From positions 158,179 to 222,178 of the forward strand of contig CAZZFK010000001.1 in the NCBI GenBank assembly GCA_964653455.1: a stretch of 64,000 nucleotides of DNA. Direction: 5' to 3'. The notes below the pieces were generated by a model that was given only the letters and a program-made list of their open reading frames with translations, was not told the origin of the DNA and searched no databases. The position numbers were made by a program, and so were the translations under genes. Positions 1 through 64,000 of this stretch are shown here, one piece after another (position 1 is the stretch's first letter; each line of letters opens with the position of its first letter). This stretch comes from an uncultured bacterium (GTDB lineage: Bacteria; Margulisbacteria; Termititenacia; CAZZFK01).

Positions 1-230
1 AATATCGTACGAAGAACATACAGGACCAGCTCGCGATGTTCTTTCATGACCTCGGGTAGCCCGCTCTTTGTACGCAGCGCTATCCTGGTCCGTTCAGTGA
101 TCGAGCTGAGCCGTGCGTCATAGCATTCCTTTAAACGAAGCAGCGTATTGCGGCCTCCGGCATCCTGAACAGCTATTATTTTTCGGGCTATCTGCATCCT
201 GAACACCCCGCTCCGGACCTGTAGCGCCAT
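1..230 (-). CDS. hypothetical protein, N-terminal part only (gene continues past the window start)
   Basis: ATG at 230..228 opens a minus-strand frame (MALQVRSGVFRMQIARKIIAVQDAGG...) that stays open for 76 codons to position 1; absent from the ORF track because there is no in-window stop; no motif recognised. Confidence 0.3.
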   Translation of the reverse strand, partial: MALQVRSGVFRMQIARKIIAVQDAGGRNTLLRLKECYDARLSSITERTRIALRTKSGLPEVMKEHRELVLYVLRTI

Positions 231-327
231 CCATTAGGATATCGTAACCCCAAAGGAGCGATTTCATGTGGTAAGCGTTCTTGAAGTATTCTCAGGCAGA
301 CCTTTGCGAGCATAATAGCGGACAGGT

Positions 328-996
328 TCACATGTGAAGATATTTTTTTATATGGACCCCGAACTCTCTTTTGGCGAACCGCCGCAGGTCCTTTAGCTTC
401 GGAAAAGTGCCGAACTCCTCTCGTTCTTCCCGCTTCAACTCTTCCACAGAAACATCCTCGAACCGCTCCCCCACAGGCAGATACACGATATCAAGACCTT
501 TGCGCCCATTGAAAAGATCGAGCACAACACGCCCGTTCTTCATCGCGACAAAATACGGGAAAAGATAATAAGAATCGAATCGATATCGGCCAAAGACCTC
601 CACGGCCTCCGGCTCCTGAACAGCTATAGCTTTATAGTGCAGCAGTTCCAACGGATAGCTCGTATGCCCGTAAACCGCCCGGACGTTCTGGACCGGCAAT
701 TCCCTGAGGTCCCTGGTAATGATCGAGATCATCAGGATACCATTTCCCTTGAGCAGCAAGTGTTCCTCGATATGTTGTCCAAAAGAAAGGTCATAGAGGA
801 TAATCCGAGGTAAGCCCACGGCTCCCGGCCGCTTTTTGAGACGTATAGCTTCATTATAGAAGCGGGAGGTCATGATAGAAGCCGCATCCCTTCGCGGGAT
901 ACGCTCACCACCCTGCATAAGGAAGAACACTGCAGAACATACACAGAACACTGTGAGCATCGATAGTATCAGTACTACCCATCGCATACGCGTCAT
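328..996 (-). CDS. hypothetical membrane-anchored protein
   Basis: 222-aa ORF; N-terminal hydrophobic stretch WVVLILSMLTVFCVCSAVFFL looks like a single membrane anchor; no catalytic motif recognised. Confidence 0.5.
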   Translation of the reverse strand: MTRMRWVVLILSMLTVFCVCSAVFFLMQGGERIPRRDAASIMTSRFYNEAIRLKKRPGAVGLPRIILYDLSFGQHIEEHLLLKGNGILMISIITRDLRELPVQNVRAVYGHTSYPLELLHYKAIAVQEPEAVEVFGRYRFDSYYLFPYFVAMKNGRVVLDLFNGRKGLDIVYLPVGERFEDVSVEELKREEREEFGTFPKLKDLRRFAKREFGVHIKKYLHM

Positions 997-1085
997 GTAC
1001 AGCTCCTTGCCTTCATATGTAGAATACCATACATCCTGTGAATTCAGGCTTCACCTCTTACGATAGATGTGTAAGAGGCGGACAT

Positions 1086-2147
1086 ATGTTGCATAATAAG
1101 TTGATCACAACTGACGGACCGACCATATATTGGGGCTCGCACAATATGAACACACCAAAACTCTGGTCCCCGGAAAAGATACATACGGGACGTTCTCCGA
1201 TAGGGTCCCTGATACTTGAGCATGCGAACTACACGATACCAGGCGGAGGCAGGAACAGTGAGCTAGAGAACGAGGACACTGTCTCTCTCAAAAAATTGAC
1301 CGTCAATGGCCGAACATACCTCATCGCCATGGTCCTGGACGGACTATCCGGCGTCCTCAAAGTGGACCGAACGATCGACGGCGCAAGCCTTGGACGCTTC
1401 GCCTCGCAATTCATTGCGTCATCGCTGACAGAACACCTCCGGGCCCTGGAAGATATCACAGAACGCACCCTGACCCGCGCCATACTCGAAGCGAACCGGG
1501 ACTTACATATGATCAATGTGCAGAACGGTATGAAAAAGCCTTCGGAAGGCGGAGCGACCATGCTCTCTATGGTCGTCATCACTGATGCAGGCGAAGCGCT
1601 CTTCGCACAGGTCGGCGATGCGCAATATATGTACCCTGCCTATGGCCTTACAGAAAAAGGGGACCAGGAACTTCTTGGAGAACTGCAGCAATGGGTACTA
1701 CATCATTCACCGAACAAGGACAGCACTGCGTTCTTCAAAGAACAGTTCGATCTGCTCATGAACAGAACGGACCTGCGCACGCTCGACCATGATGTCCGGA
1801 CCGCGTTCATAGAACCGTTCCACGTCGAAACTTCACTGGCAACGAGAGACCCTAAAGGTCTTATATTCTCAGCCCTCAACGGCGATGCTGCGGTAGAACA
1901 GTTCATCAAGGTCCGGACGCTCCCCCTAAGGCCCGGGCATACTTTCGCACTGTACTCAGACGGCATCATAGACGGACTGAGCAGCGAAAGCCTGTTGCGA
2001 ACATATATATCGAACCCGAACATGGAACAAAGCCTAAGGGAGATGGATACTGCGATCAGAGAGAACATCATTGCCGGCAGGAACCTGACCCTGAAACGCT
2101 GGGGGGACGATCAATCTATCGTGGTCATCCGTGCACAGGAAAAATGA
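1086..2147 (+). CDS. PP2C/SpoIIE-family protein phosphatase domain protein
   Basis: C-terminal FALYSDGIIDG resembles the LYTDG metal-binding motif of SpoIIE/PP2C phosphatases and IAMVLDGLSGV the upstream Asp motif; start moved from track ATG 1038 to ATG 1086, which has AAGAGG 7 nt upstream. Confidence 0.55.
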   Translation: MLHNKLITTDGPTIYWGSHNMNTPKLWSPEKIHTGRSPIGSLILEHANYTIPGGGRNSELENEDTVSLKKLTVNGRTYLIAMVLDGLSGVLKVDRTIDGASLGRFASQFIASSLTEHLRALEDITERTLTRAILEANRDLHMINVQNGMKKPSEGGATMLSMVVITDAGEALFAQVGDAQYMYPAYGLTEKGDQELLGELQQWVLHHSPNKDSTAFFKEQFDLLMNRTDLRTLDHDVRTAFIEPFHVETSLATRDPKGLIFSALNGDAAVEQFIKVRTLPLRPGHTFALYSDGIIDGLSSESLLRTYISNPNMEQSLREMDTAIRENIIAGRNLTLKRWGDDQSIVVIRAQEK

Positions 2148-2171
2148 ATCTGCGGATCGGACCGTGCCGCA

Positions 2172-3233
2172 TCACCAATCCACAGAAGATGGCAGCCCCG
2201 CATACCCGCGGAGCATTTCTTCCACGATCCCGTCACGCAAGGCCCCGTTACCGATACGCACCGATCGCGGGGCTATCGTCTCATACAACACCTTGAACGT
2301 GATCAAGGGAATAAGAAAAGCATCAGCATTATCGAACTGGGAACGACCCAGCCCCTCTACAGCATCATAGGACATGCCTCGCACGGTCTCCAGTAATCCC
2401 AGAAGCTCTTGCTCGCCGACCGTGACTTCCCGCGCCGCCCTCTTGCCGAAATCCGAAAAGAACAGTCCCTGGACCTTCCAAAATGAACCGCCGGTCATTA
2501 TCAGATCCTTGTTCAAGAGAGCGTTATTCTTTTGAAGCGCATGAAAAGCGGTAAAAGACCTGAAAATGGCCTCTATCTTATCAAGCCCTTCCTGATATGC
2601 CGCACGCATATCTGGAAGAAAGTCCCGAACATGTTGAACACCGTACGGCTGGAACAAGAACAGCTCGTCCGCACGTCCTCCGGCCAGAAAGCGCTCCTCA
2701 TGCGACACATATGAACACTGTACACTGGCCCCGCCCATCTCCACGACGATACTTTCGCGCAAATGACCTGCGGTCTTTGATATGACGCCTGCCACTCCGT
2801 AATAGGCCTCTTCTTCATGGGAAAGCACATGCAGGGCGACCGGCCATCCTTTCTTCCCGGCATAGGTCTCATAGGCACGACGAAAAGCGTTGTGGCCGTT
2901 CTCCTCCGCTTCCCGCACAGCGGCAGTTGCCACGACCTTGATATGGGAGCTCGGTATCTGTAATTCCTTCAATTGTTCGAACCAGCCGTCCACGCTCCGC
3001 ATCGTCATATCTATCTTCCGGGGATCATGCACGTTGCCGCCGCGGCCTAATCGGATCTCTTTATTGAACTCGCCGGCACGCTGCCTGCCATGAACGTCGA
3101 AGATGACGACCTTCACATTGTTCGAGCCGATATCGATGACGCTGAAAAGATCGGCCGGAGCAATATGCTCACGATCGGTCGCGATAGTATGTACCAAGTT
3201 CCTGTGCGCTATCATTTTTGTATCGAATATCAT
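2172..3233 (-). CDS. Ppx/GppA-family phosphatase (exopolyphosphatase / pppGpp phosphohydrolase family)
   Basis: N-terminal VIDIGSNNVKVVIF matches the Ppx/GppA actin-fold motif (D.GSNS...I); 353 aa is typical for the family. Confidence 0.7.
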   Translation of the reverse strand: MIFDTKMIAHRNLVHTIATDREHIAPADLFSVIDIGSNNVKVVIFDVHGRQRAGEFNKEIRLGRGGNVHDPRKIDMTMRSVDGWFEQLKELQIPSSHIKVVATAAVREAEENGHNAFRRAYETYAGKKGWPVALHVLSHEEEAYYGVAGVISKTAGHLRESIVVEMGGASVQCSYVSHEERFLAGGRADELFLFQPYGVQHVRDFLPDMRAAYQEGLDKIEAIFRSFTAFHALQKNNALLNKDLIMTGGSFWKVQGLFFSDFGKRAAREVTVGEQELLGLLETVRGMSYDAVEGLGRSQFDNADAFLIPLITFKVLYETIAPRSVRIGNGALRDGIVEEMLRGYAGLPSSVDW

Positions 3234-3305
3234 ACCATTCTCTCTCTTTGTTCAACGACCGGCATCCGTACGCGGAACATGCCGCCGTGAACGGCAGGGG
3301 ATACC

Positions 3306-4811
3306 TCACACCTCAATATCTATCTCTGCAAAGTTCAGCTTCAGCGGAGGCACGCCGACCCCCTGCTCACTGAACGTACGACATATATATGCATACGCCT
3401 GTGTGACCGACAGTTTGCGGAATTCATGCAGGTCGAACTTTTCCCAGACCACATTAAGGTCATACACCTGTTCCCCCGGGACGGACACCAGCCTCATCGT
3501 ACCCGTCCCAATATCATTGATGAACAGACCCCTCCTGTTGGAAACCACCTCGATCGCAGAGTTCAAGAGCTGCATCAGCCTGCTCTCCCCGAAGAACAAT
3601 ACCGTATATCGGATAAAGGCTTCCAGGTCCTGCTCCGGCAACACCCGCTCCCCGTGATAAAAATCGCTCATACTGGTGTTCCGGGGAAGACGGGACATAT
3701 CGAACGTCCCGTATTGTGAACTCAACCGCTCAAGGTACGCATCCATGAAGGAGTAGGTCAACCCTGCATATTTATCTATACAATCGAACACCACTCTTCT
3801 GCCTAAATGGGCATCAAAAAGCCGATCGACTTTTCGTCGTTCTTCATCCGAACGTGCGCGAGGTCCGGCACAGATGAACCGGGCTTGCATACGAAGCTTG
3901 TGCTCGATCGCTGTGAGCTGTTCCTGAAGAAAATCCCTGATCACACGACGATATTCCGCAGGCAGTCCGGCACGGTCCCAGACCGCACCATCATTTATTT
4001 CCGCAACGACAATGGCCATATCTCCCGGCAGCGGAAAATATCTTTCATATACATCGGACAGAACCATATCGAGCGGACTCTCGTCAGCTGCTATTCGCTC
4101 AAGGACCTCATGAAAACGTTCGAGAGAAAAATATCTCACAGCATGTTCACTGCTGAATATATGCATGAGCTCAGACTCCTGCACATGCCTTTTGATCCAC
4201 TGTGCATCACGCTCTTCCTGAGTATCCTCAAGACAAGCAACGATATCGAACGTCTTTTCACCGGAACGTTCATCACGGACCATCCAGGGGGACAGGTCCA
4301 TCGGAAGCGGCTTGGACCAGGTAAGGACCTCGAAGAGGAGCTTTGAGATATACTGCTCCGCTTCTTTTTCAGGCATCCGTCCCTCAACTATCTGCCATGC
4401 TTTTTCCGAGGTATGAAAAGTGTCATACAAACGTTCCATTGAATTATCGTACGGTCCCTGGGCACGCCATTCCTGATAGCTCGGGCCAGGGATAGTGGAG
4501 AACTTTTCCCAGTGCTCGAAAGCCCGCCTGTACTTGGCCTCGCTGCTCTCCGGATAGCACTGAAAGACCTCCCGGTACAAGGGGTCCTTTCTATCCGTAA
4601 AATTCACCTTTTTAAGGGATTGAAGGAACCGTCCGACCGGGATCTCCGTGACGCCGTTACCTTCCCGATACATCGAACGGATCATTTCCGCACGGGCCGG
4701 CCGGTACTCTGTTGTCAGATAGTTATTCTCAACATACCACTTGAACTTCTCCGCGAACGTCGGTTGGACATTGGTATCTTCGGTCGGTGCACTGATACAC
4801 TTAATGAACAT
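3306..4811 (-). CDS. hypothetical protein (501 aa)
   Basis: Long uninterrupted ORF, co-directional with the neighbouring Ppx gene; no family motif recognised by eye. Confidence 0.55.
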   Translation of the reverse strand: MFIKCISAPTEDTNVQPTFAEKFKWYVENNYLTTEYRPARAEMIRSMYREGNGVTEIPVGRFLQSLKKVNFTDRKDPLYREVFQCYPESSEAKYRRAFEHWEKFSTIPGPSYQEWRAQGPYDNSMERLYDTFHTSEKAWQIVEGRMPEKEAEQYISKLLFEVLTWSKPLPMDLSPWMVRDERSGEKTFDIVACLEDTQEERDAQWIKRHVQESELMHIFSSEHAVRYFSLERFHEVLERIAADESPLDMVLSDVYERYFPLPGDMAIVVAEINDGAVWDRAGLPAEYRRVIRDFLQEQLTAIEHKLRMQARFICAGPRARSDEERRKVDRLFDAHLGRRVVFDCIDKYAGLTYSFMDAYLERLSSQYGTFDMSRLPRNTSMSDFYHGERVLPEQDLEAFIRYTVLFFGESRLMQLLNSAIEVVSNRRGLFINDIGTGTMRLVSVPGEQVYDLNVVWEKFDLHEFRKLSVTQAYAYICRTFSEQGVGVPPLKLNFAEIDIEV

Positions 4812-4939
4812 ATTGTTCCTCCGGCTGTATATCTATCGTTCCCCAGTATGACTTATTTCACTTGTTCATACCCCGCTAGCCAAAAAAGCCCACTATGTAG
4901 TAAAGTAACACACAATCATCAAAAAAAGAGGGATGTATC

Positions 4940-5500
4940 ATGAGAAGCGCACAAGATTGTAAGCCGGGGCAGATCGTAAAGATGAACGGACAGCTGTTCA
5001 CGGTGGTCTATTGGAACCCGTACAAAAAAGGCGATCGCGGCGGCATCATCGTCGACCTGAAGCTCAGGAACATTGAGACCGGGGCTACGGTCATTCTTGC
5101 TCCCCGGGCCCAAGACATGTTCGATGACGTGGTCCTTGACCGGAAAAAAGCGACCTATTCCTACCACGACGGCGACCTGTACGTGTTCCTGGATTCGGAG
5201 ACGTTCGACCAGATCCACCTCTCCGGTGAAGCTATCGGAGCGAACCTGCCGTTCCTGAAAGAGAACATGGAGGTCGATATTTATTTTCACGAAGAAAAGG
5301 CCGTATCCGTCGAATTCCCGGTCTATGTCGAGGCAGAGATCACCTATACCGAGAACGCCGTCCGCGGGGATTCCTCAGGCAAGGTCATGAAAAAAGCGAC
5401 CCTGGCAGGCGGCCATGAGATCGACGTTCCGGGCTACTGCAATATCGGGGACAAGATCAAGATCGATACCCGTACGCAGACTTTCGCCGAACGCGCATAG
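4940..5500 (+). CDS. efp: elongation factor P
   Basis: 186 aa; N-terminal KPGQIVKMNGQLFTVV and C-terminal GHEIDVPGYCNIGDKIKIDTRT follow the EF-P family pattern (three-domain length, C-terminal GDKIK.DTR); followed by an intrinsic terminator. Confidence 0.9.
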   Translation: MRSAQDCKPGQIVKMNGQLFTVVYWNPYKKGDRGGIIVDLKLRNIETGATVILAPRAQDMFDDVVLDRKKATYSYHDGDLYVFLDSETFDQIHLSGEAIGANLPFLKENMEVDIYFHEEKAVSVEFPVYVEAEITYTENAVRGDSSGKVMKKATLAGGHEIDVPGYCNIGDKIKIDTRTQTFAERA

Positions 5501-5525
5501 AACTCAGGGCACAGAACGCTAAAAA

Positions 5526-5551
5526 GACAGGCCTACCGCCTGTCTTTTTTT
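5526..5551 (+). terminator. rho-independent terminator downstream of efp
   Basis: Stem GACAGGC / GCCTGTC with 5-nt loop, followed by a run of seven T; preceded by AAAAA so it could work in both directions. Confidence 0.7.
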
Positions 5552-5660
5552 ATGCTCGGGAACTTCCGTACAATAGCACTGTACAATGACCGTGTGGGGG
5601 AAATACCACCAAGATCTCATTACTGACCCATACAGAGGGGAGGACCTGAACAAAGGTCTC

Positions 5661-5700
5661 GCATGTCCTTTGTTAGAGCACGGGAGATGCAGTTTTTTTT
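5661..5700 (+). terminator. second terminator-like hairpin plus T8 in the leader of the next gene (possible attenuator or sRNA 3' end)
   Basis: Imperfect stem GCATGTCC / GGAGATGC followed by AG and TTTTTTTT (5693-5700), about 28 nt upstream of the ATG at 5728. Confidence 0.3.
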
Positions 5701-5727
5701 GAAGCGACCAATAGAGAGGGGGAATAT

Positions 5728-5952
5728 ATGAGCACCATCAATTCAACAGCATCGGTCAACAATAACGAGAAAGAAGCGGCCGCCACCAATACCGCACATA
5801 ACTCCGTCGAGGAAGTCGTGAACAGCGCCGTCGGCACTTCCGCCATCGATACTGACGGGAGCAAGACCCTGAACAAGAAATTATCATCACAGCTCCTGGA
5901 CGAGGTCATCGATCCGAAGACCGGATATACCTGGTCGAACCCGATACGCTGA
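5728..5952 (+). CDS. small hypothetical protein (74 aa, Ser/Thr/Asn/Ala-rich, acidic)
   Basis: ATG preceded by AGAGGGGG at 6-13 nt; low-complexity composition, no signal peptide apparent. Confidence 0.4.
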   Translation: MSTINSTASVNNNEKEAAATNTAHNSVEEVVNSAVGTSAIDTDGSKTLNKKLSSQLLDEVIDPKTGYTWSNPIR

Positions 5953-5974
5953 GGACAGACTATCCCTTTAAGTT

Positions 5975-6622
5975 ATGCCCCATGACGTTTACAATACCGC
6001 CATGAACGAAAGCTCATTCAACATGAGGGCAAAGAACTGGGACAGGAACACGGTCCTCCGCGACCTTGCAGGTACCGTCGCGAAACATATAAAGATGTCC
6101 GCCGCTCCCGGAGGACACGCTATCGATCTCGGGTGCGGGACCGGCCTACTCGGACTGGAACTGATGGACCATTTCACGGACATCGTTTTTGCCGATTCCT
6201 CGGATGGTATGCTCGAAGAAGTTCGCAACAAGCTTGCACATCACAAAAAAGGACCTGCGTGCCGCACGCTCAGGATCGACCTCGATCATGACGAGCTTCC
6301 CGGGACCTACGATTGTATCTTTTCCCAAATGTCTCTCCACCACATCAATGATACTGAAAGGTTCATCGCACATATCGTCCCTCACCTTACCCCGCAGGGC
6401 ATCGTATGCATCGCTGATGTGGTCGCTGAGGACGGATCGTTCCATCAAGGGACCACCGTGCCGCACAATGGCTTCAATCCCTCCTCGCTCCGTGCTCTGT
6501 TCGGGCGGGCGGGGCTGCATACATCCGTCATCGAACCGGTATTCACCATCACAAAACCGGCCCCGGACACGGTAAAGGATTTTCCGATATTCCTGATGAT
6601 CGGTAAAAGAACGACCCCTTAA
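5975..6622 (+). CDS. class I SAM-dependent methyltransferase
   Basis: IDLGCGTGLLGLEL is the Rossmann SAM-binding motif I; acidic motif II (IVFADSSDGM) follows at the expected spacing. Confidence 0.75.
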   Translation: MPHDVYNTAMNESSFNMRAKNWDRNTVLRDLAGTVAKHIKMSAAPGGHAIDLGCGTGLLGLELMDHFTDIVFADSSDGMLEEVRNKLAHHKKGPACRTLRIDLDHDELPGTYDCIFSQMSLHHINDTERFIAHIVPHLTPQGIVCIADVVAEDGSFHQGTTVPHNGFNPSSLRALFGRAGLHTSVIEPVFTITKPAPDTVKDFPIFLMIGKRTTP

Positions 6623-8067
6623 GACGATCTTTGAAGTGCGTGAACGATATCGACCATAGCTTTGGTATCAAGCCCACAGTATTCCTTCAAATGAGCATAG
6701 ACCTCGGCACGGTCAGCATGGTCGTCAGTATACGTGACCCGGTAGTATTCGTGGCTTGCTGTTTCTCCGTCCCCGATCGCCATCCCTTCATATGACGTAC
6801 CGACCAATGCGGGCAGAACATATTTTATCGATGCTGAGCCCTGCTGAAGAGGGTTATAGTACTCAAAGTTCCTGAACGGAACGAGAAGATCAACGATCCT
6901 ACCTATGATAGTACGGACCTGATCGGCATATGCGGGGAATTGTTTCGCACAGGCGTTCAGGATCATACCTTCGAACTGCCTGTTGTAGACCACCACGCTC
7001 CCCGTGTTCCCGACATGCGCACAGACCGACCGGATGAACGTTCCACGCGGGTCCGCAGTCCCTTCTGAAAGGAATGACAGATGTTCGAGCGGTGCCCCAG
7101 GGGAACGTTCGATGTGCAACGAATACTGGAACGGGACATGCTCATGAGGATGCGTACCCTCGAACAAAGGGACCGCAGGAGCGAACGACTCAAAATCAAG
7201 ATAATGAACGGGATACTTCAGCAGGGATAAAAAAGAGCGTATCGCGGACACATCGGTATGGACCGTTCCAGACAATGTCGTCCGGACCTGGATATGTTGT
7301 CTTTCATTAAGATGATATCCCGGCGGAAGCTGATCGAAGGTCATGATGCCCTTATGTATGAGCTCAAAGGCCTGATATTTCCGCAGACCATAGAGATCGA
7401 GCACGCTGTTCTCCGGGATATGCGCAAAACAACGGGACATCAACGGACAATGATGCGGTGTCGTACATTGTTCGCCGATAACGACCGTCGGTGCCTCCGC
7501 AGAACGATGTACTAGGCGCACGCGGGAGATGTCCCCGGCGAGATGTATTTTCCGTTCCCGGACAACGGAGGTCACATCCTCTTTCATAAAAAGCACTGCA
7601 GGCCTCAGCTCACCGCGACGTACGTAGTCCGGGTTCAGGTACAAAATGGAACACGTATTGATACGTAATCCCGCACCTTCATAGACATACAACTGGAACG
7701 CGACATCGGTATAGTGTTCATCCTTGACTGCCGTCGTGGATTTCACCTCCACCACATCCCATGAACCGTCATGGCCCGGGAGCAGAATATCCGCACGTGC
7801 AAAACAGCCGTCATACATGAATCCCGCCTCGAAGAGCGGTGTTCTGTTATCGGGTACACGGGTCAGTACGGCGGGATCGCTCACCGTTCCCTCAAGAACA
7901 ACACCATCAGGATACAATGCTCGCGCTAAGAGCCCGACACTCTTCCCTGCGTCCATACGTGCCCGCTGTGATACAGAAAGCGGTTCAAGGTCATGCGGCG
8001 CATGTTGTTTTTTCCAGGCATACAGAGGACATTGCAGGCCGATGAGCAGATCGGATTTGGTGAACAT
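6619..8067 (-). CDS. two-domain nuclease: N-terminal Cas4/RecB-like PD-(D/E)XK domain with Cys cluster, C-terminal DEDD-like 3'-5' exonuclease-like domain
   Basis: N-terminal Cys (GLQCPLY), DVVEVKS (ExK of PD-(D/E)XK) and C.5.C.5.C (CTTPHHCPLMSRC) match the Cas4-like layout; C-terminal HYLDFESF, YNRQFEGMIL and HADRAE resemble exonuclease motifs I, II and III. Confidence 0.55.
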   Translation of the reverse strand: MFTKSDLLIGLQCPLYAWKKQHAPHDLEPLSVSQRARMDAGKSVGLLARALYPDGVVLEGTVSDPAVLTRVPDNRTPLFEAGFMYDGCFARADILLPGHDGSWDVVEVKSTTAVKDEHYTDVAFQLYVYEGAGLRINTCSILYLNPDYVRRGELRPAVLFMKEDVTSVVRERKIHLAGDISRVRLVHRSAEAPTVVIGEQCTTPHHCPLMSRCFAHIPENSVLDLYGLRKYQAFELIHKGIMTFDQLPPGYHLNERQHIQVRTTLSGTVHTDVSAIRSFLSLLKYPVHYLDFESFAPAVPLFEGTHPHEHVPFQYSLHIERSPGAPLEHLSFLSEGTADPRGTFIRSVCAHVGNTGSVVVYNRQFEGMILNACAKQFPAYADQVRTIIGRIVDLLVPFRNFEYYNPLQQGSASIKYVLPALVGTSYEGMAIGDGETASHEYYRVTYTDDHADRAEVYAHLKEYCGLDTKAMVDIVHALQRSS

Positions 8068-8126
8068 GTGTTCATTGTACCAAGGATAGAGTACGAAGTA
8101 CTATGAGCTCCTGTACGTACCGGGGC

Positions 8127-9713
8127 TCAAACGACCAGGTCCCGCTCCTTACACTCCGACGTCCGGTAGAAGACCAACTTCGGATAGAGCTCCCGCACAT
8201 GATGCAGCTCCCACTGACCTTCAAAGAAGTATACGAGCCGCTCATCAGTATCGAGCGCTATTTTCATCACACGTTCCCGCTTCACTTTTTCTATCTCCGC
8301 ACTGTCACCGCCGATCCAATAAGCGAACGCTCTGGGATACTCGGCATATTCACAATCTGCACCGTATTCGCTCTTGAGCCGGTATTGCACGACCTCGAAC
8401 TGCAGGACACCGACAGCACCAAGAAGGAGGGAATTATCAAAGATCATCTTAAAGAGCTGCACCGCTCCTTCTTCAGAGAGCTGTCGAAGCCCGGTCTGCA
8501 ATTGCTTGGTCTTATTGGTATTGCGATTGATGACACGACGGAACGTTTCAGGAGCAAAGCTGGGGATGCCCGTATAATGCAATGTTTCACCTTCCGTGAA
8601 GGTATCCCCGATCTTAATGAGACCAGTATCGTGTATCCCGATGATATCCCCGGGATAGGCCTCTTCGATGATCGTCCGAGTCTGCGCCATGAACGTGATC
8701 GGGTCCGCGATCTTCATCTCACGGTCCAGACGGATGTTCTTTACTTTCATGCCGCGAGTGAATTTTCCGGAATTGATGCGCATAAAGGCCACTCGATCCC
8801 TGTGACGCGGGTTCATGTTGGCATGGATCTTGAAAACGAGCCCGGTCAATGCAGGCTCCTGCGGCTCAACTGTCCGCTCTTCTGCGGGACTTGGCTGCGG
8901 CATCGGAGCCAGTTTGACGATATGTTCAAGCAGCTCATAGACGCCGAAATTATTGATGGCGCTCCCGAAGAACACCGGTGTCATTTTCCCGTCCAGGTAT
9001 TGTGCCAGGTCGAACTTCTCGAGCGCTCCCTCGATCATCTCCAGGTCCTGGAGCAGTTTATCTGTATAGAGCGGTTCGACATCAGGGATGGACCGGGGGT
9101 CGCCGACCGTTGCGGTCGTGAACGTTTTGGCCCCTGCCTTGAACGAAAGGAACGCCTTGTCCGCGATGTTATAGACACCTTTGAACGTCTTGCCCATACT
9201 GATCGGCCAACTCAGCGGGATCGCCTTGATGCTCAAGCTTTGTTCGATATCATCGAGCAGATCGAACGGGTCGCGCCCTTCCCGATCGAGCTTATTGATG
9301 AACGTTATGACCGGGATATTACGCAGCCGACAGACATCCATCAGCTTTTTTGTCCTGTCCTCGACGCCTTTCACGGAATCAATGACCATCAGGACCGAAT
9401 CGACGGCCGTGAGCGTGCGATAGGTATCTTCACTGAAATCCGCATGTCCCGGCGTGTCCAGAAGGTTTATGACCACGCCTTTATGCTCGAAACACATGAC
9501 CGAGGTGGCGATAGACACACCGCGTTCGCGCTCGATCTCCATCCAGTCGGACGTCGTATGCCGGTCCGTCTTGCGTGATTTTATCGCGCCGGCCTGCTGG
9601 ATAGCACCGCCAAAGAGCAAAAGCTTTTCCGTGATCGTCGTTTTTCCCGCATCCGGATGACTGATGATCGCAAAGGTCCTGCGTATCGATATTTCGTGCT
9701 GAAGCTCTGCCAT
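8127..9713 (-). CDS. prfC: peptide chain release factor 3
   Basis: N-terminal RRTFAIISHPDAGKTTITEKLLLFGGAIQ.AG and DTPGHADFSEDTYRTLTAVDSVLMVID are near-canonical RF3 GTPase sequences; 528 aa. Confidence 0.95.
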   Translation of the reverse strand: MAELQHEISIRRTFAIISHPDAGKTTITEKLLLFGGAIQQAGAIKSRKTDRHTTSDWMEIERERGVSIATSVMCFEHKGVVINLLDTPGHADFSEDTYRTLTAVDSVLMVIDSVKGVEDRTKKLMDVCRLRNIPVITFINKLDREGRDPFDLLDDIEQSLSIKAIPLSWPISMGKTFKGVYNIADKAFLSFKAGAKTFTTATVGDPRSIPDVEPLYTDKLLQDLEMIEGALEKFDLAQYLDGKMTPVFFGSAINNFGVYELLEHIVKLAPMPQPSPAEERTVEPQEPALTGLVFKIHANMNPRHRDRVAFMRINSGKFTRGMKVKNIRLDREMKIADPITFMAQTRTIIEEAYPGDIIGIHDTGLIKIGDTFTEGETLHYTGIPSFAPETFRRVINRNTNKTKQLQTGLRQLSEEGAVQLFKMIFDNSLLLGAVGVLQFEVVQYRLKSEYGADCEYAEYPRAFAYWIGGDSAEIEKVKRERVMKIALDTDERLVYFFEGQWELHHVRELYPKLVFYRTSECKERDLVV

Positions 9714-9860
9714 ATATCCTCACCTGTTCTGTTTTTTTATATCTTATGCGCTGCGCTGTGATATGTAAATGGAGCCGCATATGTATTTTTCATGTACGAT
9801 TTATTTTATTTTTCCGATATTTTTTATCCGATATATTTTCTGAAAAAAATAAAAAAACTC

Positions 9861-9888
9861 TGGTCATTATTATTTTTTTTGCTATAAT
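9861..9888 (+). promoter_or_regulatory. sigma-70-type promoter with extended -10 (TGcTATAAT)
   Basis: TATAAT at 9883-9888 preceded by TGC (extended -10); TGGTCA 16 nt upstream as a weak -35; sits in a very AT-rich intergenic region about 30 nt upstream of the micropeptide ATG. Confidence 0.45.
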
Positions 9889-9920
9889 GAATTCATCAAA
9901 TGACGAAAGGGGTGTCCAAC

Positions 9921-9989
9921 ATGGCAGTTAAAAAGAAAAAGAAAGTTGTGAAGAAAAAGAAGGCAGTAAAGAAAAAGAAGAAAAGATAG
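9921..9989 (+). CDS. 22-residue lysine-rich micropeptide (MAVKKKKKVVKKKKAVKKKKKR)
   Basis: ATG 9921 with AAAGGGG 8 nt upstream, TAG stop at 9987-9989; below the ORF track size cutoff; promoter directly upstream and inverted repeat directly downstream. Confidence 0.35.
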   Translation: MAVKKKKKVVKKKKAVKKKKKR

Positions 9990-10001
9990 TTTCATTGCAC
10001 C

Positions 10002-10038
10002 GCCCTGTTCCTCTCCGTTCATCGGTCCGGAACAGGGC
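10002..10038. other. perfect 10-bp inverted repeat (GCCCTGTTCC ... GGAACAGGGC) with 17-nt loop
   Basis: Read directly; 12 nt after the micropeptide stop; no T-run follows, so this is a terminator-like or regulatory stem-loop of uncertain role. Confidence 0.4.
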
Positions 10039-10177
10039 CAACATCCTCATCGTTAGAACATATCCCCATAAATATACTCTTATTTTTCGATACATTTTAT
10101 AGGCATATCGTGTCGATATACATATGTACCCAAGACCGGTCCGCACAAAGTTCGAACAACGAAAGGAGGAACGCTCT

Positions 10178-10325
10178 CGTGAAAGCACAGGACAAATATC
10201 ACATTTATCTGGGGATCGTGCTTGTGATCATTTCCGCACTGACCTGTATCCAGACGAACACCTGTATCGCACAGAACTCACATACCACCCTGACAGCCAT
10301 GAACTCTTCATCGGTCATTGAATGA
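10178..10325 (+). CDS. small hydrophobic protein (about 49 aa from a GTG start)
   Basis: AAAGGAGG 9 nt upstream of GTG 10178; one hydrophobic helix (IYLGIVLVIISALT); the track lists a longer 71-aa version from ATG 10110 that lacks a Shine-Dalgarno. Confidence 0.3.
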
Positions 10326-10387
10326 AAAACACGGACCAGAACGAACGCCATCATCGAATATGATCGTCCGCGGCCCATCTTCCGGAG

Positions 10388-13246
10388 CTACTTCCCTCGC
10401 CGTACCATTGCATGCAACGATTGATACCAGGCCTTCCCCGTCCGCGTTCTTTTCATCTCAAGGTCTTTCACGACATTTTCCATCCATGGCCCGTACGCGA
10501 ACACGACCCGCTTAAAGATGTTCAGTACCTTATGCGCTTTACGTATCGGCAATTGTTCAGCGATATATTGTTCGTACTTTTCACGCTGATGATACGGTTC
10601 CAGGAAGATATTCAGGTCATGCACACTGTCTTTTGCTCGCTCCAGTATCTTTTTGAGCGCTGTCCTGCTCCGCGGATTTTCCCAGAGAATATCAACGATA
10701 TCGAGCAATCCTGTCATCCTCCTCCGCCCTGTCGCTTCATCATCGCCCTGGAGTTGCGTCTCAGGAACGATCTCTTTGAGCGTCGCATAATTGAGCTCAT
10801 ATTCTTTGCGGGACTTGACCGAACCCTCGATATATCCGCCTACGAGCTCGGACGCGATCTTTCCCATGAGCACCACAGATAGAGCGACCCCTGCCCAACC
10901 AAAAAGATAGGAAAGACCGAACGCGATCGGCCCCGCGATAAAACTTCTCATAAGATTCCGTCGCTTTACGTCCTGTGTGAAACCTCTCAATGAATTATGC
11001 GCATAGATGTACCCCCCATTGAGGGCCGCGAGGGCCACATAGTTCAGGAACCGCTTCGCCATCTCAACAGCAGCATGCTGCTGCGTTCGCAAATGCTCCG
11101 CGATATGTCCATGATACGCGGAGACGTACGCGATCATCTGGTCCATGCTCTGCTCGAGCAGAGCACCGTCAGTCGTGAGCACCATGGACTGAAAATAATG
11201 GTCCGCGATACGGAGCACCGGTATAGAAAGAAAACTGAAGAACATGGAGACCGCGGCATTATGCGGATCAAAATCCTTCATACGCCAATTAACCGGGTTC
11301 CAGCCGTTCTTAGCGACCAGATCCACGACCATATTACGTCCGTACGTGATAAAGAACCAGAACGCATGCACAGCTTCACCGTACGAGAACGCTGCCTTTC
11401 CACAATAGACCGCATATGAGACCGCAGTGCCTAACGTCATCACGATCACGTCTTTGACATGCATATTGAGATCGAACACATAGTCCCGCATCCGGCCGAA
11501 CGGGCCTGTGCGCAGGACATCTGACCGCAGCTGCAATTTCGCCTTCTCGCTCTTGCCCAAAGAGAGCACTACACCATGATCAGAGGACGATCTCACGGAC
11601 ACATGCCCGAGCAGACCGGTCAGTGCATCACGAGGACCCATTCTGAGACCGATCATATCAACGGCGTTCACACGAAGAAGTCGTCTCCAGCGGCGGACCT
11701 TCCTGCGGTCGGTGTACCCCATCCCAGGGACCTTATGGTTATGCCCGTCCGAATTACTGCCGATACGGGCCCGCAAGGGGACCTTCCTGAAATGCTCGGA
11801 GGCTTTCGCCAATTGATAGCGTCGTATATCCAGTTTTTCCCGCTCGACCAACCGCACGGCTTTCGTGACCTGACCCTCGTTCAAACATTCTCTGATCTTG
11901 TTGAGTAAAAGCATCTGTCGTATCAGCTCTGGTCCGGCCACACGATTATTCCATACTTCGATCGATGAGATATGTTCATGATATGTGGTCATATAGTCCA
12001 CTGCCGCTTCCAGACCATGGATAATGGACCTATTGAGAACAACATGTGCCCGGATCTCCTGACCTTCCTGGGAGACCGCATTGATACGTTCAAGAGCAGT
12101 GAAGGCGGTCTCCGGCAACATGAACCGCATGCTGTCCATCATCTTGAAATAGATACCATCAAAATATTTCTTTCTAAGATACACCTTATCCATGCGTTCA
12201 GGGAGCTTTTTACCGTTAATGAGAAAGAGCGCGGTCAAATGAGCGTGCAGATACCGACCGAGATGGACCTGAAACAACGGTTTCCCCTGGGCATAGGTAT
12301 ATAAATCCTCGAGGTCCAAAGACGGTATCGTGATCTGTTCATAGACCAGGTCGCTGTTCAAGACGGGCAGGACCTCCGCATTGAACCGCTCAATGAGACG
12401 AACGAACAACTGATCACGGGTCTTATTGTTCTTGCGAAGCGCCTGAGCGAACTGCTGCCAGGCTTTATCAGCAAAAAGTGCGTCATAATCCCCTATCGTG
12501 CGACAATGCTCGAACACGACGGTCTGATGATAGTATCGCCCGCCATAACTGACGACATATTCCAGGCCGCAATGGACCGTGATATCCAGGATAGCACCGG
12601 CACATACCACTTCATGAATAGCATCCCTATCCTCGAACGCATCAAATACGATCGTGAGCCCGGACAAGCCTTTGATATACGCGTCCAGAACGAGCTGTGC
12701 AGGCCGTTTGCGATCGATAGAGACATGATCGTCCCATGCGATACGTCCGGTCTTTTCCGGTATCTCGGCCATACCCAGGAGGGCGAGCGCACGGCGTACG
12801 GCAGGAGCTTTACCCGAAAGGGCACGCATGTAACAGTCGACCAGCCGGCATTGCCGTAAGATGTTCCCTTTTGCCTTCACACATTCTTTCATAAGGGCCA
12901 TCAGTACCGGAGGCGTGTTCAGCGGCATTTCCTTGCTGTTATAATTGCGACCTTCCTCCATCAGCCTTTTGAGCGCACGCAACCGCAGGTCAGGATCATT
13001 GGAGCGGATAGCGACATAGAGCAGTGCCATATCAAGGGGCTTTTCATAGACCACCTCTTTGAACCCGCGCACATGCCCTTCGAAGAAGAAATGGATATCG
13101 GCGATATCACGATCCAGTAGTTCGTTCAGCGTACGAACGGTCGCATATATCTCCGGGGAGAACGTGGTCGCGCGGCGCACACGGCCGGAAAATGTCATAT
13201 CCCGGACATGCTCAATGACCGCAGCGGCTACTATCTTGGCGAACAT
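10388..13246 (-). CDS. large uncharacterised protein (952 aa) with predicted transmembrane segments
   Basis: Long ORF; hydrophobic stretches (FIAGPIAFGLSYLFGWAGVALSVVLMG, MFFSFLSIPVL) towards the N-terminal third; no family recognised. Confidence 0.6.
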   Translation of the reverse strand: MFAKIVAAAVIEHVRDMTFSGRVRRATTFSPEIYATVRTLNELLDRDIADIHFFFEGHVRGFKEVVYEKPLDMALLYVAIRSNDPDLRLRALKRLMEEGRNYNSKEMPLNTPPVLMALMKECVKAKGNILRQCRLVDCYMRALSGKAPAVRRALALLGMAEIPEKTGRIAWDDHVSIDRKRPAQLVLDAYIKGLSGLTIVFDAFEDRDAIHEVVCAGAILDITVHCGLEYVVSYGGRYYHQTVVFEHCRTIGDYDALFADKAWQQFAQALRKNNKTRDQLFVRLIERFNAEVLPVLNSDLVYEQITIPSLDLEDLYTYAQGKPLFQVHLGRYLHAHLTALFLINGKKLPERMDKVYLRKKYFDGIYFKMMDSMRFMLPETAFTALERINAVSQEGQEIRAHVVLNRSIIHGLEAAVDYMTTYHEHISSIEVWNNRVAGPELIRQMLLLNKIRECLNEGQVTKAVRLVEREKLDIRRYQLAKASEHFRKVPLRARIGSNSDGHNHKVPGMGYTDRRKVRRWRRLLRVNAVDMIGLRMGPRDALTGLLGHVSVRSSSDHGVVLSLGKSEKAKLQLRSDVLRTGPFGRMRDYVFDLNMHVKDVIVMTLGTAVSYAVYCGKAAFSYGEAVHAFWFFITYGRNMVVDLVAKNGWNPVNWRMKDFDPHNAAVSMFFSFLSIPVLRIADHYFQSMVLTTDGALLEQSMDQMIAYVSAYHGHIAEHLRTQQHAAVEMAKRFLNYVALAALNGGYIYAHNSLRGFTQDVKRRNLMRSFIAGPIAFGLSYLFGWAGVALSVVLMGKIASELVGGYIEGSVKSRKEYELNYATLKEIVPETQLQGDDEATGRRRMTGLLDIVDILWENPRSRTALKKILERAKDSVHDLNIFLEPYHQREKYEQYIAEQLPIRKAHKVLNIFKRVVFAYGPWMENVVKDLEMKRTRTGKAWYQSLHAMVRRGK

Positions 13247-13394
13247 CTCTGCTCCCTTATTATGGGCGATACATTACCTTCCGGCACACCTGTGCCGGTA
13301 CTATGTTAATATCGTACAGATATCGTTGGAAATTCAGCGGATCAATCCTATGCCGTGGCCGGACGTACGACCGCGCTTGCGCTACCTCGCCAGC

Positions 13395-15521
13395 TCAATG
13401 TACGGGACTGGGGTCAATAGTGCTGTCGGCAGGGTATGTGTTATGGACCCGATATGACGAATACCCCTTGGTCCCTCTCATTTTATTCGCTCGTCGTTCA
13501 TTTTCCAGGATACGGGTAGCTTCTTGAATATCATGTGCAGCATCCTTGAGTACCATCAAGGAATCCTTTTGTATCTGATAGAGCACGTGCCGGGACCTTT
13601 TAAAAAGGGAGGGATATACATGATGCTCGATCGCCCATCGGTTCAGCTGCCTCAGCCGCGCAAGTTCATACTGCTCCCATCGGGCAGGGAAACGGTCCTG
13701 TTCATCCTTCTCGAGCCGACCGCGGACATATCCATACAATTCTGCCGCAAGACGGTCATGCATGACATGTTCTTCCGTTATACCAAGGAGAGAAAAGAGG
13801 TCGTTACGCGCTATCAGTTCATTGAGATTATCCCACGCAGAAAGCCCTGTTCGGGCGGATAATGACGGATACGTCCGCAATAAGAACTCCAATACCTCCT
13901 TAGCGTCCTGATTGCTGATATCCTCAATCCCGTATTTACCCAGGTCCATATCCCACGTCAGGAAATGCGGCCCGAGCCTAAAGGTCCTTTCTTGTTCCTC
14001 GATCCATTTTTTCTGTAAAGCTTGTACGGCCGCATCGATATCTCCGTTACAGGCATCAAATATCCTGCCGTACGTATCCATCGTATTCCTGTCATCGTCG
14101 ATCGAGGCCAGATACCGCAACGCCTCCGTGCGTTCTTGAACATCATGTTGTGCCCCATCACGACCGTCATGCCGAACGGCGAACTTCTTATCCACCTCAG
14201 CCAGAAGATCATCAAGGCTCGCCAACGGGGCATATGTAGGTTCAGGCTTTTTTTCTGACGGACGGTGAACAGGACCATCTTTCGAACTTCCGTCTTTCCG
14301 GTCACCTGAACCCTCTTCCCGAATGACCGCTGCGACACGCATCTTTTTTTTCTGCTCTTCAAGGAGCCTATCCCCTATCTGTTTATGTCTGTCCGATGTT
14401 CTCTGCATGCCGTCCTTGAGCCACTGCCGCACCTCCGCACTGACCGCATCAAAGATACCGCTCGCGGCCATATCCGCGTCGTTCGGCAAGAGATATATCT
14501 GTGTCCCGTTCTGATACCGCAAGAGCTTCTGACCGTTCTCCTGTAACATATGCCGATAGAACAGGACCGAGCGCTCGGTAGTGCCTATATCTTTCGCGAA
14601 TTGGCGCACACACTGGTACATGGTGCGCACCTGACCGCCCATATAACGGCCGCGCAGATATTTATCGAAATCATCAGGATATAATCTGGAGATACTTTCC
14701 GCCCTCTTCAGGTCCTTCATGATCTGCTGCGATATCTTTGCGGGAGCGGACGCATCGAGGTCCAGGCCTTTTGTCGAGAACACTTCTTTTTCCGTATACC
14801 CGCTCTTGGGGTTCTTTTGCAGCCCGAGCTCCAGAACGGACACTAACTTGACCGCATCGCCCACGGATAACGCGAGAGGATCATCAGCCTCTTCCTGCGG
14901 CCACATTTCTTCCAAGCTCTTGGCCTCTTCGGAACGAACGCCCAGTTTTTTAAGCGCATTGGCCTTGCGCTCGTCCTCACAAAATATCAATCTCACGACA
15001 TTCTGCTCTGCAGGATAACGGCATATATCCGACATATGATGTACGAACAAGAACTCAAAATAATACCTGTAGACCCCTGTTACCCCATGGGACTTAAAGA
15101 ACCGTTCTTTATCGGCCGAGAACACATATTCCTCGAACAGTTCTTTCAGGTCCCAGCGAAAAACATCGTCCAGGCAGACCTTCCGTGTCTTTCCCCCGCG
15201 CACTATCACCACCTCATCAAGAGGTGCGTGAGTATGAAATACCGAAGCGAGCAAATCCTTTTCTTTGATGCCTACGGGATGGGGGGACGTTCTGATGTGT
15301 TTCATCAATTCTTCAAAGATCTGTGTGCGCTCTTTTTCTTCCTGTATCTCTTTGAGGTCCAGTTTCTTGACGCCCGCTTTTGTATCCGTAACAAGCGCTC
15401 CGCCGGAAGCCGACCAGTCCAGCAGTTCTTTGCCTTTATCGTCCGATATCATTTTTTTATGCCACATGGCCATACCCCTTCTTCCTATATAGATATCGTA
15501 TTTTTTGGAAAAAACTCCCAT
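13395..15521 (-). CDS. uncharacterised protein, paralog A (708 aa), UBA-like motif
   Basis: Shares with the next gene the N-terminus MG..(D)(I/T)YI.R...M..WH.K..SD, YRYYFEFLFVHH, a GL..D/E..AP.I helix and a Lys/Arg/Pro-rich linker; YGRIFDACNGDIDAAVQAL resembles the UBA / EF-Ts N-terminal fold. Confidence 0.65.
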   Translation of the reverse strand: MGVFSKKYDIYIGRRGMAMWHKKMISDDKGKELLDWSASGGALVTDTKAGVKKLDLKEIQEEKERTQIFEELMKHIRTSPHPVGIKEKDLLASVFHTHAPLDEVVIVRGGKTRKVCLDDVFRWDLKELFEEYVFSADKERFFKSHGVTGVYRYYFEFLFVHHMSDICRYPAEQNVVRLIFCEDERKANALKKLGVRSEEAKSLEEMWPQEEADDPLALSVGDAVKLVSVLELGLQKNPKSGYTEKEVFSTKGLDLDASAPAKISQQIMKDLKRAESISRLYPDDFDKYLRGRYMGGQVRTMYQCVRQFAKDIGTTERSVLFYRHMLQENGQKLLRYQNGTQIYLLPNDADMAASGIFDAVSAEVRQWLKDGMQRTSDRHKQIGDRLLEEQKKKMRVAAVIREEGSGDRKDGSSKDGPVHRPSEKKPEPTYAPLASLDDLLAEVDKKFAVRHDGRDGAQHDVQERTEALRYLASIDDDRNTMDTYGRIFDACNGDIDAAVQALQKKWIEEQERTFRLGPHFLTWDMDLGKYGIEDISNQDAKEVLEFLLRTYPSLSARTGLSAWDNLNELIARNDLFSLLGITEEHVMHDRLAAELYGYVRGRLEKDEQDRFPARWEQYELARLRQLNRWAIEHHVYPSLFKRSRHVLYQIQKDSLMVLKDAAHDIQEATRILENERRANKMRGTKGYSSYRVHNTYPADSTIDPSPVH

Positions 15522-15582
15522 TTTGAGGGGCTCTGGAGGGTGGTGCCCGGTGTGAAAAATACCGAATAATGCCGGACCTTCG

Positions 15583-17424
15583 TCAGCCGAACATATCCTT
15601 CAGTTCCTGGGCATGTTTCTCATTGATCTCAGCGGCTTTACGTAATAATTCTTTCTTGGCGACCTCGAAGTTGCCTCCGTTCTCTTCCAGGACACTTTTA
15701 CATTGGTCCTTGTCAAAACCGGCCATCATCACTTCACGCAACAGGGTCAACTCGCGAACTTCCTTTGAATAGGATCGGAGCAGCTCGGAACGCCAGAGGA
15801 TATCTTCCTCTTTTTCGTTCAACGGGCGGCCAAGCAACAATATCTTTCTCGCTCGGCCGATACTATTGCCTGAACGTTCATACGCAGAGGAGCACTCATC
15901 CCAGGTCTTTTTCGTTTCATAACAAAGGCTGAAGATATCGTCCTTTATTTGCTGCTCAGCAGTGATCGCCGCACGTTTCAGCGCATCGTGCTTCCTATCC
16001 ACCTCTTCACAGATCTGTTCAAAACTCTTCCGGGGAGGGAATTCCACCGGCACATACTGTTTCCTTTGAGGGACTTCCGCTTTAGGCGACGAGACCTTTT
16101 TTGGCGGGATCACAGGGACAGGCCGTGTCTCAGATTCTCGCTTTCCCCGCATTTCCGTCTCGCGTTGTTTTTGCTTTGCTTCTTCAAGAGCGGCCATTTT
16201 ACGCCCCGCCGCCAATATCTCCTCATGTTCTTCATCGTTCTTCAGCTTCAACCAATCGATGACATCCATGATGCGCCGTTGGTTCACATCGTTCTTGTCT
16301 TTCCGCTGACGATGGAGCTCATCTTTCAGCCCGGACAACGCAGTGGGATTGTTCAGGACGATGTACATTTCGCCCCTGTCCTCATATATGAAGAATTTTA
16401 CGCCGTTATTCAAAAGGAGATACTTGACCGCCTCAATGGCTTTGACCGTGCATCCGAGCTCTTTGGCCAACCTCGATTCTTCTCCGCCATAGTCCTGGTC
16501 CAAAAGTTTTTTAAGGTCCTCAAAACGCTGATATTCATACTTGATCTTTTTGCGCTCATGAATGAGTTTACGTATCTGCGGTGCCGTCTCCCTGTTCAAC
16601 CCAAGAGCATTGAGGAGCGTACGCTCCGTATACCCTAACGGGTCCCTTCTGTTGCCTTTGTTCAATAACCCCAGAAGTTCTTCTTCTTTCTCATGAAATA
16701 TCTGGATCGTATCGATATTCTCGTATTCGAACGTATCATAACCGACCCACAGGGATTCCAGTTGCTGTGCGGCAATGGAATTCTTGCCCAATTTTGCTAC
16801 GGCAGCCTCTACCCTGTCCTGCAGGGAAGGAAGAATGAAGATCTCCCCGTTATGAGCATATCTGATGATCTTGAGCGGATGATTGGCGAACAGATAACTG
16901 AAGTAGTACTTATACTGCTCTTTGATGTTCGAATCGGAAAGGAATCGTCCGATATTGTTCACATATCTGCGGGAAAGCTGGACCATATCTTCGACCGAGA
17001 TATCCATTAAGGGTTTTACCTTGAAATCATTTGGCCCTGCGATCACATTATAGGGGACCTGCGGCACCTTGATAGTGAACGCTGCCGGATATCCGAGGAC
17101 CTCCAGCAAGCGTTTTTCCCGCACACCGAACACGTCCTTTTCCGTGCTTAATTCATGTACGATCTTCTTTCTCAGGTCCTCGAGGGCCCTCTCATCTTTC
17201 AATTCAGCGGGCGTTTTTTTAACTTCCTGTTTAACGTCAAAAGTATCATCCGCAGCGAACAACTGCAGGTCCATACGCAGCTCAATACGCTCGCCATTCT
17301 CTCCGACCGCATATACGGGCGTTCTCAGCCACGCAAGACAATCGGATAATAATTTATTATGCCACACGGACATACCTGTGCACCTCTGTATATAGGTATC
17401 GGAACCTCCTGAAGGTCGTCCCAT
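15583..17424 (-). CDS. uncharacterised protein, paralog B (613 aa), C-terminal UBA-like domain
   Basis: Paralogous to 13395..15521 (YKYYFSYLFANHP, LGCTVKAIEAVKYLLLNNG); C-terminal VMMAGFDKDQCKSVLEENGGNFEVAKKELL fits the UBA consensus (MGF ... NG.(V/F)E.A...LL). Confidence 0.65.
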   Translation of the reverse strand: MGRPSGGSDTYIQRCTGMSVWHNKLLSDCLAWLRTPVYAVGENGERIELRMDLQLFAADDTFDVKQEVKKTPAELKDERALEDLRKKIVHELSTEKDVFGVREKRLLEVLGYPAAFTIKVPQVPYNVIAGPNDFKVKPLMDISVEDMVQLSRRYVNNIGRFLSDSNIKEQYKYYFSYLFANHPLKIIRYAHNGEIFILPSLQDRVEAAVAKLGKNSIAAQQLESLWVGYDTFEYENIDTIQIFHEKEEELLGLLNKGNRRDPLGYTERTLLNALGLNRETAPQIRKLIHERKKIKYEYQRFEDLKKLLDQDYGGEESRLAKELGCTVKAIEAVKYLLLNNGVKFFIYEDRGEMYIVLNNPTALSGLKDELHRQRKDKNDVNQRRIMDVIDWLKLKNDEEHEEILAAGRKMAALEEAKQKQRETEMRGKRESETRPVPVIPPKKVSSPKAEVPQRKQYVPVEFPPRKSFEQICEEVDRKHDALKRAAITAEQQIKDDIFSLCYETKKTWDECSSAYERSGNSIGRARKILLLGRPLNEKEEDILWRSELLRSYSKEVRELTLLREVMMAGFDKDQCKSVLEENGGNFEVAKKELLRKAAEINEKHAQELKDMFG

Positions 17425-17461
17425 TTATTTGAGCTTTTTTAATATGCGGAAAAATGAAAAG

Positions 17462-17498
17462 AATAAAACCCCGGCGATACCTGTATCACTACAGGTAT
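17462..17498 (-). terminator. intrinsic terminator downstream of the PGK-family gene
   Basis: 9-bp perfect stem ATACCTGTA / TACAGGTAT with 4-nt loop; on the minus-strand transcript it is followed by a U-rich tract (plus-strand AATAAAA). Confidence 0.5.
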
Positions 17499-17524
17499 GC
17501 CAGGGCCTATCTTAGCAGTAGCAG

Positions 17525-19126
17525 TTATTGCTTTTTTGGCTGCGTAACATCATATCCAAAATTATACATTTCTGACATCGTATACTGCAGGACCTTGATC
17601 GACGGTAACGCCAACCCGTCAATAACATAGGCCATCGCCGCACCACCGCCGGTGAGCAATATACTGTACTCTGTACTATGATCCAGCAATCTTGATTTCT
17701 TTATCGCCGAATCCGTATCACCGCCGCCTAAGATACCATACCCATGGGTGACCTCGGCAAAAGCTTTGATGATGGCATCGGTACCATGTGCGAACTGAGG
17801 ATTTTCGAACACACCCATAGGACCGTTAAAGAACCTGTACTCGGCAGCTTTGATCCTCTCCGCATATAATTCCTCGGACTCACGACCAATATCAAGATAG
17901 ATCTGGTCATCCGCGATCTCTTTGACATTATGAACATCTTTAATATGCTTCCCGCCGCCGAACACGTTCGGAAGCTCTGTCCAACTGACCGTGCGAAAAT
18001 CCTTGGGGATAATGATGTTCACGCCGTTCTGTTCCGCGGTCTCAAGGAGCTCTATTGCCGCACGGATGCCTGCCGGATCGAGCTTCTGCTTATCCCAGAC
18101 CGCCTGGGGGATACCTTGTGCAAGAGCCTCTTCAAGAGTAAGCCCTGGCACACCCACCTTCATGCCGCGTGCTTTCATGAAATATAACGCCATTTTTCCG
18201 CCGACACAGATATCCTTGATACCTTTATCGACAAAACTGCGCAAAATATCGATCTTTCCCATTTCTGCTCCGCCCGGATCACCCATGATCTTGGTCCCGC
18301 CTGAGACCACGACCGACCTTTCCGGATATTTCAGGAACGCATCATGGAGTACATGCAGTTTCGCACTGCTGTTCACAAAAGAATCCGAGGCCATGACCGG
18401 TTTGTGAAGCTTTTTCATGGCTGACACCAGAAAGTTATTCGACCATTGAACGCGATGGATGAAATCGAACCCGGCGTTCATATATACGTCCAGATAATCC
18501 AGCATCTTCGGGAAAAGGTTCTGGTTCTTTTTTTCCATCATCCGTTCTTTTTCATTGATGCGTATGTTCTGGAGCAGCAGTATTCTGATCTTCCCTTGCT
18601 TCACTTTCCTTAGCTTCCAGAGCGCTTCTATACCGGCAAATTTTTTGGATTTTACCCTGTCTATCTTGATAACACCTTTGCCGAATTCACGCTCCACTCT
18701 GTGCTTCATTTTCTCAAAGATCATTTTATTATCTTTGAAAGTAACACCCATGATATTGTTCTTGTCTTCAACGTGATAGATAAGCACTACGTTCATACCG
18801 GCCTCAACAGCCGTTCTGACATCAGTCCATGAAATATCCATGCGCTTTTCGCTATCCACTTCATAACCTTTTGCAAAGAATCTGAGGGATTGCTTCGCAA
18901 GCTTGAAAGTAAGGTTCCAGTCGACCCTGATGCCGATCGTTTTACCCTTCACCCATTCTCTGTTCATCAGAATAAAGTTCTTAAAGGTTCGGATACCGTT
19001 CTTGTTCAAATGATTCGGCTTGAGCCGGTCTACGCTCCTCATTAAGTTATGCGTTGTATAAATATTTGGCCTTTGCGGTACAACTAATTCCTGGACGAAT
19101 TCTATTACTTTCTTTGAATGATACAT
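17525..19126 (-). CDS. pgk: phosphoglycerate kinase-family protein with N-terminal extension
   Basis: C-terminal RFFNGPMGVFENPQFAHGT, ILGGGDT and LTGGGAAMAYVIDG are diagnostic PGK motifs; N-domain aligns (IRILLLQNIRINEKE, IHRVQWS) but SHLGRP is replaced by YHVEDK; AAAGGAG precedes the ATG at 19126. Confidence 0.7.
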   Translation of the reverse strand: MYHSKKVIEFVQELVVPQRPNIYTTHNLMRSVDRLKPNHLNKNGIRTFKNFILMNREWVKGKTIGIRVDWNLTFKLAKQSLRFFAKGYEVDSEKRMDISWTDVRTAVEAGMNVVLIYHVEDKNNIMGVTFKDNKMIFEKMKHRVEREFGKGVIKIDRVKSKKFAGIEALWKLRKVKQGKIRILLLQNIRINEKERMMEKKNQNLFPKMLDYLDVYMNAGFDFIHRVQWSNNFLVSAMKKLHKPVMASDSFVNSSAKLHVLHDAFLKYPERSVVVSGGTKIMGDPGGAEMGKIDILRSFVDKGIKDICVGGKMALYFMKARGMKVGVPGLTLEEALAQGIPQAVWDKQKLDPAGIRAAIELLETAEQNGVNIIIPKDFRTVSWTELPNVFGGGKHIKDVHNVKEIADDQIYLDIGRESEELYAERIKAAEYRFFNGPMGVFENPQFAHGTDAIIKAFAEVTHGYGILGGGDTDSAIKKSRLLDHSTEYSILLTGGGAAMAYVIDGLALPSIKVLQYTMSEMYNFGYDVTQPKKQ

Positions 19127-19404
19127 GTGTTTTACTCCTTTTGGTAAGAAACATCTGTCACTCTCTGATCTATCGTACTTCCCCCACCTCCCGTTCTCTT
19201 TTCATGTGTCAACATGACCGGCACAGAAAATACAAAAATAAATAGTACATATAAAAATATACAGCTGTTTATCGCTATCACTCACGTGCGATTTCAAAGA
19301 GTATTCAGTGTGTTCAATAATAATGAACAACCCCCTTCGCTCATCCACTGCATACACCGTGGTATACTTTTTCAAAAAATATCAGGAATACTAGCAGGTG
19401 CACA

Positions 19405-20130
19405 GTGAATATTCGTATACAGAAATATCTCTCCGAAAAAGGCATCACATCCCGCCGCAACGCCGAATCATGGATAGCTTCCGGATTCATCTCGGTCAAT
19501 GGGACCGTCGTGACCGAGCCCGGCACCCGTATCGATCCTGATAAGGATACCGTGACCATCGCCCCGGAAGCATTGAAAGAAGAACTGCACTATTATCTCT
19601 TCAACAAGCCCAAAGGCATCGTGACCGTGAACCCGCACCCCGGGGAGCAGGCGATCGGTGATATCGTGGAACTGCCGAACTCTGTCGTCCCTGTCGGCAG
19701 GCTCGATAAGGATTCCTCCGGGCTCATACTGCTCACCAACGACGGAGTGGTCGCACGGCGTATCATGGACCCGGCATTCGAACACGAAAAAGAATACGAG
19801 GTCCTCTTCCATACTAAAATAACGGATGAAGCCCTGGAGCAGATTTCCCAAGGCATGGTCATTCTGGGAGAAAGAACGCGCCCGGTACTGGTGACCCGGC
19901 TCGGTCCCGCGCGCGCCCGTATGGTGCTCACCGAGGGCAAGAACCGCCAGATCAGACGCATGTGCGACAAGGTCGGGTTCCCGGTCAAGGAATTAAAACG
20001 AGTAAGACTGCTCTCGTTCCATGATACCGGACTCATACCAGGCAAGCTCAAGGAACTGAAGCCGGACGAAGTCCAGGAACTCTACCGTACCCTTGAGCTC
20101 ACGTTCCGGACCAACATGTTAAGTGCATAA
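19405..20130 (+). CDS. rRNA pseudouridine synthase (RsuA/RluB/RluF family)
   Basis: N-terminal S4 domain (IRIQKYLSEKGITSRRNAESWIASGFISVNG) and catalytic motif VGRLDKDSSGLILLTNDG; GTG start with AGGTG upstream. Confidence 0.9.
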   Translation: MNIRIQKYLSEKGITSRRNAESWIASGFISVNGTVVTEPGTRIDPDKDTVTIAPEALKEELHYYLFNKPKGIVTVNPHPGEQAIGDIVELPNSVVPVGRLDKDSSGLILLTNDGVVARRIMDPAFEHEKEYEVLFHTKITDEALEQISQGMVILGERTRPVLVTRLGPARARMVLTEGKNRQIRRMCDKVGFPVKELKRVRLLSFHDTGLIPGKLKELKPDEVQELYRTLELTFRTNMLSA

Positions 20131-20244
20131 GAACAATACTAAAATACATGCAATAATCCGCTACGGAAACCGAGTACCTACCAGGTCCTCACCGGAAGGA
20201 CATATTATTTATTTTGTGCCACGCATCGGAGATTTGAGCATCTC

Positions 20245-23200
20245 ATGTACAGACCTGCGAACCATAAGATCATAGCGGCGATCGAAGAGCCTGTCGTACG
20301 AGCTGGACGGCAAAGGACCGTCCTTGTCATAGATGATGAACCCGACATGTGCTCATTTTTAAGTAACGCGCTCATGGAATTCGGCTTTGCGGTCTTGACC
20401 GCACAAGACAGCGGACACGGACTTGAACTGTTCAAACAACACCGCCCGGACCTGATACTGCTCGACCTGAACTTCCCTCAGTATATGCCCTGCGGGGAGA
20501 ACATACTTAAGGAGGTCGTTTCTTTTGATCCCATCACTCCCGTTCTGATATTCACAGGAGCCCCGGTGACGCCGGAAATGGCCTCCGAGCTGACACTGAC
20601 CGGGGCCAAGGGATTCCTGACCAAACCGTTCAAGGACCTCAATGGACTGAGAATGATCATCAATGAACGCATCAAGGAAGCGGACAATATCCGGTTCATC
20701 AAACATACCGAAACAGTCGGATATCAGCGGATCTACCATGAACTGGTACGGAGCCAAAAAGAGTTCGAAGCGCTCGTCATGAACACCTCGACCTCCATAT
20801 TCGAATATGCGAACGGACATTTTGTTTTTTTAAATCCTTCGTTCGAAAAAGAGATCGGCTACCCTCTGAAGGACCTGCAAGAGCTGGACCTGCATACCTT
20901 CGTCCACCCCGACTCACACGCGGCCATTGATGAACATGTGAAGCATTGTTTTGACCATCCGTACCAGGAACATCGTACAGAGCTGAAGCTGATGACCAGC
21001 AGCGGCACCATCCGCTGGGTCAAAGTGGTCTCGATCGTGGTCGACCTGGACGATACGCCGACGCTCATCGGTTCTGCGAGCGATATCACTGTACGAAAAG
21101 AGGAGCTTCGCCGCATATCGATACTCGAATCGCTCTTTCGGGAGCATTTGAGGTCCATCCCGGTCGCAGAGATGCCTGAACTGATCGCCCGCACGCTCCT
21201 GGAGCTTTCATCTGCCTCCACGGTGGCCGTGAACATATTCGACCCGGACACCAAAGAGATGACAATTGCCAATATTTCCGGTAATGAGGACCTGCTCGAA
21301 CAGGTCTGGCAGGAATACCAGGTCCCGTTCGTGAAACGCGGACATCAATTCAAGATAGATGATCTCTCGATACAGGCTTTGCGCTCTGATACCCTGATCA
21401 CTATACCACAGGGGCTCTATACACTCTGGGGGAAGGCCGAACCAAAAACAACCTGCCTTGAAGTAGAAGAACGCTGCGGCATCAGGTCCGTCCTCACACA
21501 AGGACTGGTCAATGAAGGTAGGCTCATCGGCAATATCGTTATCATGGCCAGACAGGACCGGGATAACCCTCCGATGAACAAACCTCAGATCAGCATCATG
21601 ATCAGGCTTTTCGCGCTCATGTGGCAGGAACGGATAAAAACAGAACAGCTTTCGCTGAACGAACAGCGCTATCACGCGTTCTTTGATAATATCAGTGATG
21701 CAGCATTGACCCTTAACGCTGCCGGCAAGATAACAGATTGCAACGCTCAGACCGAGACACTGTTCAAATATCCCGCAGAGATGATCCTAAAGGACAGGCG
21801 TACATTATTGAACATCGCCGTACCAGTCACCCCTTCGGACCGGCAAGCGCTCAAGGATATGCGCAAGACCGCACACATGCGCGGTTCGGCGAACGGAGAA
21901 ATAAGGTACAAGAACGGTGACGGGGACATCATCGATACGTTCATCAAGATAAAGACCGACAGCCTCGGGAACCAGTACGTCCTGATCACGGACATCACCG
22001 AACAGAAACGCGCGGAATATCTCCGCGGACATGACGAAGCCACCGGACTCCCGAACTCTCAGAGCTTCCTGAAGGAGCTCGAACGCGCCTATCATGACCA
22101 TACCGTCTCCGGCAAGAACTTCGCGGTCCTGTCCCTGGTCGCCGACTGGGGGGAAATGGATGCGCTCAAATTACGGTATCAGGGACAGAACATCTCAGAG
22201 AAAACGCTCCTTCATCTTTCTCAGGAATTGACCAGGGTCCTCCCCAGCAACACTGTCCTTGCTCGTGGAAAAAAAGAGAACGAGTTCCTGTGCCTCTACC
22301 ATGGCCTACAGGACCCGAAGAACGACAAGCGATTCGAAGAGATATTGAACAAGCTTTCAATACCGATCACGCTCTATCGTTTGCCCCGGACCGAACACAT
22401 CACGTTCAGTATCGGCATCACGACATCGTTCGATCCCGTGCATGATCGTCCCGAGAACATACTCACCAACATGGATACGGCGCGGAAAAAACTGAAAGAT
22501 ATCAAGATCCCGGGCGAAACACATATCTCCTGGTATGACCCAACGCTCGACGAGCAGAACCGCTCTATCCAGGAAATACGCACGTACACCAAAGAGATCG
22601 CACAGAACGGGTTCAAGGATTGTTACCTTAAATACCAGCCTATCTGGGACCACCGGACAAAGACCATTCATGCTGTCGAAGTGCTCTTCCGCTGTGACGA
22701 TCCCAAGTTCAGCAAGAATATCGAGCTCCTGATAAAAATAGCAGAGGAGAACAAGGAGCGCATAACAGCTCTTGATGCCTGGGTCCTCGAACGGGCATGT
22801 ACCGAGGCGCGGGACTGGGGGAACACCAAGATATGTGTCAATGTATCACCTCTCGAACTTGATGAATATTTCCTTGACCGGGTCATCGCTATCACGGACC
22901 GTTGCCGATTCCCCAGACAACGGCTCATTTTTGAGGTCACAGAACGCAGCTTCGTTAATGCTCAAAGCATTGATATCCTTCGCGCACTGGTACGGAACGG
23001 TATCGAGCTATCCGTCGATGATTTCCTTTCAGGTAATGCCACGTTCCACAACGTGAGCTTGTATTCGGACTGTATCCATTACGTGAAACTCGATAAAGGG
23101 GTCGTGAACGACCTTGAGAATGCACATACATTGCCTGACCGGGGCAAAAGCATGCTCGGCATAACCGAAGGTATGATAGAAACGTTCCATACAAAAGTTG

Positions 23201-23361
23201 GACGGCTCATCAGGGTCATAGGGGAAGGGATCGATTCGGCGAACATCGTACAACTCCTGAAGAACATCGATGTGGACCTTATGCAGGGGTACTTTCTTGG
23301 CCGTCCGGAAAATGCTAAGACCTTCGCCAAACGTTTCAACAGGAAAAAACATGCGAAATAA
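20245..23361 (+). CDS. response-regulator receiver / PAS / degenerate GGDEF / EAL protein (probable c-di-GMP phosphodiesterase)
   Basis: N-terminal REC domain (VLVIDDEPDM ... PDLILLDLNFP); EAL motifs EVLFR, DDFLSGNATF, VKLDKG, GEGID...QGYFLGRPE; the GGDEF position reads KKENEF (degenerate). Confidence 0.8.
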   Translation: MYRPANHKIIAAIEEPVVRAGRQRTVLVIDDEPDMCSFLSNALMEFGFAVLTAQDSGHGLELFKQHRPDLILLDLNFPQYMPCGENILKEVVSFDPITPVLIFTGAPVTPEMASELTLTGAKGFLTKPFKDLNGLRMIINERIKEADNIRFIKHTETVGYQRIYHELVRSQKEFEALVMNTSTSIFEYANGHFVFLNPSFEKEIGYPLKDLQELDLHTFVHPDSHAAIDEHVKHCFDHPYQEHRTELKLMTSSGTIRWVKVVSIVVDLDDTPTLIGSASDITVRKEELRRISILESLFREHLRSIPVAEMPELIARTLLELSSASTVAVNIFDPDTKEMTIANISGNEDLLEQVWQEYQVPFVKRGHQFKIDDLSIQALRSDTLITIPQGLYTLWGKAEPKTTCLEVEERCGIRSVLTQGLVNEGRLIGNIVIMARQDRDNPPMNKPQISIMIRLFALMWQERIKTEQLSLNEQRYHAFFDNISDAALTLNAAGKITDCNAQTETLFKYPAEMILKDRRTLLNIAVPVTPSDRQALKDMRKTAHMRGSANGEIRYKNGDGDIIDTFIKIKTDSLGNQYVLITDITEQKRAEYLRGHDEATGLPNSQSFLKELERAYHDHTVSGKNFAVLSLVADWGEMDALKLRYQGQNISEKTLLHLSQELTRVLPSNTVLARGKKENEFLCLYHGLQDPKNDKRFEEILNKLSIPITLYRLPRTEHITFSIGITTSFDPVHDRPENILTNMDTARKKLKDIKIPGETHISWYDPTLDEQNRSIQEIRTYTKEIAQNGFKDCYLKYQPIWDHRTKTIHAVEVLFRCDDPKFSKNIELLIKIAEENKERITALDAWVLERACTEARDWGNTKICVNVSPLELDEYFLDRVIAITDRCRFPRQRLIFEVTERSFVNAQSIDILRALVRNGIELSVDDFLSGNATFHNVSLYSDCIHYVKLDKGVVNDLENAHTLPDRGKSMLGITEGMIETFHTKVGRLIRVIGEGIDSANIVQLLKNIDVDLMQGYFLGRPENAKTFAKRFNRKKHAK

Positions 23362-26300
23362 CAGGAACAGGCTCTTTCATTCCAAGATCATCGCAGATAT
23401 ACATCGCGAACTCTTTATGACCAAAGGGAAGTTGAACCTTTTGCGCCATCAGAACGAACGGCAGCGGAAGATCATCTCTGGCCACCAGATCTCGGAACAA
23501 AAGCTCAAAGAACAGGTGGTATCCCTGCGAGCACAGATCGAAACCCTGAGAACAGAGAATATTGTGCTTTCCAAGACCCATACAGAGCTCAAAGAATGCC
23601 AGCTGACCATGCACGAAATGACCCAGAACCTGCGGGACATGATCACGTTCACCGACCTCACGGGCCGTATCACGTACAATTCTCCGGTCATTCGCGAGTT
23701 CCTCGGGTACGATCCGGAATATCTCAACGGCCTTTCGATTTTCGACCTCATACACCCTGACGATCGCCAGCACTCGCTCCGGGAGTTCAATGAAGCGATC
23801 GCACAACGTCAACCCCGGACGGCCATCATACGTTTCAGACACAAGGACGGACACTACCTGTGGCTTGAATCGAGCGGCAATTATATCCCTGACGACGCCG
23901 GCGGTATCAGCAAGCTCATCTTCTCGAGCCGGGACATCAGTGAAAGGCTCTCGCTTTATGAAATGATCGGCAAACAACAGCAGCTCCTTCAGATGATCAC
24001 GGAGAACATGCGGGACATGCTCTCCGTTGTCACCCCGGACCTTCGGTTCACCTATGTGAGCGCCTCGAATTTCAAGGTGCTCGGCTATGCTCCGAAGGAC
24101 CTGACCGGGATCTCACTGCTCTCTATCCTTCACCCCGACGACGCGCATAACGTGGCACAGCTCTTCTCCCTGCTCCGCCAGACCGGCATGGAAGAGACCG
24201 CCACAGAGGTCCGTTGCAGAAGATCGGACGGCAGTTATCTCTGGGTGGAGACCGTGATCAACGTGGTATTCAGCACACCGGGGACCATAGAACATATCAT
24301 CCTCTCGAGCAGAGAATGTACAGAACGTAAACGGATCGAGGCCGAACTTGAACTGGAACGCTACTACAGCCGTGAGATCATAGATAAGAACATCATCCCG
24401 TTCTTCGAGATCGACCTGGACGGCTATATGCACGATGCCAATCAGGCAATGGCGGACATGCTGGGTCGTCCGCTGCATGAGCTCAAACCGCGCCCGATCC
24501 CACTTGAGGCCATACAAAAGGCCATCGGACGTTCCGGTATCCGCTGGGAGGACCTTGTCTCCATGGACAAGAACAATACGTTCATTTTCAAGAAGAACAG
24601 CCTCTCCTCGATCTGCAACACTGCCCCTGATTCAGCTGAACGAAAAGCATTGCTCTCTCTCATCAGATCTTCTTTTGGACCGAAATATTCCGATCTTGTC
24701 GGACCAAAACATGCACGAACATCCTGGAACGCGTTCAAAGAGGTCTTTGAAACCAAACGGTCCCGTTCGACATATGACCTGCCCATTACCGGCAAAGATG
24801 AACGGATCGGGGAGACCTCTATAAATCTTCGCTATGAGAACGAGCGGATCATCGGCTACTTCGGCTTCATCCGGGACGTCACCGAGATACGTAAGACCGA
24901 GCAGGAAAAACAGATGGTGGCACATATCATCTCCAATACCGTGGACAGGACGGATACGATCGTATACCAGCTCGACAGAGACGGATATATGACATACACG
25001 AACAACGCCATCCATAAAAGAAGAGCGAAAGAGCTCGAAATGCTCAAGACCGATCACAAACGACTGCATTATCTGGAGTTCGTTGTCCCTGAATACCGTG
25101 CGTTCGTCAGGGACCATTATGAAAAACTACTGGCCGAGCACGCTCTCCTGCTAAAAAACAACCCGCACGTTCGGGCCGCCGACATCCCCCCTCTGTCGCC
25201 GTTCCTGGAGTTCCCTGTCCAGATCGGAGAGAGCACCCTCTGGATCTCACAAGCTATCACTGTCGAGCTCGATGAAACCACACGGGAGATCACGCGCGTG
25301 AACGCAATAGCACATAATATCACTGACCGAAAACTCGCGGAGCTCGAAAGAGAAAAAGCAGACAAACAAAAAGAACGGGCGGAACAAGAGCTCCGCAACA
25401 GCCATGAACAGATGAAAAAAGTGCTTGATCAGCTCCATGAAGCAGCGATCATTCAGGGAAGCGACGGGATCACGCTCATCAACGAAGCGTTCGCGAACAT
25501 GGTCGGACTGACAAAAAAAGATATTCTCGGCTCCCATCCTGTCGAATACGTACCAGAAGATTTCATTCCGGCCTTTTTGGACCAATACATACCCGGCACG
25601 TCCCCGATCCCTGAAGAAATGACACTGCTCAGTACCACTAAAGGCACCATCCCGGTCAAGCCCAGCCACTCACTGCTGACCGAAGGCCAACAGACCGATG
25701 AACCATTACATCTATGGACGTTCCTTGATCTGACCGAACGTAAAGAAAGGATCAACAGTGCTCTCCGTGATGAACTGACCGGTCTTCCGCAAAGAGGATT
25801 GTTCAAGGAATATTTCATGAACGCCGTCGCAGAAGCAAAACGGGCCAAGAACGCAGGGCTCCCGTATTTCATTTCCATGTTCTTCATCGACATCAATAAG
25901 TTCAAAGAATATAACGATAAGCTCGGATACTATGAAGGCGGAGATCCGGCCATTAAGACCGCCGGAAGGATAGCCAGCCAGTGCATGCGGGAGACCGACC
26001 ACTTCGCACGCTGGGGTGGGGATGAGTTCATCGGACTGCTGGAGAATATCGACGGAGGAACGGAGAACGTGCTTCAAAAGATCATGGCCAGTGCGCTCGT
26101 GAAGGACCTCCGGTTCAGCATCGGAGTGTATCATGATGACCTGACCGCTCTTGACCTTTCAGACCAGAACAAGCTTTTTGATGAATGTATCAGAAAGATA
26201 ACCATAGCGGAAGAAAAAGCAAAACAACTGAGCGCCCTTCACCCTGTCTCCGTGACGATCAACGACAAGACCCTGAATCTGACAGATAATTATTGTTATT

Positions 26301-26422
26301 ATTACGGGAGCGACACCGAGGGCAAGCCGCCGCTGCATAAACGGCCGTTCCTCAAGTTCAGACAGATGTCCGTTCTGAACAAACAATACCTCAAAGCTGT
26401 CTGGAAGATCCTGCGCGGCTGA
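23351..26422 (+). CDS. multi-PAS sensor diguanylate cyclase (GGDEF)
   Basis: C-terminal RDELTGLPQRGLF ... RWGGDEFIGLL is an intact GGDEF domain; several PAS-like repeats and a coiled-coil N-terminus; start placed at ATG 23351 (AGGAAAA upstream), overlapping the previous stop by 11 nt. Confidence 0.8.
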   Translation: MRNNRNRLFHSKIIADIHRELFMTKGKLNLLRHQNERQRKIISGHQISEQKLKEQVVSLRAQIETLRTENIVLSKTHTELKECQLTMHEMTQNLRDMITFTDLTGRITYNSPVIREFLGYDPEYLNGLSIFDLIHPDDRQHSLREFNEAIAQRQPRTAIIRFRHKDGHYLWLESSGNYIPDDAGGISKLIFSSRDISERLSLYEMIGKQQQLLQMITENMRDMLSVVTPDLRFTYVSASNFKVLGYAPKDLTGISLLSILHPDDAHNVAQLFSLLRQTGMEETATEVRCRRSDGSYLWVETVINVVFSTPGTIEHIILSSRECTERKRIEAELELERYYSREIIDKNIIPFFEIDLDGYMHDANQAMADMLGRPLHELKPRPIPLEAIQKAIGRSGIRWEDLVSMDKNNTFIFKKNSLSSICNTAPDSAERKALLSLIRSSFGPKYSDLVGPKHARTSWNAFKEVFETKRSRSTYDLPITGKDERIGETSINLRYENERIIGYFGFIRDVTEIRKTEQEKQMVAHIISNTVDRTDTIVYQLDRDGYMTYTNNAIHKRRAKELEMLKTDHKRLHYLEFVVPEYRAFVRDHYEKLLAEHALLLKNNPHVRAADIPPLSPFLEFPVQIGESTLWISQAITVELDETTREITRVNAIAHNITDRKLAELEREKADKQKERAEQELRNSHEQMKKVLDQLHEAAIIQGSDGITLINEAFANMVGLTKKDILGSHPVEYVPEDFIPAFLDQYIPGTSPIPEEMTLLSTTKGTIPVKPSHSLLTEGQQTDEPLHLWTFLDLTERKERINSALRDELTGLPQRGLFKEYFMNAVAEAKRAKNAGLPYFISMFFIDINKFKEYNDKLGYYEGGDPAIKTAGRIASQCMRETDHFARWGGDEFIGLLENIDGGTENVLQKIMASALVKDLRFSIGVYHDDLTALDLSDQNKLFDECIRKITIAEEKAKQLSALHPVSVTINDKTLNLTDNYCYYYGSDTEGKPPLHKRPFLKFRQMSVLNKQYLKAVWKILRG

Positions 26423-27361
26423 TCAGCGCAATAACCCCTGAATGATCATTTCAACCGCGTCATCTTCGGATAACCCTCGTGACATGAGCGTATCGAGCTG
26501 CTTTGAATCGACGCTGCCGATGGCCGCCTCATGGGTAACGTGCGCCTTGGGATCACGGACATCCACGATCGGTACGGCTTTTGCGGTCGCGTTCCCCTGC
26601 ACGATCTCTTTACAATCCACATGTCCGCGGGCATACGGGGCGGTTGCGGTCATCACATTATATATCTCACCTTGAGCATGCTCACGTAAGGCCACACGGG
26701 ACGTCAGCACACCTCGAGCCCCTTCTCCGATAAGTGCCGCTGATTCTTTTATTTTGACGATATCATTCTCGCGGCCGTTGATGCGCGCGTTCATTTCCAT
26801 AACGCTCTCGGCCTTGCAGGTCGTATCATAATCGATATCGATGAGGCCGACGCGGCCGGAGACCAGCTCGAACTCCGTCTTGAAACGTGCACCCTTCTCG
26901 AGCATGACCCGGGCCTTCGGGAACACCTTGATACCACCGTGCGGACCATGGATATGCTTCTCAAGGTAGGAATACTCAGCTTCTTCACCGATATGGATCT
27001 GCGCGTCCATGATATGCTGAAGATCAACAGCTTCCGGGAACACACAGTGGGCCAGGATACTGACCTTGGAACGCTTTCCGAGCTTCATGTCCATAACGAT
27101 ACGTTGCACTCCGGTCTTCGGGAGCATACCGAAACAGATCTGCACGGGGTGCTCTATTTTTGTATCGTCCTGTAGGACAAAATGCACGTCGACACCATCA
27201 GGAAGTTCTTTAACATCGACGGTCAGCCCGGGAAGCACACGCGAAGTGATGACCTTATTGAAATGGATGAACAGATGCGCGATCCCTTTATTCTCAAGGT
27301 CCGCAAGGTTCGTATGTGCGGCTTCCGCCAACGTACGTGCCAGGTCCTTCAGTTCGCTCAT
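26423..27361 (-). CDS. Fe-S cluster assembly protein, SufB/SufD family (short form)
   Basis: C-terminal HVDCKEIVQGNA ... THEAAIGSVD..QL..LMSRGLSEDDA matches the SufB/SufD signature; start set at MSELKDL (ATG 27361) forming an ATGA overlap with the sufC stop. Confidence 0.75.
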   Translation of the reverse strand: MSELKDLARTLAEAAHTNLADLENKGIAHLFIHFNKVITSRVLPGLTVDVKELPDGVDVHFVLQDDTKIEHPVQICFGMLPKTGVQRIVMDMKLGKRSKVSILAHCVFPEAVDLQHIMDAQIHIGEEAEYSYLEKHIHGPHGGIKVFPKARVMLEKGARFKTEFELVSGRVGLIDIDYDTTCKAESVMEMNARINGRENDIVKIKESAALIGEGARGVLTSRVALREHAQGEIYNVMTATAPYARGHVDCKEIVQGNATAKAVPIVDVRDPKAHVTHEAAIGSVDSKQLDTLMSRGLSEDDAVEMIIQGLLR

Positions 27362-28092
27362 AGGTTCTCCACGATGTCCGGCGCGTTCACGTGATCGCAC
27401 GGGATGCATTTATTCTCGAAGTACGGGACGATCTTATCGACAGGTCCTTTATCCACGACCTTGCCATGGCACAACAGGAACGCATGCTCCGCCTGCCGGA
27501 GAACAGAAAGACTATGAGTGATGAGCAGGATGGTCACGCCGCGCTGCTTGAGAACGCGAAAGATCTCATAGATCTTGACCAGCGAAGCGATATCGATACC
27601 GGAATCCGGCTCGTCCATCATCACCAGTTTCGCGTCCATGGCAACGATAGATGCGAGCTCGACCTTCTTGCGTTCTCCTCCGCTCAAGGTCTTATCCACC
27701 GAACGGGTGAGATATTGGACAGGCGCAAGGCCTGCCAGATCGAGGACATGTTTTGCATGCTCCTCGCTCTTGTCCTTCGCGCCGGCCAGGACGAAATCCT
27801 TCACGGAAAGACCTTCATACCGTGCTGGGTCCTGCCAGGCGAGCGTGATGCCGAGCTTTCCCCTCTCATCGACGGACAGAGCATTGATGTTCTTCCCGTT
27901 AAAGATGATGTCGCCAGTGATATGCCGGTACCCGCCAAGCCCCATGATGGTATAGGCGAGCGTGGATTTTCCGGCGCCGTTGGGACCGACCACGGCATGG
28001 ACATGGCCTTCCCAGATATCCATGGTAACGCCGTTCAGGATGTTCTTATGCTCGACCGCAAGGCCGACATTGTTGAGCTGCAGGATTCCCAT
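27358..28092 (-). CDS. sufC: Fe-S cluster assembly ATPase SufC
   Basis: Walker A GPNGAGKST, signature LSGGERKK, Walker B LVMMDEPDSGIDIA and the SufC-type N-terminus; start set at MGILQLNNV rather than the track's GTG extension. Confidence 0.85.
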   Translation of the reverse strand: MGILQLNNVGLAVEHKNILNGVTMDIWEGHVHAVVGPNGAGKSTLAYTIMGLGGYRHITGDIIFNGKNINALSVDERGKLGITLAWQDPARYEGLSVKDFVLAGAKDKSEEHAKHVLDLAGLAPVQYLTRSVDKTLSGGERKKVELASIVAMDAKLVMMDEPDSGIDIASLVKIYEIFRVLKQRGVTILLITHSLSVLRQAEHAFLLCHGKVVDKGPVDKIVPYFENKCIPCDHVNAPDIVENL

Positions 28093-28141
28093 ATATGGAA
28101 TTATTGTAGCATCCGCATGGCACTCCACAACAGGACCCCGG

Positions 28142-28185
28142 TTGACATTTTAGTTAACATATGTTAACTATTTACATATGTTAAC
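28142..28185. promoter_or_regulatory. divergent promoter/operator region with palindromic repeats (GTTAACATATGTTAAC)
   Basis: TTGACA at 28142-28147; perfect 16-bp palindrome at 28153-28168 and a second ACATATGTTAAC copy at 28174-28185, between the divergent sufC and MarR genes and overlapping the MarR start. Confidence 0.4.
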
Positions 28186-28624
28186 TAACTCCTCTTCCGC
28201 AAAAGCCGCCTCCGCCGCGAACCTGCTGAGCGAGCTCGTCCCGGTCATTCTGCAGGGCGTTCAATTCAGCATCATCTCACAGAACAATCTATCCACTACT
28301 CAATTCTTCATCATGATAGTCATTGACCGACCGGGCAAGATCACTATGTCGGCGCTGGCCAAACGGATGCAAATGTCCCTTCCGCGCGCCACCGGACTGG
28401 TGAACCGGCTCATCAAACAGGACCTGCTCGAACGCAACACCACACTGGAAGACCGAAGACTGGTCATCGTATCGCTCACTGCAAAAGGGAAAAAACTGAT
28501 AGAAAGCTATAAAAAGCTCATCCGGAACCGCTGGCAGGAAGTCCTTGAGGGTATGAACAACCGCGATATAAGTACGTTCTCAAGCTTCGTAAAAAAACTC
28601 CTGACAAAGGTGAAAATGCCATGA
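28178..28624 (+). CDS. MarR-family transcriptional regulator
   Basis: Winged-helix region TTQFF...GKITMSALAKRMQMSLPRATGLVNRLIKQDLLER..TLEDRRLVIVSLTAKGKKL follows the MarR pattern; stop overlaps the next ATG (ATGA). Confidence 0.75.
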   Translation: MLTNSSSAKAASAANLLSELVPVILQGVQFSIISQNNLSTTQFFIMIVIDRPGKITMSALAKRMQMSLPRATGLVNRLIKQDLLERNTTLEDRRLVIVSLTAKGKKLIESYKKLIRNRWQEVLEGMNNRDISTFSSFVKKLLTKVKMP

Positions 28625-29928
28625 AAAAGCCCTTATACATCATCACGGCACTGGTGCTCATACTGACAGTATCTTTTTCCGCTTGTGCCGGAACAATAGA
28701 GGACCTTGTTGCTGCCGCGCTCAAGAACAATCCGACGGTCAGGTCCGCTGAAGCCCGTGAAAAAAAGGCCGAAGAAGAGAAAAAAGCAGCCTTCAGAAGG
28801 CTCTGGCCCACGCTCTCTCTTGATTCTTCCTATAAGTATGTGAGCAAGGTCAATACCGTAACGATCGAGATGCCGATGGGGATGGGATCAAAAGAGCTCG
28901 AATTCGGTGACCACGACACCTACGACAACGGCATCACACTGTCCTGGCTGCTTTTCAACGGTTTCGCCAAGGAATCTGCGGTATATATCAGCGAGGTCAA
29001 ACGTTCCGCGATGACCTTACAGACCGAAAAGACGAAAAAAGAGATCGCGTTCCGTACCGTTTCCACGTACCTCACCGCCCGCTCGCTCAAGCTCCAGCAG
29101 GAGATCGTTCAAAAAGGACGGGACCGTGCACAGCTCCAATATGAAAAGACTGATGCCTGGGTCAAGAACGATATAACACTGCCGATAGAGCTCATGACGA
29201 TATCGCTCACGCTCTCCAGATATGATCAACAATTACTATCGATCGATTCCTCACTGCATAACGCCGAACAGCAACTGCAGGACCTGACCGGGCTCACACC
29301 TGATGTTCCGACCGATGCGTTCATACTCGCTGAAGACACCCCCGCCGCTCTCAACATCACACGCAACGAAGATATCCAGGCCCTGCTCCTGCAGCACGAT
29401 ATCACCTCCGCCAGCCGCACCATAGCCGGCGCCAAGGATTATCCGGACATCAGCGCCTATACCAGCGCTCGCCGCGGGAAACCGGGCGTGAACCCCGTCG
29501 ATAACGAGTGGATGGATTATTCCGTTGCCGGCATCTTCGCACAATGGAACGTCTGGGATTGGGGCGCCCGCTGGGCGGATACCGCGGCCCAGGACAATGA
29601 ACAACAGAACATCGTTACTCAACGCCAGACACTGGAGGACCAGCTACGCCTTAAGTATGACACTGCCGTACGCGATCATGAGACCATGAAAAAACAGCTT
29701 CAAGTGCTGAAGGAAGCCGCCTCGATCGCCCGGGACCGCATGAAGATCATCGAACAACAGGCGGAGAACGGCATCGTGAGCGCTACGGATTTCCGCGATG
29801 CCGATGCCGACCTCAACCAGGCCGAACTGGCGGTGATGCAACAAGAACTGCTCATCGCCCAAAAGCTGATCGAGATAGACATGATCAGTGGAAGACCGAT
29901 CAAAGAATGGAGGATAAGCCATGATTAA
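28621..29928 (+). CDS. TolC-like outer membrane efflux protein
   Basis: Signal peptide (MKKPLYIITALVLILTVSFSACA), then LVAAALKNNPTV.SAEA, typical of outer membrane factor N-termini; two-repeat architecture of about 435 aa. Confidence 0.7.
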   Translation: MKKPLYIITALVLILTVSFSACAGTIEDLVAAALKNNPTVRSAEAREKKAEEEKKAAFRRLWPTLSLDSSYKYVSKVNTVTIEMPMGMGSKELEFGDHDTYDNGITLSWLLFNGFAKESAVYISEVKRSAMTLQTEKTKKEIAFRTVSTYLTARSLKLQQEIVQKGRDRAQLQYEKTDAWVKNDITLPIELMTISLTLSRYDQQLLSIDSSLHNAEQQLQDLTGLTPDVPTDAFILAEDTPAALNITRNEDIQALLLQHDITSASRTIAGAKDYPDISAYTSARRGKPGVNPVDNEWMDYSVAGIFAQWNVWDWGARWADTAAQDNEQQNIVTQRQTLEDQLRLKYDTAVRDHETMKKQLQVLKEAASIARDRMKIIEQQAENGIVSATDFRDADADLNQAELAVMQQELLIAQKLIEIDMISGRPIKEWRISHD

Positions 29929-30778
29929 AGCCAAGATTACCAGGATTAACAGGATTTGCAGGATTAAAGACATCATAAAGAACAGCTGCTTCAACACTGA
30001 ACGAAACAATGTATTCACACAGAACAAAATCCCGCTAATCCTGTTAATCCTCCCAATCCTGGTCCAGACTATGGGATGTACGAAGATCGAGTTATACAAC
30101 GGACGCCTCGAAGCCGACACGATCCGCCTCTCCTCGCAGACCACCGGCATCGTGAACATGCTCTCCATCAGTGAAGGTGATACCGTAGAACCAAAACAGG
30201 TCATCGCGGTCATCAATAAAGAAAAACTGCTCGTCCAACTACAACAAGTTCAGGCAGATCTCAGCTTCAACTCAGATCTGCTCAAAAAAACAGAATCGAT
30301 GTTGGCCAGCGGTGCCGCGACCAAACAACGCCGCGACGAGCTCGCCGCACGCGTTGATGTTCTACGCGCTCAAAAGAACGGCATAGAACTGCAGCTCGCT
30401 GATGCCGCGATACGTTCTCCCATCAAAGGCGTGATCCTTAATAAATACGTCAATAAAGGAGAGTTTGTTGTTCCCGGAACTCTGGTCGCTGAGGTCGCGG
30501 ACCTCAACGAGCTCAAAGCGCTCATCTATCTGCCGCTCAACAAGCTCTCGACGATCAAGATCGGACAAAAGGTCCGCATTAAAGTGGACGGATTGAGCAC
30601 CGCAGCCTCTGGGACCATCACCTGGATCGCCAGCGAGGCGGAGTTCACTCCCAAGACCATCCTTACCAAGGAAACAAGAACGACACTGGTCTACGCCGTG
30701 AAACTTTCCGTTCCGAACAAGGACGGCAGCCTCAAGATCGGCATGCCGATCGACGTGGAGCTCACTCCGGGATCATAA
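29921..30778 (+). CDS. HlyD-family periplasmic adaptor (membrane fusion protein)
   Basis: N-terminal TM helix, coiled-coil region and beta-barrel motifs (IRSPIKGVILNKYVNKGEFVVPGT); GGAGGA upstream; position between the outer membrane factor and the ABC genes. Confidence 0.7.
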   Translation: MIKAKITRINRICRIKDIIKNSCFNTERNNVFTQNKIPLILLILPILVQTMGCTKIELYNGRLEADTIRLSSQTTGIVNMLSISEGDTVEPKQVIAVINKEKLLVQLQQVQADLSFNSDLLKKTESMLASGAATKQRRDELAARVDVLRAQKNGIELQLADAAIRSPIKGVILNKYVNKGEFVVPGTLVAEVADLNELKALIYLPLNKLSTIKIGQKVRIKVDGLSTAASGTITWIASEAEFTPKTILTKETRTTLVYAVKLSVPNKDGSLKIGMPIDVELTPGS

Positions 30779-30780
30779 TA

Positions 30781-31695
30781 ATGGACCCGCTCGTCATCGA
30801 CCATCTTTCCAAGTCATACGGCAGCATCAAGGCGGTCAGAGATATCTCGTTTACCGTCGAACAGGGCGAGATATTCGGGCTCATAGGCCCTGACGGTGCC
30901 GGCAAGACCACAACAATACGGATCATCGTCTCTCTCCTTAATGCCGATAGCGGCACGGTCAATTTTCTTGAAAAGCCCGTACATCAGAACACGGTATTCG
31001 TCCGTTCACGCATTGGGTATATGCCGCAGCGCTTCAGCCTGTACCAGGACCTGACCGTGGAACAGAACCTGCATTTCTTTGGGGACCTTTTTGGCGTACC
31101 CAAAGCGGAGCAGCGCTCCAAGATCGAACGGCTCTACCAATTCTCACGGCTCGGTCCGTTCAAGAACAGAAGGTCCGGGGCCCTTTCGGGGGGCATGAAA
31201 CAAAAGCTCGCGCTCTGCTGCACATTGATACATGAACCAGCAGTGCTCGTTCTTGACGAACCGACCGTCGGTGTCGATCCGGTATCACGCAGTGAGTTCT
31301 GGGACATTTTGCATGAACAATCAAAGAAAGGCATGACCATACTGGTCTCAACATCATATATGGATGAAGCATCACAGTGCGATTATATCGCGCTCATGCA
31401 TGAAGGCAAGATCATGGCCTGCGACACACCGGAGCATGTCAATGAAATGCTTCCCTACCCGATATACCATGTAACAAGTACATCCCCCTACCAAACGTAC
31501 CAGGCATTGCTCAGCACAGAGTTCAAGGAATGTGTCCAATTGTTCGGGGCCGGGGTACACATCATGGACAGGACCGGCCAAGGCCTTGAAGGGACCCGCG
31601 CAGCACTGACCTCTCTCGGTATACATATGGACGATATCACCACCGTCAGCCCTCAGCTTGAGGACGTGTTCCTGGAGTTGATGGGAAAGAAATGA
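30781..31695 (+). CDS. ABC transporter ATP-binding protein
   Basis: Walker A GPDGAGKTT, signature LSGGMKQKL, Walker B LVLDEPTVGVD. Confidence 0.85.
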   Translation: MDPLVIDHLSKSYGSIKAVRDISFTVEQGEIFGLIGPDGAGKTTTIRIIVSLLNADSGTVNFLEKPVHQNTVFVRSRIGYMPQRFSLYQDLTVEQNLHFFGDLFGVPKAEQRSKIERLYQFSRLGPFKNRRSGALSGGMKQKLALCCTLIHEPAVLVLDEPTVGVDPVSRSEFWDILHEQSKKGMTILVSTSYMDEASQCDYIALMHEGKIMACDTPEHVNEMLPYPIYHVTSTSPYQTYQALLSTEFKECVQLFGAGVHIMDRTGQGLEGTRAALTSLGIHMDDITTVSPQLEDVFLELMGKK

Positions 31696-31747
31696 CCTTG
31701 GATACAACATGGACACGTTGATCTTTAGACGTACAAAAGGATAAAAG

Positions 31748-32569
31748 ATGAACAATGGTCAGTACGCTGTCGAAGTAAATGACCTCACCCGCACGTTCGG
31801 GAAGTTCACGGCCGTGGACCATATCTCCTTTTCGGTCAATAAAGGTGAGATATTCGGATTCCTGGGCGCCAACGGTGCCGGCAAGACCACGACGATCCGT
31901 ATACTCTGCGGTCTGCTCATGCCCTCAAGCGGAAGCGGACATGTCGCCGGGCACGACATCTATAAAGAACCGGAGAAGATCAAGCTCAAGATCGGGTACA
32001 TGAGCCAGAAATTCAGCCTGTATAATGATCTGACCATCGTCGAGAACATCGAGTTCTATGGCGGCATCTATGGTCTTTCACGATCAAAGATCAAAGAACG
32101 TACAGAAGAACTGCTCCATACGCTCGACCTCAAGGATTTCGCGAACGCCCTGGCCGGCAGCCTGCCGCTCGGCTGGAAACAGAAACTCGCGCTCTCCACT
32201 GCCATCCTGCACGACCCGGACATCATCTTTCTCGACGAACCGACCAGCGGCGTGGACCCCGTCTCGCGCAGGAACTTCTGGATCATGATCTATAAGCTCG
32301 CGGACCAGGGCAAGACCATCTTCGTGACCACGCATTATATGGATGAAGCGGAATATTGTAACCGCTTGAGCATCATGAAGGACGGCCGTATCATCGAACT
32401 GGAATCACCCACAGCACTGAAACAAAAATATCGTTCCGATACGATGCAGGACGTATTTCTGAAAGCTGTGACCTCACCCCCTGCCCCTTCGGACGTTCGA
32501 ACCCCACCCACCGCTTTCAGCGGTCCTCCCTCCCCTGATCAGGGGAGGGAAAGAGGGAGGGGTCTATGA
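31748..32569 (+). CDS. ABC transporter ATP-binding protein (second ATPase), with unusual Pro/Gly-rich C-terminal tail
   Basis: Walker A GANGAGKTT, signature (LPLGWKQKL), Walker B IFLDEPTSGVD; the last 30 residues (PPAPSDVRTPPTAFSGPPSPDQGRERGRGL) are encoded by a C-rich/G-rich palindromic element. Confidence 0.8.
   Translation: MNNGQYAVEVNDLTRTFGKFTAVDHISFSVNKGEIFGFLGANGAGKTTTIRILCGLLMPSSGSGHVAGHDIYKEPEKIKLKIGYMSQKFSLYNDLTIVENIEFYGGIYGLSRSKIKERTEELLHTLDLKDFANALAGSLPLGWKQKLALSTAILHDPDIIFLDEPTSGVDPVSRRNFWIMIYKLADQGKTIFVTTHYMDEAEYCNRLSIMKDGRIIELESPTALKQKYRSDTMQDVFLKAVTSPPAPSDVRTPPTAFSGPPSPDQGRERGRGL
32525..32565 (+). promoter_or_regulatory. C-rich/G-rich hairpin overlapping the Shine-Dalgarno of the permease gene
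   Basis: Perfect 10-bp stem TCCCTCCCCT / AGGGGAGGGA with GATC loop (32527-32550), then GGGAGGGG 4 nt before ATG 32566; CCTCCCT at 32525-32531 is also complementary to the SD. Confidence 0.4.
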
Positions 32570-33672
32570 AGAACAAGGTCCTCCAAAGCATCATCAAAAA
32601 AGAGTTCATCCATATCTGGAAGGACCCGATAACGCTCATCATCATTTTGCTCCTCCCGATCATCATGATGATACTGTTCGGCTACGCTATCACGCTCGAT
32701 ATGCGCGATATCCGGACGGTCATTGACGACCTGAGCGACACGCCGGAGAGCCGCATGCTCGTCGACCGCATCTCATCGAGCGGCTTTTTCAAGGTGACCC
32801 AACGAACAGTGCCTGAACGGGACGTGGACACGATATTCCAGAGCAAACAGGCGCGCTGTATCGTGATCATCCCGCGGGACTACGCCCGCGACCTTGCCCA
32901 CAAGCTCACGACCCGTATCCAGGTCCTGATCGATGCCAGCGATCCGAACGCAGCGAACTTCATCAATAACTATCTGCAGCAAATAACCTATGCCTATAAC
33001 CAGGACATCAACCAACGCCTGCCCGTACCGTTCACGGTGGTCCCGCGATTCATCTACAACCCGGACCTGCGCTCCACGAATTTCTTCGTGCCGGGGCTTT
33101 TTGCGATCATACTCCTGCTCATCAGCGCCTTGCTCACCAGCGTTGCGATCACCCGCGAAAAAGAGCTCGGCACGATGGAACAGATACTGGTCAGCCCCGT
33201 ACGCCCCCGCCAGATCATCATCGGCAAAGTGATCCCCTATCTCCTCATCGCCTTCTTCAGCGGGCTTAATATTCTGTTCATGAGCCGTACGCTCTTTGCT
33301 GTCCCGTTCGAGGGATCTGTGATAGCCCTGCTCGTGATGCTGGTCATCTATATCTTTGCGGGGCTGAGTTTCGGGCTTTTGATCTCGACCGTGGCCAAAA
33401 GCCAGAGTGTGGCCATGATCATGGCCATGATGATCACCATGCTCCCGACCATCATGCTCAGCGGCTTCATCTTTCCGATCGAGAGCATGCCGCTCGTCTT
33501 CAGGGTCATCTCATACATCATCCCGGCACGGCATTTCGTCTATATCATCCGCGGTATCATGCTCAAAGGGATGCCGCTCACGGCCATGGTCCCGCAGGTC
33601 CTGTTCCTGCTCGGGATCTCCGCTCTGTTCATCGGGATAAGCATCAAGAAGTTCAAGAGTTCACTGGAGTGA
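32566..33672 (+). CDS. ABC-2 family transporter permease
   Basis: N-terminal KKEFIHIWKDPITLIIILLLPIIMM, large periplasmic loop, then about five C-terminal TM helices: ABC-2 (YbhS/YbhR-like) topology. Confidence 0.8.
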   Translation: MKNKVLQSIIKKEFIHIWKDPITLIIILLLPIIMMILFGYAITLDMRDIRTVIDDLSDTPESRMLVDRISSSGFFKVTQRTVPERDVDTIFQSKQARCIVIIPRDYARDLAHKLTTRIQVLIDASDPNAANFINNYLQQITYAYNQDINQRLPVPFTVVPRFIYNPDLRSTNFFVPGLFAIILLLISALLTSVAITREKELGTMEQILVSPVRPRQIIIGKVIPYLLIAFFSGLNILFMSRTLFAVPFEGSVIALLVMLVIYIFAGLSFGLLISTVAKSQSVAMIMAMMITMLPTIMLSGFIFPIESMPLVFRVISYIIPARHFVYIIRGIMLKGMPLTAMVPQVLFLLGISALFIGISIKKFKSSLE

Positions 33673-34799
33673 TCATGTCACGGATCATATACCTTATACA
33701 GAAAGAATTCAGGCAGCTCTTCCGGGAGAAGGCCAATATCGTCATCATCTTCTTCCTGCCGTTCATCCAATTGGTCATGATCGGCTTTGCGATCACAACG
33801 GACGTGACCAATATCGCGACCGTCATGGTGGACCAGGACAAGAGCGTCCTCAGCCGACGCATGATCGACGCGTTCAGTTCCACCAGGACGTTCATCATGA
33901 AAGGGACCGTGGGCACCGTGAAAGAAGCGGTACACCTGCTCGATGTCGGCAGGACGAAGGTCATCATCGTCATCCCGCAGTATTTCGCGCGCGACCTGAG
34001 CAACGGTCGTGTCCCGCAGGTACAGGCCATTTTCGACGGCGTGGACGGGAACAGTGCAGGGATCGCGAGCGGCTATGTGACCCGCGTCATGACCGCGCTC
34101 CAGAAGGAGTGGATGTTCCGGTCCCGCAGCATCGCGCTCTCGATACGCGACCTGCACACGGTCAGCACTGAGCCACGCATGCTCTATAACCCACAGCTCG
34201 ACAGTCAGAACAACATCGTCCCGGGGATCCTGGCGATACTGCTCACCATGATCACGATGTTCCTGACCACGCTCAACATCGTCAAAGAGAAAGAGCTCGG
34301 CACCCTGGAACAGCTCTCCGTAACGCCGATACATAATACCGAACTGATCATCGGCAAGACCATCCCTTTCGCGATCATGGGGTTCCTGCTGTTCAATGTG
34401 GGACTTCTGGCCATGTGGCTCATCTTCGGTATCATACCGCGGGGGAACCTCCTACTGCTCTATCTGTTCAGCATCATCTATATGATGACCACGCTCGGTA
34501 TCGGGATATTCCTCTCAACGGTCTCAGCCTCACAACAACAGGCGATGTTCTTCTCGTGGTTCTTTTCGATATTCGCCATACTGCTCTCCGGATTTTTCGT
34601 CCCGGTGGAGAACATGCCGCCATTCATCCAGGGACTGACGTTCCTGAACCCAACACGTTATTTCATGCAGGTGGTAAGAGGGATCATACTGAAAGGATCA
34701 GGGATAGCGGCCTTATGGCCAGAGCTCGTCTCGCTCACCGTGTTCGGCATCGTTATTTTGAACAGTGCGATATTGAATTTCCACAAACGTGTAAAATAA
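33669..34799 (+). CDS. ABC-2 family transporter permease (second)
   Basis: Paralogous to the previous gene (QKEFRQLFREKANIVIIFFLPFIQL; C-terminal TM bundle); start overlaps the previous stop. Confidence 0.8.
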   Translation: MIMSRIIYLIQKEFRQLFREKANIVIIFFLPFIQLVMIGFAITTDVTNIATVMVDQDKSVLSRRMIDAFSSTRTFIMKGTVGTVKEAVHLLDVGRTKVIIVIPQYFARDLSNGRVPQVQAIFDGVDGNSAGIASGYVTRVMTALQKEWMFRSRSIALSIRDLHTVSTEPRMLYNPQLDSQNNIVPGILAILLTMITMFLTTLNIVKEKELGTLEQLSVTPIHNTELIIGKTIPFAIMGFLLFNVGLLAMWLIFGIIPRGNLLLLYLFSIIYMMTTLGIGIFLSTVSASQQQAMFFSWFFSIFAILLSGFFVPVENMPPFIQGLTFLNPTRYFMQVVRGIILKGSGIAALWPELVSLTVFGIVILNSAILNFHKRVK

Positions 34800-34802
34800 C
34801 CG

Positions 34803-36614
34803 CTAGCCCCACACCTGCATCTCGCAGGCATTACAGTCGAAGAACAGTGTGAATTCGCGGCCATCCTCATCGCGCAGGAACAACGGCTCAGCACTTGTAT
34901 CACCGGTAACTTTTCGGCACAGCCCCAGCTGATGCAGGATACAGTATTTCGTGGTCATGACCTGCCTGCCATGCATATCCAGGCCGGACTCCACAGCAGG
35001 CTCTATCTTCTCCACTCCGTGACGGCGATAGAACGCCTCTGCTTTTTTATTGAGGACATTGCTGGTATAGGTCAGTTCTTTTTCAGGGTACGGCACATCG
35101 TTCGGGACAATACCTCCGACCATTTTAGGACGTGACCCATCACGTACCGTACGCAAAGCAGCGATAAGCTGACGGCGCAATTCATTAAGTATCTTGATGG
35201 GGATGAAATACATGGAGCTCGTTGTGATAGAGATATTCGTACAAACGAACTCCGTATCGCCCAGTTTAGCGAGCTGTTTCCGGATAGTATCTTCGCTCTT
35301 CTCCTTATTATCTGCAGGAACTTTTTCGATGGTTTGACGAAATTCAGCTTTGTTCCCGTCCCCATCAATGGCCCTCAACACCAAGCCTTCTGCATCTTCT
35401 CCCAGCTCCAAAGAAACACCGATACGGCGCTGGGTACGTGCGCTCTTCAGGGCATTCAGGAATTCCCTGTCGAGATTACGATAGATAATGGTGCCGACCT
35501 GAATATCTGCGAGACTTAAGGGGAACACATTCCGTCCGTCCGCTGTGTTCACCGTCGTACCGGAGAGCGTACCATCTTCTTTAAAGAAACAGATGCCGTC
35601 ACCGTTATGCAGGACCGTATCTGCATCTACAGCAAAATAGTTCGTCCCGATCTTCGTGACCGGTCCGATCTTTTCCCCAAGAGACTTCGGTGTACCCCAT
35701 TCGGCAATGACAGGCTGCCTTCCCTTCAGAAAGTATGACGTATAGCCGCGATTGAAGGTCTTGTTGGGGTCCGGTTCAAAATCTAGAACGACGCTGCCGC
35801 TCGAGGCTCTCTTCAGCCCTTTTTCTTTCAGGAGAAGATCAAGCTTTTTGCGATAATATCCGACATTGTTCATGACGTACGGCACGTCCTTGAGACGGCC
35901 TTCGATCTTAAATGACGACACACCCGCATCGATGAGCTCACCGAGATAACAAGAAAGGTCCAGGTCCTTCAACGAGAGAAGATGTCGGTCTTTGACCATC
36001 TCTTTACCGGAACTATCAAGCAACGTATAGGTCCGTCGGCAGGGCTGCGCACATTCACCGCGATTAGAACTGCGGCCGCCGATAGCATAGCTCAAATAGC
36101 ACTGCCCGCTATAGCACACGCACAAAGCCCCATGTATGAAACACTCGAGATCAACTGAGGTATGCTGCCGTATCTCCTTTATCTGGGACAAGGACAGTTC
36201 ACGGGCAAGGATGATCCGCTTGAAGCCGACATCCTCCAGGAACTTCACTTTCTGCCAGGTGCGGTTATCCGTCTGTGTGCTGGCAAAGAACGGTATCGGA
36301 GGCAGGTCCATTTCCAGCAGCGCCATATCCTGCACGATGACAGCATCCACCCCAATGGCGTACAGCTGTTGTATGAGCCCGGCAACATGCCCGAGCGATT
36401 CGTCACCGATGATCGTATTGACCGTCACATACACCTTCGCCCAATAGACATGCGCGTATTTGACGAGCTTTTCGATATCAGCGATAGCGTTCCCGGCCGC
36501 ACGGCGGGCACCAAACCGCTCGGCCGCGATATATACGGCATCTGCACCGCAATCAATGGCGGCGATACCGCATTCCAGGTCCTTGGCGGGAGCTAAAAGT
36601 TCAATAGGCTTCAC
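34803..36614 (-). CDS. peptidase U32 family protein
   Basis: ECFIHGALCVCYSGQCYLS matches the U32 signature (E.F..G(A/S)(L/M)C...G.C.(L/M)S); 603 aa. Confidence 0.8.
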   Translation of the reverse strand: MKPIELLAPAKDLECGIAAIDCGADAVYIAAERFGARRAAGNAIADIEKLVKYAHVYWAKVYVTVNTIIGDESLGHVAGLIQQLYAIGVDAVIVQDMALLEMDLPPIPFFASTQTDNRTWQKVKFLEDVGFKRIILARELSLSQIKEIRQHTSVDLECFIHGALCVCYSGQCYLSYAIGGRSSNRGECAQPCRRTYTLLDSSGKEMVKDRHLLSLKDLDLSCYLGELIDAGVSSFKIEGRLKDVPYVMNNVGYYRKKLDLLLKEKGLKRASSGSVVLDFEPDPNKTFNRGYTSYFLKGRQPVIAEWGTPKSLGEKIGPVTKIGTNYFAVDADTVLHNGDGICFFKEDGTLSGTTVNTADGRNVFPLSLADIQVGTIIYRNLDREFLNALKSARTQRRIGVSLELGEDAEGLVLRAIDGDGNKAEFRQTIEKVPADNKEKSEDTIRKQLAKLGDTEFVCTNISITTSSMYFIPIKILNELRRQLIAALRTVRDGSRPKMVGGIVPNDVPYPEKELTYTSNVLNKKAEAFYRRHGVEKIEPAVESGLDMHGRQVMTTKYCILHQLGLCRKVTGDTSAEPLFLRDEDGREFTLFFDCNACEMQVWG

Positions 36615-36641
36615 GATGTTCGACCTTTCAAGGGATACTGA

Positions 36642-37949
36642 CTACTTCATCACCGGTTGACGGGTGGTTTCCAATACTGTGGTCCAGAGACGGCTCGCAG
36701 GGTCGACCTTCTTGCGTTCCCGGGTAATGAGCGTCATGGGAAGATGCACATAATGCCCGTTGCGGTAGCCAATGACCATGGCCGTCTTTCCGGCCATCGC
36801 CGCGTGCACGGCGTTCTGGGCGAGCATCAGACAAAAGATATTGTCGTCGGCCGTCGCCGGGACGGAACGGATCATATAACTCGGATCGATATATTTCACG
36901 TTCACTTCGATCTTTCTGCCCTTAAAATGGTCTTTGATCTTCTGCGACAGGAACACACCGCAATCCTTGAGCTTCACATTGCCCGATGCATCATGGCCGG
37001 TCTCGCCCTGCAACAAGTCCTGCGCGGCACCCTCGGCGAGCACAATGACCGCATGTTGTTTGATGGCCAAGCGTTTTTCCAGCACGGACAAAAGTCCTCC
37101 GGGACCATCGAGCCTGAACGGGACTTCAGGAATGAAACAGTAATTCACGACCGGATTGGCAAGGGTCACCGCAGAAGCGATGAATCCGGATTCACGCCCC
37201 ATGAGCTTCACGATACCAACACCGTTATGGGCACCTTTCGCCTCCACATGGGCGGACGTAATGGCCGTGCTCGCCTCCTGCACGGCGGTCTCGAACCCGA
37301 AACTTTTCTCGATGATAGCGATGTCATTATCGATGGTCTTCGGAATGCCGATGATACTGATCACGGCCCCGCGCTTTTTGATCTCCTGCGCCAGATCGAG
37401 CGCACCGCGCATAGTGCCGTCGCCACCGACCACGAACAGGAGGCGCACATCCAACTGAATAAGACGATCGACCATCTTATCGACCGGTTGCGGCCCGCGA
37501 GAAGAACTGAGGATAGTACCGCCTTGTTCATGGATATTGTCGACCATGGCCGAGGTCAGCACTATCGGTTCGATACCAAGGTCCGGATTGAGACCGGCAT
37601 ACCCGTTGCGGAACCCATAGACCGTTGAGATACCATAGAACTGCTCAGCGGTAAGAACTATGGAACGAATGATGGTATTGAGCCCCGGGCACAGACCGCC
37701 GCAGGTAACAATACCTGCCTTGACCGTGCCTGAAGAAAAAAAGATATTCTTGCGCGGACCGGCGAGCTCCATAGAAGGTAATGCCTCGTTTCGCGCACAA
37801 TAATCGTCCTGATGACGCAGGTGCTGATGAAAGATGATCCTGTCTTCATCGGTCACGAAATGAACAGAAGCCGTCTCTGGCGTCGGTACCCCGGCATCCC
37901 CCAGACTTTCAATAATAAAATCTTTTTGGGTCAGCAATAGTTCATCCAT
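36642..37949 (-). CDS. 6-phosphofructokinase (ATP- or PPi-dependent, long type)
   Basis: VVGGDGTMRGA and IGIPKTIDNDI are the PFK catalytic motifs; start set at MDELLLTQ (ATG 37949) instead of the 38-codon upstream extension in the track. Confidence 0.8.
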   Translation of the reverse strand: MDELLLTQKDFIIESLGDAGVPTPETASVHFVTDEDRIIFHQHLRHQDDYCARNEALPSMELAGPRKNIFFSSGTVKAGIVTCGGLCPGLNTIIRSIVLTAEQFYGISTVYGFRNGYAGLNPDLGIEPIVLTSAMVDNIHEQGGTILSSSRGPQPVDKMVDRLIQLDVRLLFVVGGDGTMRGALDLAQEIKKRGAVISIIGIPKTIDNDIAIIEKSFGFETAVQEASTAITSAHVEAKGAHNGVGIVKLMGRESGFIASAVTLANPVVNYCFIPEVPFRLDGPGGLLSVLEKRLAIKQHAVIVLAEGAAQDLLQGETGHDASGNVKLKDCGVFLSQKIKDHFKGRKIEVNVKYIDPSYMIRSVPATADDNIFCLMLAQNAVHAAMAGKTAMVIGYRNGHYVHLPMTLITRERKKVDPASRLWTTVLETTRQPVMK

Positions 37950-38083
37950 AGGAAAAGTATAGCATCGTAGTAAAGGGGCTGTCCTTGCCTGTACCCCCCT
38001 GAGCTGAATACTGTTTTCTGGGCTAGCATGCGCAAAACAGGTGCCAGACACCAACCAAGCCAAGCCCCACTTCTCTATATCAC

Positions 38084-38545
38084 TCAGTGAATACCCAAAA
38101 CATCACGTAATTTCTCCAATACCTCCCGAGAAACCGAGCTTTGGTCACATGCGAACAAGGACCACAAAAAGAATTTTGCCACATGAAAACCCATAAATAG
38201 ACAGAACAAGGTCATCAGATCAAGATGCATAATATTGAACTGCATCACAACAAGATGACCGAAAATAGCGATCAATAAGAATACATACGCGATCCTATCA
38301 AGATATATCCAGGGGCAATCATTTTGAGGATAGAGGTTCCCGCTCGTCACAGCTGCGTTCCAGAACGCGACAAACACAGCCATAAGGAAAGCCGTGATCG
38401 TTAAAAAACCGATCATACCCAGATAACCACCGTCATTTGGTATTGAATCACTGGACCACCATATCGAAGACCAGAACAGCCAATATGCGGTAGTTGCAAA
38501 TATTTTCCAGAACATATATACACCTCTTTCTTTAGTTTTTCCCAA
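38084..38545 (-). CDS. hypothetical integral membrane protein
   Basis: 153 aa with about four hydrophobic helices, Trp-rich N-terminus; no motif recognised. Confidence 0.5.
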   Translation of the reverse strand: MGKTKERGVYMFWKIFATTAYWLFWSSIWWSSDSIPNDGGYLGMIGFLTITAFLMAVFVAFWNAAVTSGNLYPQNDCPWIYLDRIAYVFLLIAIFGHLVVMQFNIMHLDLMTLFCLFMGFHVAKFFLWSLFACDQSSVSREVLEKLRDVLGIH

Positions 38546-38668
38546 ATACTATAGATACGCCTTTTGCCAAACAGAACACAAAAAGGCCTTGCATAATTGA
38601 TTCATGCATTCCGGGATTTTCCCCCATAAGGACCACCTGTTTCATAGCATTTTCAAGTTTATTCATAT

Positions 38669-38836
38669 TCATTTTCTTCTCCTTTTCTTAATACCCTTTT
38701 TGCTCTGTTCCTCGCGTTCCTGCAACAAACAAAGCAAAAATACAACATACAACACGCCAAACAATGCATACCCATACAGCCGGGAATAGAACACCGTGAC
38801 AAGAAAAACGACCACCCCCGGAATGGCTGCATACAT
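38669..38836 (-). CDS. small hydrophobic protein (55 aa, C-terminal KKRRRK)
   Basis: AGGAGGTG 6 nt upstream of ATG 38836 (MYAAIPGVVVFLVTVFYSRLYGYALFGVLYVVFLLCLLQ...); a second 46-codon ORF starts in an ATGA overlap with its stop; different frame from the Cys-rich 94-aa track ORF. Confidence 0.3.
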   Translation of the reverse strand: MYAAIPGVVVFLVTVFYSRLYGYALFGVLYVVFLLCLLQEREEQSKKGIKKRRRK

Positions 38837-39011
38837 ACATCACCTCCTGCTACTGAATAACAACAAGGCCCCACACAACCATATATAGCAGGTTTACTTG
38901 CCATTTTTTGGCAAGTTTGTTTATTAGTCATTTGACAATACAAATCAGGGAAATATCGGACAATTTATTGCTGAGTAATACTATTTTACTGACAGCCAAA
39001 TACCTTCCGTA

Positions 39012-40766
39012 TCATTCAGTTTCTACTTGTGAATTAAAATTCTTTAGCATATTCTGAACCTGTTCCCAATTACTTTCCGACGCGGTATACCTTTTGTCAT
39101 GAACAATCAGTTCTTCACCATATAATTTCTCAAGTATATACGCAACAGACTTAGTAATAGACCAAGCCAAGACCTCATCAGGCTTTTCTCCCAAACAATA
39201 CTTTTTGACATCCTCTTTTGAAACATTAATTAATATTTTCCCGGTGTAGCTAAGATAGCGGTATTTTTCTTTATCCATTATACAACCCGGAAAATTCGCA
39301 TGCTTCAATGTATTATGAATTTTCCGAACATCGTGCGCATTAGCAAATACCTTTTCGTCCATTCCACTCCACAAGCAACTCTTTTTAAGGCTGTTCAACA
39401 ATAGAAAATATTCACACTCATCCATACTCTCCGTTTTCTTCTCTACCTCTATCTTATCCTTATCCACTATCATAAAACTGTCCTTACCGGAGCTAACCAA
39501 AAGCGATCGATATTTTTTGCGAACAGCCTGCTCGGCCAAGGAACACCCCAGGCTACAAGCAGACTCATATTTCCCAATAAAATAACAAAAATACATTTCA
39601 TCTAACAATTTCCCCAGACGGGGATCTCCAATACTATTATCCGAATCGTCCTTTAATTCATACCTATTCCCATACTTTTCTAATCTCAGAAGACATTCTT
39701 GCTGCTTCTGCTCAGTAAAGAAATGCTGAGATAATTCAGATTCAACTTTGCTCTTTTGATCAAATTGAAGTTCTCTAATTTTTCTAGTATCAGCCAAAGC
39801 TTTTTCTATCTCGCCTCTTTCCCGATACAACTCAGCTCTAGCTTCTATAGCTGCTATAAAATTACCGTTAATCGCTATTGCTTTATTAAAGGCATCAAGC
39901 GCATCCTCAATATTACCAAAACTCTGGTCCTCTAGCCCGATGAAATAATAAGCATATTCATTATCTGGATTGAGCTCCAGAGCTTTCTCATAAGATGGAA
40001 ATCCATGACATTGGCTAGTATCGGAGCAGAAGAATACTATCGCATTCGACAATTCATTCTTATATTCAGGGCAGAGATCAGCCAAATTGTCTATCTGCAG
40101 CTCAAACTCCTCAAATAAAGCACTTATATCGACTGCAAGGTCTATCCAATCAAAAGCATCCATCATCGGAGTTTTAAGCACCTCAATATAATCATCAAGA
40201 GCTTCTTTATGCTTAGCTTGCTTCATCCTTGCATGGCCACGAAAGAAACATATATGACACCTAGGCGATGAATAACCAACCACTTTTAACTCTGAACGCT
40301 CTCTTTTATCCATATAGACAGAACAAGCTTTCTCCAATGCCGGATAGTCTTCCAATGCGAAATTAATCTGACACACGCGCCAATATACTTTCTCATCGAT
40401 ATCATTGCGACCACTCTCAAGAACCTTTTTATAGTCTTTAAGTGCATTTTCATAATCGGCGTTGTTAAAATACAAATCACCTCTATCATTATGAATAATA
40501 TCCTCATAACATCGCTTCAACCCATTTACCTCTGCAGGAAAGCGCTCAACAATATCCAATGCTTTTTTATAATCCTCAAACATTTGCTGAACTGCATCAG
40601 GATGATTTAACTTCTCTGTCGCCCATGCTCGCCACATATACGCTTGCGGAAGATAGATAGAGGTATCATTATTAGCAGTTTTTATTATTTCACTTAATAA
40701 ATCAAAGGCTTCTTGATATTTACCCTTATCATATAATTCAATACCAGCATTAATTTTTTCTTTCAT
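39012..40766 (-). CDS. TPR-repeat protein with uncharacterised C-terminal domain
   Basis: Repeated 34-residue units with the W/LG/Y/A/F/AP TPR pattern (KGKYQEAFDLL, YENALKDYKKVLE, ALDAFNKAIAINGNF); last ~230 aa have no recognised motif; AT-rich gene. Confidence 0.7.
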   Translation of the reverse strand: MKEKINAGIELYDKGKYQEAFDLLSEIIKTANNDTSIYLPQAYMWRAWATEKLNHPDAVQQMFEDYKKALDIVERFPAEVNGLKRCYEDIIHNDRGDLYFNNADYENALKDYKKVLESGRNDIDEKVYWRVCQINFALEDYPALEKACSVYMDKRERSELKVVGYSSPRCHICFFRGHARMKQAKHKEALDDYIEVLKTPMMDAFDWIDLAVDISALFEEFELQIDNLADLCPEYKNELSNAIVFFCSDTSQCHGFPSYEKALELNPDNEYAYYFIGLEDQSFGNIEDALDAFNKAIAINGNFIAAIEARAELYRERGEIEKALADTRKIRELQFDQKSKVESELSQHFFTEQKQQECLLRLEKYGNRYELKDDSDNSIGDPRLGKLLDEMYFCYFIGKYESACSLGCSLAEQAVRKKYRSLLVSSGKDSFMIVDKDKIEVEKKTESMDECEYFLLLNSLKKSCLWSGMDEKVFANAHDVRKIHNTLKHANFPGCIMDKEKYRYLSYTGKILINVSKEDVKKYCLGEKPDEVLAWSITKSVAYILEKLYGEELIVHDKRYTASESNWEQVQNMLKNFNSQVETE

Positions 40767-40809
40767 TATAGAAACCCCTTTTACCTTGTACCTTTCTTAA
40801 AATAACACA

Positions 40810-42237
40810 TCAAGAATTATCTTCATCCTGCCCTTTCTCGCCATATGCATCATAAAAATACCTGAACGCCACCTTCGCATTTGTAGTATCTTTATGATAT
40901 CTATTTGCCATTCTTTGCTTTAATACCTGCAGAATCGTACCGCAGCCCGGCTGATACTTCGACTTGCCGGAAAGCAACTTAATGACCTCTTCCGCGAGAG
41001 CGCTCCTGAGCTCCGTATTCATTTCTTTGCCAGCCCTATTCCCCTCCATCTGCTCTATCACATGATTGATCGTTTTCTCGGGATCCTTTTCATACTCATA
41101 AAAATACTTTTCCGCCTCAACTTCATTACTCCTGATGCTTGTCAGCTGTGCTTCATAATTATCTTTCATCTTGCTCACAACACTAAAGATCCGCTCCGTA
41201 AGCTCCCGGGGAGCATAGGCCGTTACATCCCCGCCCCAACCCAATATCCATTTTTCTAATGCATATTTATCCGCCAAAGTATCCCATTCAAAATCATTAA
41301 AAAAGAACTTTGCTTTTATATTGGAAGGGAGCATCGCAGCTTCTTGTATGACATTCCTGAAAAGTTCTTTTTTCCATATCCCTTTCGAATAAATGGCACT
41401 ATTGGCAAAGGTCTTCATTTCATACAGGTAGGGGGCGATCTTCGGGGATATCCGCACCTCCACAGATCTGCTGCTTTTCCTTTTTTGGGCATTTAAAAAC
41501 CTCTTTAATTCCTTACTCCTTGGTTTAAATTTCTTGTGCAGCTGCCGCATGCTCTTTATTCTGGCCAAAGCTAAAAGAACAAAGCCAGTCCGTGTTTTAT
41601 CCAGGCAATACGCCAATACATACCAGCGATAGTTGTTATACACAAAAACGTATGGCTCGATGACTTTTTCTTCCGCAACGAACTTATTATCCTGGAGTTT
41701 CGTGTACGTATAATATTCAATTTTCAGTGAAGTCTTCGCTTCGATCGCCGCATCAATACGTTCAAATACGTCCGAAAATGCAAAATCACAATAAGGAATA
41801 TGCCCGATAAAATATCTGGCCATAGTCTTCTTTGTATCGAGCTTGTGCTGCCCCATATTCGCCTTAATGATCTTTGCGACGGCAGACTTAAAATGGGTCT
41901 TGAGAGGCGTGCCTTCAAAAGAAGGCAGGAATCTTTCTGCTACAAGTAAAGCTTCTGCTTCCTTAGGAGATAGCGAAAAAGCACCCTTTGCTAAACGAAC
42001 AGGGTTAGTGAAGTAATACGTAGATTTCCCTTCTTTTTCAACCCTGACCATATCTTCTTCCATGAGCTTTTTCAGATTACGGTCTAATGTTCGTTGGGGA
42101 ATATGAAGATTATTCAGCAAATATTGTCGTGATAGTTTGTTCTTGATCAAAAGATCTTTATCTTTATCTAAATACTCTCGCGTTGTCAGCTCAATATAAT
42201 CTGTAAGGTATTTAATAGCTTTCACTTGCTTGCGCAT
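40810..42237 (-). CDS. WYL-domain transcriptional regulator with N-terminal HTH
   Basis: N-terminal winged-helix segment and a central WYL domain (EPYVFVYNNYRWYVLAYCLDKTRTGFVLLALARIKSM); about 230-aa C-terminal extension; AT-rich gene. Confidence 0.7.
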   Translation of the reverse strand: MRKQVKAIKYLTDYIELTTREYLDKDKDLLIKNKLSRQYLLNNLHIPQRTLDRNLKKLMEEDMVRVEKEGKSTYYFTNPVRLAKGAFSLSPKEAEALLVAERFLPSFEGTPLKTHFKSAVAKIIKANMGQHKLDTKKTMARYFIGHIPYCDFAFSDVFERIDAAIEAKTSLKIEYYTYTKLQDNKFVAEEKVIEPYVFVYNNYRWYVLAYCLDKTRTGFVLLALARIKSMRQLHKKFKPRSKELKRFLNAQKRKSSRSVEVRISPKIAPYLYEMKTFANSAIYSKGIWKKELFRNVIQEAAMLPSNIKAKFFFNDFEWDTLADKYALEKWILGWGGDVTAYAPRELTERIFSVVSKMKDNYEAQLTSIRSNEVEAEKYFYEYEKDPEKTINHVIEQMEGNRAGKEMNTELRSALAEEVIKLLSGKSKYQPGCGTILQVLKQRMANRYHKDTTNAKVAFRYFYDAYGEKGQDEDNS

Positions 42238-42454
42238 ATGTTATTTTGACATAGAAGCAATATGATTGCCATATTTTGGCAATAATATATTTGGGTATTA
42301 AAATGCCTGTATTTATTGCTTAAAAAATACCTCCATTACCCCCTGAATAGATATCATTTTTTACTGCCACGCCCAGCAAAACAGGCGCCAGACACCAACT
42401 TGAACAGAAGCATGATAAAATCAGGTCAGGATAGCGTACCGAGGGAGAAAGAGC

Positions 42455-45034
42455 ATGCCCGCATTCGATAAAGCAGCGTCAGGGCTCAAAGGGCTGGACG
42501 AACTCGTCCAGCATATCCGCATCGGCGATAATGTCGTCTGGCAGATAGATACACTGCAGGACTACAAGAAGTTCGTCGCGCCCTTTGTCCGTGAGGCCCT
42601 CGCCAAGAAGATCAAGATCATCTATATCCGTTTCGCGGACCACCCGCCGCTCCTCACCAAGCATAAAGGTCTGAAGATCTTCGACCTGCGCTGCCACAAG
42701 AGCTTTGAAGCGTTCACCGTGAAGGTCCATCAGATCATCAACAAAGAAGGCCGCGAGGTCTTCTACGTGTTCGATTGTCTTTCCGCGCTATTGAAGGCCT
42801 GGGCGACGGACCTGATGATAGGTAATTTTTTCATGGTCACCTGTCCGCTCCTCTTTGAACTGGATACTATCGCCTACTTCGGCATATACCGGCAGAACCA
42901 TTCGGCCAAGACCATCGCCCGTATCAGGGATACTACCCAGCTCCTGTTCGACATCTACTCGCTGAACAAGGACCTGTACATACACCCGCTAAAGGTCTGG
43001 AGAAGATATTCCTCCACGATGTTCTTGCCGCATCTGGTGCAGGGTGAAGATTTCAAGCCGGTCACCGACAGCGGGAGGGCTACCAGGATCCTTTCACATA
43101 TCTACCGTCAGGGGAACCGCCCCACCCGGGCCAAAGTTGATTTCTGGGATAAACTGCTCACAGAAGCCGAGAAACTGGCCCGCCCCAAAGCAGCCCCCCA
43201 GAGCAAAACAAAAATGTTCAAAAGACTGTGCGAATTGATGCTGGGGCGGGAGACCAAGATACTGAAACTGATCCAGGCACATCTCACACTGGAGGACCTA
43301 GTGGAGGTCATGCATCGGCTCGTCGGCTCAGGTTATATCGGAGGGAAGGCCGTCGGCATGCTGGTCTCCCGCAAGATCCTGATGAACGACAAAAGCTTCG
43401 CCTGGGGCGACCTTCTGGAAGACCACGATTCTTTCTATATCGGCTCGGACGTGTTCTACACCTATATCGTACAGAACGGCCTCTGGAAATCCTGGCTGAA
43501 GCACAAGAGCAACACATCCGACCTTACTATCGCACATGAACTGAAGGAAAAAATGCTGCATGGACAGTTCCCGGAAGAGATCATGGAGAAGTTCCAGGAC
43601 CTCGTCGACTATTTCGGTCAGGCGCCGATCATCCTCCGCTCAAGCAGCCTTTTGGAGGATAGCTACGGCAATGCTTTCGCCGGGAAGTACGAGAGCATCT
43701 TCATCGTCAATCAAGGCACGCCTGAGGGACGTCTCCTGGTTTTCACGGAAAGCATCAGAAAGATCTTCGCCAGCACCATGAACGACGATGCCCTGGCCTA
43801 TCGTCTGCAGCGCGGTCTGGCGGACAAGGAAGAACAGATGGCGTTGCTCGTGCAGCGCGTCTCGGGAGCGCACAAACAGAAATATTTCTTCCCGGACCTC
43901 GCGGGAGTTGGGCTCTCCTATAATACGTTCCTGTGGCAGGAAGGTATGGACCCTCAGGCCGGGATGCTGCGTCTCGTACTGGGACTGGGGACCCGCGCGG
44001 TCAACCGCGTCGAGGATGATTACCCGCGGCTCGTGGCGCTCGACCAACCGCTGCTCAAGCCGCATGCCAGCAAGGACGATACCCGCAAGTACTCGCAGCA
44101 TAACGTGGACCTATTGAACAAGAAACATAACACCTTGCAGACCCTGCCGCTGGACGAACTGGTGGAGGAAAAGACGGACCTGAAGCTGGAAAGGCTCGCT
44201 GAAAAAGACCATGAAATGATCGCCTACCGGCAGCAATACGCTTCGGACAGAAAAGACCTCTGGCTGGTGACCTTCGACGAGTTCCTGTCGACCACATCCT
44301 TCGCCCCGAACATGCAGCGTATGCTCAAAACCATCGAGAAGGCCTATCAATTCCCCGTGGACATAGAGTTCACCGGGAACTTCACCGAAGAAGGCGAACT
44401 GAAGATCAACTTGGTGCAATGCCGCCCGTTCCATGCGACGGCGCTCGGCAGCCGTGTGGCGTTGCCTGAACACATGGATGACGAACGAACGTTCTTCCGT
44501 TCTGTCGGCTTCTTTATCGGCGGGAACATCGACGAGACGCTCTCGCAGGTCATATACATCGATCCGGAAGCCTACAGCCGGCTGAAAGAACAGGAGAAAT
44601 ACGATATCGCCCGGGTGATCGGACGCCTCAATCGCGAAAAGGCAGCAGGGCCAGACCAACGCACCATACTGATCGGACCGGGACGCTGGGGGGCCAGCAT
44701 GCCGGCCATGGGAGTGCCGGTGAGCTTTTCCGAGATAAATAATTTCAAGGCCATCGTTGAAACTTCGTACCCCTTAGGACACCTACAGCCGGAACTTTCA
44801 CTCGGCTCGCATTTTTTCCAGGACTTGATCGAGATGGATATCTGTTATGTGGCGCTCTTCCTGGAAAAAGAGAACGTGTCATTGCGCTCCGAGCTTTTGA
44901 ACTCCCTGCCCAACCTGTTGACCGAATTCCTTCCGGAATATGCCAAGTACAGCGATGTCATAAAGGTCTGCGCAATGAACGTACGTCTTATCTCGGACAT
45001 CATCACACAAAAGATAGTCTGTTTTTCAGAATGA
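42455..45034 (+). CDS. PEP-utilising-enzyme N-terminal (PPDK_N, ATP-grasp-like) domain protein
   Basis: GSGYIGGKAVGMLVS and ILRSSSLLEDSYGNAFAGKYESIF match the PPDK_N nucleotide-binding motifs (GGK...; RSS..ED...FAG); no phospho-His swivel motif seen; 859 aa. Confidence 0.65.
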   Translation: MPAFDKAASGLKGLDELVQHIRIGDNVVWQIDTLQDYKKFVAPFVREALAKKIKIIYIRFADHPPLLTKHKGLKIFDLRCHKSFEAFTVKVHQIINKEGREVFYVFDCLSALLKAWATDLMIGNFFMVTCPLLFELDTIAYFGIYRQNHSAKTIARIRDTTQLLFDIYSLNKDLYIHPLKVWRRYSSTMFLPHLVQGEDFKPVTDSGRATRILSHIYRQGNRPTRAKVDFWDKLLTEAEKLARPKAAPQSKTKMFKRLCELMLGRETKILKLIQAHLTLEDLVEVMHRLVGSGYIGGKAVGMLVSRKILMNDKSFAWGDLLEDHDSFYIGSDVFYTYIVQNGLWKSWLKHKSNTSDLTIAHELKEKMLHGQFPEEIMEKFQDLVDYFGQAPIILRSSSLLEDSYGNAFAGKYESIFIVNQGTPEGRLLVFTESIRKIFASTMNDDALAYRLQRGLADKEEQMALLVQRVSGAHKQKYFFPDLAGVGLSYNTFLWQEGMDPQAGMLRLVLGLGTRAVNRVEDDYPRLVALDQPLLKPHASKDDTRKYSQHNVDLLNKKHNTLQTLPLDELVEEKTDLKLERLAEKDHEMIAYRQQYASDRKDLWLVTFDEFLSTTSFAPNMQRMLKTIEKAYQFPVDIEFTGNFTEEGELKINLVQCRPFHATALGSRVALPEHMDDERTFFRSVGFFIGGNIDETLSQVIYIDPEAYSRLKEQEKYDIARVIGRLNREKAAGPDQRTILIGPGRWGASMPAMGVPVSFSEINNFKAIVETSYPLGHLQPELSLGSHFFQDLIEMDICYVALFLEKENVSLRSELLNSLPNLLTEFLPEYAKYSDVIKVCAMNVRLISDIITQKIVCFSE

Positions 45035-45155
45035 CCGCACAATGAAAAAAAGATTAAGACGCTCCGACAGTACGTAAGGTGTCCTATCACCGAACAATAG
45101 TCTTTACCCGTTCCACTCTGCAATCATCGCATATTCCCTCCGATATCCACCCAGC

Positions 45156-46136
45156 ATGCTCAACAAACTGATCAGTCTCGATGATACCTGCCCGAACCTC
45201 CATCTGGTCATGGATGACCTATTGCACACGGTCTCCTGCATCATGCTCAGCCCCTTTCAACTCAGTACAAACAAATATGACGGATCCGCCGTAACGGACG
45301 CAGATGTAAAGATACAGCACCTATACAACAAAACACTGCCGACGCTCCTTCATGACTCAACGGTCCTGGGTGAGGAATCCTTCGCGGAAAGATTGAACTA
45401 TCTTTCAAAACATTGGGGCATATCCAGACATGAAGCCTCCGGACAGATAAAAAGTGAGTACCGCGCCCTTTTCAATACGTTCCGCTATATCTGGATCACA
45501 GACCCGATAGACGGCACAGATAATTTCAGCAAAGGCAAACCGGGCTACTGTACGTCCTTCATCCTGCTAGATAACGGTTACCCGGAATACGCCATGGTCT
45601 ATTCACCCGACCATATTGCCGCTTCATATGCAAGGACCTTCCGCCTAGAAGCGCATAATAAGGTCATATTCAACGGCAAAATACTGATACATACACCTCG
45701 GCCGGAAAAAAAATTATCCGATGCCATCATCAGCATATACCGTTCCTCCGTCATCGACAAAGACCCGGTCTATACGGCACTGGAAGACGTTTGTTGTCAT
45801 GTCCGTTATCATGAACTGGGCGTCTCCGGACAGCTCAAAGGACTGGAGATCATCCCGGAACTCACGAACGACCTGTTGGCTCCCGATATCTACATAAAAC
45901 CGCCGTCACCTGTCGAGGATGTACTGCCTATGGCCTTCATCGTTCAAACATACGGATATAAAGCTACCTATCTCGATGGCAGCGATATATTCCCCTTTAT
46001 GCCGGATAGGATCATGATCGACCCGAACGGAAAACAACGCCTGCCAGGTATCGTCATGGCACCGGAAGGTCTGCACACACAGCTCATGACCGCTATCCAT
46101 GCGTTCAGAGCCGCAAAGAGATCTCCCGGACATTAA
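45156..46136 (+). CDS. inositol monophosphatase-family phosphatase (SuhB/CysQ-like)
   Basis: WITDPIDGTDNFSKG is the IMPase-family metal-binding motif (W(I/V)DP(I/L)DGT..F); 326 aa. Confidence 0.7.
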   Translation: MLNKLISLDDTCPNLHLVMDDLLHTVSCIMLSPFQLSTNKYDGSAVTDADVKIQHLYNKTLPTLLHDSTVLGEESFAERLNYLSKHWGISRHEASGQIKSEYRALFNTFRYIWITDPIDGTDNFSKGKPGYCTSFILLDNGYPEYAMVYSPDHIAASYARTFRLEAHNKVIFNGKILIHTPRPEKKLSDAIISIYRSSVIDKDPVYTALEDVCCHVRYHELGVSGQLKGLEIIPELTNDLLAPDIYIKPPSPVEDVLPMAFIVQTYGYKATYLDGSDIFPFMPDRIMIDPNGKQRLPGIVMAPEGLHTQLMTAIHAFRAAKRSPGH

Positions 46137-46207
46137 TGAAATCCGCATATCACAGCCTACGATATCTTCAGGTACATAGTGCTTACACACCTTAAGAGGA
46201 GTCCTCT

Positions 46208-46786
46208 ATGAACAGTAAAGTCATCGCGGCAAAAAATAACATGCTGGTCCGCCTCAGCCAAAAATTCAGCGGACTTTTCACCCCCAATATCAGCAAAAAA
46301 GACCTCTTTACCGTTTTCCAAAAAATGTTCCTTCAAATACTAGAAGAGTATCCATTCACGTCCGCTTATGACCGGGAATACATCCTGAAACATATGAACG
46401 TCGATATCAAGGAGATCTCCAGTTTTGGCATCTATAAAACCACGACCATAGTAGTGATAAGACAGGAACTCGCCATGGCTGTAGCCCGAGGTGAATGGAA
46501 TTACGGCGGAGATCCGTATATTATCACCAAAGTGATGATCTCTGACGGGGAAGCCGATATATTCAGGCAGCATAAGGAGGTCATCCCGAAACCTTTTGAC
46601 CATGATCACTCCATACCGCCAGATGAACGCTCATTGCTCGACAGATACACGTCTACCGCGTTCGACCTCTCAAGAGAACATACCGTACATATGCTGAAAC
46701 GGATCATTCAGCCCATCATATTCGAGAATATCATGGTCATTCTCATGAACCTGAAGATAAACAATAATGATGCGGAGATGGATTGA
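46208..46786 (+). CDS. hypothetical protein (192 aa)
   Basis: ORF with AAGAGGAG upstream of the ATG; no motif recognised. Confidence 0.5.
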   Translation: MNSKVIAAKNNMLVRLSQKFSGLFTPNISKKDLFTVFQKMFLQILEEYPFTSAYDREYILKHMNVDIKEISSFGIYKTTTIVVIRQELAMAVARGEWNYGGDPYIITKVMISDGEADIFRQHKEVIPKPFDHDHSIPPDERSLLDRYTSTAFDLSREHTVHMLKRIIQPIIFENIMVILMNLKINNNDAEMD

Positions 46787-46816
46787 ACCGTCACCAAAGA
46801 ACATCACCATCAAACG

Positions 46817-47209
46817 CTAGTGTTCTCTCCATACATAGTTCGATGTGATGCTCACACCTTCGATCACGACAGTTTTCATGAGCTTCATCTTTTCTCTGTT
46901 CGGGATATAACTGTTCACGGTGACGATCTTATGCAGGAACCCGCTCACGTTCGCGGTAATGATATAGGTGCCCTCGCCCAGGTAATATTCATTGTCGCAG
47001 TTCGCATAGAGCGCTTCCGGGTCTGCGGCCACTGACTGCGCCCGACTGAGACCTGTCTCCGCAAGGGCCAATAACTGAAGTTCGTTCTCATAACGCAGAA
47101 CATCTACCGTGCGCGAAGCCGATAAGGTCACACGCAATATACCCAGTGATGAAAGGACGAACACGACTATCAGAACAGTTAAAAGGATGAATCCTTTTTG
47201 ATCCTTCAT
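46817..47209 (-). CDS. GspK/PilX-like minor pseudopilin
   Basis: N-terminal MKDQKGFILLTVLIVVFVLSSL (Gly-Phe then hydrophobic helix, no Glu+5, as in GspK-type pseudopilins); GAGGAG 6 nt upstream of ATG 47209, ATGA overlap with the upstream gene stop. Confidence 0.55.
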   Translation of the reverse strand: MKDQKGFILLTVLIVVFVLSSLGILRVTLSASRTVDVLRYENELQLLALAETGLSRAQSVAADPEALYANCDNEYYLGEGTYIITANVSGFLHKIVTVNSYIPNREKMKLMKTVVIEGVSITSNYVWREH

Positions 47210-47781
47210 AGGATGCTCCTCGGATAGACCTGCGTATTGAGCGTCAGTGTATATTCCCGCACACATGCACCAACGGAAAAAGATATCCCAGCTCCGGAAG
47301 CTCTGAACATCGTCACCGGCGGCGGCAGAAGGTCTTTGGCGATAACGGTCCCTGTGCCGTAATTCCCCTGTGTCACATTAGGTGATGCCAGCAGCTTCAA
47401 TTGCACGGTCTGGGTCGGGCTATACGATCCGTACTGATAGAACTGGAAACTGGACGCCGGTACATACATATAAAAGATATGCCCTGTATCGTTCTTCAGG
47501 TACGATAACGTTGCTCCGCTCCCTCCTACCGTTACAGAACCGCTACGGGCGGCGCGGACCTCACGCGAGACCGACTGCACGGCCCTACGCGCCTCATCTT
47601 CCACTCTTCCCTGCACCAACCCGATATCCCAGGACCGGTAGGCCATCATGTACACATAAAATATCAGCTCAAAGATAAAAAGAGATATCGAAAGCGCAAT
47701 GATCAGTTCCATAAGCGTCACCCCGCGGCGGCCGTCCGCTCGTCCCCCTGATATCAAATCCTTCAGCCGGGTGATGGTCAT
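47206..47781 (-). CDS. pseudopilin with prepilin-type N-terminal domain
   Basis: GVTLMELIIALSISLFIF is the prepilin cleavage/methylation motif (G-(F/V)TL.E + helix); start set at ATG 47781 (GAGGGAG upstream, ATGA overlap) rather than 47835. Confidence 0.6.
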   Translation of the reverse strand: MTITRLKDLISGGRADGRRGVTLMELIIALSISLFIFELIFYVYMMAYRSWDIGLVQGRVEDEARRAVQSVSREVRAARSGSVTVGGSGATLSYLKNDTGHIFYMYVPASSFQFYQYGSYSPTQTVQLKLLASPNVTQGNYGTGTVIAKDLLPPPVTMFRASGAGISFSVGACVREYTLTLNTQVYPRSIL

Positions 47782-48224
47782 AGAAAGAACTCCCTCACGA
47801 TAGTAACGGAACCCTTGCTGTCCCGCTCTATCCACTGCACATTCACCGTTACACGTTCGGAGATAGTGCCCGACTCAACTTCGATCTCCGGGAGGAATGA
47901 GGAGCGCGGCGGAGAGCTCTGCGCGACCTGTTCCATTAATTGCTCGGCACGGACCGCGGCTTTAAGCTGTGCCCGGGCATCATTTGAAGAACGAATATCT
48001 ACATTGAACACCTCAAGGATGGCGACCAGAGAGAACGCCACCACGAACACTGAAATAATGACCTCAATAAGGGTAAAGCCGTCACGGCCAGCCCTGAACG
48101 TGCTGGGTAGCTGGACTTCACTGGGTTCAATGCTTTTGACAGCTGCTTCAGGAGCCCCCCTGAACGCGCTGATTTGCCGGCTCTTACTGGTTTTAATGCT
48201 TTTGACAGCTGCTTCAGGGGTCAT
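47778..48224 (-). CDS. pseudopilin with unusually long leader containing a tandem duplication
   Basis: GFTLIEVIISVFVVAF prepilin motif preceded by a 50-aa leader with the repeat PEAAVKSI(K/E)(T/P)S twice; AGGAGG 5 nt upstream of ATG 48224. Confidence 0.6.
   Translation of the reverse strand: MTPEAAVKSIKTSKSRQISAFRGAPEAAVKSIEPSEVQLPSTFRAGRDGFTLIEVIISVFVVAFSLVAILEVFNVDIRSSNDARAQLKAAVRAEQLMEQVAQSSPPRSSFLPEIEVESGTISERVTVNVQWIERDSKGSVTIVREFFL
48121..48218. repeat. two copies of a 32-bp direct repeat, 66 bp apart
   Basis: CTGGGTTCAATGCTTTTGACAGCTGCTTCAGG (48121-48152) and CTGGTTTTAATGCTTTTGACAGCTGCTTCAGG (48187-48218); within the pseudopilin leader coding region. Confidence 0.8.
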
Positions 48225-49441
48225 CCCAACCTCCTGAGCGAACCGGCCATCTTGAACATCGGCAGCAGTATGGATGCCGCTATGAACATGACGATGAGCG
48301 CTATGAAGATCAATGCTATCGGCTCAAGCAGGGTCATCTGCCGCTTGATCTTGTACTCCGTTTCCTGGTCATAGAAATCCGAGGCCTTGAGCGCCATATC
48401 ATCGAGCGTTCCCGATTCCTCGCCGACGCCTATCATATGCGCCATGATCTGAGGGAAAACACCGCTTTGGCTCAAAGGTTCGGCTATCCCTTTGCCGTCT
48501 CGCACGCTGTCTATGACCGTGTTTATCGCTTCCGCCATGACGATATTATTGAGCGCGTCACGGCTCAGCTCCAATGAACGGATGAGCGGCACCCCGCTCT
48601 TATGCAGGATGCCCAGGGTCCTTGCGAAACGAGAGAGCGCTGCGTGATGGATGACCGTCCCGAATATCGGCATCTTGAACTTGAACAGGTCCTTCAATCT
48701 GCGGCCTTCCTGCGTCTGAATGAAGAAGATCGCCCCGAAAATGATACTGACAATGCCGAGCAACATGAACAGATAATAGTTCGAAACGAAATTCGAGACA
48801 TGGACCAGGATACGCGTGGCCAACGGCAGTTCTATGTTGCTCTGCTGGAATATCTGCACGAATTTCGGCAGCACGAACACGATCATTGCCACGAGCACAA
48901 GGCTCCCGACCGAGAGCAGCAGTATCGGGTACGTGAGCGCCGAGACCACCTTGTTCCGTATCTCCCGGTTCTTCTCTTCAAAGACCAGTATACGCTCAAA
49001 AGCCTCATCGAGCTGACCACGGCTCTCTCCGACGTCGACCATATTGATCATGAACGGCGAGAATACCTGAGGAAAGACCGTCATGGCCTTGGCCAGAGAG
49101 GAACCTTCGGAAAGGTCGTTCTTGAGCGATGTGACGATGCGCTTGAGCCGCGGCTCGTCGGTCTGATCGATAACTATCTGAATTGCCTTGAAGAGCGGTA
49201 TCCCTGCGCGGATGAGCGTGCCTAATTGCCGGATAAAGACCAGCAGATCATCGATCGGCACACGCATAAAAAAGTCCTGAACCTGTTCCAGTAACGTACG
49301 CTGGACCAGATGGACCTCCAGCATCTGCTGACCTTCTACATAGAGACGATCGCGCAGCATCTCCGGAGATGACGCTTCCGCCTCATGATGAACGGTCTCG
49401 CCAGTTGTGATGGACCGGGCTGCATATGAATATTTCGGCAT
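48221..49441 (-). CDS. type II secretion / type IV pilus platform protein (GspF/PilC family)
   Basis: N-terminal MPKYSYAARSITTGE is the family-typical start; two repeated cytoplasmic domains and three TM helices; start at ATG 49441 (GGAGGGAG upstream), not the track's extension. Confidence 0.8.
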   Translation of the reverse strand: MPKYSYAARSITTGETVHHEAEASSPEMLRDRLYVEGQQMLEVHLVQRTLLEQVQDFFMRVPIDDLLVFIRQLGTLIRAGIPLFKAIQIVIDQTDEPRLKRIVTSLKNDLSEGSSLAKAMTVFPQVFSPFMINMVDVGESRGQLDEAFERILVFEEKNREIRNKVVSALTYPILLLSVGSLVLVAMIVFVLPKFVQIFQQSNIELPLATRILVHVSNFVSNYYLFMLLGIVSIIFGAIFFIQTQEGRRLKDLFKFKMPIFGTVIHHAALSRFARTLGILHKSGVPLIRSLELSRDALNNIVMAEAINTVIDSVRDGKGIAEPLSQSGVFPQIMAHMIGVGEESGTLDDMALKASDFYDQETEYKIKRQMTLLEPIALIFIALIVMFIAASILLPMFKMAGSLRRLG

Positions 49442-49530
49442 TGAACTGTGTACTCCCTCCTCACCACCCCCATCCCCCACTCCTGCATGCCCCGAGCTTG
49501 TCGAGGGGGAGAGGGGGACGAGGTGTGAGG
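49442..49530 (-). promoter_or_regulatory. C-rich/G-rich self-complementary intergenic element between GspE and GspF genes, including the GspF Shine-Dalgarno
   Basis: On the mRNA a C-rich tract (CCUCACACCUCGUCCCCCUCUCCCCCUC) precedes a G-rich tract (GGGGGAUGGGGGUGGUGAGGAGGGAG) that contains the SD; CCUCAC can pair with GGUGAGG. Confidence 0.35.
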
Positions 49531-51210
49531 CTAGCGAATGACCCTCATGACCTCTTCAAGCGTCGTCATACCCGCTTTAGCCTTGAGGATACCGTCATCT
49601 TTAAAGGTCCGCATACCTTCGCGCTGGGCAGCTATCCCGATATCGCCTGAAGTCGTCCCCGGGGTCCCGAGCAGCCGTTGTACGACCTCGCCCGGCACCA
49701 TGAGCTCATACAGGCCCAGGCGCCCTTTGTAACCGCTGCCCTGACAATCCGGACATCCGGCGCCGCGATAGAAAGAAACACTGCCGGGCTTGATCCCCGC
49801 CCACTGCAGCGCGTCGGCATCAGGTGTGTAGCTCACTTTGCACTTCGGGCAGACCCTGCGCACCAGGCGCTGGGCGAGCACACCGATGACAGTGGAACTG
49901 ACCAGGTACGGCTCGATGCCCATTTCCACAAGACGCGTGATACATGAGGGGGCATCATTTGTATGGAGCGTACTGAAGACCAAATGCCCCGTAAGCGCAG
50001 CCTGGAAGGATATTTCTGCCGTTTCCGGGTCGCGAATTTCCCCGACCAGGATGATGTCCGGGTCTTGACGCAGGAACGAACGCAGTCCTTTGGCGAACGT
50101 AAGACCGGCCTTCGGATTCACCTGAGACTGATTGATAAGGTCCAGATGATATTCAATGGGATCCTCGATGGTCACGATGTTCTTTTCGACGCTCTTCAAG
50201 CGATTGAGTATCGCGTACAGCGTCGTCGTTTTACCGCTGCCGGTAGGACCCGTGACCAGGATGATGCCATAGGTCTTGGTGATGAGCGGCAGGAGCGATG
50301 TGAGCATGTCCGGCATGATGCCCAGGTCTTCCAGGTCGAAAAGCACGCTCTGTTTATCCAGTAGACGGATGACGATCTTCTCGCCGTCGAGCACCGGGAA
50401 ACTGGAAACGCGCAGGTCTATCAGACGGTTCTCGACCTTCACCTGGAACCCGCCGTCCAGCGGTACGCGCTTCTCGGCGATATCCATGCGGGCCAATATC
50501 TTGATGCTCGAGATGAGCGAATTGGAAAGATGTTTCGGGAAGGTCATCATGGCGCGCAGCACACCGTCTATACGGAAACGGACCTTGAGCTCCGCTTCGA
50601 CCGGTTCAAAATGAATATCGCTCGCCCGTTCCCGTATGGCATGAGAGATGATGAGATGCAGAAGACGATTGACGGGCCCTGCGGCGGAAGAGGCCTGGAA
50701 CACCTGGTTCTCCACCATGCCGAGCGTTATATCGCTCAACCCCTGCACGTCCAGATCATCGATTATCTTCTTGATGGACGTGAACACCCCGAAATGCTGG
50801 TCAAGGACCGCGGTTATCTCGGCGAGCGTTGAGACCACCGGCTCGATACGGCATCTGGTATGGAACTCAAGCTCCTCAATGGCCTTATGATCGAGGGGGT
50901 CCGCCATGGCCACAAATAACGTATCTTTGACCTTGAACAGCGGGAAGAATGAATACCTGCGTGCCACTTCTCCGGGGACCAGCCGCAGAACGCTCAGGTC
51001 CAGCTTTTTACCCGCAAGTTTATAGCGCGGTATGCCTGCGTATTCCGAAAGAAAATCAGCGAGCAGCGACTGATCTATCAGCCCCAGGTCGCTTATCGTC
51101 CGGATGAAGGTCTCGTTCTTTTCCAGATGCGTGTTTGACGCGACATCAAGGTCCCGGACGGAAAGAAGTCCCTGTGCTACGAGCTCGGTACCGATGCTTT
51201 TAAAGCTCAT
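49531..51210 (-). CDS. type II secretion / type IV pilus assembly ATPase (GspE/PilB family)
   Basis: Walker A VTGPTGSGKTTTLYA, GspE N-terminal domain, Walker B and tetracysteine motif (CPKC ... CPDC). Confidence 0.9.
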   Translation of the reverse strand: MSFKSIGTELVAQGLLSVRDLDVASNTHLEKNETFIRTISDLGLIDQSLLADFLSEYAGIPRYKLAGKKLDLSVLRLVPGEVARRYSFFPLFKVKDTLFVAMADPLDHKAIEELEFHTRCRIEPVVSTLAEITAVLDQHFGVFTSIKKIIDDLDVQGLSDITLGMVENQVFQASSAAGPVNRLLHLIISHAIRERASDIHFEPVEAELKVRFRIDGVLRAMMTFPKHLSNSLISSIKILARMDIAEKRVPLDGGFQVKVENRLIDLRVSSFPVLDGEKIVIRLLDKQSVLFDLEDLGIMPDMLTSLLPLITKTYGIILVTGPTGSGKTTTLYAILNRLKSVEKNIVTIEDPIEYHLDLINQSQVNPKAGLTFAKGLRSFLRQDPDIILVGEIRDPETAEISFQAALTGHLVFSTLHTNDAPSCITRLVEMGIEPYLVSSTVIGVLAQRLVRRVCPKCKVSYTPDADALQWAGIKPGSVSFYRGAGCPDCQGSGYKGRLGLYELMVPGEVVQRLLGTPGTTSGDIGIAAQREGMRTFKDDGILKAKAGMTTLEEVMRVIR

Positions 51211-51563
51211 TGCGGATCACCCTTCTGCCGGAATATCTGTTGCAGGACCTCTTCCACGCTCTCACGGACGGGGATCTGCTTGTCCAGCCCCGTGATATGC
51301 AGTATCTCCCGGACATCGGGAGTAACCGAGGTAAGGAACATTTTTTTTCCGTGGGATTCAGCATGGACATATGCATCCGTCAGGGCTTCAAGGGCGGCAC
51401 TGTCGAAGAAACGGGTCGTCGGAACGTCTATGAGCCAGAACGGGAGCGCGGTATCGGAGGCCCGTATCGTTTCAAGGATATGACGGCCATCCTCGTTCTC
51501 GATATCCCCCGTGATCTTCAATATCGATACCCCACGTTGTTGAGAGACTTCCATCTTATCCAT
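51207..51563 (-). CDS. STAS-domain protein (anti-sigma-factor antagonist-like)
   Basis: 118 aa; ILKITGDIENEDGRHILETI ... FLTSVTPDVREILHITGLDKQIP follows the SpoIIAA/STAS pattern; stop overlaps the GspE start. Confidence 0.55.
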   Translation of the reverse strand: MDKMEVSQQRGVSILKITGDIENEDGRHILETIRASDTALPFWLIDVPTTRFFDSAALEALTDAYVHAESHGKKMFLTSVTPDVREILHITGLDKQIPVRESVEEVLQQIFRQKGDPQ

Positions 51564-51704
51564 ATTTTGAAATTGTAGCGTTAGCAGGGGTAGTTTTCAA
51601 TGAATGTTACTCTCGGTACGTTCTGCGTTTTTTCATGAAACATACCGCCACAGGCTACGATATCCAAAAGCAGGGATCCAACGATACAACAAGGAGCAGG
51701 CCAC

Positions 51705-52067
51705 GTGTTCAACAAGATCATCATGGACGGAGAACTGTTCACCATTTCTCAGGATGAAATGGACTCCCTGTTCCTGACCGACAGTACGACTGACCGGGCC
51801 GCACCCGTATATGGCAAGATCGCGCGGCTCCTGAAAGAAGCCCGGGGATTCGATACCCTGAGCGTCGAAGAGATATGGATAGCTCTCCTCCCGCTCCTTT
51901 TACAGGGCCCCTCACCGAACGCAGAATGTCCGACAGCACAGGAAAAGATACTGACGCTCATTGAACAAGGGGCCTTCGACCGGATCCCGGAGGACGTCAG
52001 TATCGAGCTTTTGGCCGACCTGAGCGGCGCACTGGCGAAAAAGTACATGCGGGATAGTGTTCCTTAG
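51705..52067 (+). CDS. hypothetical protein (120 aa)
   Basis: GTG start with AAGGAG 8 nt upstream; no motif recognised. Confidence 0.45.
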   Translation: MFNKIIMDGELFTISQDEMDSLFLTDSTTDRAAPVYGKIARLLKEARGFDTLSVEEIWIALLPLLLQGPSPNAECPTAQEKILTLIEQGAFDRIPEDVSIELLADLSGALAKKYMRDSVP

Positions 52068-52102
52068 CTCATCTGCGAAAGCTCGACCCCGGACAGCTGG
52101 TT

Positions 52103-53977
52103 CTATTTTTTATTTCGTTTCAGCGGGATCAGGGATAAGAAAGGCCCGACCATAAATGAAACAGAAGCAACAATGAATATCGGAGCAAAAGGAAGCATGA
52201 ACGATATAGAGAACAGAACCCCGCCAAAGATCAGTTCTTTATAATGCTTTTTTACCACATCAATGAACGGATTTTTTGTTTGTATCTTACCCTTTGGAGT
52301 AACGTGAAATATCGTATCTGAAGAAAACCCCTCAAAAACACCTTTCGCAATAGACAGTCCTGCACTGATAAAACCAAGGAACGCAGGGATTATGAATACA
52401 ATACTTTGAAATGCCTGCTTGATCTTTTTACTCATTACAAGATTTATAAAATCCATGCCTATTATACCAAGAAAAGCATGCCCAAAAGGCCTACTATATT
52501 GATAGATAGAATTGACCAATGAAAAGTCAGCATGAGATTGTAGTCCAATGATGCCAGTAACACTTAAGATGAGCGGGGCAATCGCAAACATATAGGCAGA
52601 GAGCGGATAATATGAAAACCGATAACACATGTCCGCTTTTTCATTCCAAGGAATATGCTTTGCATGAACAAAAGATGGCATTATCCTTCGAAGGGATTCG
52701 ACCCCTCCTTTAGCCCAACGTTTTTGCTGTACTTTAAAACGATCAAGATCCTCCGGTGAATGATCGACCACATGTACATAAGAGATCCGTTTACCTTTAT
52801 CCCAATAAGAGTGTTCCGCCCGCAACGATAGTCCCGTTGCCCAATCCTCCCCAACAAAATCTTCTTTCCATCCTCCAACGTCTTCAAAAGCGGCCTTTTG
52901 ATACAAAATAGCATAACCTCCTGAAGTTGCATGACCTATCCTTTCAACAGTATGCGTCAATTTTGACCTTGCACGATTTAATGCCGCAATAGGTTGATTG
53001 AATAAATTGTCATCACCCTTATCATCCACATCATAAACCAAGAACGGAAGTTTCTGATTATCCCTGAACTCCGGAACTGACTTTTTCAAGAGATCAGGCG
53101 CAAACTCTATATCACAATCGATCTGAAGAAATAGATTACCCTTCGGCCGATAAAAAACATTATCCGCATAAGATCGTAGTCCCAAGCTTATGTTCAAATT
53201 CCTTGCCTTACCACCCTCTTTGCCGTCACGATGAATAAAGGTAATACCATATTCAGTACAATAGGCCTCTAGTTCCGGCTTCCGAACACCATTAGAAAGA
53301 ACAACAATATCAAGCTTATCTTTCGGGTAATCCACCTCCAAAGCACTCCTGAGGGATGTACTCTTCAATAGCTCTAAAGGTTCATTATATGTAGGAATGG
53401 TTATTGTCACATGCGGCAGGTCTTTTTCTTGCATCGGGAGCGGCTCACATTCAGGACCTCTGAATAGCCCGACCATATTTGCAACAATACTCGTACTAAA
53501 GAATGGTATCGCAGCAAATAGATAAAAACTAGAGACTACCATGCTTGTAATGCCTGCCGATATTTCCGAAAGTGAGAACATATTCTTTATAAGCGGCGCA
53601 ACGGAATAAATATAGTACGCACTGGCCGCTCCATAGGTCAGTATTATCGATGACCATGCCTTTTTTTCCGTGCTTTCGAACATGGCCCTGTAGCAATGTT
53701 CAAAAACACTTTTTGATAGTTCTTTGACCATCAACTTCGCATTATGCATTGACCGAGAGATCGGATTTAGATCTATCTGAGGGAAAAGGGAAAAATCGTT
53801 CTGAAGCTGCATGCCATCACCGCTAAAAGCCAGGTTCTGTTTGAAAAAGATATTATCAATAGATGAAATGACCGCATCTGTATAGGGTCTTACCTGAACA
53901 GGGCTGGCATCCTTCTTTAAAAAGGATATATCTTTTACAGGATCATCGAACCCCATTATCTTTGTATGCCTGAACAT
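52103..53977 (-). CDS. family 2 processive glycosyltransferase (cellulose/chitin/hyaluronan synthase-like), membrane-bound
   Basis: GT2 motifs DCD (LQIDCDIEF), GED (FVGEDWATG) and Q..RW (VQQKRWAKGG) with N- and C-terminal TM helices; gene is AT-rich. Confidence 0.7.
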   Translation of the reverse strand: MFRHTKIMGFDDPVKDISFLKKDASPVQVRPYTDAVISSIDNIFFKQNLAFSGDGMQLQNDFSLFPQIDLNPISRSMHNAKLMVKELSKSVFEHCYRAMFESTEKKAWSSIILTYGAASAYYIYSVAPLIKNMFSLSEISAGITSMVVSSFYLFAAIPFFSTSIVANMVGLFRGPECEPLPMQEKDLPHVTITIPTYNEPLELLKSTSLRSALEVDYPKDKLDIVVLSNGVRKPELEAYCTEYGITFIHRDGKEGGKARNLNISLGLRSYADNVFYRPKGNLFLQIDCDIEFAPDLLKKSVPEFRDNQKLPFLVYDVDDKGDDNLFNQPIAALNRARSKLTHTVERIGHATSGGYAILYQKAAFEDVGGWKEDFVGEDWATGLSLRAEHSYWDKGKRISYVHVVDHSPEDLDRFKVQQKRWAKGGVESLRRIMPSFVHAKHIPWNEKADMCYRFSYYPLSAYMFAIAPLILSVTGIIGLQSHADFSLVNSIYQYSRPFGHAFLGIIGMDFINLVMSKKIKQAFQSIVFIIPAFLGFISAGLSIAKGVFEGFSSDTIFHVTPKGKIQTKNPFIDVVKKHYKELIFGGVLFSISFMLPFAPIFIVASVSFMVGPFLSLIPLKRNKK

Positions 53978-54121
53978 AGTTCACACCTTATCTAAGAACG
54001 CCAAGCGGGTTCCTTCATAATACATACCCCATGTACTGCCATTTTATACATACCTGTATCCACCCCTGATTTATTGATATTTATCAAATACAAAATGACC
54101 ACCTATTGCTAGGCTACCGCA

Positions 54122-55336
54122 ATGCAGAACACACCAAAAGGCTTACGGCTCCATATCGGGATATTTGGACGTACGAACGTCGGAAAATCCAGCGTATTGA
54201 ACATGATCGCAGGACAGGACGTGGCCATAACCTCCCCTATCCCGGGCACGACGACCGACGTCGTTGAAAAAACAATGGAACTACTGCCCATCGGTCCCGT
54301 AGTATTCCTCGACACCGCAGGCTTCGATGACACGTCGGTCCTTGGCGAAAAACGTATCGAACGGACCAAAAAGATATTCGATCGCGCGGATATCGCCGTC
54401 CTCGTCTGCGAACCGGACATCTGGACCGAGTTCGAAGAGGAGATACAGCACTTGGCGAAAGATAAAAAGATCCCGCTCCTTTATATAATGAACAAAGTGG
54501 ACCTGGGGAACCCCTCCCCTGCGCTTTTAAAGAATATCCGTATCCCTGAGGAAAAGCTCATCACCTGCTCCGCTACGGACAGCGCTCAACGGGAACGGAC
54601 CGTGAACCGATTCAAAGAACAGGTCCTTGAGGTCTGTCCGGAAGGGTTCCTCAACCCGCCGCCCCTCCTGGGGGACCTGATACCGAAAAGAGGTCTTGTG
54701 GTCCTCATCGTCCCCATAGACATAGAAGCCCCTAAAGGACGCATCATACTTCCGCAGGTCCAGGCCATACGCGACGCGCTCGATGCGGACGCTGTCGTCC
54801 TGACCGTGAAAGAAAGCGAATACGCGTACAGCCTGTCCCTGTTGAACAAAAAGCCGGACCTGGTGGTCTGCGACTCACAGGTCGTCGATAAGATGGTGGC
54901 CGACACACCTGCGGACGTTCCCTGCACCACCTTCTCGATAATTCTGGCCCGTCAAAAAGGAGACCTCCCGGAACTGACCAATGGAGCGAAAAAGATAGAC
55001 AGCCTTAAGAACGGGGATAAGGTCCTTATCGCTGAAGCCTGCAGCCATCATGCGCTCGAGGATGATATCGGAAGAGTGAAGCTTCCCCGGTGGATCAAGG
55101 AGCATACAAAAGCCGACATCCGTTTTGAAACAGTCGCAGGTCGTGACTATCCTGCGGACCTCAAGGAGTACTCATTGATCGTACATTGCGGGAGCTGTAT
55201 GCATAACCGGCGTGAAATGCTCTCCCGCATACATAAAGCAAAAGAGGCCGGCGTAGCTATCACGAACTACGGCGTGGCCATCGCCCATACCCAGGGCGTG
55301 CTCGCACGTGTCCTCGCTCCGTTCGGGATATCATAG
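54122..55336 (+). CDS. hydF: [FeFe]-hydrogenase maturation GTPase HydF
   Basis: N-terminal GTPase motifs (GRTNVGKSS, DTAG, NKVD) and the C-terminal FeS-binding signature C.H.(45).HC..C (CSH ... HCGSC). Confidence 0.8.
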   Translation: MQNTPKGLRLHIGIFGRTNVGKSSVLNMIAGQDVAITSPIPGTTTDVVEKTMELLPIGPVVFLDTAGFDDTSVLGEKRIERTKKIFDRADIAVLVCEPDIWTEFEEEIQHLAKDKKIPLLYIMNKVDLGNPSPALLKNIRIPEEKLITCSATDSAQRERTVNRFKEQVLEVCPEGFLNPPPLLGDLIPKRGLVVLIVPIDIEAPKGRIILPQVQAIRDALDADAVVLTVKESEYAYSLSLLNKKPDLVVCDSQVVDKMVADTPADVPCTTFSIILARQKGDLPELTNGAKKIDSLKNGDKVLIAEACSHHALEDDIGRVKLPRWIKEHTKADIRFETVAGRDYPADLKEYSLIVHCGSCMHNRREMLSRIHKAKEAGVAITNYGVAIAHTQGVLARVLAPFGIS

Positions 55337-55420
55337 TTCACCCCACGGCCAGCTCGGAATGAGTTAAATCCCTTGACTCTCACTTCAACAATACTCGATA
55401 ATTATCTGTAGAGGTGCCCC

Positions 55421-55681
55421 ATGAACAAGAACGTACTGCTCATCCTGATAGATCATCGCAAGGATTCCGCCGTGAACGTCCAGAAGATACTCACTACCTG
55501 GGGCTGTCTGATCAAGACCCGTCTCGGTATCCATGACGGTGTCCTCGCCGCTTGCTCCGATACCGGGCTCATCATCCTGGAACTGGTCGGTGACAAGGAG
55601 AAGCAAGATGAGCTGACCCGGAAATTAGGGGTACTACCGGGGGTCTCCGCCAAGCTTGTCGAAATGACATTACCTGCATAG
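55421..55681 (+). CDS. small ACT-like protein, possibly the TM1266-type putative iron-only hydrogenase system regulator
   Basis: 86 aa directly downstream of hydF with AGAGGTG upstream; size and neighbourhood fit that family; assignment rests on context, not a confirmed motif. Confidence 0.45.
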   Translation: MNKNVLLILIDHRKDSAVNVQKILTTWGCLIKTRLGIHDGVLAACSDTGLIILELVGDKEKQDELTRKLGVLPGVSAKLVEMTLPA

Positions 55682-55769
55682 AACGAAAAGTACCCTCTTT
55701 ACGTTTTTAGAAAAACGAGTATCATAACGCAGACCTGAATAATTCTTGCACATCAAAAGGTAAAGTATC

Positions 55770-56678
55770 ATGATCAATACGATCAAGATCGGCCGCATCA
55801 AATGGCTCGATGTTCGTAACCCTGACGAGAACGAACTGAAATTCCTTCAGAAGAAGTTCAAGTTCCATCCTCTTGATATCGAGGACTGTCATTCATCCTA
55901 TCAACGTCCCAAGGTCGAGATCCACGAAAAATATCGTTTTGCGATCCTGCAGGTCCCGGTCTGTTCGCGCACCTGCTTCCGCGTAACGATGACCGAGATA
56001 GACGTGTTCTGGTCGGACAAGTTCATTGTGACCGTACATTATGGAGACGTCCCCTCGATCAGCGACCTGACCGAACGATTGCAGGACCGCAAAGCCCGGG
56101 CAAAGCTCGGAACGCTCACCGGCAAAAGATTGTTCTTCGAGCTCAGTAACGAACTGGTGACCCAGGTCTATCCGATGCTCTCTCATTACCGCGGGGTCAT
56201 CGATCAGATCGATCAGGAGATGTTCCAACCCAACAGCCGCAAGATCGTAGAGAACATCAACGCCGTCCGTCGTGACCTCATCTTGTCCCAAACGAACATC
56301 CGCCAGCTGGCCCCTATCTTCTCGCAGCTGGAAGATATCAACAAAAAAGCCGGGGACCCGATCGCCTCCTACTGGGGCGAGATCCTTGATAAATTGAACA
56401 ATTTGCGCGACGAATTCGAAGATTTCCAGGAGATCGTCGAGGGCCTCAACAGTTCGCTTGAATCCCTTCTTAACCACAGGACGAGCGACATCATGAAAAC
56501 GCTCACGATCTTCAACGTGGTCATGCTGCCGTTGAACTTCATCACCAGCTTCTACGGGATGAACCTGGACTCATTGCCGTTCGCGAAGACCCATCAGGCG
56601 CTCATCATCCTGCTCGCACTGATGCTCTCGACCAGCACCTCCATGGTGGCCTACTTCAAGTTCAAGAAGTGGTTCTGA
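55770..56678 (+). CDS. corA: CorA-family magnesium/cobalt transporter
   Basis: C-terminal two TM helices flanking the YGMN signature (FITSFYGMNLDSLPF) after a long cytoplasmic domain. Confidence 0.8.
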   Translation: MINTIKIGRIKWLDVRNPDENELKFLQKKFKFHPLDIEDCHSSYQRPKVEIHEKYRFAILQVPVCSRTCFRVTMTEIDVFWSDKFIVTVHYGDVPSISDLTERLQDRKARAKLGTLTGKRLFFELSNELVTQVYPMLSHYRGVIDQIDQEMFQPNSRKIVENINAVRRDLILSQTNIRQLAPIFSQLEDINKKAGDPIASYWGEILDKLNNLRDEFEDFQEIVEGLNSSLESLLNHRTSDIMKTLTIFNVVMLPLNFITSFYGMNLDSLPFAKTHQALIILLALMLSTSTSMVAYFKFKKWF

Positions 56679-56755
56679 CCTGACCCCGATAGCAGTAGAC
56701 ACCGAACATCTCCATACGATCGACCAGCACAGGGACTACGGACGGGGAAAAAGGC

Positions 56756-57469
56756 CTACTTCCCGGCCTTCTCTACAGCTTCCAAGAACTTTTCTTCAGG
56801 CAATGCTCCGGACAGTTTTATTTTTTCATTGATAACGGTCATGGGGACACCAACCACATCGTACTTCTGTGAGAGATAGGGGAATTCGTTGAGCTCCACC
56901 ATGTCCGCACGGATGAGCGGATTATGCATGGCGAACTGATGTGCCAAACGCACCATTTTCGTGCAATACGGGCACGTGGGTGTCACCAGGACCTGTATAT
57001 GCACCGGCTTCTTTATCCTTTCAAGACGCGCGATGGTCCCGGATGAAAGCTCAGAACCGCCTCGAGAAGCGTCCTTTATCGCTTCGATAAGGTTCGAGAA
57101 CTCATATCCTGAAGGGATACCGAAGAAACGCACGCCACTTGTCCGCGCACCGACAGGAACGATCGCGGGGATCTTATCCACGCCATAGTTCCTGGCGGTC
57201 AGCACATCCTTCTGGAACTCATGTTTCTCCACTTTGATCTTCGGGGAGAGCTTCGACAGTTCATCGACCAGCTGATCGTTCTGCCCGCAGGGTACGCACC
57301 GCAGCTCCTGTGTGAACACAACGAGCGTGACCGGTGCGGTCACTTGTTTGAACTCTTTTTTAAGTTGTTCCTGTACGGACTTCGGCAATAACTGCTCTGC
57401 CATGAGCGCACAGGTCATACTTGCAACTAATGCTATACTAATGAAGATGATACGTGCATATCTGAACAT
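56756..57469 (-). CDS. secreted thioredoxin-fold protein disulfide oxidoreductase (two C..C motifs)
   Basis: Signal peptide; CVPC and TPTCPYC redox motifs in two thioredoxin-like halves. Confidence 0.6.
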   Translation of the reverse strand: MFRYARIIFISIALVASMTCALMAEQLLPKSVQEQLKKEFKQVTAPVTLVVFTQELRCVPCGQNDQLVDELSKLSPKIKVEKHEFQKDVLTARNYGVDKIPAIVPVGARTSGVRFFGIPSGYEFSNLIEAIKDASRGGSELSSGTIARLERIKKPVHIQVLVTPTCPYCTKMVRLAHQFAMHNPLIRADMVELNEFPYLSQKYDVVGVPMTVINEKIKLSGALPEEKFLEAVEKAGK

Positions 57470-57531
57470 GACTGCATTATATCAATGCAATAATGCAACT
57501 GCAAAGGTCGTACGGAAAAAAGGAGAGATAT

Positions 57532-58608
57532 ATGCTGCTGAAAGACAAAGGTCTTCGCGCAACAAAAAAGAAAGTCCTGTCCAAGAACGTTAACCAGGTC
57601 TCTGTCGGCCCGAGAACGACCGTCAGTGAACTGCTGGACGAGTTCAAAGGGGCCTCTATACAGGCCCGGAACCTCGGCGCCTGCGCGGACGTCCTGGAAC
57701 GGATGCTTCGTGACAAAAAACGGCCGACGATACTGCTGGGACTGGCAGGACCGCTCATCGCGGCCGGTCTGCGCAACGTCATCCGCGGCATGATCGAGAA
57801 CAACATGGTGGACGTCATCGTCTCCACGGGGGCCATCATGTACCAGGACATTTATCAGGCACGCGGCAATCAGCATTTTGTCGGGACCCCGCAGGCCGAT
57901 GACGGAAAGCTCGCGGACCTCTATATCAACCGCATCTATGATACGTACATTGACGAGGAGAAATTCTGGGAAACGGATTGTTCCGTCTCGCGCTTTGCGG
58001 ATACGCTCGAAGTACGCGACTATTCGACCCGGGAATTCATGGAGCTGCTCGGCACGAAGTTCGTGAGCGCAAAGGATTCCATCGTCTGCACCGCGGCAAA
58101 AAAAGGTGTCCCGATATTCGTTCCGGCACTGAACGACTCCAGCTTGGGCATCGGATTGACCGACCATTATCATCGTGCCCGCAAGAACGGGCGCACCCCT
58201 ATCACGATCAGCTCGATACGGGATAATTATGAACTCGCCCAGATCGTGGCCAAGTCCAAAGAGACCGCGGCCATCTATATCGCCGGCGGTGTGCCAAAGA
58301 ACTACATCAATGATGCTGTCGTCATGACCTATATCTTTGATATCGAGGACATGCATAAGCACGGGCACAAGTACGCCCTCCAGCTCACGACGGATGTCCC
58401 GCACTGGGGCGGACTTTCCGGCTCGACGCTGCACGAGGCGAAATCCTGGGGAAAGGTCGATAAAAAAGCGAACACCGCTATGGCGTTCGTGGAACCTTCG
58501 GTCTCCCTGCCGCTGCTCTACGGCCATGCGCTGCAGAAAAAAGCATCGGCCGGACGCAAGCCGCTCAGGTTCGTCTGGGACCAGGACCTGCTGACCTCTT
58601 TGCGCTAA
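57532..58608 (+). CDS. deoxyhypusine synthase-like protein
   Basis: LLGLAGPLIAAGLRNVIRGMIENNMVDVIVSTGA and AGGVPKNY resemble the DHS NAD-binding core; start at ATG 57532 with AAGGAGAG upstream. Confidence 0.7.
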   Translation: MLLKDKGLRATKKKVLSKNVNQVSVGPRTTVSELLDEFKGASIQARNLGACADVLERMLRDKKRPTILLGLAGPLIAAGLRNVIRGMIENNMVDVIVSTGAIMYQDIYQARGNQHFVGTPQADDGKLADLYINRIYDTYIDEEKFWETDCSVSRFADTLEVRDYSTREFMELLGTKFVSAKDSIVCTAAKKGVPIFVPALNDSSLGIGLTDHYHRARKNGRTPITISSIRDNYELAQIVAKSKETAAIYIAGGVPKNYINDAVVMTYIFDIEDMHKHGHKYALQLTTDVPHWGGLSGSTLHEAKSWGKVDKKANTAMAFVEPSVSLPLLYGHALQKKASAGRKPLRFVWDQDLLTSLR

Positions 58609-58704
58609 GCGCTGGCACACTGACCATTTGTTCATGGTCAGTGAAATTACAGAAGATTATGTTCGACACCTTACAGGGATACGTTCGCTATAAGGAGCCG
58701 ATAT

Positions 58705-59169
58705 ATGTTGCACAAGATCGTCGAACATACCGTAACGCCAGTCTGGACCGAAGAAGAAGATGTCGACCAGGACGACCTGATCCTTCCCAAGCACATTGAA
58801 TCATGGACAACAACGGTCAACATGTTCAAAAGCACCTGCTCACTGCTCAACGATGTGCAAGAGCTTATCTCCTTTCTGAAAGAATACTGGGATGATTTTC
58901 TTATGGACACCGCGGTCCTAGACGATAAAAGAAAGGAACTCGTCAGGATCATGGGTATCATCCGCATCGATCTGAGCAAGTACATTTTTGCCGGATTTTT
59001 CGAACGATACGCCCACGCCGAACACAGAGAACAGTTCTTGAACGATCTCCGTTCAATACTACAGGACCCGGTCTCCCGCAAGGTCCTGAACAATAAACAT
59101 CTTAAAAGCATGAAGATATCTCTGGACTATATCGATACGCTCAAAGGAACGTTATTGCCGCCTGAATGA
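58705..59169 (+). CDS. hypothetical protein (154 aa)
   Basis: TAAGGAG upstream of the ATG; no motif recognised. Confidence 0.5.
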   Translation: MLHKIVEHTVTPVWTEEEDVDQDDLILPKHIESWTTTVNMFKSTCSLLNDVQELISFLKEYWDDFLMDTAVLDDKRKELVRIMGIIRIDLSKYIFAGFFERYAHAEHREQFLNDLRSILQDPVSRKVLNNKHLKSMKISLDYIDTLKGTLLPPE

Positions 59170-59194
59170 CCGACCGTGTGAAAACACCTTGCCA

Positions 59195-60973
59195 CTAGCG
59201 CGATTGACGCCGCATGTTGTCGATACCTTGATCGAGCGGCGAATCGTCATGATCATCCGCCCAGATATCGCAGAATTCAAGGGTGGAGCTGATCGGCGGC
59301 GCGTTCGGAGGGGTGACCTTGATGCGCAACGGTAACAATACCGCATCACCGATGACGATCAATTCTCCGATGCCCAATATCGGCAGTGATTCCACAAGTC
59401 CGGACATACCGTCCGGCATGAGCTTCTTCACTATCTCCTGGTCCATCGAATTGGTCAAACGCAAGGTCATGATGTTGCCGCATTGGCTCAAGATGCCCGG
59501 ATTCACGTCAGCCGGACGCTGACTGACCACCATCAGGGCGACCCCGTATTTCCGGCCTTCCTTGGCGATACGTTGAAAATTAAAGAGCGTATTCCGCTGC
59601 ATGGCGTTCGCGATCTCCGTCGGCGGCAGGTACAGATGGGCCTCATCGCAGACCATGACCACCGGATGACGGTCCGTCGGCTCGTTCCAGAACTGCACCA
59701 GGAACAGGAACCGGCCGATGGTCGAGATGATGACCGGGAGCATTTCGCTCGGCACCATGGAAAAGTCGATTATCTTGATGCCGGGGTTCGTCTTGTCCAA
59801 CTTACCCGTACCCAGCAATATTTTCACGAACTTATTGATATAGTCGAAATCAAAAACATATTTCGGTCCTTCAAAAAGGAAGTTATAGCGTTTATCAGCC
59901 TTCTTTGCTTCGATACGCGGGATGAACCGGTCGAACTTGCCGTAGTACGGCCCGGCCGTGACATTGCCCAGACCGATGCCGGGAACGAGCTCTTTATTGA
60001 TGCGCTTCAGTTTTGTCAGGACCTCGTTCATGTCGTACGGTATCGGACTGTCAATGGTAAAGGATTTGATATAGCGCTCCTGCTTATGTTCTTTCAAGTA
60101 CTGCAGTTTCTCGTTCTTGATGATCTCATGCAGGACCAGGGCGTGCGTCGGAGCGTCCGGATCATGATTATCCACAAGCACCGTCAATAATTCCTCATAG
60201 CTCAGGAACCAGGCAGGCATGAAGAGAGATTCATCCGTGGGATTCGCGGAATCCGCAGGCGTGGCGATATGCAGCGACTTCGCGTAATGCAGGCCTTTAT
60301 ATTCACCGTGGATATCGAAAATGACCACATTGGCGCTGTTGAGCTCGGCGACCTTCTCGATGATCGTGGACACGGTCCAGGATTTTCCGCAGCCGGAACT
60401 GCCCAGGAGCGCCACATGCCGCTGAAAAAGCTTGTTGCCGTTCACGTACGCGACCACGTCCTTGTCCAGGACATAGTTGCCAAAAGGCAGATCGGCGTTC
60501 GTGCGGCTCTCCGAGATACCGCCCATAAAGAACGCCAGATCGGGTCCTTCGAGCGCAAAGCAGGGAGCTTCGACATCAGCGACGTTAATGACAGCACGCG
60601 TAAAGCTCCCCTTATGCGTACGCTTATTGATCATGAACGTGCCGATGAGACCTATCTCGGCGATATGTTTTTTCTCCAGGTCCGTCGCCCCGTCCCCTTC
60701 CAGCGTGTTCTCGATACGTCCGATCAGGAACTCATGCTCACGTACCCGGACCGCACACAACCGGTCGACGCGGGCTATTTTCAGTTTTTCAATGGATGCG
60801 ACACGCATACGCAGACGCGTACTGGTCACTTCAAAGATGGTCCCTATGAATTCTTCTTCCGAAAAATCAAATACAGGCGCAGTATCTGCGTTCTCAAGCC
60901 GTGCGATCTCCTTCGCACTGGCCGAGGTCTCCTGCCCTGTTCGCTGTGTGGCTTTATCCTTCATGTGGCCCAT
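59195..60973 (-). CDS. HerA-like (DUF87, FtsK/HerA superfamily) ATPase
   Basis: Walker A GSSGCGKSWTV, Walker B VVMVCDEAHLYLP and the family-typical LMVVSQRPADVNPGILSQCGN; start may be the internal ATG at 60964, which has better spacing to GAGGGGG. Confidence 0.7.
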   Translation of the reverse strand: MGHMKDKATQRTGQETSASAKEIARLENADTAPVFDFSEEEFIGTIFEVTSTRLRMRVASIEKLKIARVDRLCAVRVREHEFLIGRIENTLEGDGATDLEKKHIAEIGLIGTFMINKRTHKGSFTRAVINVADVEAPCFALEGPDLAFFMGGISESRTNADLPFGNYVLDKDVVAYVNGNKLFQRHVALLGSSGCGKSWTVSTIIEKVAELNSANVVIFDIHGEYKGLHYAKSLHIATPADSANPTDESLFMPAWFLSYEELLTVLVDNHDPDAPTHALVLHEIIKNEKLQYLKEHKQERYIKSFTIDSPIPYDMNEVLTKLKRINKELVPGIGLGNVTAGPYYGKFDRFIPRIEAKKADKRYNFLFEGPKYVFDFDYINKFVKILLGTGKLDKTNPGIKIIDFSMVPSEMLPVIISTIGRFLFLVQFWNEPTDRHPVVMVCDEAHLYLPPTEIANAMQRNTLFNFQRIAKEGRKYGVALMVVSQRPADVNPGILSQCGNIMTLRLTNSMDQEIVKKLMPDGMSGLVESLPILGIGELIVIGDAVLLPLRIKVTPPNAPPISSTLEFCDIWADDHDDSPLDQGIDNMRRQSR

Positions 60974-61099
60974 ACCCCCTCATCGGCATGACGGTACTTT
61001 CACAATCAGGTATGCCCACTTTCGGCGGATTATATACCTGTCTATTTTCGATTGAAATTACCGAAAAAACACTGCGATAATACGATCAAGGAGCTGTAC

Positions 61100-61654
61100 A
61101 TGCGGACAAAGATCATATCTTTTCACTACCAGGGAAAAGCGGAACAAAAACCGTACGGACCGACAGAACAGTGCCGGCTTGACGCACTGAACATGTTCAA
61201 CATGCATGCCGAACGTTCGCTCACCAAGCTCGATGAACTGTTATTGGACACTGTGACCAACAGAAGCAAAACACCGACCCGTGAAGTATATACCGCGGTA
61301 CAAGAATTCAATACCTTACTGACGACCCTGAAAGAGAACGATCTTTTTGGCCGGTATGGTCCGGGATATGTCATGACGTTCCGTCAAAAGCTCTATGAAT
61401 TACAAGAAAAATATCGAACATGGTTCACGGTCATGAGCTTTGACCGGGACATAGGAACGCTCTGCACATTCTGCAAAGAGCTAGGAGTGCAGGACATCAA
61501 AAAAAACAAGCGAAGAATAAAAACGACCACCGCCGAGAGTGGACCGGAGATCGTCGCAACAGTATCCGAACAGGAAAAGACCGACGGAACACAACTGCCG
61601 GCGGAAGGTCCAACGTTCAGGAACATCCTGGCAAGGTTCAAACGCCGTCCGTGA
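61100..61654 (+). CDS. hypothetical protein (about 184 aa)
   Basis: ATG 61100 with AAGGAG 8 nt upstream (the track starts at 61052); no motif recognised. Confidence 0.5.
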   Translation: MRTKIISFHYQGKAEQKPYGPTEQCRLDALNMFNMHAERSLTKLDELLLDTVTNRSKTPTREVYTAVQEFNTLLTTLKENDLFGRYGPGYVMTFRQKLYELQEKYRTWFTVMSFDRDIGTLCTFCKELGVQDIKKNKRRIKTTTAESGPEIVATVSEQEKTDGTQLPAEGPTFRNILARFKRRP

Positions 61655-61655
61655 C

Positions 61656-62351
61656 CTAAAGCTGCCAGCCCATCTCCTCGAGCGCCGCAAGAGCTGACGG
61701 GCAATTATTCGCTTTTTTGACCACCGCGAACATCTGACGGGCCACTTCCTGTATCTCTGGCTGGGCATGCGGATCGAGCCTCAGCTTGAAGAAGTTCGCC
61801 AGACTGCGCAGATTGAACGTGGTCGTCACTTTCGTGTAGTACGCCGTCCCGAGCACGCCGCGCAGGATCTCGCGAGCGCGTTTATACTCATCGTTCGTGA
61901 TGGTACCGGCCTTTTCGGCAGCACGATATTGTTCAAGCCGTTTTTTGTACAACTCGAACGCCTTTTTATTGACCTCATCCCACTCTTTCACAAGGTTCGC
62001 ATCCCCGACCTTTTTCGCGATAGCCTCGACATCCTCAGGGATCGAAAGGAACTCCTCCGGCAGGGTCCGATAGCGTCCGCTCATCTCGTTCGGGGACTGC
62101 ATACGATGACGCATGAACTGGCGGGAAACGAATATGGGCATGGAGATATAAAAACGATAGACGATCTGTTCCACCGGGCTGCTGTGCCGGTCCAGCACGA
62201 GCTGACGAACGACCCGAGCGACATCCTCATCGGACCTTTTCTCTTTTTTCTGTTGATCCAGGCTGCTCGTCCATGCGGCATTGGCGATATCGCGGTCCGA
62301 CCCGAAATATCCCAACAATTCGACATAAATACCTTTTTTTTCTTCGCTCAT
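61656..62351 (-). CDS. thyX: flavin-dependent thymidylate synthase ThyX
   Basis: ThyX signature R.FMRHRMQSPNEMSGRY (RHR...S...SGRY); 231 aa. Confidence 0.85.
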   Translation of the reverse strand: MSEEKKGIYVELLGYFGSDRDIANAAWTSSLDQQKKEKRSDEDVARVVRQLVLDRHSSPVEQIVYRFYISMPIFVSRQFMRHRMQSPNEMSGRYRTLPEEFLSIPEDVEAIAKKVGDANLVKEWDEVNKKAFELYKKRLEQYRAAEKAGTITNDEYKRAREILRGVLGTAYYTKVTTTFNLRSLANFFKLRLDPHAQPEIQEVARQMFAVVKKANNCPSALAALEEMGWQL

Positions 62352-62384
62352 ATGAACAACTCCTTGTACTACCGGACCCCGGGA

Positions 62385-63248
62385 TTATAACGTGAACCCG
62401 TGATCTTTGATAAGGCGCTCGATCGTCTGCTCCACCAGGTACTCGGGCGCCGAAGCTCCGGAAGATATCCCCAGCGTATCGATCCCGCTCAACCACGAAG
62501 GGTCTATGTCATCCTTTGAGTCGATCAGGTAGGCGCGAACGCCTTCGGTGTTCGCGACCTCGCGGAGCTTTTTTGAATTGGAACTGTTGAGCGAGCCGAG
62601 GATCAGGATCATATCGACCTTTTTAGCGAGCGCTCTCACGGAGAGCTGCCTGTCGGTCGTGGCGCGGCACAGGTCCTTTTTGTCCGGGAACTCGACGCGC
62701 GGTATCCGGCCCTTGATACGTTCGAACAAACGTTCCGTCTCGAAAATATTCAGGGTCGTCTGGGTCAGGACAACGTACCGTGCTTTGCCGGGGACGATAT
62801 GGTCTATGTCAGATTCGGTCTCTACGACCGAAACATTCCCGGGCGCTTCACCAAGAACGCCGATCGCTTCTTCATGTTTTTTATTACCTATATAGATGAT
62901 GTGGTATCCTCGGGAACCATAATCGACCGCTTCAGCATGGACCTTTTCCACCAGGGGACAGGTCGCGTCCATGATGACCAGACCGTGCGAGCTGAGCTTT
63001 GTGCGTATCTGCGGTGAGATCCCATGCGCGGAAATGATGACCGTGGCGCCTTTCGGAATACTGTCCGCATCCTGGGTGAAGGTCACGCCCTGAGCAGCAA
63101 GTTGCCCAACGATCATCTTATTATGGACGATCTCATTGAAGACATACAACGGTTTCCGCTTTTCATCGAGCGCTTTCTGGACGATACCGAGCGCCCGTTC
63201 GACCCCGAAACAGAAACCGCGGGGATCAGCGAGCAGTATTTTCTTCAT
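62385..63248 (-). CDS. ispH: 4-hydroxy-3-methylbut-2-enyl diphosphate reductase IspH
   Basis: N-terminal LADPRGFCFGVERA, conserved Cys (DATCPLV) and the C-terminal SSNS motif; 287 aa. Confidence 0.9.
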   Translation of the reverse strand: MKKILLADPRGFCFGVERALGIVQKALDEKRKPLYVFNEIVHNKMIVGQLAAQGVTFTQDADSIPKGATVIISAHGISPQIRTKLSSHGLVIMDATCPLVEKVHAEAVDYGSRGYHIIYIGNKKHEEAIGVLGEAPGNVSVVETESDIDHIVPGKARYVVLTQTTLNIFETERLFERIKGRIPRVEFPDKKDLCRATTDRQLSVRALAKKVDMILILGSLNSSNSKKLREVANTEGVRAYLIDSKDDIDPSWLSGIDTLGISSGASAPEYLVEQTIERLIKDHGFTL

Positions 63249-63335
63249 ATGACCATGCCTCTCTATTGAGATACAACGTCCATATGTGTACGTCGAGCTA
63301 TCGACCCCACTGGACTTCCGACCTGCGACTTAGGA

Positions 63336-64000
63336 CTAAAGACTTATCTTGATCCCCACCGGACAATGGTCTGACCCCATGACCTCGGGCAGGATGAACG
63401 CATCCGTGACCGCGGACCGCAGCTCCTCGGAAACGAAGAAATAATCGATCCTCCAGCCGATGTTCCGCTCACGGGCACGCGTCTTCTGGTCCCACCAGGA
63501 GTATTGTTCCGGCTTTTCATTGAACATGCGGAAGGTATCAACATACCCATGGTCAAGAAGAGCATCTATCCACTTGCGCTCACTCGGCAGGAACCCCGAT
63601 GTCTTCTCGTTCTCTTTAGGCCGCGCCAGATCGATCTCCTTATGCGCTGTGTTCACGTCGCCGCAAATAACAATCTTTTTTCCGGCCTTACGTAACTTCT
63701 CGCAGTAGGAGAGCGTCGCATCATAGAAGTCCATTTTATACTGCAACCGTTCCGCATCCTTTTTTCCATTGGGAAAGTAGATATTGAGCAGCGTAAATCC
63801 GGGATGCTCCGTGATGCACACGCGGCCTTCGAGGTCGAACTTCTTGATACCGAAACCGTTCTGAACGGAAAGCGGTCTTTCTTTACAGAACGTCGCCACA
63901 CCGCTGTAGCCTTTTTTCTCGGCGGAACAAAAATGAACGATATAGCCTTCGGGGGCCTTCAGTTCATCGGATAATTGCTCAGGGAGCGCTTTGGTCTCCT
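63336..64000 (-). CDS. xthA: exodeoxyribonuclease III (ExoIII/APE family), N-terminus beyond the window end
   Basis: C-terminal ...RIDYFFVS...SDHCPV and central GDVNTAH motifs; the frame stays open upstream of the track start to position 64000 (ETKALPEQ...KKGYSGVA), so the gene is truncated by the window. Confidence 0.8.

What the first reader, a model, noticed from the sequence alone, without database searches (positions are those of the whole stretch)
38550..42454. AT-rich island carrying a WYL-domain regulator and a TPR protein with an unassigned C-terminal domain
From about 38.55 to 42.45 kb the DNA is visibly AT-richer than the flanks (by eye, not computed), which suggests horizontal acquisition. 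The island holds a WYL regulator (40810..42237) immediately upstream of, and co-directional with, a 584-aa TPR protein (39012..40766; 43-bp gap), plus two tiny hydrophobic ORFs at its edge. WYL regulators are known to control defence and DNA-damage loci, and TPR scaffolds fused to unknown effector domains recur in defence islands. The TPR C-terminal ~230 aa and the WYL C-terminal extension have no motif I can assign.
Basis: partly seen in the sequence, partly recalled or inferred. Interest (0 to 1): 0.6.

Follow-up and report, generated by a model that had tools for sequence, protein, structure and literature searches.

The report
Foreign island: WYL regulator, TPR–HEPN-like protein
A 4.3-kb stretch of clearly foreign DNA, bracketed by a 24-base direct repeat, carries a WYL-type regulator, a TPR protein ending in a rare domain that looks like a HEPN RNase, and three small membrane proteins; it is a plausible but unproven phage-defence cassette.

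Summary
GC is 0.39 in the island against 0.51 elsewhere (z = -6.8). The tetranucleotide signature correlates 0.57 with the rest of the window, against 0.92 for other segments. A 24-nt direct repeat (23/24 identical) at 38032-38055 and 42376-42399 brackets the low-GC segment exactly. The island therefore starts near 38056, not 38550, and holds five genes.

- **Regulator.** The WYL protein has HTH, WYL and WCX domains, like BrxR and CapW, plus about 115 unassigned C-terminal residues.
- **Candidate operator.** A palindrome, TTGCCA-N5-TGGCAA, occurs twice in 64 kb. One copy lies upstream of the WYL gene and one upstream of the membrane-protein operon.
- **TPR C-terminal domain.** It is nearly an orphan: one small related family among 1.84 billion representative proteins. 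Several weak but concordant lines point to a DUF4145/LA2681-like HEPN domain: invariant E-x3-R and R-x3-N-x3-H motifs, sub-threshold Pfam hits in the relatives, and HEPN proteins among the non-significant fold matches. A relative lies next to an AIPR abortive-infection gene. TPR–HEPN fusions are already described.

No known defence-system model matches. No integrase, no empty site and no relatives in phages or plasmids were found. Verdict: a real horizontally acquired cassette and probably a new variant of a WYL-regulated conflict system; its function is inferred, not shown.

The parts
38032..38055 (+). Left copy of the 24-nt direct repeat, GCAAAACAGGTGCCAGACACCAAC. It lies 83 nt upstream of the PFK start and 29 nt past the stop of the last island gene.
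   Evidence: it coincides with the GC step
38084..38515 (-). 143-aa multi-pass membrane protein (3-4 hydrophobic segments). AGAGGTG Shine-Dalgarno sequence. Last gene of the small-protein operon.
   Evidence: no family hit; singleton cluster
38532..38672 (-). 46-aa protein with one C-terminal hydrophobic segment. Its start overlaps the stop of the upstream gene by 4 nt (ATGA).
38669..38836 (-). 55-aa protein with two hydrophobic segments and a strongly basic tail (KKGIKKRRRK), which is holin-like in form only. AGGAGGTG Shine-Dalgarno sequence.
   Evidence: phrog_13092 only at E 0.0059
38896..38916 (.). Box 2: perfect 8-5-8 palindrome ACTTGCCATTTTTTGGCAAGT, 60-80 nt upstream of the small-protein operon. 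Candidate WYL operator.
   Evidence: (D6)
39015..39764 (-). C-terminal domain of the TPR protein (aa 335-584), HEPN-like. It contains E412-x3-R416 (39519-39533) and R481-x3-N485-x3-H489 (39300-39326).
39765..40766 (-). TPR array of the 584-aa protein (aa 1-334). The whole gene is 39012..40766.
40810..42237 (-). wHTH-WYL-WCX regulator, 475 aa. HTH is at about aa 29-83 (41989-42153), WYL at aa 156-231 (41545-41772) and WCX at aa 322-357 (41167-41274). The unassigned extension is aa 361-475 (40813-41157).
42265..42283 (.). Box 1: perfect 7-5-7 palindrome ATTGCCATATTTTGGCAAT, 28-46 nt upstream of the WYL start codon. Candidate autoregulatory operator.
   Evidence: (D6)
42376..42399 (+). Right copy of the 24-nt direct repeat, GCAAAACAGGCGCCAGACACCAAC. 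It lies 56 nt upstream of the PPDK_N-domain gene.

Best explanation
This is a 4.34-kb horizontally acquired cassette. It was inserted into the divergent PFK / PPDK_N-gene intergenic region of an uncultured bacterium, and the insertion left a 24-nt direct repeat at both junctions.

The cassette has two transcription units on the minus strand:
1. A wHTH-WYL-WCX regulator followed by a TPR protein whose C-terminal domain is a divergent DUF4145/LA2681-like HEPN domain.
2. Three small membrane proteins.

Proposed mechanism (inferred):
- A dimer of the WYL regulator binds the TTGCCA-N5-TGGCAA palindrome in front of each unit and keeps both units low.
- A nucleic-acid-type ligand bound by the WYL domain relieves this. 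CapW and DriD, for example, respond to the ssDNA produced during infection or DNA damage.
- The TPR array acts as a protein-binding sensor or oligomerisation scaffold.
- The HEPN-like domain, using R481 and H489 with E412, cleaves RNA and arrests growth of the infected cell.
- The membrane trio is either a second, membrane-directed effector or an immunity or anchoring component.

Shown here: the island, the repeats, the domain content of the regulator, the two palindromes, and the rarity and conserved residues of the C-terminal domain.

Inferred: operator function, the HEPN fold and RNase activity, a defence role, and the way the island was inserted.
For: Island.
- Composition and signature outlier.
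- The 24-nt direct repeat, 23/24 identical, sits exactly at the two GC steps and occurs nowhere else in the window with up to 3 mismatches.
- All five genes lie inside the repeats.
- The flanks are housekeeping genes.

Regulator.
- Pfam WYL at E 1.3e-10 and WCX above its cut-off.
- PADLOC WYL models at E 7.9e-21 and 2.2e-19.
- HTH hits.
- The closest solved structure is BrxR.

Operator.
- The palindrome occurs exactly twice in 64 kb, both times in an island promoter region; 0.12 matches are expected by chance.
- BrxR binds inverted repeats with a 5-bp spacer at two boxes, one before brxR and one before the next operon (PMC9122601).

HEPN reading.
- The only relatives among 1.84e9 representative proteins are the P0001 family (E 8.8e-6; pairwise E 5e-13).
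- E..S.CSL...L.EQ and HD.RKI.N...H...P are invariant across the family.
- P0001 and P0003 give sub-threshold Pfam hits to DUF4145 (E 0.009-0.075) and HEPN_LA2681 (E 0.021), exactly on the motif.
- RAZR's DUF4145 HEPN RNase uses R146 and H154, the same R-x7-H spacing (PMC13017515).
- The LA2681 HEPN family is described as fused to TPR.

Defence context. P0001 lies beside an AIPR (Abi) gene and an HsdM fragment.
Against: - The window protein itself gives no Pfam, PADLOC, NCBIfam or PDB sequence hit in its C-terminal domain.
- At the position of the canonical Rx4H arginine, which is RNYCVH in P0001, the window protein has His (HNTLKH).
- No known defence system matches.
- No relatives of the pair exist with which to test co-occurrence.
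- There is no integrase or tRNA in 64 kb, and no empty site was found.
- Operator function is untested, and no convincing sigma-70 promoter was placed.
Confidence: 0.5

Rival explanations
1. The island is foreign, but it is not an RNase-based defence system. The TPR protein is a non-catalytic scaffold or adaptor for the three membrane proteins, in an envelope or stress function. The WYL protein is a DNA-damage or stress regulator of the DriD/SiwR type that controls them.
For: The TPR C-terminal domain has no significant family or fold match. Distant WYL homologues sit in housekeeping contexts next to RecQ and a TRAM methyltransferase. WYL regulators of non-defence DNA-damage regulons are known.
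Against: The residues conserved across the tiny family are polar, catalytic-type residues (E, R, N, H) in the HEPN arrangement. The only relative lies next to Abi and R-M genes. The composition and the repeats mark the island as accessory DNA.
Confidence: 0.2
2. It is a selfish addiction or toxin-antitoxin-like module, or a leftover of a larger mobile element such as a decayed prophage or ICE. In that reading the small membrane proteins are holin-type lysis remnants and the WYL protein is the element's repressor.
For: The 55-aa protein has two hydrophobic segments and a highly basic tail, as holins do, and a weak phrog_13092 hit at E 0.0059. Direct repeats flank the island as att sites would. 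No integrase is present, which fits decay.
Against: There are no phage or plasmid relatives of any island gene or of the island DNA. All five ORFs are intact, with good ribosome-binding sites and coupled starts. No endolysin or structural gene remnants are present.
Confidence: 0.15
3. The 24-nt repeat is not an insertion scar. It is a host regulatory or terminator-like element that happens to sit upstream of both PFK and the PPDK_N-domain gene. The AT-rich genes arrived by some other route.
For: Each copy contains a short GC hairpin followed by TGTTTTG on the minus strand. Both flanking genes are carbon-metabolism genes that could share a regulator.
Against: 23/24 identity over 24 nt is more than a typical regulatory site keeps. 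The copies are direct, and so lie in opposite orientation relative to the two divergent genes. There is no further copy in 64 kb. Both copies coincide with the compositional steps.
Confidence: 0.1

Closest known systems
BrxR / CapW family of wHTH-WYL-WCX regulators of defence islands (PMC9122601, PMC11662680)
   Same: Same three-domain order. The regulator is the first gene of the unit it precedes. A palindromic box with a 5-bp spacer lies upstream of its own gene, and a second box lies before the next operon, as with the two R-boxes of pEFER.
   Different: Sequence similarity is very low: the best PDB hit is BrxR at E 0.016, and the best database homologues are 23-24% identical. There is an extra C-terminal region of about 115 aa with no relative. 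The half-sites are 6-8 bp rather than 11 bp. The cargo matches no catalogued defence system.
[quoted passage not shown] 2013, PMC3710099; Pfam PF18733)
   Same: The architecture, a TPR array plus a HEPN-like domain, is the same. The relative P0003 gives a sub-threshold PF18733 hit over the motif region.
   Different: The window protein does not match PF18733 at all. The motif spacing is R-x7-H rather than Rx4-6H.
DUF4145 HEPN RNases, e.g. RAZR (PMC13017515)
   Same: The R...H pair has the same spacing: R146/H154 in RAZR and R481/H489 here. The relatives give sub-threshold DUF4145 hits on exactly this segment. An effector fused to a non-catalytic sensing or assembly domain is also shared.
   Different: RAZR has an N-terminal zinc finger, not TPRs. 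No model-level match was obtained for the window protein, and no activity data exist.
The P0001 / P0003 / P0004 family (221-aa standalone metagenomic proteins)
   Same: These are the only detectable homologues of the C-terminal domain (32% identity over 126 aa). P0001 lies beside AIPR and HsdM_N genes.
   Different: They are standalone proteins with no TPR and no WYL neighbour. They have RNYCVH where the window protein has HNTLKH.

Membership tests
wHTH-WYL-WCX transcription regulators (BrxR/CapW/YafY-like) | WYL domain | tested here: met
   PF13280 at E 1.3e-10, 41.5 bits against a cut-off of 21.8; PADLOC WYL models at E 7.9e-21 and 2.2e-19
wHTH-WYL-WCX transcription regulators (BrxR/CapW/YafY-like) | WCX domain after the WYL domain | tested here: met
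   PF25583 scores 24.2 bits against a cut-off of 23.9, at aa 322-357. This is marginal, but the position is right.
wHTH-WYL-WCX transcription regulators (BrxR/CapW/YafY-like) | N-terminal winged HTH | tested here: inconclusive
   Only sub-threshold hits at aa 29-83: TrmB E 0.0077 and ArsR/SmtB NF033788 E 2.4e-5, below its cut-off.
wHTH-WYL-WCX transcription regulators (BrxR/CapW/YafY-like) | Inverted-repeat operator upstream of its own gene | tested here: met
   A perfect 7-5-7 palindrome lies 28-46 nt upstream of the start. A second copy lies before the next operon. There are 2 matches in 64 kb against 0.12 expected. Binding itself was not tested.
wHTH-WYL-WCX transcription regulators (BrxR/CapW/YafY-like) | Ligand (ssDNA or nucleotide) sensing by the WYL domain | not testable with these tools
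   Needs binding assays.
HEPN superfamily | Four-helix up-down fold with an insert between helices 2 and 3 | tested here: inconclusive
HEPN superfamily | Canonical Rx4-6H motif with a polar residue after the R | tested here: not met
   The window protein has HNTLKH where its relatives have RNYCVH. No R...H pair with a 4-6 residue spacing occurs in the C-terminal domain.
HEPN superfamily | DUF4145-type R-x7-H pair (catalytic R146/H154 in RAZR) | tested here: met
   R481 and H489 are invariant in all four family members.
HEPN superfamily | Conserved acidic residue, Ex3[KR], in helix 2 | tested here: met
   E412-QAV-R416. The E is invariant in the family and lies in the second long predicted helix.
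HEPN superfamily | Match to a curated HEPN family model | tested here: not met
   There is none for the window protein. Only sub-threshold DUF4145 and HEPN_LA2681 hits were found, and only for the relatives P0001 and P0003.
HEPN superfamily | RNase activity | not testable with these tools
   Needs biochemistry.
Catalogued anti-phage defence systems (PADLOC v2) | Match of the effector proteins to a system model | tested here: not met
   No hit for the TPR protein, its C-terminal domain or the three membrane proteins.
Genomic island / integrative element | Deviant composition with sharp borders | tested here: met
Genomic island / integrative element | Flanking direct repeats | tested here: met
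   24 nt, 23/24 identical, 4344 nt apart
Genomic island / integrative element | Own integrase or recombinase, or insertion at a tRNA gene | tested here: not met
   No tRNA gene in the window. No recombinase domain in any large ORF of the 64 kb.
Genomic island / integrative element | Empty site in related genomes | tested here: inconclusive
   The closest genome shares only 64% identity for the neighbouring protein and has no synteny. All exact-protein contigs carry the island.

The most novel reading that the evidence does not exclude
An undescribed, self-contained conflict system in three layers:
- a WYL sensor-repressor with a novel C-terminal module;
- a TPR-gated RNase from an almost orphan HEPN lineage;
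- a co-regulated trio of small membrane proteins that acts as a second, membrane-directed killing or immunity arm.

It would be carried on an integrase-less cassette that moves by a trans-acting recombinase recognising the 24-nt repeat.
Probability: 0.15. Interest if true: 0.65.

Novelty: new variant of a known kind. Interest (0 to 1): 0.4.

Why it matters
If the reading is right, this is a compact five-gene cassette of 4.3 kb that could be cloned. It would join a WYL sensor-regulator to an RNase from a HEPN lineage so rare that it has four known members among billions of proteins, plus a membrane module of unknown role. That would add a new effector lineage and a new cargo type to the set of BrxR/CapW-controlled systems. 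It would also give a clean case, with two operators and two operons, for studying how WYL regulators gate toxic effectors.

The integrase-less, repeat-bounded form also bears on how small defence cassettes move between genomes. If the reading is wrong, this is simply a small orphan genomic island, which is common.

Tried and rejected
- **AlphaFold2 of the full TPR protein without an alignment.** pLDDT was 38.8, so the model is unusable.
- **AlphaFold2 of the C-terminal domain with the 4-sequence alignment.** pLDDT was 44.9. I used it only as a weak lead.
- **Fold searches.** The afdb50 library was unavailable. The BFVD viral fold search gave nothing.
- **Word-indexed homologue search with the C-terminal domain.** It found nothing, not even the protein itself. 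The reason is that its 90% cluster is represented by an unrelated 52-aa peptide.
- **P0002.** This 2145-aa repeat protein was rejected as a spurious repeat-driven hit.
- **Profile and fragment searches.** Searches against PDB sequences and against Pfam gave no direct HEPN hit for the window protein.
- **tblastn and blastn against phages and plasmids, and viral-contig scans.** There were no relatives of the TPR C-terminal domain, the 143-aa membrane protein or the island DNA in any of these searches. The WYL protein had no relative in phages or viral contigs, and only 21-27% identical generic YafY/WYL regulators on plasmids.
- **Scan of metagenome contigs for the 24-mer core.** All four hits are coincidental coding matches, for example the EtfB N-terminus MKILVCVKQVPDTN. 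There were none in viral contigs.
- **Empty-site search.** Relatives of the PPDK_N protein show no synteny. Exact-protein look-ups returned only island-carrying contigs from one set of samples.
- **Contexts of the distant WYL homologues.** They are housekeeping contexts and uninformative.
- **Rfam.** Nothing was found.
- **Palindromes as terminators.** Rejected. Neither copy is followed by a T-run on the coding (minus) strand, and box 1 has no upstream minus-strand gene.
- **dif/Xer-type site.** I considered this for the repeat. GC skew does not switch in the window, and by my own reading the sequence does not resemble dif. It was not tested further.
- **Sigma-70 promoter placement.** Inconclusive, with fewer matches than in shuffles.


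Full report
**1. Observation**

The low-GC stretch is real and strong.
- In 1-kb windows, GC falls from 0.54 (37-38 kb) to 0.41, 0.37, 0.38, 0.42 and 0.45 over 38-43 kb, then returns to 0.55.
- At 300-nt resolution the steps lie near 38.0 kb and 42.35 kb.
- The segment between the repeats described in section 2 has GC 0.390 against 0.514 for the rest. That is 6.8 standard deviations below all other 4.3-kb windows, whose lowest value is 0.464.
- Its strand-symmetric tetranucleotide signature correlates only 0.57 with the rest of the window. Other segments give 0.92 +/- 0.018, with a minimum of 0.855.
- Third-position GC is 0.34 (TPR gene), 0.45 (WYL gene), and 0.49, 0.38 and 0.52 (the three small genes). 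The flanking genes give 0.64 (PFK) and 0.72 (PPDK_N-domain gene).

**2.

- A 24-nt direct repeat, GCAAAACAGG[T/C]GCCAGACACCAAC, lies at 38032-38055 and 42376-42399. The copies are 4344 nt apart and 23/24 identical.
- With up to three mismatches there are only these two matches in the window, and none in 100 shuffles.
- The copies coincide with the two compositional steps and enclose all five island genes. The last gene stops 29 nt inside the left copy. The WYL start codon is 139 nt inside the right copy.
- Removing one copy and the DNA between them would leave a divergent PFK / PPDK_N-gene intergenic region of about 160 bp.
- The island is therefore about 38056-42399.

Other evidence on how the island arrived:
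- There is no tRNA gene in the window.
- No recombinase domain was found in any of the large ORFs I scanned. These are housekeeping genes: EF-P, RF3, PGK, PFK, a U32 peptidase, an ABC-2 transporter, SufBD, T2SS/T4P genes, HydF and CorA.
- The insertion mechanism is therefore unknown. A recombinase acting in trans or a repeat-mediated event is my inference.
- Each repeat copy contains a short hairpin plus TGTTTTG on the minus strand. I kept a rival in which the repeat is a host regulatory element, at low weight.

**3. Provenance and relatives**

- The host is an uncultured bacterium. The best relative of the neighbouring 859-aa PPDK_N-domain protein among 185,579 species genomes is 64% identical. 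The others are about 52% identical and come from Planctomycetota, Omnitrophota and similar MAGs. None of these genomes keeps PFK next to that gene in this arrangement.
- The identical locus occurs on contigs from three runs of one study, SRR10083293, SRR10083294 and SRR10083296, and on a 525,596-bp NCBI contig.
- Every contig that carries the exact PFK or PPDK_N protein also carries the island. No empty site is available for comparison.
- The island DNA has no match in plasmids.
- The TPR C-terminal domain and the 143-aa membrane protein have no relatives in the phage, plasmid or viral-contig searches made with them. The WYL protein has none in phages or viral contigs, and only distant generic YafY-family matches on plasmids.

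**4. The regulator**

The 475-aa protein has, in order:
- sub-threshold HTH hits at aa 29-83;
- a WYL domain at aa 156-231, E 1.3e-10;
- a WCX domain at aa 322-357, 24.2 bits against a cut-off of 23.9.

It also matches the PADLOC WYL models at E 7.9e-21 and 2.2e-19. This is the wHTH-WYL-WCX architecture of BrxR, CapW and DriD.

It is very divergent.
- The best solved relative is BrxR, at E 0.016 over 44 residues.
- The best database relatives are 23-24% identical.
- Plasmid YafY-family genes are 21-27% identical, and none extends past about aa 382.
- Residues 361-475 have no family hit and remain unassigned.
- The distant homologues sit in housekeeping neighbourhoods and say nothing about this system.

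Start codon. The NCBI gene call of 413 aa would remove most of the HTH, so the longer ORF is the better call. It could be 475 aa from the ATG or 471 aa from the GTG.

**5. Candidate operator**

- A palindrome with core TTGCCA-N5-TGGCAA occurs exactly twice in the 64 kb, allowing up to one mismatch. The chance expectation is 0.12, and 1 of 100 shuffles reached two matches.
- Box 1, ATTGCCATATTTTGGCAAT at 42265-42283, lies 28-46 nt upstream of the WYL start.
- Box 2, ACTTGCCATTTTTTGGCAAGT at 38896-38916, lies 60-80 nt upstream of the first small gene, in the 175-nt gap after the TPR gene.
- Neither box is followed by a T-run on the coding strand, so a terminator role is unlikely.
- The layout parallels BrxR of pEFER. 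BrxR binds inverted repeats with a 5-bp spacer at two R-boxes, one before brxR and one before the next operon (PMC9122601).
- I therefore propose that the WYL protein autoregulates its own operon and co-regulates the membrane-protein operon. This is an inference, and binding was not tested.

**6. The TPR protein and its C-terminal domain**

Residues 1-334 are TPRs (TPR_1 at E 4.7e-18).

Residues 335-584 have no hit in Pfam, NCBIfam, PADLOC or PHROGs, or in PDB sequences.

An exhaustive phmmer search of 1.84 billion representative proteins found only two hits.
- P0001, 221 aa, at E 8.8e-6.
- P0002, a repeat protein that I regard as spurious.

P0001 has just two close relatives, P0003 and P0004. 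Pairwise, the window domain and P0001 are 32% identical over 126 residues, at E 5e-13.

The four-sequence alignment has two invariant blocks.
- E-S-x-C-S-L-x3-L-x-E-Q. The second E is E412 in the window protein, where it is followed by QAV-R416.
- H-D-x-R-K-I-x-N-x3-H-x3-P, which contains R481, N485 and H489.

These blocks fit what is described for HEPN domains: a catalytic R...H pair at the end of helix 3, a conserved acidic residue in helix 2 that is often Ex3[KR], and a variable insert between helices 2 and 3 (PMC3710099). The order of predicted helices in the model agrees with that layout.

On motif spacing:
- The spacing is R-x7-H. This is the spacing of the experimentally required R146/H154 of RAZR, whose DUF4145 domain is a divergent HEPN RNase (PMC13017515).
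- The relatives also have the canonical RN-x3-H motif (RNYCVH). The window protein has His at that Arg position (HNTLKH).
- The canonical-motif test is therefore not met, while the DUF4145-type pair is conserved.

Further weak lines:
- P0001 and P0003 give sub-threshold Pfam hits to DUF4145 (E 0.009-0.075) and HEPN_LA2681 (E 0.021), exactly over this segment. The window protein does not.
- The low-confidence model (pLDDT 44.9, pTM 0.44) retrieves Csx1 first (E 0.074, probability 0.90). AF0298, TM0613, ST0689, AbiV and Csm6 follow in Foldseek.

Each line is weak, but they agree. [quoted passage not shown] I put the HEPN reading at about 0.6.

Context of the relatives. P0001 lies beside an AIPR (abortive-infection) gene and an HsdM fragment on a contig of about 30-35% GC. 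P0003 lies beside an ankyrin-repeat protein.

**7. The small-protein operon**

| Gene | Size | Features |
|---|---|---|
| 38669..38836 | 55 aa | two hydrophobic segments, basic tail |
| 38532..38672 | 46 aa | one hydrophobic segment |
| 38084..38515 | 143 aa | three to four hydrophobic segments |

These genes follow box 2. They have strong Shine-Dalgarno sequences, an ATGA start/stop overlap and a 16-nt gap. None has a family hit or a relative. Their role is open: a second effector, an immunity factor or an anchor.

**8. Mechanism and rivals**

The best-supported reading is a horizontally acquired, WYL-regulated conflict cassette whose effector is a TPR-gated HEPN-like RNase, with a co-regulated membrane module. 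The steps are given under the best explanation, and only the anatomy is shown. The rivals are:
- a non-catalytic TPR scaffold in a stress or envelope regulon (0.2);
- an addiction module or a decayed mobile-element remnant with holin-like genes (0.15);
- the repeat as a host regulatory element rather than an insertion scar (0.1).

**9. Comparison with what is known, and novelty**

[quoted passage not shown] The effector works like, but cannot yet be filed as, a DUF4145/LA2681-type HEPN protein. The model-match test and the canonical-motif test were not met, while the R-x7-H and Ex3R tests were. No catalogued defence system matches.

I rate it a new variant of a known kind: a WYL-controlled defence-type cassette with a TPR-HEPN effector. 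It is moderately interesting for four reasons. The effector lineage is almost orphan. The cassette is compact. It is bounded by repeats. It has a clear two-operator layout. Its function is entirely inferred, however, and orphan islands of this size are common.

Noticed in passing
window 52000-54000 (ORF 52103..53977, minus strand): A second AT-rich patch (GC 0.41-0.42 against about 0.52) coincides with a 624-aa family-2 glycosyltransferase. It is probably another acquired or surface-polysaccharide gene.
   Followed up: partly
window 10388-17424, minus strand: Three consecutive large ORFs (952, 708 and 613 aa) have no Pfam hit at E <= 1e-5. The 15-19 kb region has somewhat lower GC, 0.46-0.49.
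   Followed up: no
window 38034-38055 and 42378-42399; L089 1521-1552: The core of the direct repeat would encode KQ[V/A]PDTN. It matches, by coincidence, the 5' end of an EtfB-like gene (MKILVCVKQVPDTN) in a metagenome contig. The other three metagenome hits are one unrelated coding sequence.
   Followed up: yes
window 40810-42237: Public gene calls disagree on the WYL start. NCBI has 413 aa, which would delete most of the HTH. The Logan call has 471 aa (GTG at codon 5), and the longest ORF is 475 aa.
   Followed up: partly
protein collection (clusters of the TPR protein): The 584-aa TPR protein sits in a 90% cluster whose representative is an unrelated 52-aa peptide (P0010). This explains why the word-indexed search did not return the protein itself.
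   Followed up: partly
window 42246-42304, plus strand: Two sigma-70-like hexamer pairs (TTGACA-18-CATATT and TTGGCA-17-TAAAAT) overlap box 1 and point towards the PPDK_N-domain gene. If they are real, the island's regulator could also affect that host gene. The scan as a whole found fewer sites than in shuffles.
   Followed up: no
L082 647-3357: The only relative of the TPR C-terminal domain (P0001) lies next to a 583-aa AIPR (PF10592) abortive-infection protein and an HsdM_N fragment on a contig of about 30-35% GC. That is a defence-island context.
   Followed up: partly
window 59195-60973, minus strand: A HerA-like helicase (DUF87 plus HerA_C). Its neighbours were not examined, and HerA-type ATPases occur both in repair systems and in defence systems.
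   Followed up: no
window 42455-45034: The 859-aa PPDK_N-domain protein next to the island is conserved at about 51-56% identity across many Planctomycetota, Omnitrophota, Margulisiibacteriota and related MAGs. It is a widespread protein family, here without the usual PEP-utilising C-terminal domains in Pfam.
   Followed up: no

What the first reader, a model, noticed from the sequence alone, without database searches (positions are those of the whole stretch)
42455..46136. PPDK_N-domain protein without a phospho-His domain, divergent from the WYL regulator and followed by an IMPase-family phosphatase
The 859-aa protein has the ATP-grasp-like nucleotide-binding motifs of PEP-utilising enzymes in its central region, but I see no His-swivel motif and the N- and C-terminal ~300 aa are unassigned. 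It shares a 217-bp divergent intergenic region with the WYL regulator, an arrangement in which such regulators often control the neighbouring gene. A phosphotransferase next to a bisphosphate nucleotidase-like gene suggests small-molecule phosphorylation chemistry.
Basis: partly seen in the sequence, partly recalled or inferred. Interest (0 to 1): 0.45.

Follow-up and report, generated by a model that had tools for sequence, protein, structure and literature searches.

The report
Uncharacterised KaiC-like ATP-grasp phosphotransferase family member
The gene encodes one member of a very large, never-studied family of three-domain ATP-using enzymes that in other bacteria sits beside nitrogen-assimilation genes; its two neighbours here (a WYL regulator and an inositol-phosphatase-like gene) are local one-offs with no evidence of a functional link.

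Summary
ORF 42455-45034 (859 aa) has one Pfam domain, PPDK_N (aa 294-663), and no canonical phospho-His or PEP/pyruvate domain. It is followed by a divergent IMPase-fold gene and lies 217 bp from a divergent WYL gene.

The WYL and TPR genes lie in a low-GC island (0.33-0.45 against about 0.52). Both the WYL and IMPase proteins are orphans in a 5.8-billion-protein database. None of 80 related genome loci, nor the four closest orthologues examined (64-81% identity), has either neighbour.

The protein belongs to a very large cross-phylum family of about 860 aa with three parts:
- a KaiC/RecA-fold N-domain without a Walker A motif;
- an ATP-grasp domain with intact nucleotide-binding motifs;
- a 196-aa C-domain with a swivelling beta/beta/alpha-like fold, carrying near-invariant GPGRWG and G(S/T)HFFQD motifs.

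In 52 of 80 loci the family gene lies within 6 kb of gdhA, gltBD, amtB-glnK, nrpR or carA.

Best reading: an ATP-dependent, dikinase-like phosphotransferase or regulator tied to nitrogen assimilation, possibly relaying phosphate through His786. That relay is inferred, not shown. No published characterisation was found.

The parts
42455..45034 (+). Gene for the 859-aa KaiC-like / PPDK_N ATP-grasp / C-terminal-domain protein. It is a full-length member of the ~860-aa family that NCBI names 'PEP/pyruvate-binding domain-containing protein'.
   Evidence: There are >=8000 homologous clusters, and the top hits cover 99-100% of the query at 52-81% identity. 145 positions are >=97% conserved across 84 diverse members and all 145 are kept in the window protein.
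42476..43189 (+). N-terminal KaiC/RecA-fold domain (aa ~8-245) with a degenerate P-loop. GDNVVWQIDTLQDY stands where KaiC has GxxGxGKT, and YIRFADH stands where KaiC has TFEE. It is probably a pseudo-ATPase acting as a scaffold, oligomerisation module or ligand/target-binding module.
   Evidence: Foldseek of AF2 model mccfd63e5df00 (pLDDT 81, pTM 0.81) against PDB: KaiC 7s65_B E 7.8e-10 and FlaH 4yds E 3.1e-9, about 226-245 aligned columns. Pfam gives only sub-threshold PAXNEB and MEDS hits. The absence of Walker A is read directly from the sequence. The domain is found essentially only in ~850-885-aa proteins of this architecture: 935 representatives at E<=1e-3.
43334..44443 (+). PPDK_N-type ATP-grasp nucleotide-binding domain (aa 294-663). 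The canonical motifs are kept: GGK 296-298, RSSS 395-398, ED 401-402, FAGK 408-411, QR 467-468, DIEF 636-639 and QCRP 655-658.
   Evidence: Pfam PF01326, E 3.9e-50. PDB alignments to the RPH ATP domain 5hv6 and PEP synthase 2ols align VRSSATAED..FAGQ and DIEW..QARP with these motifs. Foldseek to RPH 5hv3/5hv1 gives E 2e-13 and to HpeI 9goj E 1.9e-11. The motifs are >=97% conserved in the family.
44444..45031 (+). C-terminal 196-aa domain (aa 664-859) with no sequence-level family. Its predicted fold is swivelling beta/beta/alpha-like. It carries the near-invariant motifs GPGRWG (aa 741-746, nt 44675-44692) and GSHFFQD (aa 784-790). The candidate phospho-carrier His786 is the codon at 44810-44812.
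45156..46136 (+). Downstream neighbour: a divergent, lineage-specific IMPase-fold protein of 326 aa. It is adjacent to the target gene but not demonstrably part of the same system.
   Evidence: Pfam Inositol_P, E 1.6e-15, aa 43-215 only. DPIDGT and the GEE motif are present. It is an orphan in the 5.8e9-protein database. No IMPase-signature ORF occurs in the 80 other family loci. The 121-nt gap shows no terminator, so co-transcription is not excluded.
40810..42237 (-). Upstream divergent neighbour: an HTH-WYL-WCX regulator of 475 aa. It lies in a low-GC island together with the co-oriented TPR gene 39012-40766. It is probably a unit with that gene, not with the target.
   Evidence: Pfam WYL and WCX and PADLOC generic WYL. 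GC is 0.33-0.45 across 37900-42399, against 0.51-0.60 in 42400-44799. It is an orphan; the best foreign hit is 24% identity at E 2.5e-9.
42265..42283 (.). Perfect 7-bp inverted repeat ATTGCCA-N5-TGGCAAT in the AT-rich part of the intergenic region. It lies 28 nt upstream of the WYL ATG and 172 nt upstream of the target ATG. It is a candidate WYL operator (autoregulation).
   Evidence: Function is untested.

Best explanation
The ORF encodes a full-length member of a very large, cross-phylum, experimentally uncharacterised family of ~860-aa proteins built from three modules.

1. An N-terminal KaiC/RecA-fold domain that has lost Walker A and the catalytic glutamates. It is probably a pseudo-ATPase used for oligomerisation or for binding a ligand or target.
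2. A PPDK_N ATP-grasp domain with all nucleotide-binding motifs intact.
3. A C-terminal 196-aa swivelling beta/beta/alpha-like domain with near-invariant GPGRWG and G(S/T)HFFQD loops.

The protein is not a PEP synthase or PPDK. I propose it is an ATP-dependent, dikinase-like phosphotransferase. In this model the ATP-grasp domain phosphorylates the near-invariant His786 on the C-terminal domain, and the phosphate is then passed to, or signals to, a target held by the KaiC-like domain. Its physiological role would be in control or catalysis at the ammonium/glutamate/2-oxoglutarate node.

Shown here: the architecture, the conservation, the family size, the nitrogen-gene neighbourhood in other genomes, and the non-conservation of the WYL and IMPase neighbours. 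Inferred: catalysis, the His786 relay, the target, and that the nitrogen link applies in this genome. Here the gene is flanked by lineage-specific genes that give no functional clue.
For: - Domains: Pfam PPDK_N E 3.9e-50. The AF2 model has pLDDT 81 and pTM 0.81. Foldseek matches RPH at E 2e-13, HpeI at 1.9e-11 and KaiC/FlaH at 1e-9.
- ATP-grasp motifs: GGK, RSS..ED, FAGK, DIEF and QCRP are >=97% conserved.
- Family size and breadth: >=8000 clusters. There are 576 confirmed genomic loci, in Planctomycetota, Syntrophales, Omnitrophota, Bacillota, Actinomycetota, Marinobacter, Ectothiorhodospira and Burkholderiales.
- Neighbourhood: 52 of 80 loci carry gdhA, gltBD-like, amt-PII, nrpR or carA within 6 kb.
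- Immediate neighbours by Pfam: GdhA 20, GltD 8, Amt 5, GAF-sigma54 activator 5, NrpR 4, plus GSIII, CarAB, CTP synthase and EIIA-2. gdhA is often co-oriented with gaps of -54 to +171 nt.
- Precedents for PPDK-derived kinases with other roles: RPH (PMC4844700), HpeHI (PMC12167813), and VadK, a PPDK-derived His autokinase that binds and tunes metabolic enzymes (PMC13400623).
Against: - I could not inspect model coordinates, so the proximity of His786 to the ATP site is unknown.
- The nitrogen association is absent in this window.
- The association is weak in the window's own clade. PEPCK, EF-P, RsgA or sulfate-assimilation genes are adjacent there, and an archaeal-type GOGAT lies 2.5-8 kb away in only two cases.
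- The duplicated long forms show unrelated contexts.
- No sigma54-promoter enrichment was found upstream of family genes.
- No experimental literature was found.
Confidence: 0.5

Rival explanations
1. First reader's model. The WYL regulator controls the divergent PPDK_N gene, which works together with the downstream IMPase-like phosphatase in small-molecule phosphorylation and dephosphorylation chemistry.
For: The layout is physically divergent, with a 217-bp spacer containing a perfect palindrome. The IMPase-like gene is co-oriented 121 nt downstream with no terminator between. The IMPase metal-binding motifs DPIDGT and GEE are present.
Against: The WYL and TPR genes lie in a low-GC island that ends inside the spacer. 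The palindrome sits next to the WYL start, not the target start. Both WYL and IMPase are orphans. Neither occurs next to the family gene in 80 loci or in the 64-81% orthologues. No IMPase or WYL family appeared among the 25 most frequent neighbour families listed for each side, out of 86 and 81 families detected.
Confidence: 0.08
2. A direct ATP-grasp kinase or ligase without a phospho-His intermediate. The C-terminal domain simply binds the substrate and the conserved His is a catalytic or binding residue rather than a phospho-carrier.
For: The ATP-grasp motifs are intact. There is no detectable homology of the C-domain to swivel domains at sequence level. The full-length model has pTM 0.81, which suggests a fixed rather than freely swivelling arrangement.
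Against: To my knowledge, characterised PPDK_N-type ATP-grasp enzymes act through a phospho-His carrier. Examples are PEPS, PPDK, RPH, HpeHI, VadK and, from my own knowledge, GWD and phenylphosphate synthase (PMC4844700, PMC12167813, PMC13400623). The C-domain has the right fold class and position, and a His at the N-terminus of a helix after a flexible conserved loop.
Confidence: 0.22
3. A non-catalytic sensor or scaffold. The protein binds ATP and/or a metabolite such as 2-oxoglutarate or glutamine through the ATP-grasp and KaiC-like pseudo-ATPase domains. It regulates partner enzymes or regulators (GDH, GOGAT, NrpR, sigma54 activators) by protein-protein contact only.
For: The KaiC-like domain has lost its P-loop yet is highly conserved, with 45 near-invariant positions. 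The family gene is adjacent to regulators: NrpR, GAF-sigma54 activators and PII. VadK offers a precedent for binding to metabolic enzymes (PMC13400623).
Against: Complete retention of the catalytic ATP-grasp motifs, including the Mg/phosphate ligands E638, Q655 and R657, argues for turnover. The near-invariant GPGRWG and GSHFFQD loops look catalytic.
Confidence: 0.15
4. An ordinary PEP synthase, PPDK or rifampin phosphotransferase that was misjudged by eye.
For: There is a PPDK_N domain and there are weak NCBIfam hits to PEP synthase, RPH and PigC models.
Against: Scores are 28-57 bits against cut-offs of 500-1350, and only aa 325-473 (one model to 660) match. There is no PEP-utilizers or PEP-utilizers_C domain. 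There is no RIF-binding-like region. The N-terminal domain is KaiC-like.
Confidence: 0.01

Closest known systems
Rifampin phosphotransferase (RPH; PDB 5hv1/5hv3; PMC4844700)
   Different: RPH has an N-terminal ATP-grasp domain, a ~430-aa rifampin-binding domain and a canonical swivel domain with the GGxxTHGA motif. The window protein has an N-terminal KaiC-like domain, no RIF-binding-like domain and no canonical swivel motif. NCBIfam RIF_Ptrans_rph scores 32 bits against a cut-off of 999.
Two-component dikinases HpeHI / AcvAB / phenylphosphate synthase (PDB 9goj; PMC12167813)
   Same: In these enzymes a PPDK_N ATP-grasp module is separated from the canonical full-length PEPS/PPDK context. HpeI is the third-best structural hit (E 1.9e-11). 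They show that the ATP-grasp module can work with a divergent or separate His-carrier module.
   Different: In those systems the His carrier and substrate-binding domains lie on a second polypeptide encoded next door and are recognisably RPH-like. Here everything is in one chain, there is no such partner gene, and there is an extra KaiC-like domain.
VadK (Rv1127c), a PPDK-derived regulatory His autokinase of Mycobacterium tuberculosis (PMC13400623)
   Same: It is a PPDK-family protein that has lost the PEP/pyruvate chemistry. It autophosphorylates and regulates metabolic enzymes by interaction. This is the closest functional analogy for a dikinase-like protein embedded among gdhA and gltBD genes.
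   Different: From the paper's abstract, VadK evolved from PPDK and autophosphorylates as a histidine kinase; that it keeps a canonical swivel domain is my assumption. It has no KaiC-like domain, and its pathway is the methylcitrate cycle, not nitrogen assimilation. Homology beyond the ATP-grasp domain was not tested here.
KaiC / FlaH (ArlH) RecA-superfamily ATPases (PDB 7s65, 4yds)
   Same: The fold of aa ~8-245 matches (Foldseek E 1e-9 to 1e-8, TM normalised to target up to 0.65-0.67). The N-terminal G-L-x-G-L-D-E motif and a Walker-B-like hhhhD (VFYVFD) are retained.
   Different: Walker A (GxxxxGK[ST]) and the catalytic EE are absent across the whole family. No KaiC or ATPase Pfam model is matched. 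The domain is fused to an ATP-grasp domain.
PEP synthase / pyruvate phosphate dikinase
   Same: They share the PPDK_N nucleotide-binding domain with all its motifs.
   Different: The window protein has no PF00391 mobile domain and no PF02896 TIM barrel, so it has no PEP/pyruvate site. Scores are far below the equivalog cut-offs.

Membership tests
PEP synthase / PPDK (canonical PEP-utilising dikinases) | PPDK_N ATP-grasp nucleotide-binding domain | tested here: met
   PF01326, E 3.9e-50, aa 294-663. The motifs align with 5hv6 and 2ols.
PEP synthase / PPDK (canonical PEP-utilising dikinases) | Mobile phospho-His domain (PF00391) with the GGxTSHAAIxAR motif | tested here: not met
   There is no Pfam hit, even at E<=10 on 20 family C-domains. 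The regex is absent. hhalign against PpsA, PtsI and a 14-sequence swivel alignment gives probability <1%.
PEP synthase / PPDK (canonical PEP-utilising dikinases) | PEP/pyruvate-binding TIM-barrel domain (PF02896) and the NCBIfam equivalog score | tested here: not met
   There is no Pfam hit. The best NCBIfam PEP synthase score is 56.9 bits against a cut-off of 883.
Rifampin-phosphotransferase-like small-molecule dikinases | RPH-like ATP-grasp domain | tested here: met
   Foldseek to 5hv3 E 2.1e-13 and to 5hv6_B E 1.7e-10.
Rifampin-phosphotransferase-like small-molecule dikinases | Central substrate-binding (RIF-binding-like) domain | tested here: not met
   NF041857 matches only aa 357-469, at 32 bits against 999. 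There is no room for a ~430-aa domain between the ATP-grasp domain and the C-terminus. The N-terminal domain is KaiC-like instead.
Rifampin-phosphotransferase-like small-molecule dikinases | C-terminal swivel domain carrying the phospho-His | tested here: inconclusive
KaiC/RecA-like ATPases | RecA-like core fold | tested here: met
   Foldseek to KaiC and FlaH, E 8e-10 to 4e-8, probability 1.00.
KaiC/RecA-like ATPases | Walker A P-loop GxxxxGK[ST] and catalytic glutamates | tested here: not met
   The sequence reads GDNVVWQIDTLQDYKKF and YIRFADH at the equivalent positions. The family consensus is the same.
Uncharacterised ~860-aa 'PEP/pyruvate-binding domain-containing protein' family (KaiC-like + PPDK_N + C-domain) | Colinear full-length similarity and retention of the family's invariant residues in all three domains | tested here: met
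   Coverage is 99-100% at 52-81% identity. All 145 near-invariant positions are kept, and the window differs only at 10 mostly conservative columns.
Uncharacterised ~860-aa 'PEP/pyruvate-binding domain-containing protein' family (KaiC-like + PPDK_N + C-domain) | Neighbourhood of nitrogen-assimilation genes (typical of the family, not defining) | tested here: not met
   No gdhA, gltBD, amtB, glnK or nrpR was found among the window ORFs annotated. By contrast, 52 of 80 other loci have one.
IMPase superfamily (downstream gene 45156-46136) | Inositol_P domain with the DPxDGT and EE metal-binding motifs | tested here: met
   PF00459, 57.7 bits against a cut-off of 27. DPIDGT lies at aa 116-121 and GEE at aa 72-74.
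IMPase superfamily (downstream gene 45156-46136) | Assignment to a specific subfamily (CysQ, HisN, SuhB, FBPase/IMPase) and an intact C-terminal WDxAAG motif | tested here: not met
   The best equivalog scores are 44 bits (HisN, cut-off 275) and 35 bits (CysQ, cut-off 229). The Pfam match stops at profile position 187 of 271. No close homologues exist.
WYL-domain transcription regulators (upstream gene 40810-42237) | HTH + WYL + WCX architecture | tested here: met
   WYL E 1.3e-10, WCX E 4e-5, and a TrmB/ArsR-like HTH at aa 29-82. PADLOC WYL E 8e-21.

The most novel reading that the evidence does not exclude
The family is an unrecognised, widespread ATP-driven phospho-His device: a KaiC-like hub, an ATP-grasp domain and a non-canonical swivel domain. 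It would modify or regulate the glutamate dehydrogenase / GOGAT / PII node, giving a nitrogen-control module in anaerobes and others that is analogous in logic to VadK or to the nitrogen-PTS but powered by ATP.
Probability: 0.2. Interest if true: 0.8.

Novelty: new variant of a known kind. Interest (0 to 1): 0.5.

Why it matters
The window's gene is ordinary as an instance, but the family it belongs to is not explained. There are thousands of sequence clusters in at least six phyla, with near-invariant motifs in three domains. No Pfam or NCBIfam model covers two of the three domains, and I found no paper on the family.

The family gene lies within 6 kb of gdhA, gltBD, amtB-glnK, nrpR or carA in about two thirds of the loci examined. 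That points to a missing enzyme or regulator at the ammonium/glutamate/2-oxoglutarate node. The hypothesis is directly testable in cultured Marinobacter, Ectothiorhodospira, Amphibacillus or Geobacter strains.

The case also shows that a PPDK_N protein 'without a His domain' may carry a cryptic, highly divergent carrier domain.

For annotation practice: the WYL and IMPase adjacency here should not be propagated as a functional link.

Tried and rejected
1. Canonical swivel domain. Pfam (also at E<=10 on 20 C-domains), PDB hmmsearch with a family profile, and hhalign against E. coli PpsA and PtsI were all negative. So was hhalign against a 14-sequence swivel alignment assembled from plasmid-borne PEPS, PPDK, PtsP and RPH-like genes. 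A by-eye colinear motif match exists: TILIGPGRW with ILVTDxTDPxW, AIVE with AIVT, and GSHFFQDLIE-DICYVAL with TSHAAIVAREL-GIPAVVG. I keep it only as an inference.
2. Foldseek of the isolated C-domain against PDB found nothing with E<0.1.
3. Defence-system idea, prompted by the WYL neighbour. PADLOC gives nothing for the target, the IMPase-like protein, the TPR protein or the small ORFs.
4. Riboswitch or RNA element in the spacer. Rfam finds nothing in the whole window.
5. Sigma54 promoters upstream of family genes, as independent evidence of nitrogen control. The score distribution equals that of the controls.
6. Conserved context for the duplicated ~1470-aa forms. One locus (Geobacter sp. OR-1) lies between an alpha-amylase-family gene and pgi, hinting at glucan metabolism, but two other loci do not share this.
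7. Carbon-metabolism reading for the window clade. A PPi-PFK gene lies beyond the island, the downstream gene has an IMPase/FBPase fold, and PEPCK lies upstream of the 64% orthologue. This is suggestive but each observation is a single case.
8. Literature searches for the family name, PF01326, KaiC plus ATP-grasp, and gdhA plus PEP synthase returned nothing on this family.
9. Organism identity could not be established.

Full report
**Observation**

ORF 42455-45034 (+) is an intact 859-aa ATG ORF, preceded by an SD-like GAGGGAG.
- Pfam detects a single domain, PPDK_N, at aa 294-663 (E 3.9e-50). It finds neither the PEP-utilizers mobile domain nor the PEP-utilizers_C barrel.
- NCBIfam models for PEP synthase, RPH and PigC/RedH touch mainly aa ~330-470, at 28-57 bits against cut-offs of 500-1350.
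- PDB sequence search aligns VRSSATAED..FAGQ and DIEW..QARP of RPH and PEP synthase with LRSSSLLED..FAGK and DIEF..QCRP of the query.
- The next gene, 45156-46136 (+), is 326 aa. It matches Inositol_P above threshold but only over its first two thirds, and it has DPIDGT.
- The divergent gene 40810-42237 (-) is an HTH-WYL-WCX regulator. The spacer is 217 bp.

The one adjustment is that the unassigned C-terminal part is about 196 aa, not about 300.

**The neighbours are local accidents**

GC content is 0.33-0.45 from about 37900 to 42399 and 0.51-0.60 from 42400 to 44799. The WYL gene, the co-oriented TPR gene (43-nt gap) and two small ORFs therefore form a compositional island whose edge lies inside the spacer.
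- The WYL protein has no relative better than 24% identity (E 2.5e-9) among 5.8 billion proteins.
- The IMPase-like protein has none better than E 1e-6 over about a third of its length.
- tblastn with both proteins against 80 genomic loci that encode family members (up to 6 kb of flank each side, where the contig allowed) found nothing. Only the window's own contig carries an ORF with a DPxDG[TS] signature.
- The closest orthologues show different neighbours. The 81% orthologue has cupredoxin and EF-P; the 67% orthologues have polyprenyl synthase and RsgA, or TauE/APS-kinase; the 64% orthologue has PEPCK.
- A perfect palindrome, ATTGCCA-N5-TGGCAAT (42265-42283), lies 28 nt from the WYL start in the AT-rich part of the spacer. 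It is best read as the regulator's own operator.
- No terminator separates the target from the IMPase-like gene. Co-transcription is possible, but there is no comparative support for a functional pair.
- PADLOC gives no defence-system assignment to any of these genes beyond the generic WYL domain.

**What the protein is**

A database search returned 8000 scored homologous clusters, which is the cap. The top 120 cover 99-100% of the query at 52-81% identity and are nearly all 856-892 aa. Where a source names them, the name is 'PEP/pyruvate-binding domain-containing protein' or 'hypothetical'.

A genome scan confirmed 576 loci. The best 80 come from Planctomycetota, Syntrophales/Syntrophorhabdus, Desulfuromonadales, Omnitrophota, Spirochaetota, Elusimicrobia, Bacillota, Actinomycetota, Marinobacter, Ectothiorhodospira, Thiocapsa and Burkholderiales.

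About ten ~1470-aa variants, for example in Geobacter sp. OR-1, consist of [ATP-grasp + C-domain] followed by a complete 860-aa unit.

An AF2 model built on 40 family sequences is confident (pLDDT 81, pTM 0.81). Foldseek against PDB gives two classes of hits:
- RPH (E 2e-13) and HpeI (E 1.9e-11) for the ATP-grasp domain;
- KaiC and FlaH (E 8e-10 to 4e-8, about 230 columns) for aa ~8-245.

The KaiC-like domain lacks Walker A (GDNVVWQIDTLQDY) and the catalytic glutamates (YIRFADH) throughout the family. It nevertheless has 45 near-invariant positions.

A search with this domain alone against 1.84 billion representatives found 935 hits (168 at E<=1e-30). The full-length hits are all about 825-917 aa, with one of 1484 aa, so the domain is essentially specific to this architecture.

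**The C-terminal domain**

Residues 664-859 have no Pfam, PDB-sequence or HHalign relative. The negative results include a 14-sequence alignment of genuine swivel domains that I assembled from E. coli and plasmid genes. Foldseek is also silent.

Two motifs, GPGRWG (741-746) and G(S/T)HFFQD (784-790), are near-invariant in 84 sequences down to 44% identity. They align with conserved copies in both C-domains of the long form P0005. Both sit in low-confidence loops, and His786 lies at the N-terminus of a helix that is followed by a strand. This is the same local geometry as TSH-AAIVAR-GIPAVV in swivel domains; that comparison is my own inference.

My conclusion is that a canonical His-swivel is absent, and that a cryptic, highly divergent carrier domain is plausible but unproven.

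**Functional context of the family**

I clustered all ORFs from the 80 loci. The recurrent neighbours are as follows (with identities checked by Pfam):
- NADP-type glutamate dehydrogenase in 29 loci, often co-oriented with gaps from -54 to +171 nt, for example overlapping stop/start in Marinobacter profundi;
- glutamate synthase large and small subunits;
- ammonium transporter plus PII;
- NrpR;
- CarA.

In total, 52 of 80 loci have at least one of these within 6 kb. One cluster also contains generic flavoprotein oxidoreductases, so this figure is an upper estimate.

Scoring only the immediate neighbours with Pfam gave GdhA 20, GltD-type 8, Amt 5, GAF-sigma54 activators 5 and NrpR 4. It also gave GS type III, CarA/B, CTP synthase and EIIA-2.

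For a single-copy gene such as gdhA, chance adjacency within 6 kb is well below 1% per genome. The association spans several phyla.

It is absent from this window. The genes here are PPi-PFK, U32 peptidase, an ABC-2 exporter, type IV pilus genes, HydF, CorA and HerA. It is also weak in the window's immediate clade.

An attempt to add independent support through sigma54 promoter enrichment failed.

**Mechanism and comparison**

To my knowledge, characterised enzymes with a PPDK_N ATP-grasp domain work through a phospho-His carrier. RPH does so within one chain (PMC4844700) and HpeHI does so with the carrier on a second subunit (PMC12167813). VadK is a PPDK derivative that has become a regulatory His autokinase acting on metabolic enzymes (PMC13400623).

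By analogy, I propose the following. The intact ATP-grasp domain of this family phosphorylates His786 of the C-domain. The KaiC-like pseudo-ATPase domain provides oligomerisation and/or the docking site for the acceptor, which could be a small molecule or a nitrogen-assimilation protein.

The architecture, the conservation and the neighbourhood are shown. Catalysis, the His relay, the acceptor and the nitrogen role in this organism are inferred.

The main rivals are a direct ATP-grasp kinase or ligase with no His intermediate, and a non-catalytic sensor.

**Verdict**

The finding is real. As an instance it is an ordinary member of a large family, and the proposed local partnership is not supported. 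The family itself is an uncharacterised architectural variant of the PEP-utilising dikinase superfamily with a strong, apparently unreported link to nitrogen-assimilation genes. No paper on it was found in seven literature searches. Interest is moderate: 0.5.

Noticed in passing
window 37900-42399: A low-GC island (0.33-0.45 against about 0.52) carries a 584-aa TPR protein, the WYL regulator and two small ORFs with no Pfam hit (38084-38545 and 38659-38943). Both the WYL and TPR genes look lineage-specific. It is probably an insertion between the PPi-PFK gene and the target gene.
   Followed up: partly
window 42262-42277 (minus strand): On the minus strand the palindrome region reads TGGCAATCATATTGCT. 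This matches the sigma54 -24/-12 spacing (TGGCAC-N5-TTGCW) and points towards the WYL gene. In AT-rich DNA it could be chance.
   Followed up: no
window 10388-17424 (minus strand): Three consecutive large ORFs (952, 708 and 613 aa) have no Pfam hit at E<=1e-5, in a region of slightly lower GC (0.47-0.51). Immediately upstream on the same strand lies an unusually long phosphoglycerate kinase (533 aa, 17525-19126).
   Followed up: no
window 20245-26422 (+): Two adjacent signalling proteins of about 1040 aa: REC-PAS-GGDEF-EAL, then multi-PAS-GGDEF. Their ORFs overlap by 92 nt.
   Followed up: no
window 52001-54000: A second low-GC patch (0.41) contains a 624-aa family-2 glycosyltransferase (52103-53977, minus strand).
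   Followed up: no
window 57433-60973 (minus strand): A HerA-like helicase (DUF87/HerA_C, 59195-60973) lies upstream of a 400-aa ORF with no Pfam hit (57433-58635). This may be a HerA-NurA-type pair.
   Followed up: no
window 46208-48224: A 192-aa ORF with no Pfam hit lies downstream of the IMPase-like gene. Three minus-strand ORFs follow, one with an N-terminal methylation (pilin) motif, and lead into PilC (48221-49480) and PilB (49531-51210). A long-form family member (L103) also sits next to PilB/PilT-like genes, probably by coincidence.
   Followed up: partly
L101 (Geobacter sp. OR-1, BAZF01000004.1) 4500-14052: The duplicated 1472-aa family member lies between an 1149-aa alpha-amylase-family gene and pgi, all co-oriented with short gaps. 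This hints at a glucan or sugar-phosphate role, but the arrangement is not seen in two other long-form loci (L103, L104).
   Followed up: partly
L082 5992-10586: In the 64%-identical orthologue, a GTP-dependent PEP carboxykinase gene ends 30 nt before the family gene on the same strand. This may be an operon link to the PEP node.
   Followed up: no
window 45120-45158: The IMPase-like ORF has no recognisable Shine-Dalgarno sequence before its ATG (…TCCCTCCGATATCCACCCAGCATG). The target gene, in contrast, has GAGGGAG. The true start, or the mode of translation, is uncertain.
   Followed up: no

What the first reader, a model, noticed from the sequence alone, without database searches (positions are those of the whole stretch)
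59195..60973. Orphan HerA-like ATPase flanked by small hypothetical genes
HerA/FtsK-superfamily ATPases usually work with a partner nuclease (NurA) or effector in repair or defence systems. Here the gene is bracketed by a convergent 154-aa and a divergent ~184-aa hypothetical gene, with no recognisable nuclease. The partner may be one of these small proteins or may be encoded elsewhere.
Basis: partly seen in the sequence, partly recalled or inferred. Interest (0 to 1): 0.45.

Follow-up and report, generated by a model that had tools for sequence, protein, structure and literature searches.

The report
Partner-less HerA ATPase in Margulisbacteria
The gene is a real, intact HerA-type ring ATPase from a small group that descends from the ATPase of the SIR2-HerA anti-phage system, has lost its SIR2 partner, and is inherited like an ordinary chromosomal gene in Margulisbacteria; the two small neighbouring genes are lineage-specific and are not its partners.

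Summary
ORF 59195-60973(-), whose likely true start is 60964, encodes a complete HerA ATPase. It is flanked by a convergent 154-aa gene and a divergent 184-aa gene that match no known family.

The ATPase has no partner gene, but the small neighbours are not partners. One has no homolog. The other has a single homolog among 1.84 billion representative proteins. Neither occurs at any of the other eight solo-clade loci, including the 74%-identical ortholog that keeps the ThyX/IspH/ExoIII synteny.

Homologs at 48% identity or more form a clade with 200/200 bootstrap support. It lies inside the SIR2-linked HerA radiation. A SIR2 gene sits directly upstream in 88 of 94 neighbouring-clade loci and in 0 of 9 solo loci.

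Solo genes sit among housekeeping genes and diverge at the same rate as those genes. They use native codons and share a conserved upstream DNA motif. They have also gained a conserved N-terminal motif and changed about a dozen positions that are invariant in SIR2-linked HerAs.

Best reading: a defence ATPase retained without SIR2 as a stand-alone, vertically inherited DNA-acting motor. Its cellular role is not established. This is a new variant of a known kind, of moderate interest.

The parts
59195..60973 (-). HerA-family ATPase gene (longest ORF 592 aa; probable true start ATG 60964, 589 aa)
   Evidence: The start is inferred from the ribosome-binding-site spacing and the N-termini of orthologs.
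60890..60919 (-). Solo-clade-specific N-terminal motif S19-N28 (SAKEIARLEN; clade consensus [S/A]xK-[I/E/M]-L-x-K-[I/L/V]-E) within a ~33-aa extension
   Evidence: The motif is present in 17 of 18 solo-clade sequences. It is absent in the SIR2-linked sisters P0020 and P0021. The extension region is occupied in only 14% of 89 SIR2-linked HerAs. The model predicts a short helix at 18-27, at low confidence.
60554..60850 (-). N-terminal beta-barrel (HAS-barrel) domain, residues ~42-140
   Evidence: Secondary structure of the AF2 model. Positions D50 and R92, which are 100% and 88% conserved in SIR2-linked HerAs, are variable in the solo clade.
60380..60403 (-). Walker A motif, G191-S198 (GSSGCGKS)
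   Evidence: G191, S192, G194, G196, K197 and S198 are invariant columns in alignment A1.
59642..59647 (-). Walker B acidic pair, D443-E444 (VMVCDEAH)
   Evidence: Invariant columns in alignment A1.
61011..61037 (-). Conserved bipartite upstream DNA motif GTATATAAT (61029-61037) - N10 - TGGGCATA (61011-61018), about 45 nt before the HerA start; probable promoter or operator
   Evidence: The motif is conserved upstream of the solo HerA genes in L001, L002, L003, L174, L176 and L014, with a variant in L181. TGGGNATA is not enriched in the window overall: 8 sites against 6.8 expected.
60975..60981 (-). Ribosome-binding site GAGGGGG for the HerA start at 60964
   Evidence: Read directly from the sequence.
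58705..59169 (+). 154-aa orphan gene, convergent with HerA; not a conserved partner
61100..61654 (+). 184-aa lineage-specific gene, divergent from HerA; one homolog known (P0145, 42% identity)

Best explanation
The gene encodes an intact HerA-type hexameric P-loop ATPase. It belongs to a small, vertically inherited, partner-less clade found in Margulisbacteria and in unlabelled metagenome contigs that share synteny with them. This clade branched from inside the HerA proteins of SIR2-HerA anti-phage systems and lost the SIR2 gene. Since then it has been kept as a single gene with its own conserved upstream motif, set among housekeeping genes. Three things are shown: the ancestry, the loss of SIR2, and the vertical inheritance under constraint. 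The mechanism is inferred. The protein probably still assembles into a ring with a beta-barrel crown over a RecA-like motor and uses ATP to act on DNA by translocation, end engagement or nicking. In characterised systems the ATPase activity of HerA depends on bound SIR2. The new N-terminal helical motif and the replacement of residues that are invariant in SIR2-linked HerAs are therefore read as adaptation to SIR2-independent activity, or to a new partner encoded elsewhere. The cellular role is most likely a chromosomal DNA transaction such as repair or processing. A residual one-gene immune function is the alternative. The two small flanking genes are recent, lineage-specific insertions and are not part of the system.
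For: Family membership is supported. The solo clade (the window protein plus P0002-P0019) is monophyletic in 200/200 neighbour-joining bootstraps and lies nested among SIR2-linked clades. A SIR2 gene lies directly upstream and co-directional, with a median gap of -1 nt, in 88 of 94 distinct loci of the neighbouring clades. It is absent from all 9 solo loci, with no six-frame SIR2 hit at E<=1. The solo loci show housekeeping contexts and lineage synteny: ThyX-IspH-ExoIII, or folE|HerA|rpmB...dapA-rnj. HerA diverges in step with its neighbours: window against L001 gives HerA 74%, ThyX 73%, IspH 59%, ExoIII 49%; L002 against L174 gives HerA 54%, L28 57%, DapA 62%, RNase J 60%; L174 against L176 gives HerA 89%, FolE 87%. 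Codon usage is native, unlike that of the low-GC islands in the same window. Taxon labels point to Margulisbacteria: P0002 and P0003 are annotated as such, and the L28 protein of L174 clusters at 90% identity or more with Termititenax L28. The upstream bipartite DNA motif is conserved across orthologs that share only ~50% protein identity. The catalytic motifs are invariant. The clade-specific N-terminal motif and the residue shifts are documented. Close relatives on plasmids (641 records) reach at most 43% identity; the two checked for context (Aliarcobacter faecis plasmid CP053838 and Alcanivorax) are SIR2-linked; there are none in phage collections. The literature shows that HerA alone has weak or no ATPase activity without SIR2, that the SIR2 alpha-1 helix is clamped by two HerA beta-barrels (PMC11472057), and that one E. 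coli HerA has intrinsic nickase activity (PMC13434337).
Against: Only 64 kb of a contig of at least 525 kb was seen, so a SIR2 gene or another effector elsewhere in the genome is not excluded. The sister relationship to P0020-P0023 is weakly supported (114/200), and the tree is neighbour-joining only. No biochemical data exist for any member of the clade. The N-terminal region of the model has low confidence. A defence role cannot be excluded from genomic context alone.
Confidence: 0.72

Rival explanations
1. It is still a component of a two-part defence system, and its effector (SIR2 or another) is encoded elsewhere in the genome and acts in trans.
For: The protein is nested among defence HerAs and matches a PADLOC HerA model at 3e-184. 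In studied systems HerA ATPase activity needs its partner. Only 64 kb of the genome was examined.
Against: In 88 of 94 related loci the partner gene abuts or overlaps HerA, which suggests strong selection for linkage. No SIR2-like ORF occurs in the window or in any of the 9 solo loci. Positions in the beta-barrel, the domain that binds SIR2 in the solved Paenibacillus complex, are invariant in linked HerAs but variable here. Inheritance is vertical and syntenic with native codon usage, which is atypical for defence genes.
Confidence: 0.17
2. One of the small flanking proteins (154 aa or 184 aa) is the functional partner or effector.
For: Both are real-looking genes with ribosome-binding sites and native codon usage. 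The 184-aa gene shares the divergent promoter region with HerA. Its only homolog, P0145, appears to sit beside the same HerA upstream motif in a second genome.
Against: Neither gene is present in any other solo-HerA locus, including the 74% syntenic ortholog. Neither matches any family, structure or defence model. Both are transcribed from the opposite strand, not in an operon with HerA. The HerA clade is far older than either small gene family.
Confidence: 0.04
3. It is a decaying, functionless relic of a degraded SIR2-HerA system.
For: The partner has been lost, and several residues conserved in SIR2-linked HerAs have changed.
Against: Full-length intact ORFs occur in 19 clusters. All ATPase motifs are invariant. 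Conservation equals or exceeds that of ThyX, IspH, L28 and RNase J at the same loci. The clade has gained conserved features of its own: the N-terminal motif and the upstream DNA motif.
Confidence: 0.02
4. It is a conjugative or type IV secretion coupling ATPase, or an FtsK-like housekeeping translocase.
For: Weak sub-threshold Pfam hits to TrwB_AAD_bind, FtsK_SpoIIIE, AAA_10 and TraG occur at the P-loop.
Against: Most of these hits are below the curated cutoffs (TrwB_AAD_bind marginally exceeds its cutoff, 21.2 against 20.5), and all cover only ~50 residues around Walker A. Full-length matches are to HerA models and structures. No transfer genes are nearby.
Confidence: 0.01

Closest known systems
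HerA of SIR2-HerA (Nezha) anti-phage systems, specifically the subfamily found next to PF13289 SIR2_2 genes (e.g. Aliarcobacter faecis plasmid CP053838, Alcanivorax hongdengensis)
   Same: It shares 41-47% identity over 94% of its length and has the same domain order: beta-barrel, then a RecA-like core with a helical insert. The ATPase motifs are identical. The solo clade is phylogenetically nested within this group.
   Different: There is no SIR2 gene. The context is housekeeping rather than a defence island or plasmid. Inheritance is vertical. It has an extra N-terminal motif. About a dozen positions invariant in the linked proteins are changed. It scores far below the NCBIfam equivalog cutoffs (276 against 850; 155 against 800).
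HerA of DUF4297-HerA defence complexes (PDB 9c1m, 8xav, 8ziq) and Paenibacillus SIR2/HerA (8wiv, 8wod)
   Same: These are the best solved structural matches, with TM about 0.7 over the full length.
   Different: Identity is only 25-27%. No DUF4297 or SIR2 neighbour is present. The C-terminal arm domain of the Paenibacillus protein is absent.
Archaeal and bacterial HerA-NurA DNA end-resection machines (PDB 4d2i, 9x1m)
   Same: Same superfamily and overall ring-ATPase fold. A DNA-processing role is plausible.
   Different: Identity is 17-18%. The protein scores 115 bits against a cutoff of 970 for the NCBIfam HerA repair equivalog. No NurA, Mre11 or Rad50 genes are adjacent.
E. coli YjgR (PDB 11kk), a stand-alone HerA-like ATPase
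   Same: It is another example of a partner-less chromosomal HerA-like protein.
   Different: It is very distant (E = 0.001, 21 bits, C-terminal region only) and belongs to a different subfamily, so it is an independent case.

Membership tests
HerA / DUF87 ATPase family (FtsK-HerA superfamily) | Pfam PF01935 (HerA central domain) above the gathering score | tested here: met
   109.2 bits against a cutoff of 23.2; HerA_C scores 27.1 against 22.
HerA / DUF87 ATPase family (FtsK-HerA superfamily) | Intact Walker A, Walker B and arginine-finger region | tested here: met
   GSSGCGKS (191-198), DE (443-444) and EGRKYG (472-477) are invariant in 20 sequences.
HerA / DUF87 ATPase family (FtsK-HerA superfamily) | N-terminal HAS beta-barrel preceding the RecA-like core | tested here: met
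   The AF2 model has strands spanning residues 42-140. Foldseek gives full-length matches to HerA chains at TM ~0.7.
HerA / DUF87 ATPase family (FtsK-HerA superfamily) | Hexameric ring assembly and DNA-stimulated ATPase activity | not testable with these tools
   Requires biochemistry or multimer modelling.
SIR2-HerA anti-phage system | HerA belongs phylogenetically to the SIR2-associated HerA radiation | tested here: met
   Nested position in the neighbour-joining tree. All surrounding clades are SIR2-linked.
SIR2-HerA anti-phage system | Adjacent co-directional SIR2 (PF13289) gene | tested here: not met
   There is no SIR2-like ORF in the 64-kb window or in any of the 9 solo loci, against 88 of 94 related loci that have one.
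SIR2-HerA anti-phage system | Reaches the NCBIfam 'anti-phage-associated helicase HerA' equivalog cutoffs | tested here: not met
   NF042944 scores 276 against 850; NF042943 scores 155 against 800.
SIR2-HerA anti-phage system | Protection against phage; NAD+ depletion | not testable with these tools
   Experimental.
DUF4297-HerA defence system | Adjacent DUF4297 (Cap4-like nuclease) gene | tested here: not met
   The neighbours match no Pfam or PADLOC family. None was found among the 37 window ORFs scanned against Pfam.
HerA-NurA repair machine | Adjacent NurA nuclease (often with Mre11/Rad50) and the HerA repair equivalog score | tested here: not met
   No NurA domain was found in the window ORFs scanned. 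NF040819 scores 115 against 970.
Conjugative coupling / VirB4 / FtsK translocases | Family models above cutoff over the ATPase domain, and a transfer-gene context | tested here: not met
   Only P-loop-local hits of about 50 residues: FtsK_SpoIIIE, AAA_10 and P-loop_TraG are below cutoff, and TrwB_AAD_bind is marginally above it (21.2 against 20.5). No transfer genes are nearby.

The most novel reading that the evidence does not exclude
An immune ATPase has been exapted into a core cellular gene. After losing SIR2, this Margulisbacteria HerA became an autonomous housekeeping DNA motor or nickase. Its newly acquired N-terminal amphipathic helix replaces, in cis, the activating helix that SIR2 normally inserts between HerA beta-barrels. 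The gene is controlled through a dedicated conserved operator.
Probability: 0.2. Interest if true: 0.65.

Novelty: new variant of a known kind. Interest (0 to 1): 0.45.

Why it matters
SIR2-HerA is a widespread abortive-infection system. Published work indicates that its ATPase depends on the SIR2 partner for activity. A clade that has kept the ATPase for a long evolutionary time without SIR2, at housekeeping rates of change and with new conserved features, is a natural experiment. It can show what HerA does on its own and how defence components are repurposed for cellular functions. It also has a practical consequence for annotation. Defence-finding tools will either ignore this gene or, on the strength of its HMM score, suggest an incomplete defence system. 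Comparative context shows it is neither incomplete nor mobile.

Tried and rejected
1. Small neighbours as partners. I searched Pfam, PADLOC, NCBIfam, PHROGs and PDB sequences, ran the word-indexed search of 5.8 billion proteins, ran an exhaustive search for the 184-aa protein, and predicted a single-sequence AF2 model of the 154-aa protein. That model had pLDDT 44.6, too poor for a fold search. The two small proteins are not paralogs of each other. Rejected.

2. The hit of the 184-aa protein to P0146 (2481 aa, 9 matched stretches) is a repeat or composition artefact of a cadherin-like repeat protein.

3. Hypothesis that the N-terminal motif is a remnant of the SIR2 alpha-1 helix, left by an in-frame deletion. 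A PSSM scan of 96 SIR2 proteins placed the best match in the alpha-1 zone in only 17% of them (about 6% expected). Scores there were lower than elsewhere in the same proteins. Not supported.

Phyletic coverage of the clade therefore could not be measured.

5. Mobile-element origin. No relatives were found in IMG/VR. There are no close relatives in phage records, and plasmid relatives reach at most 43% identity. No tRNA genes or flanking repeats are present. Rejected.

6. Rfam search of 56-64 kb found no known RNA element.

7. The generic sigma-70 and terminator scan gave counts no different from shuffled sequence.

Full report
**1. What is in the sequence**

The minus-strand ORF 59195-60973 (592 aa) is real. 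It is a complete HerA-family ATPase:
- Pfam DUF87/HerA central domain scores 4e-31 (109 bits against a cutoff of 23), and HerA_C is above its cutoff.
- PADLOC HerA model PDLC04105 aligns end to end at 3e-184.
- Hits to conjugative, FtsK and VirB4 models cover only about 50 residues around the P-loop; all but TrwB_AAD_bind (21.2 against 20.5 bits) are below cutoff.

The Walker A motif (GSSGCGKS, 191-198), the Walker B motif (DE, 443-444) and the EGRKYG arginine region are invariant in a 20-sequence alignment. An AlphaFold2 model built on that alignment (pLDDT 78, pTM 0.74) shows a disordered N-terminus with one short helix, a beta-barrel at about residues 42-140, and a RecA-like core with a helical insertion. 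Its best Foldseek matches in the PDB are HerA chains of DUF4297-HerA and SIR2/HerA complexes, at TM about 0.7 and 25-27% identity.

The probable true start is ATG 60964. It has a GAGGGGG ribosome-binding site 10 nt upstream, and the orthologs start MKE/MKD.

The two small neighbours exist as described. The 154-aa gene is at 58705-59169(+). The 184-aa gene is at 61100-61654(+). Each has an AAGGAG ribosome-binding site and host-like codon usage only in the annotated frame.

**2. The small neighbours are not partners**

Neither protein matches Pfam, PADLOC, NCBIfam, PHROGs or any PDB sequence. They are also unrelated to each other.

The word-indexed search of 5.8 billion proteins returned only self-hits. 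An exhaustive HMMER scan of 1.84 billion representatives with the 184-aa protein found one true homolog, P0145 (42% identity), plus a repeat artefact. A single-sequence structure model of the 154-aa protein was all-helical but too poor to use (pLDDT 44.6).

Neither protein has any counterpart in the other solo-HerA loci by phmmer or tblastn. The closest ortholog with usable context is L001 (74% identity). There the ExoIII-IspH-ThyX-HerA synteny is kept, but a DUF493 gene and an HD-domain gene occupy the positions of the two small genes. None of these genes has a homolog in the other genome.

**3. What the ATPase is related to**

Homologs fall into two sharply separated groups.
- Every homolog checked at 41-47% identity has a PF13289 SIR2 gene immediately upstream and co-directional, often inside BREX or restriction islands or on plasmids. 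These were Aliarcobacter, Alcanivorax, P0020, P0022 and P0025.
- I built a SIR2 profile from those neighbours and scanned all fetched loci. Of 94 distinct loci in the adjacent score band with enough upstream sequence, 88 carry SIR2 directly upstream, with a median gap of -1 nt.
- All homologs at 48% identity or more with retrievable context lack it. These are the window itself, L001, L002, L003, L174, L176, L180, L181 and L014. A six-frame scan of these loci and of the whole 64-kb window gave no SIR2 hit even at E<=1.

In a neighbour-joining tree of 68 sequences, the solo sequences (window, P0002-P0019) are monophyletic in 200/200 bootstraps. They sit inside the SIR2-linked radiation. Their nearest sister, P0020-P0023, is SIR2-linked, though that sister relationship has weak support (114/200). 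The parsimonious reading is a single loss of SIR2 on the stem of this clade.

**4. How the solo clade behaves**

*Genomic context.* The contexts are housekeeping, and in most loci the gene stands alone between a divergent upstream gene and a convergent downstream gene:
- DHS / HerA / ThyX-IspH-ExoIII in the window.
- S15-PNPase | HerA | L28-DapA-RNase J in L002.
- FolE | HerA | L28 in L003 and L174.
- FolE | HerA in L176.
- GH116 | HerA-LigA in L181.
- Rrf2...HerA | FliJ in L180.

*Window content.* The rest of the window is ordinary chromosome: EF-P, RF3, PGK, PFK, HydF, SufBD, PilB/PilC-like ATPases, CorA and an ABC transporter. No NurA, SIR2 or DUF4297 domain was hit among the 37 ORFs scanned.

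*Rate of change.* HerA divergence tracks that of its neighbours:
- Window against L001: HerA 74%, ThyX 73%, IspH 59%, ExoIII 49%.
- L002 against L174: HerA 54%, L28 57%, DapA 62%, RNase J 60%.
- L003 against L174: HerA 66%, L28 74%, FolE 79%.
- L174 against L176: HerA 89%, FolE 87%.

*Codon usage and mobility.* Codon usage is native, unlike that of the low-GC islands in the same window. Relatives on plasmids are numerous (641 records) but reach at most 43% identity. Phage and IMG/VR collections hold no close relative.

*Taxonomy.* P0002 and P0003 are annotated as Margulisbacteria. The L28 protein next to P0012 clusters at 90% identity or more with L28 of Candidatus Termititenax. The other members come from unlabelled metagenome contigs that share the FolE/L28 synteny.

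**5. Features gained and lost with SIR2**

I compared 18 solo and 89 SIR2-linked HerAs.
- The solo clade has an N-terminal extension of about 33 residues. The corresponding region is occupied in only 14% of linked proteins.
- Within the extension is a conserved motif: window S19-N28, SAKEIARLEN; clade consensus AKKILxKIE. It is present in 17 of 18 members and absent in the SIR2-linked sisters.
- Positions that are 88-100% conserved in linked HerAs are replaced or variable in the solo clade: D50 and R92 in the beta-barrel, R269, N276, E406, E467, T493, D534 and W568 (W568 becomes Cys in 94% of solo sequences).
- Thirteen positions, including W568C, are fixed for a solo-specific residue.

The beta-barrel matters here because published structures show that two HerA beta-barrels clamp the alpha-1 helix of SIR2. 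They also show that SIR2 binding is needed for substantial HerA ATPase and helicase activity (PMC11472057). In an E. coli type III system, HerA alone is a nickase but has no ATPase activity without Sir2 (PMC13434337). A HerA that persists alone must therefore have become autonomous or found another partner. The changes listed above are consistent with that, but this step is inference.

I tested whether the N-terminal motif is a leftover of the SIR2 alpha-1 helix. The evidence is weak and I do not adopt the idea.

**6. A conserved upstream DNA element**

About 45 nt before the start codon, the solo genes share a bipartite motif, GTATAWWW-N10-13-TGGG[C/T/A]ATA. In the window it lies at 61029-61037 and 61011-61018 on the minus strand. 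It is also present in L001, L002, L003, L174, L176 and L014, with a variant in L181. These orthologs share only about 50% protein identity.

TGGGNATA is not a general feature of the window: 8 sites against 6.8 expected. This argues for an own, conserved promoter or operator, and for monocistronic expression.

The same element, read on the opposite strand, explains why the over-extended N-terminus of P0145 aligns in-frame with the window's intergenic DNA. This suggests the 184-aa family sits beside HerA in one further genome.

**7. Verdict**

The idea that the ATPase is an orphan is right. The idea that a small neighbour is its partner is not supported.

The best-supported account is a SIR2-HerA-derived ATPase retained alone, vertically and under constraint, in Margulisbacteria. 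It probably acts as a stand-alone DNA-acting ring ATPase. Its cellular role, whether repair or processing or residual immunity, remains open.

I found no description of such a clade in the searchable literature. It is a new variant of a known kind. Interest is moderate: it is not a new mechanism, but it is a clean natural case of a defence component living without its effector.

Noticed in passing
window 38000-42300: A low-GC island (39-40% against ~51%) holds a 584-aa TPR-repeat protein (39012-40766, minus) and a 475-aa WYL/WCX-domain regulator (40810-42237, minus). Both have non-native codon usage. It is possibly an acquired, defence-like module.
   Followed up: partly
L149:6528-7760 and the equivalent positions in L151, L063, L062, L066, L070, L068, L161, L069, L163: A more distant HerA clade (33-36% identity, 531-549 aa, from Ignavibacteriales and Bacteroidota MAGs) has a ~410-aa gene of one conserved family directly upstream and co-directional instead of SIR2; the one member scanned (L149) is a SpoIIE/PP2C phosphatase-domain protein. 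Another subset has a different conserved upstream family of ~375 aa. These may be uncharacterised HerA partner pairs.
   Followed up: partly
window 10388-17424: Three large adjacent minus-strand genes (952, 708 and 613 aa) have no Pfam match. By eye, the 708- and 613-aa proteins look like paralogs, with similar N-termini.
   Followed up: no
window 60992-61099 against P0145 residues 5-43: The only homolog of the 184-aa protein carries an annotated N-terminal extension. This extension aligns in-frame with window DNA that has no start codon. The region is the reverse complement of the conserved HerA upstream motif, so the extension is probably a gene-calling artefact over conserved regulatory DNA.
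   Followed up: partly
window 6619-8067 (minus): A 482-aa DUF2779 protein sits 51 kb from HerA. From my own knowledge, this family is PD-(D/E)XK/Cas4-like. Nothing links it to HerA.
   Followed up: no
window 52103-53977 (minus): A 624-aa family-2 glycosyltransferase lies in a second low-GC segment (41%) with non-native codon usage.
   Followed up: no
window 63336-64000 (minus): The ExoIII-like gene runs off the window end. The 187-aa ORF listed by the ORF tool is only its C-terminal part. The reading frame is open to position 63998 and aligns to residues 39-257 of the L001 ortholog.
   Followed up: yes
L181:4428-5312: In one solo-HerA locus, the gene 34 bp downstream and co-directional looks, from its sequence motifs, like an NAD-dependent DNA ligase (LigA). 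This is the only DNA-repair-type neighbour seen in the clade.
   Followed up: no
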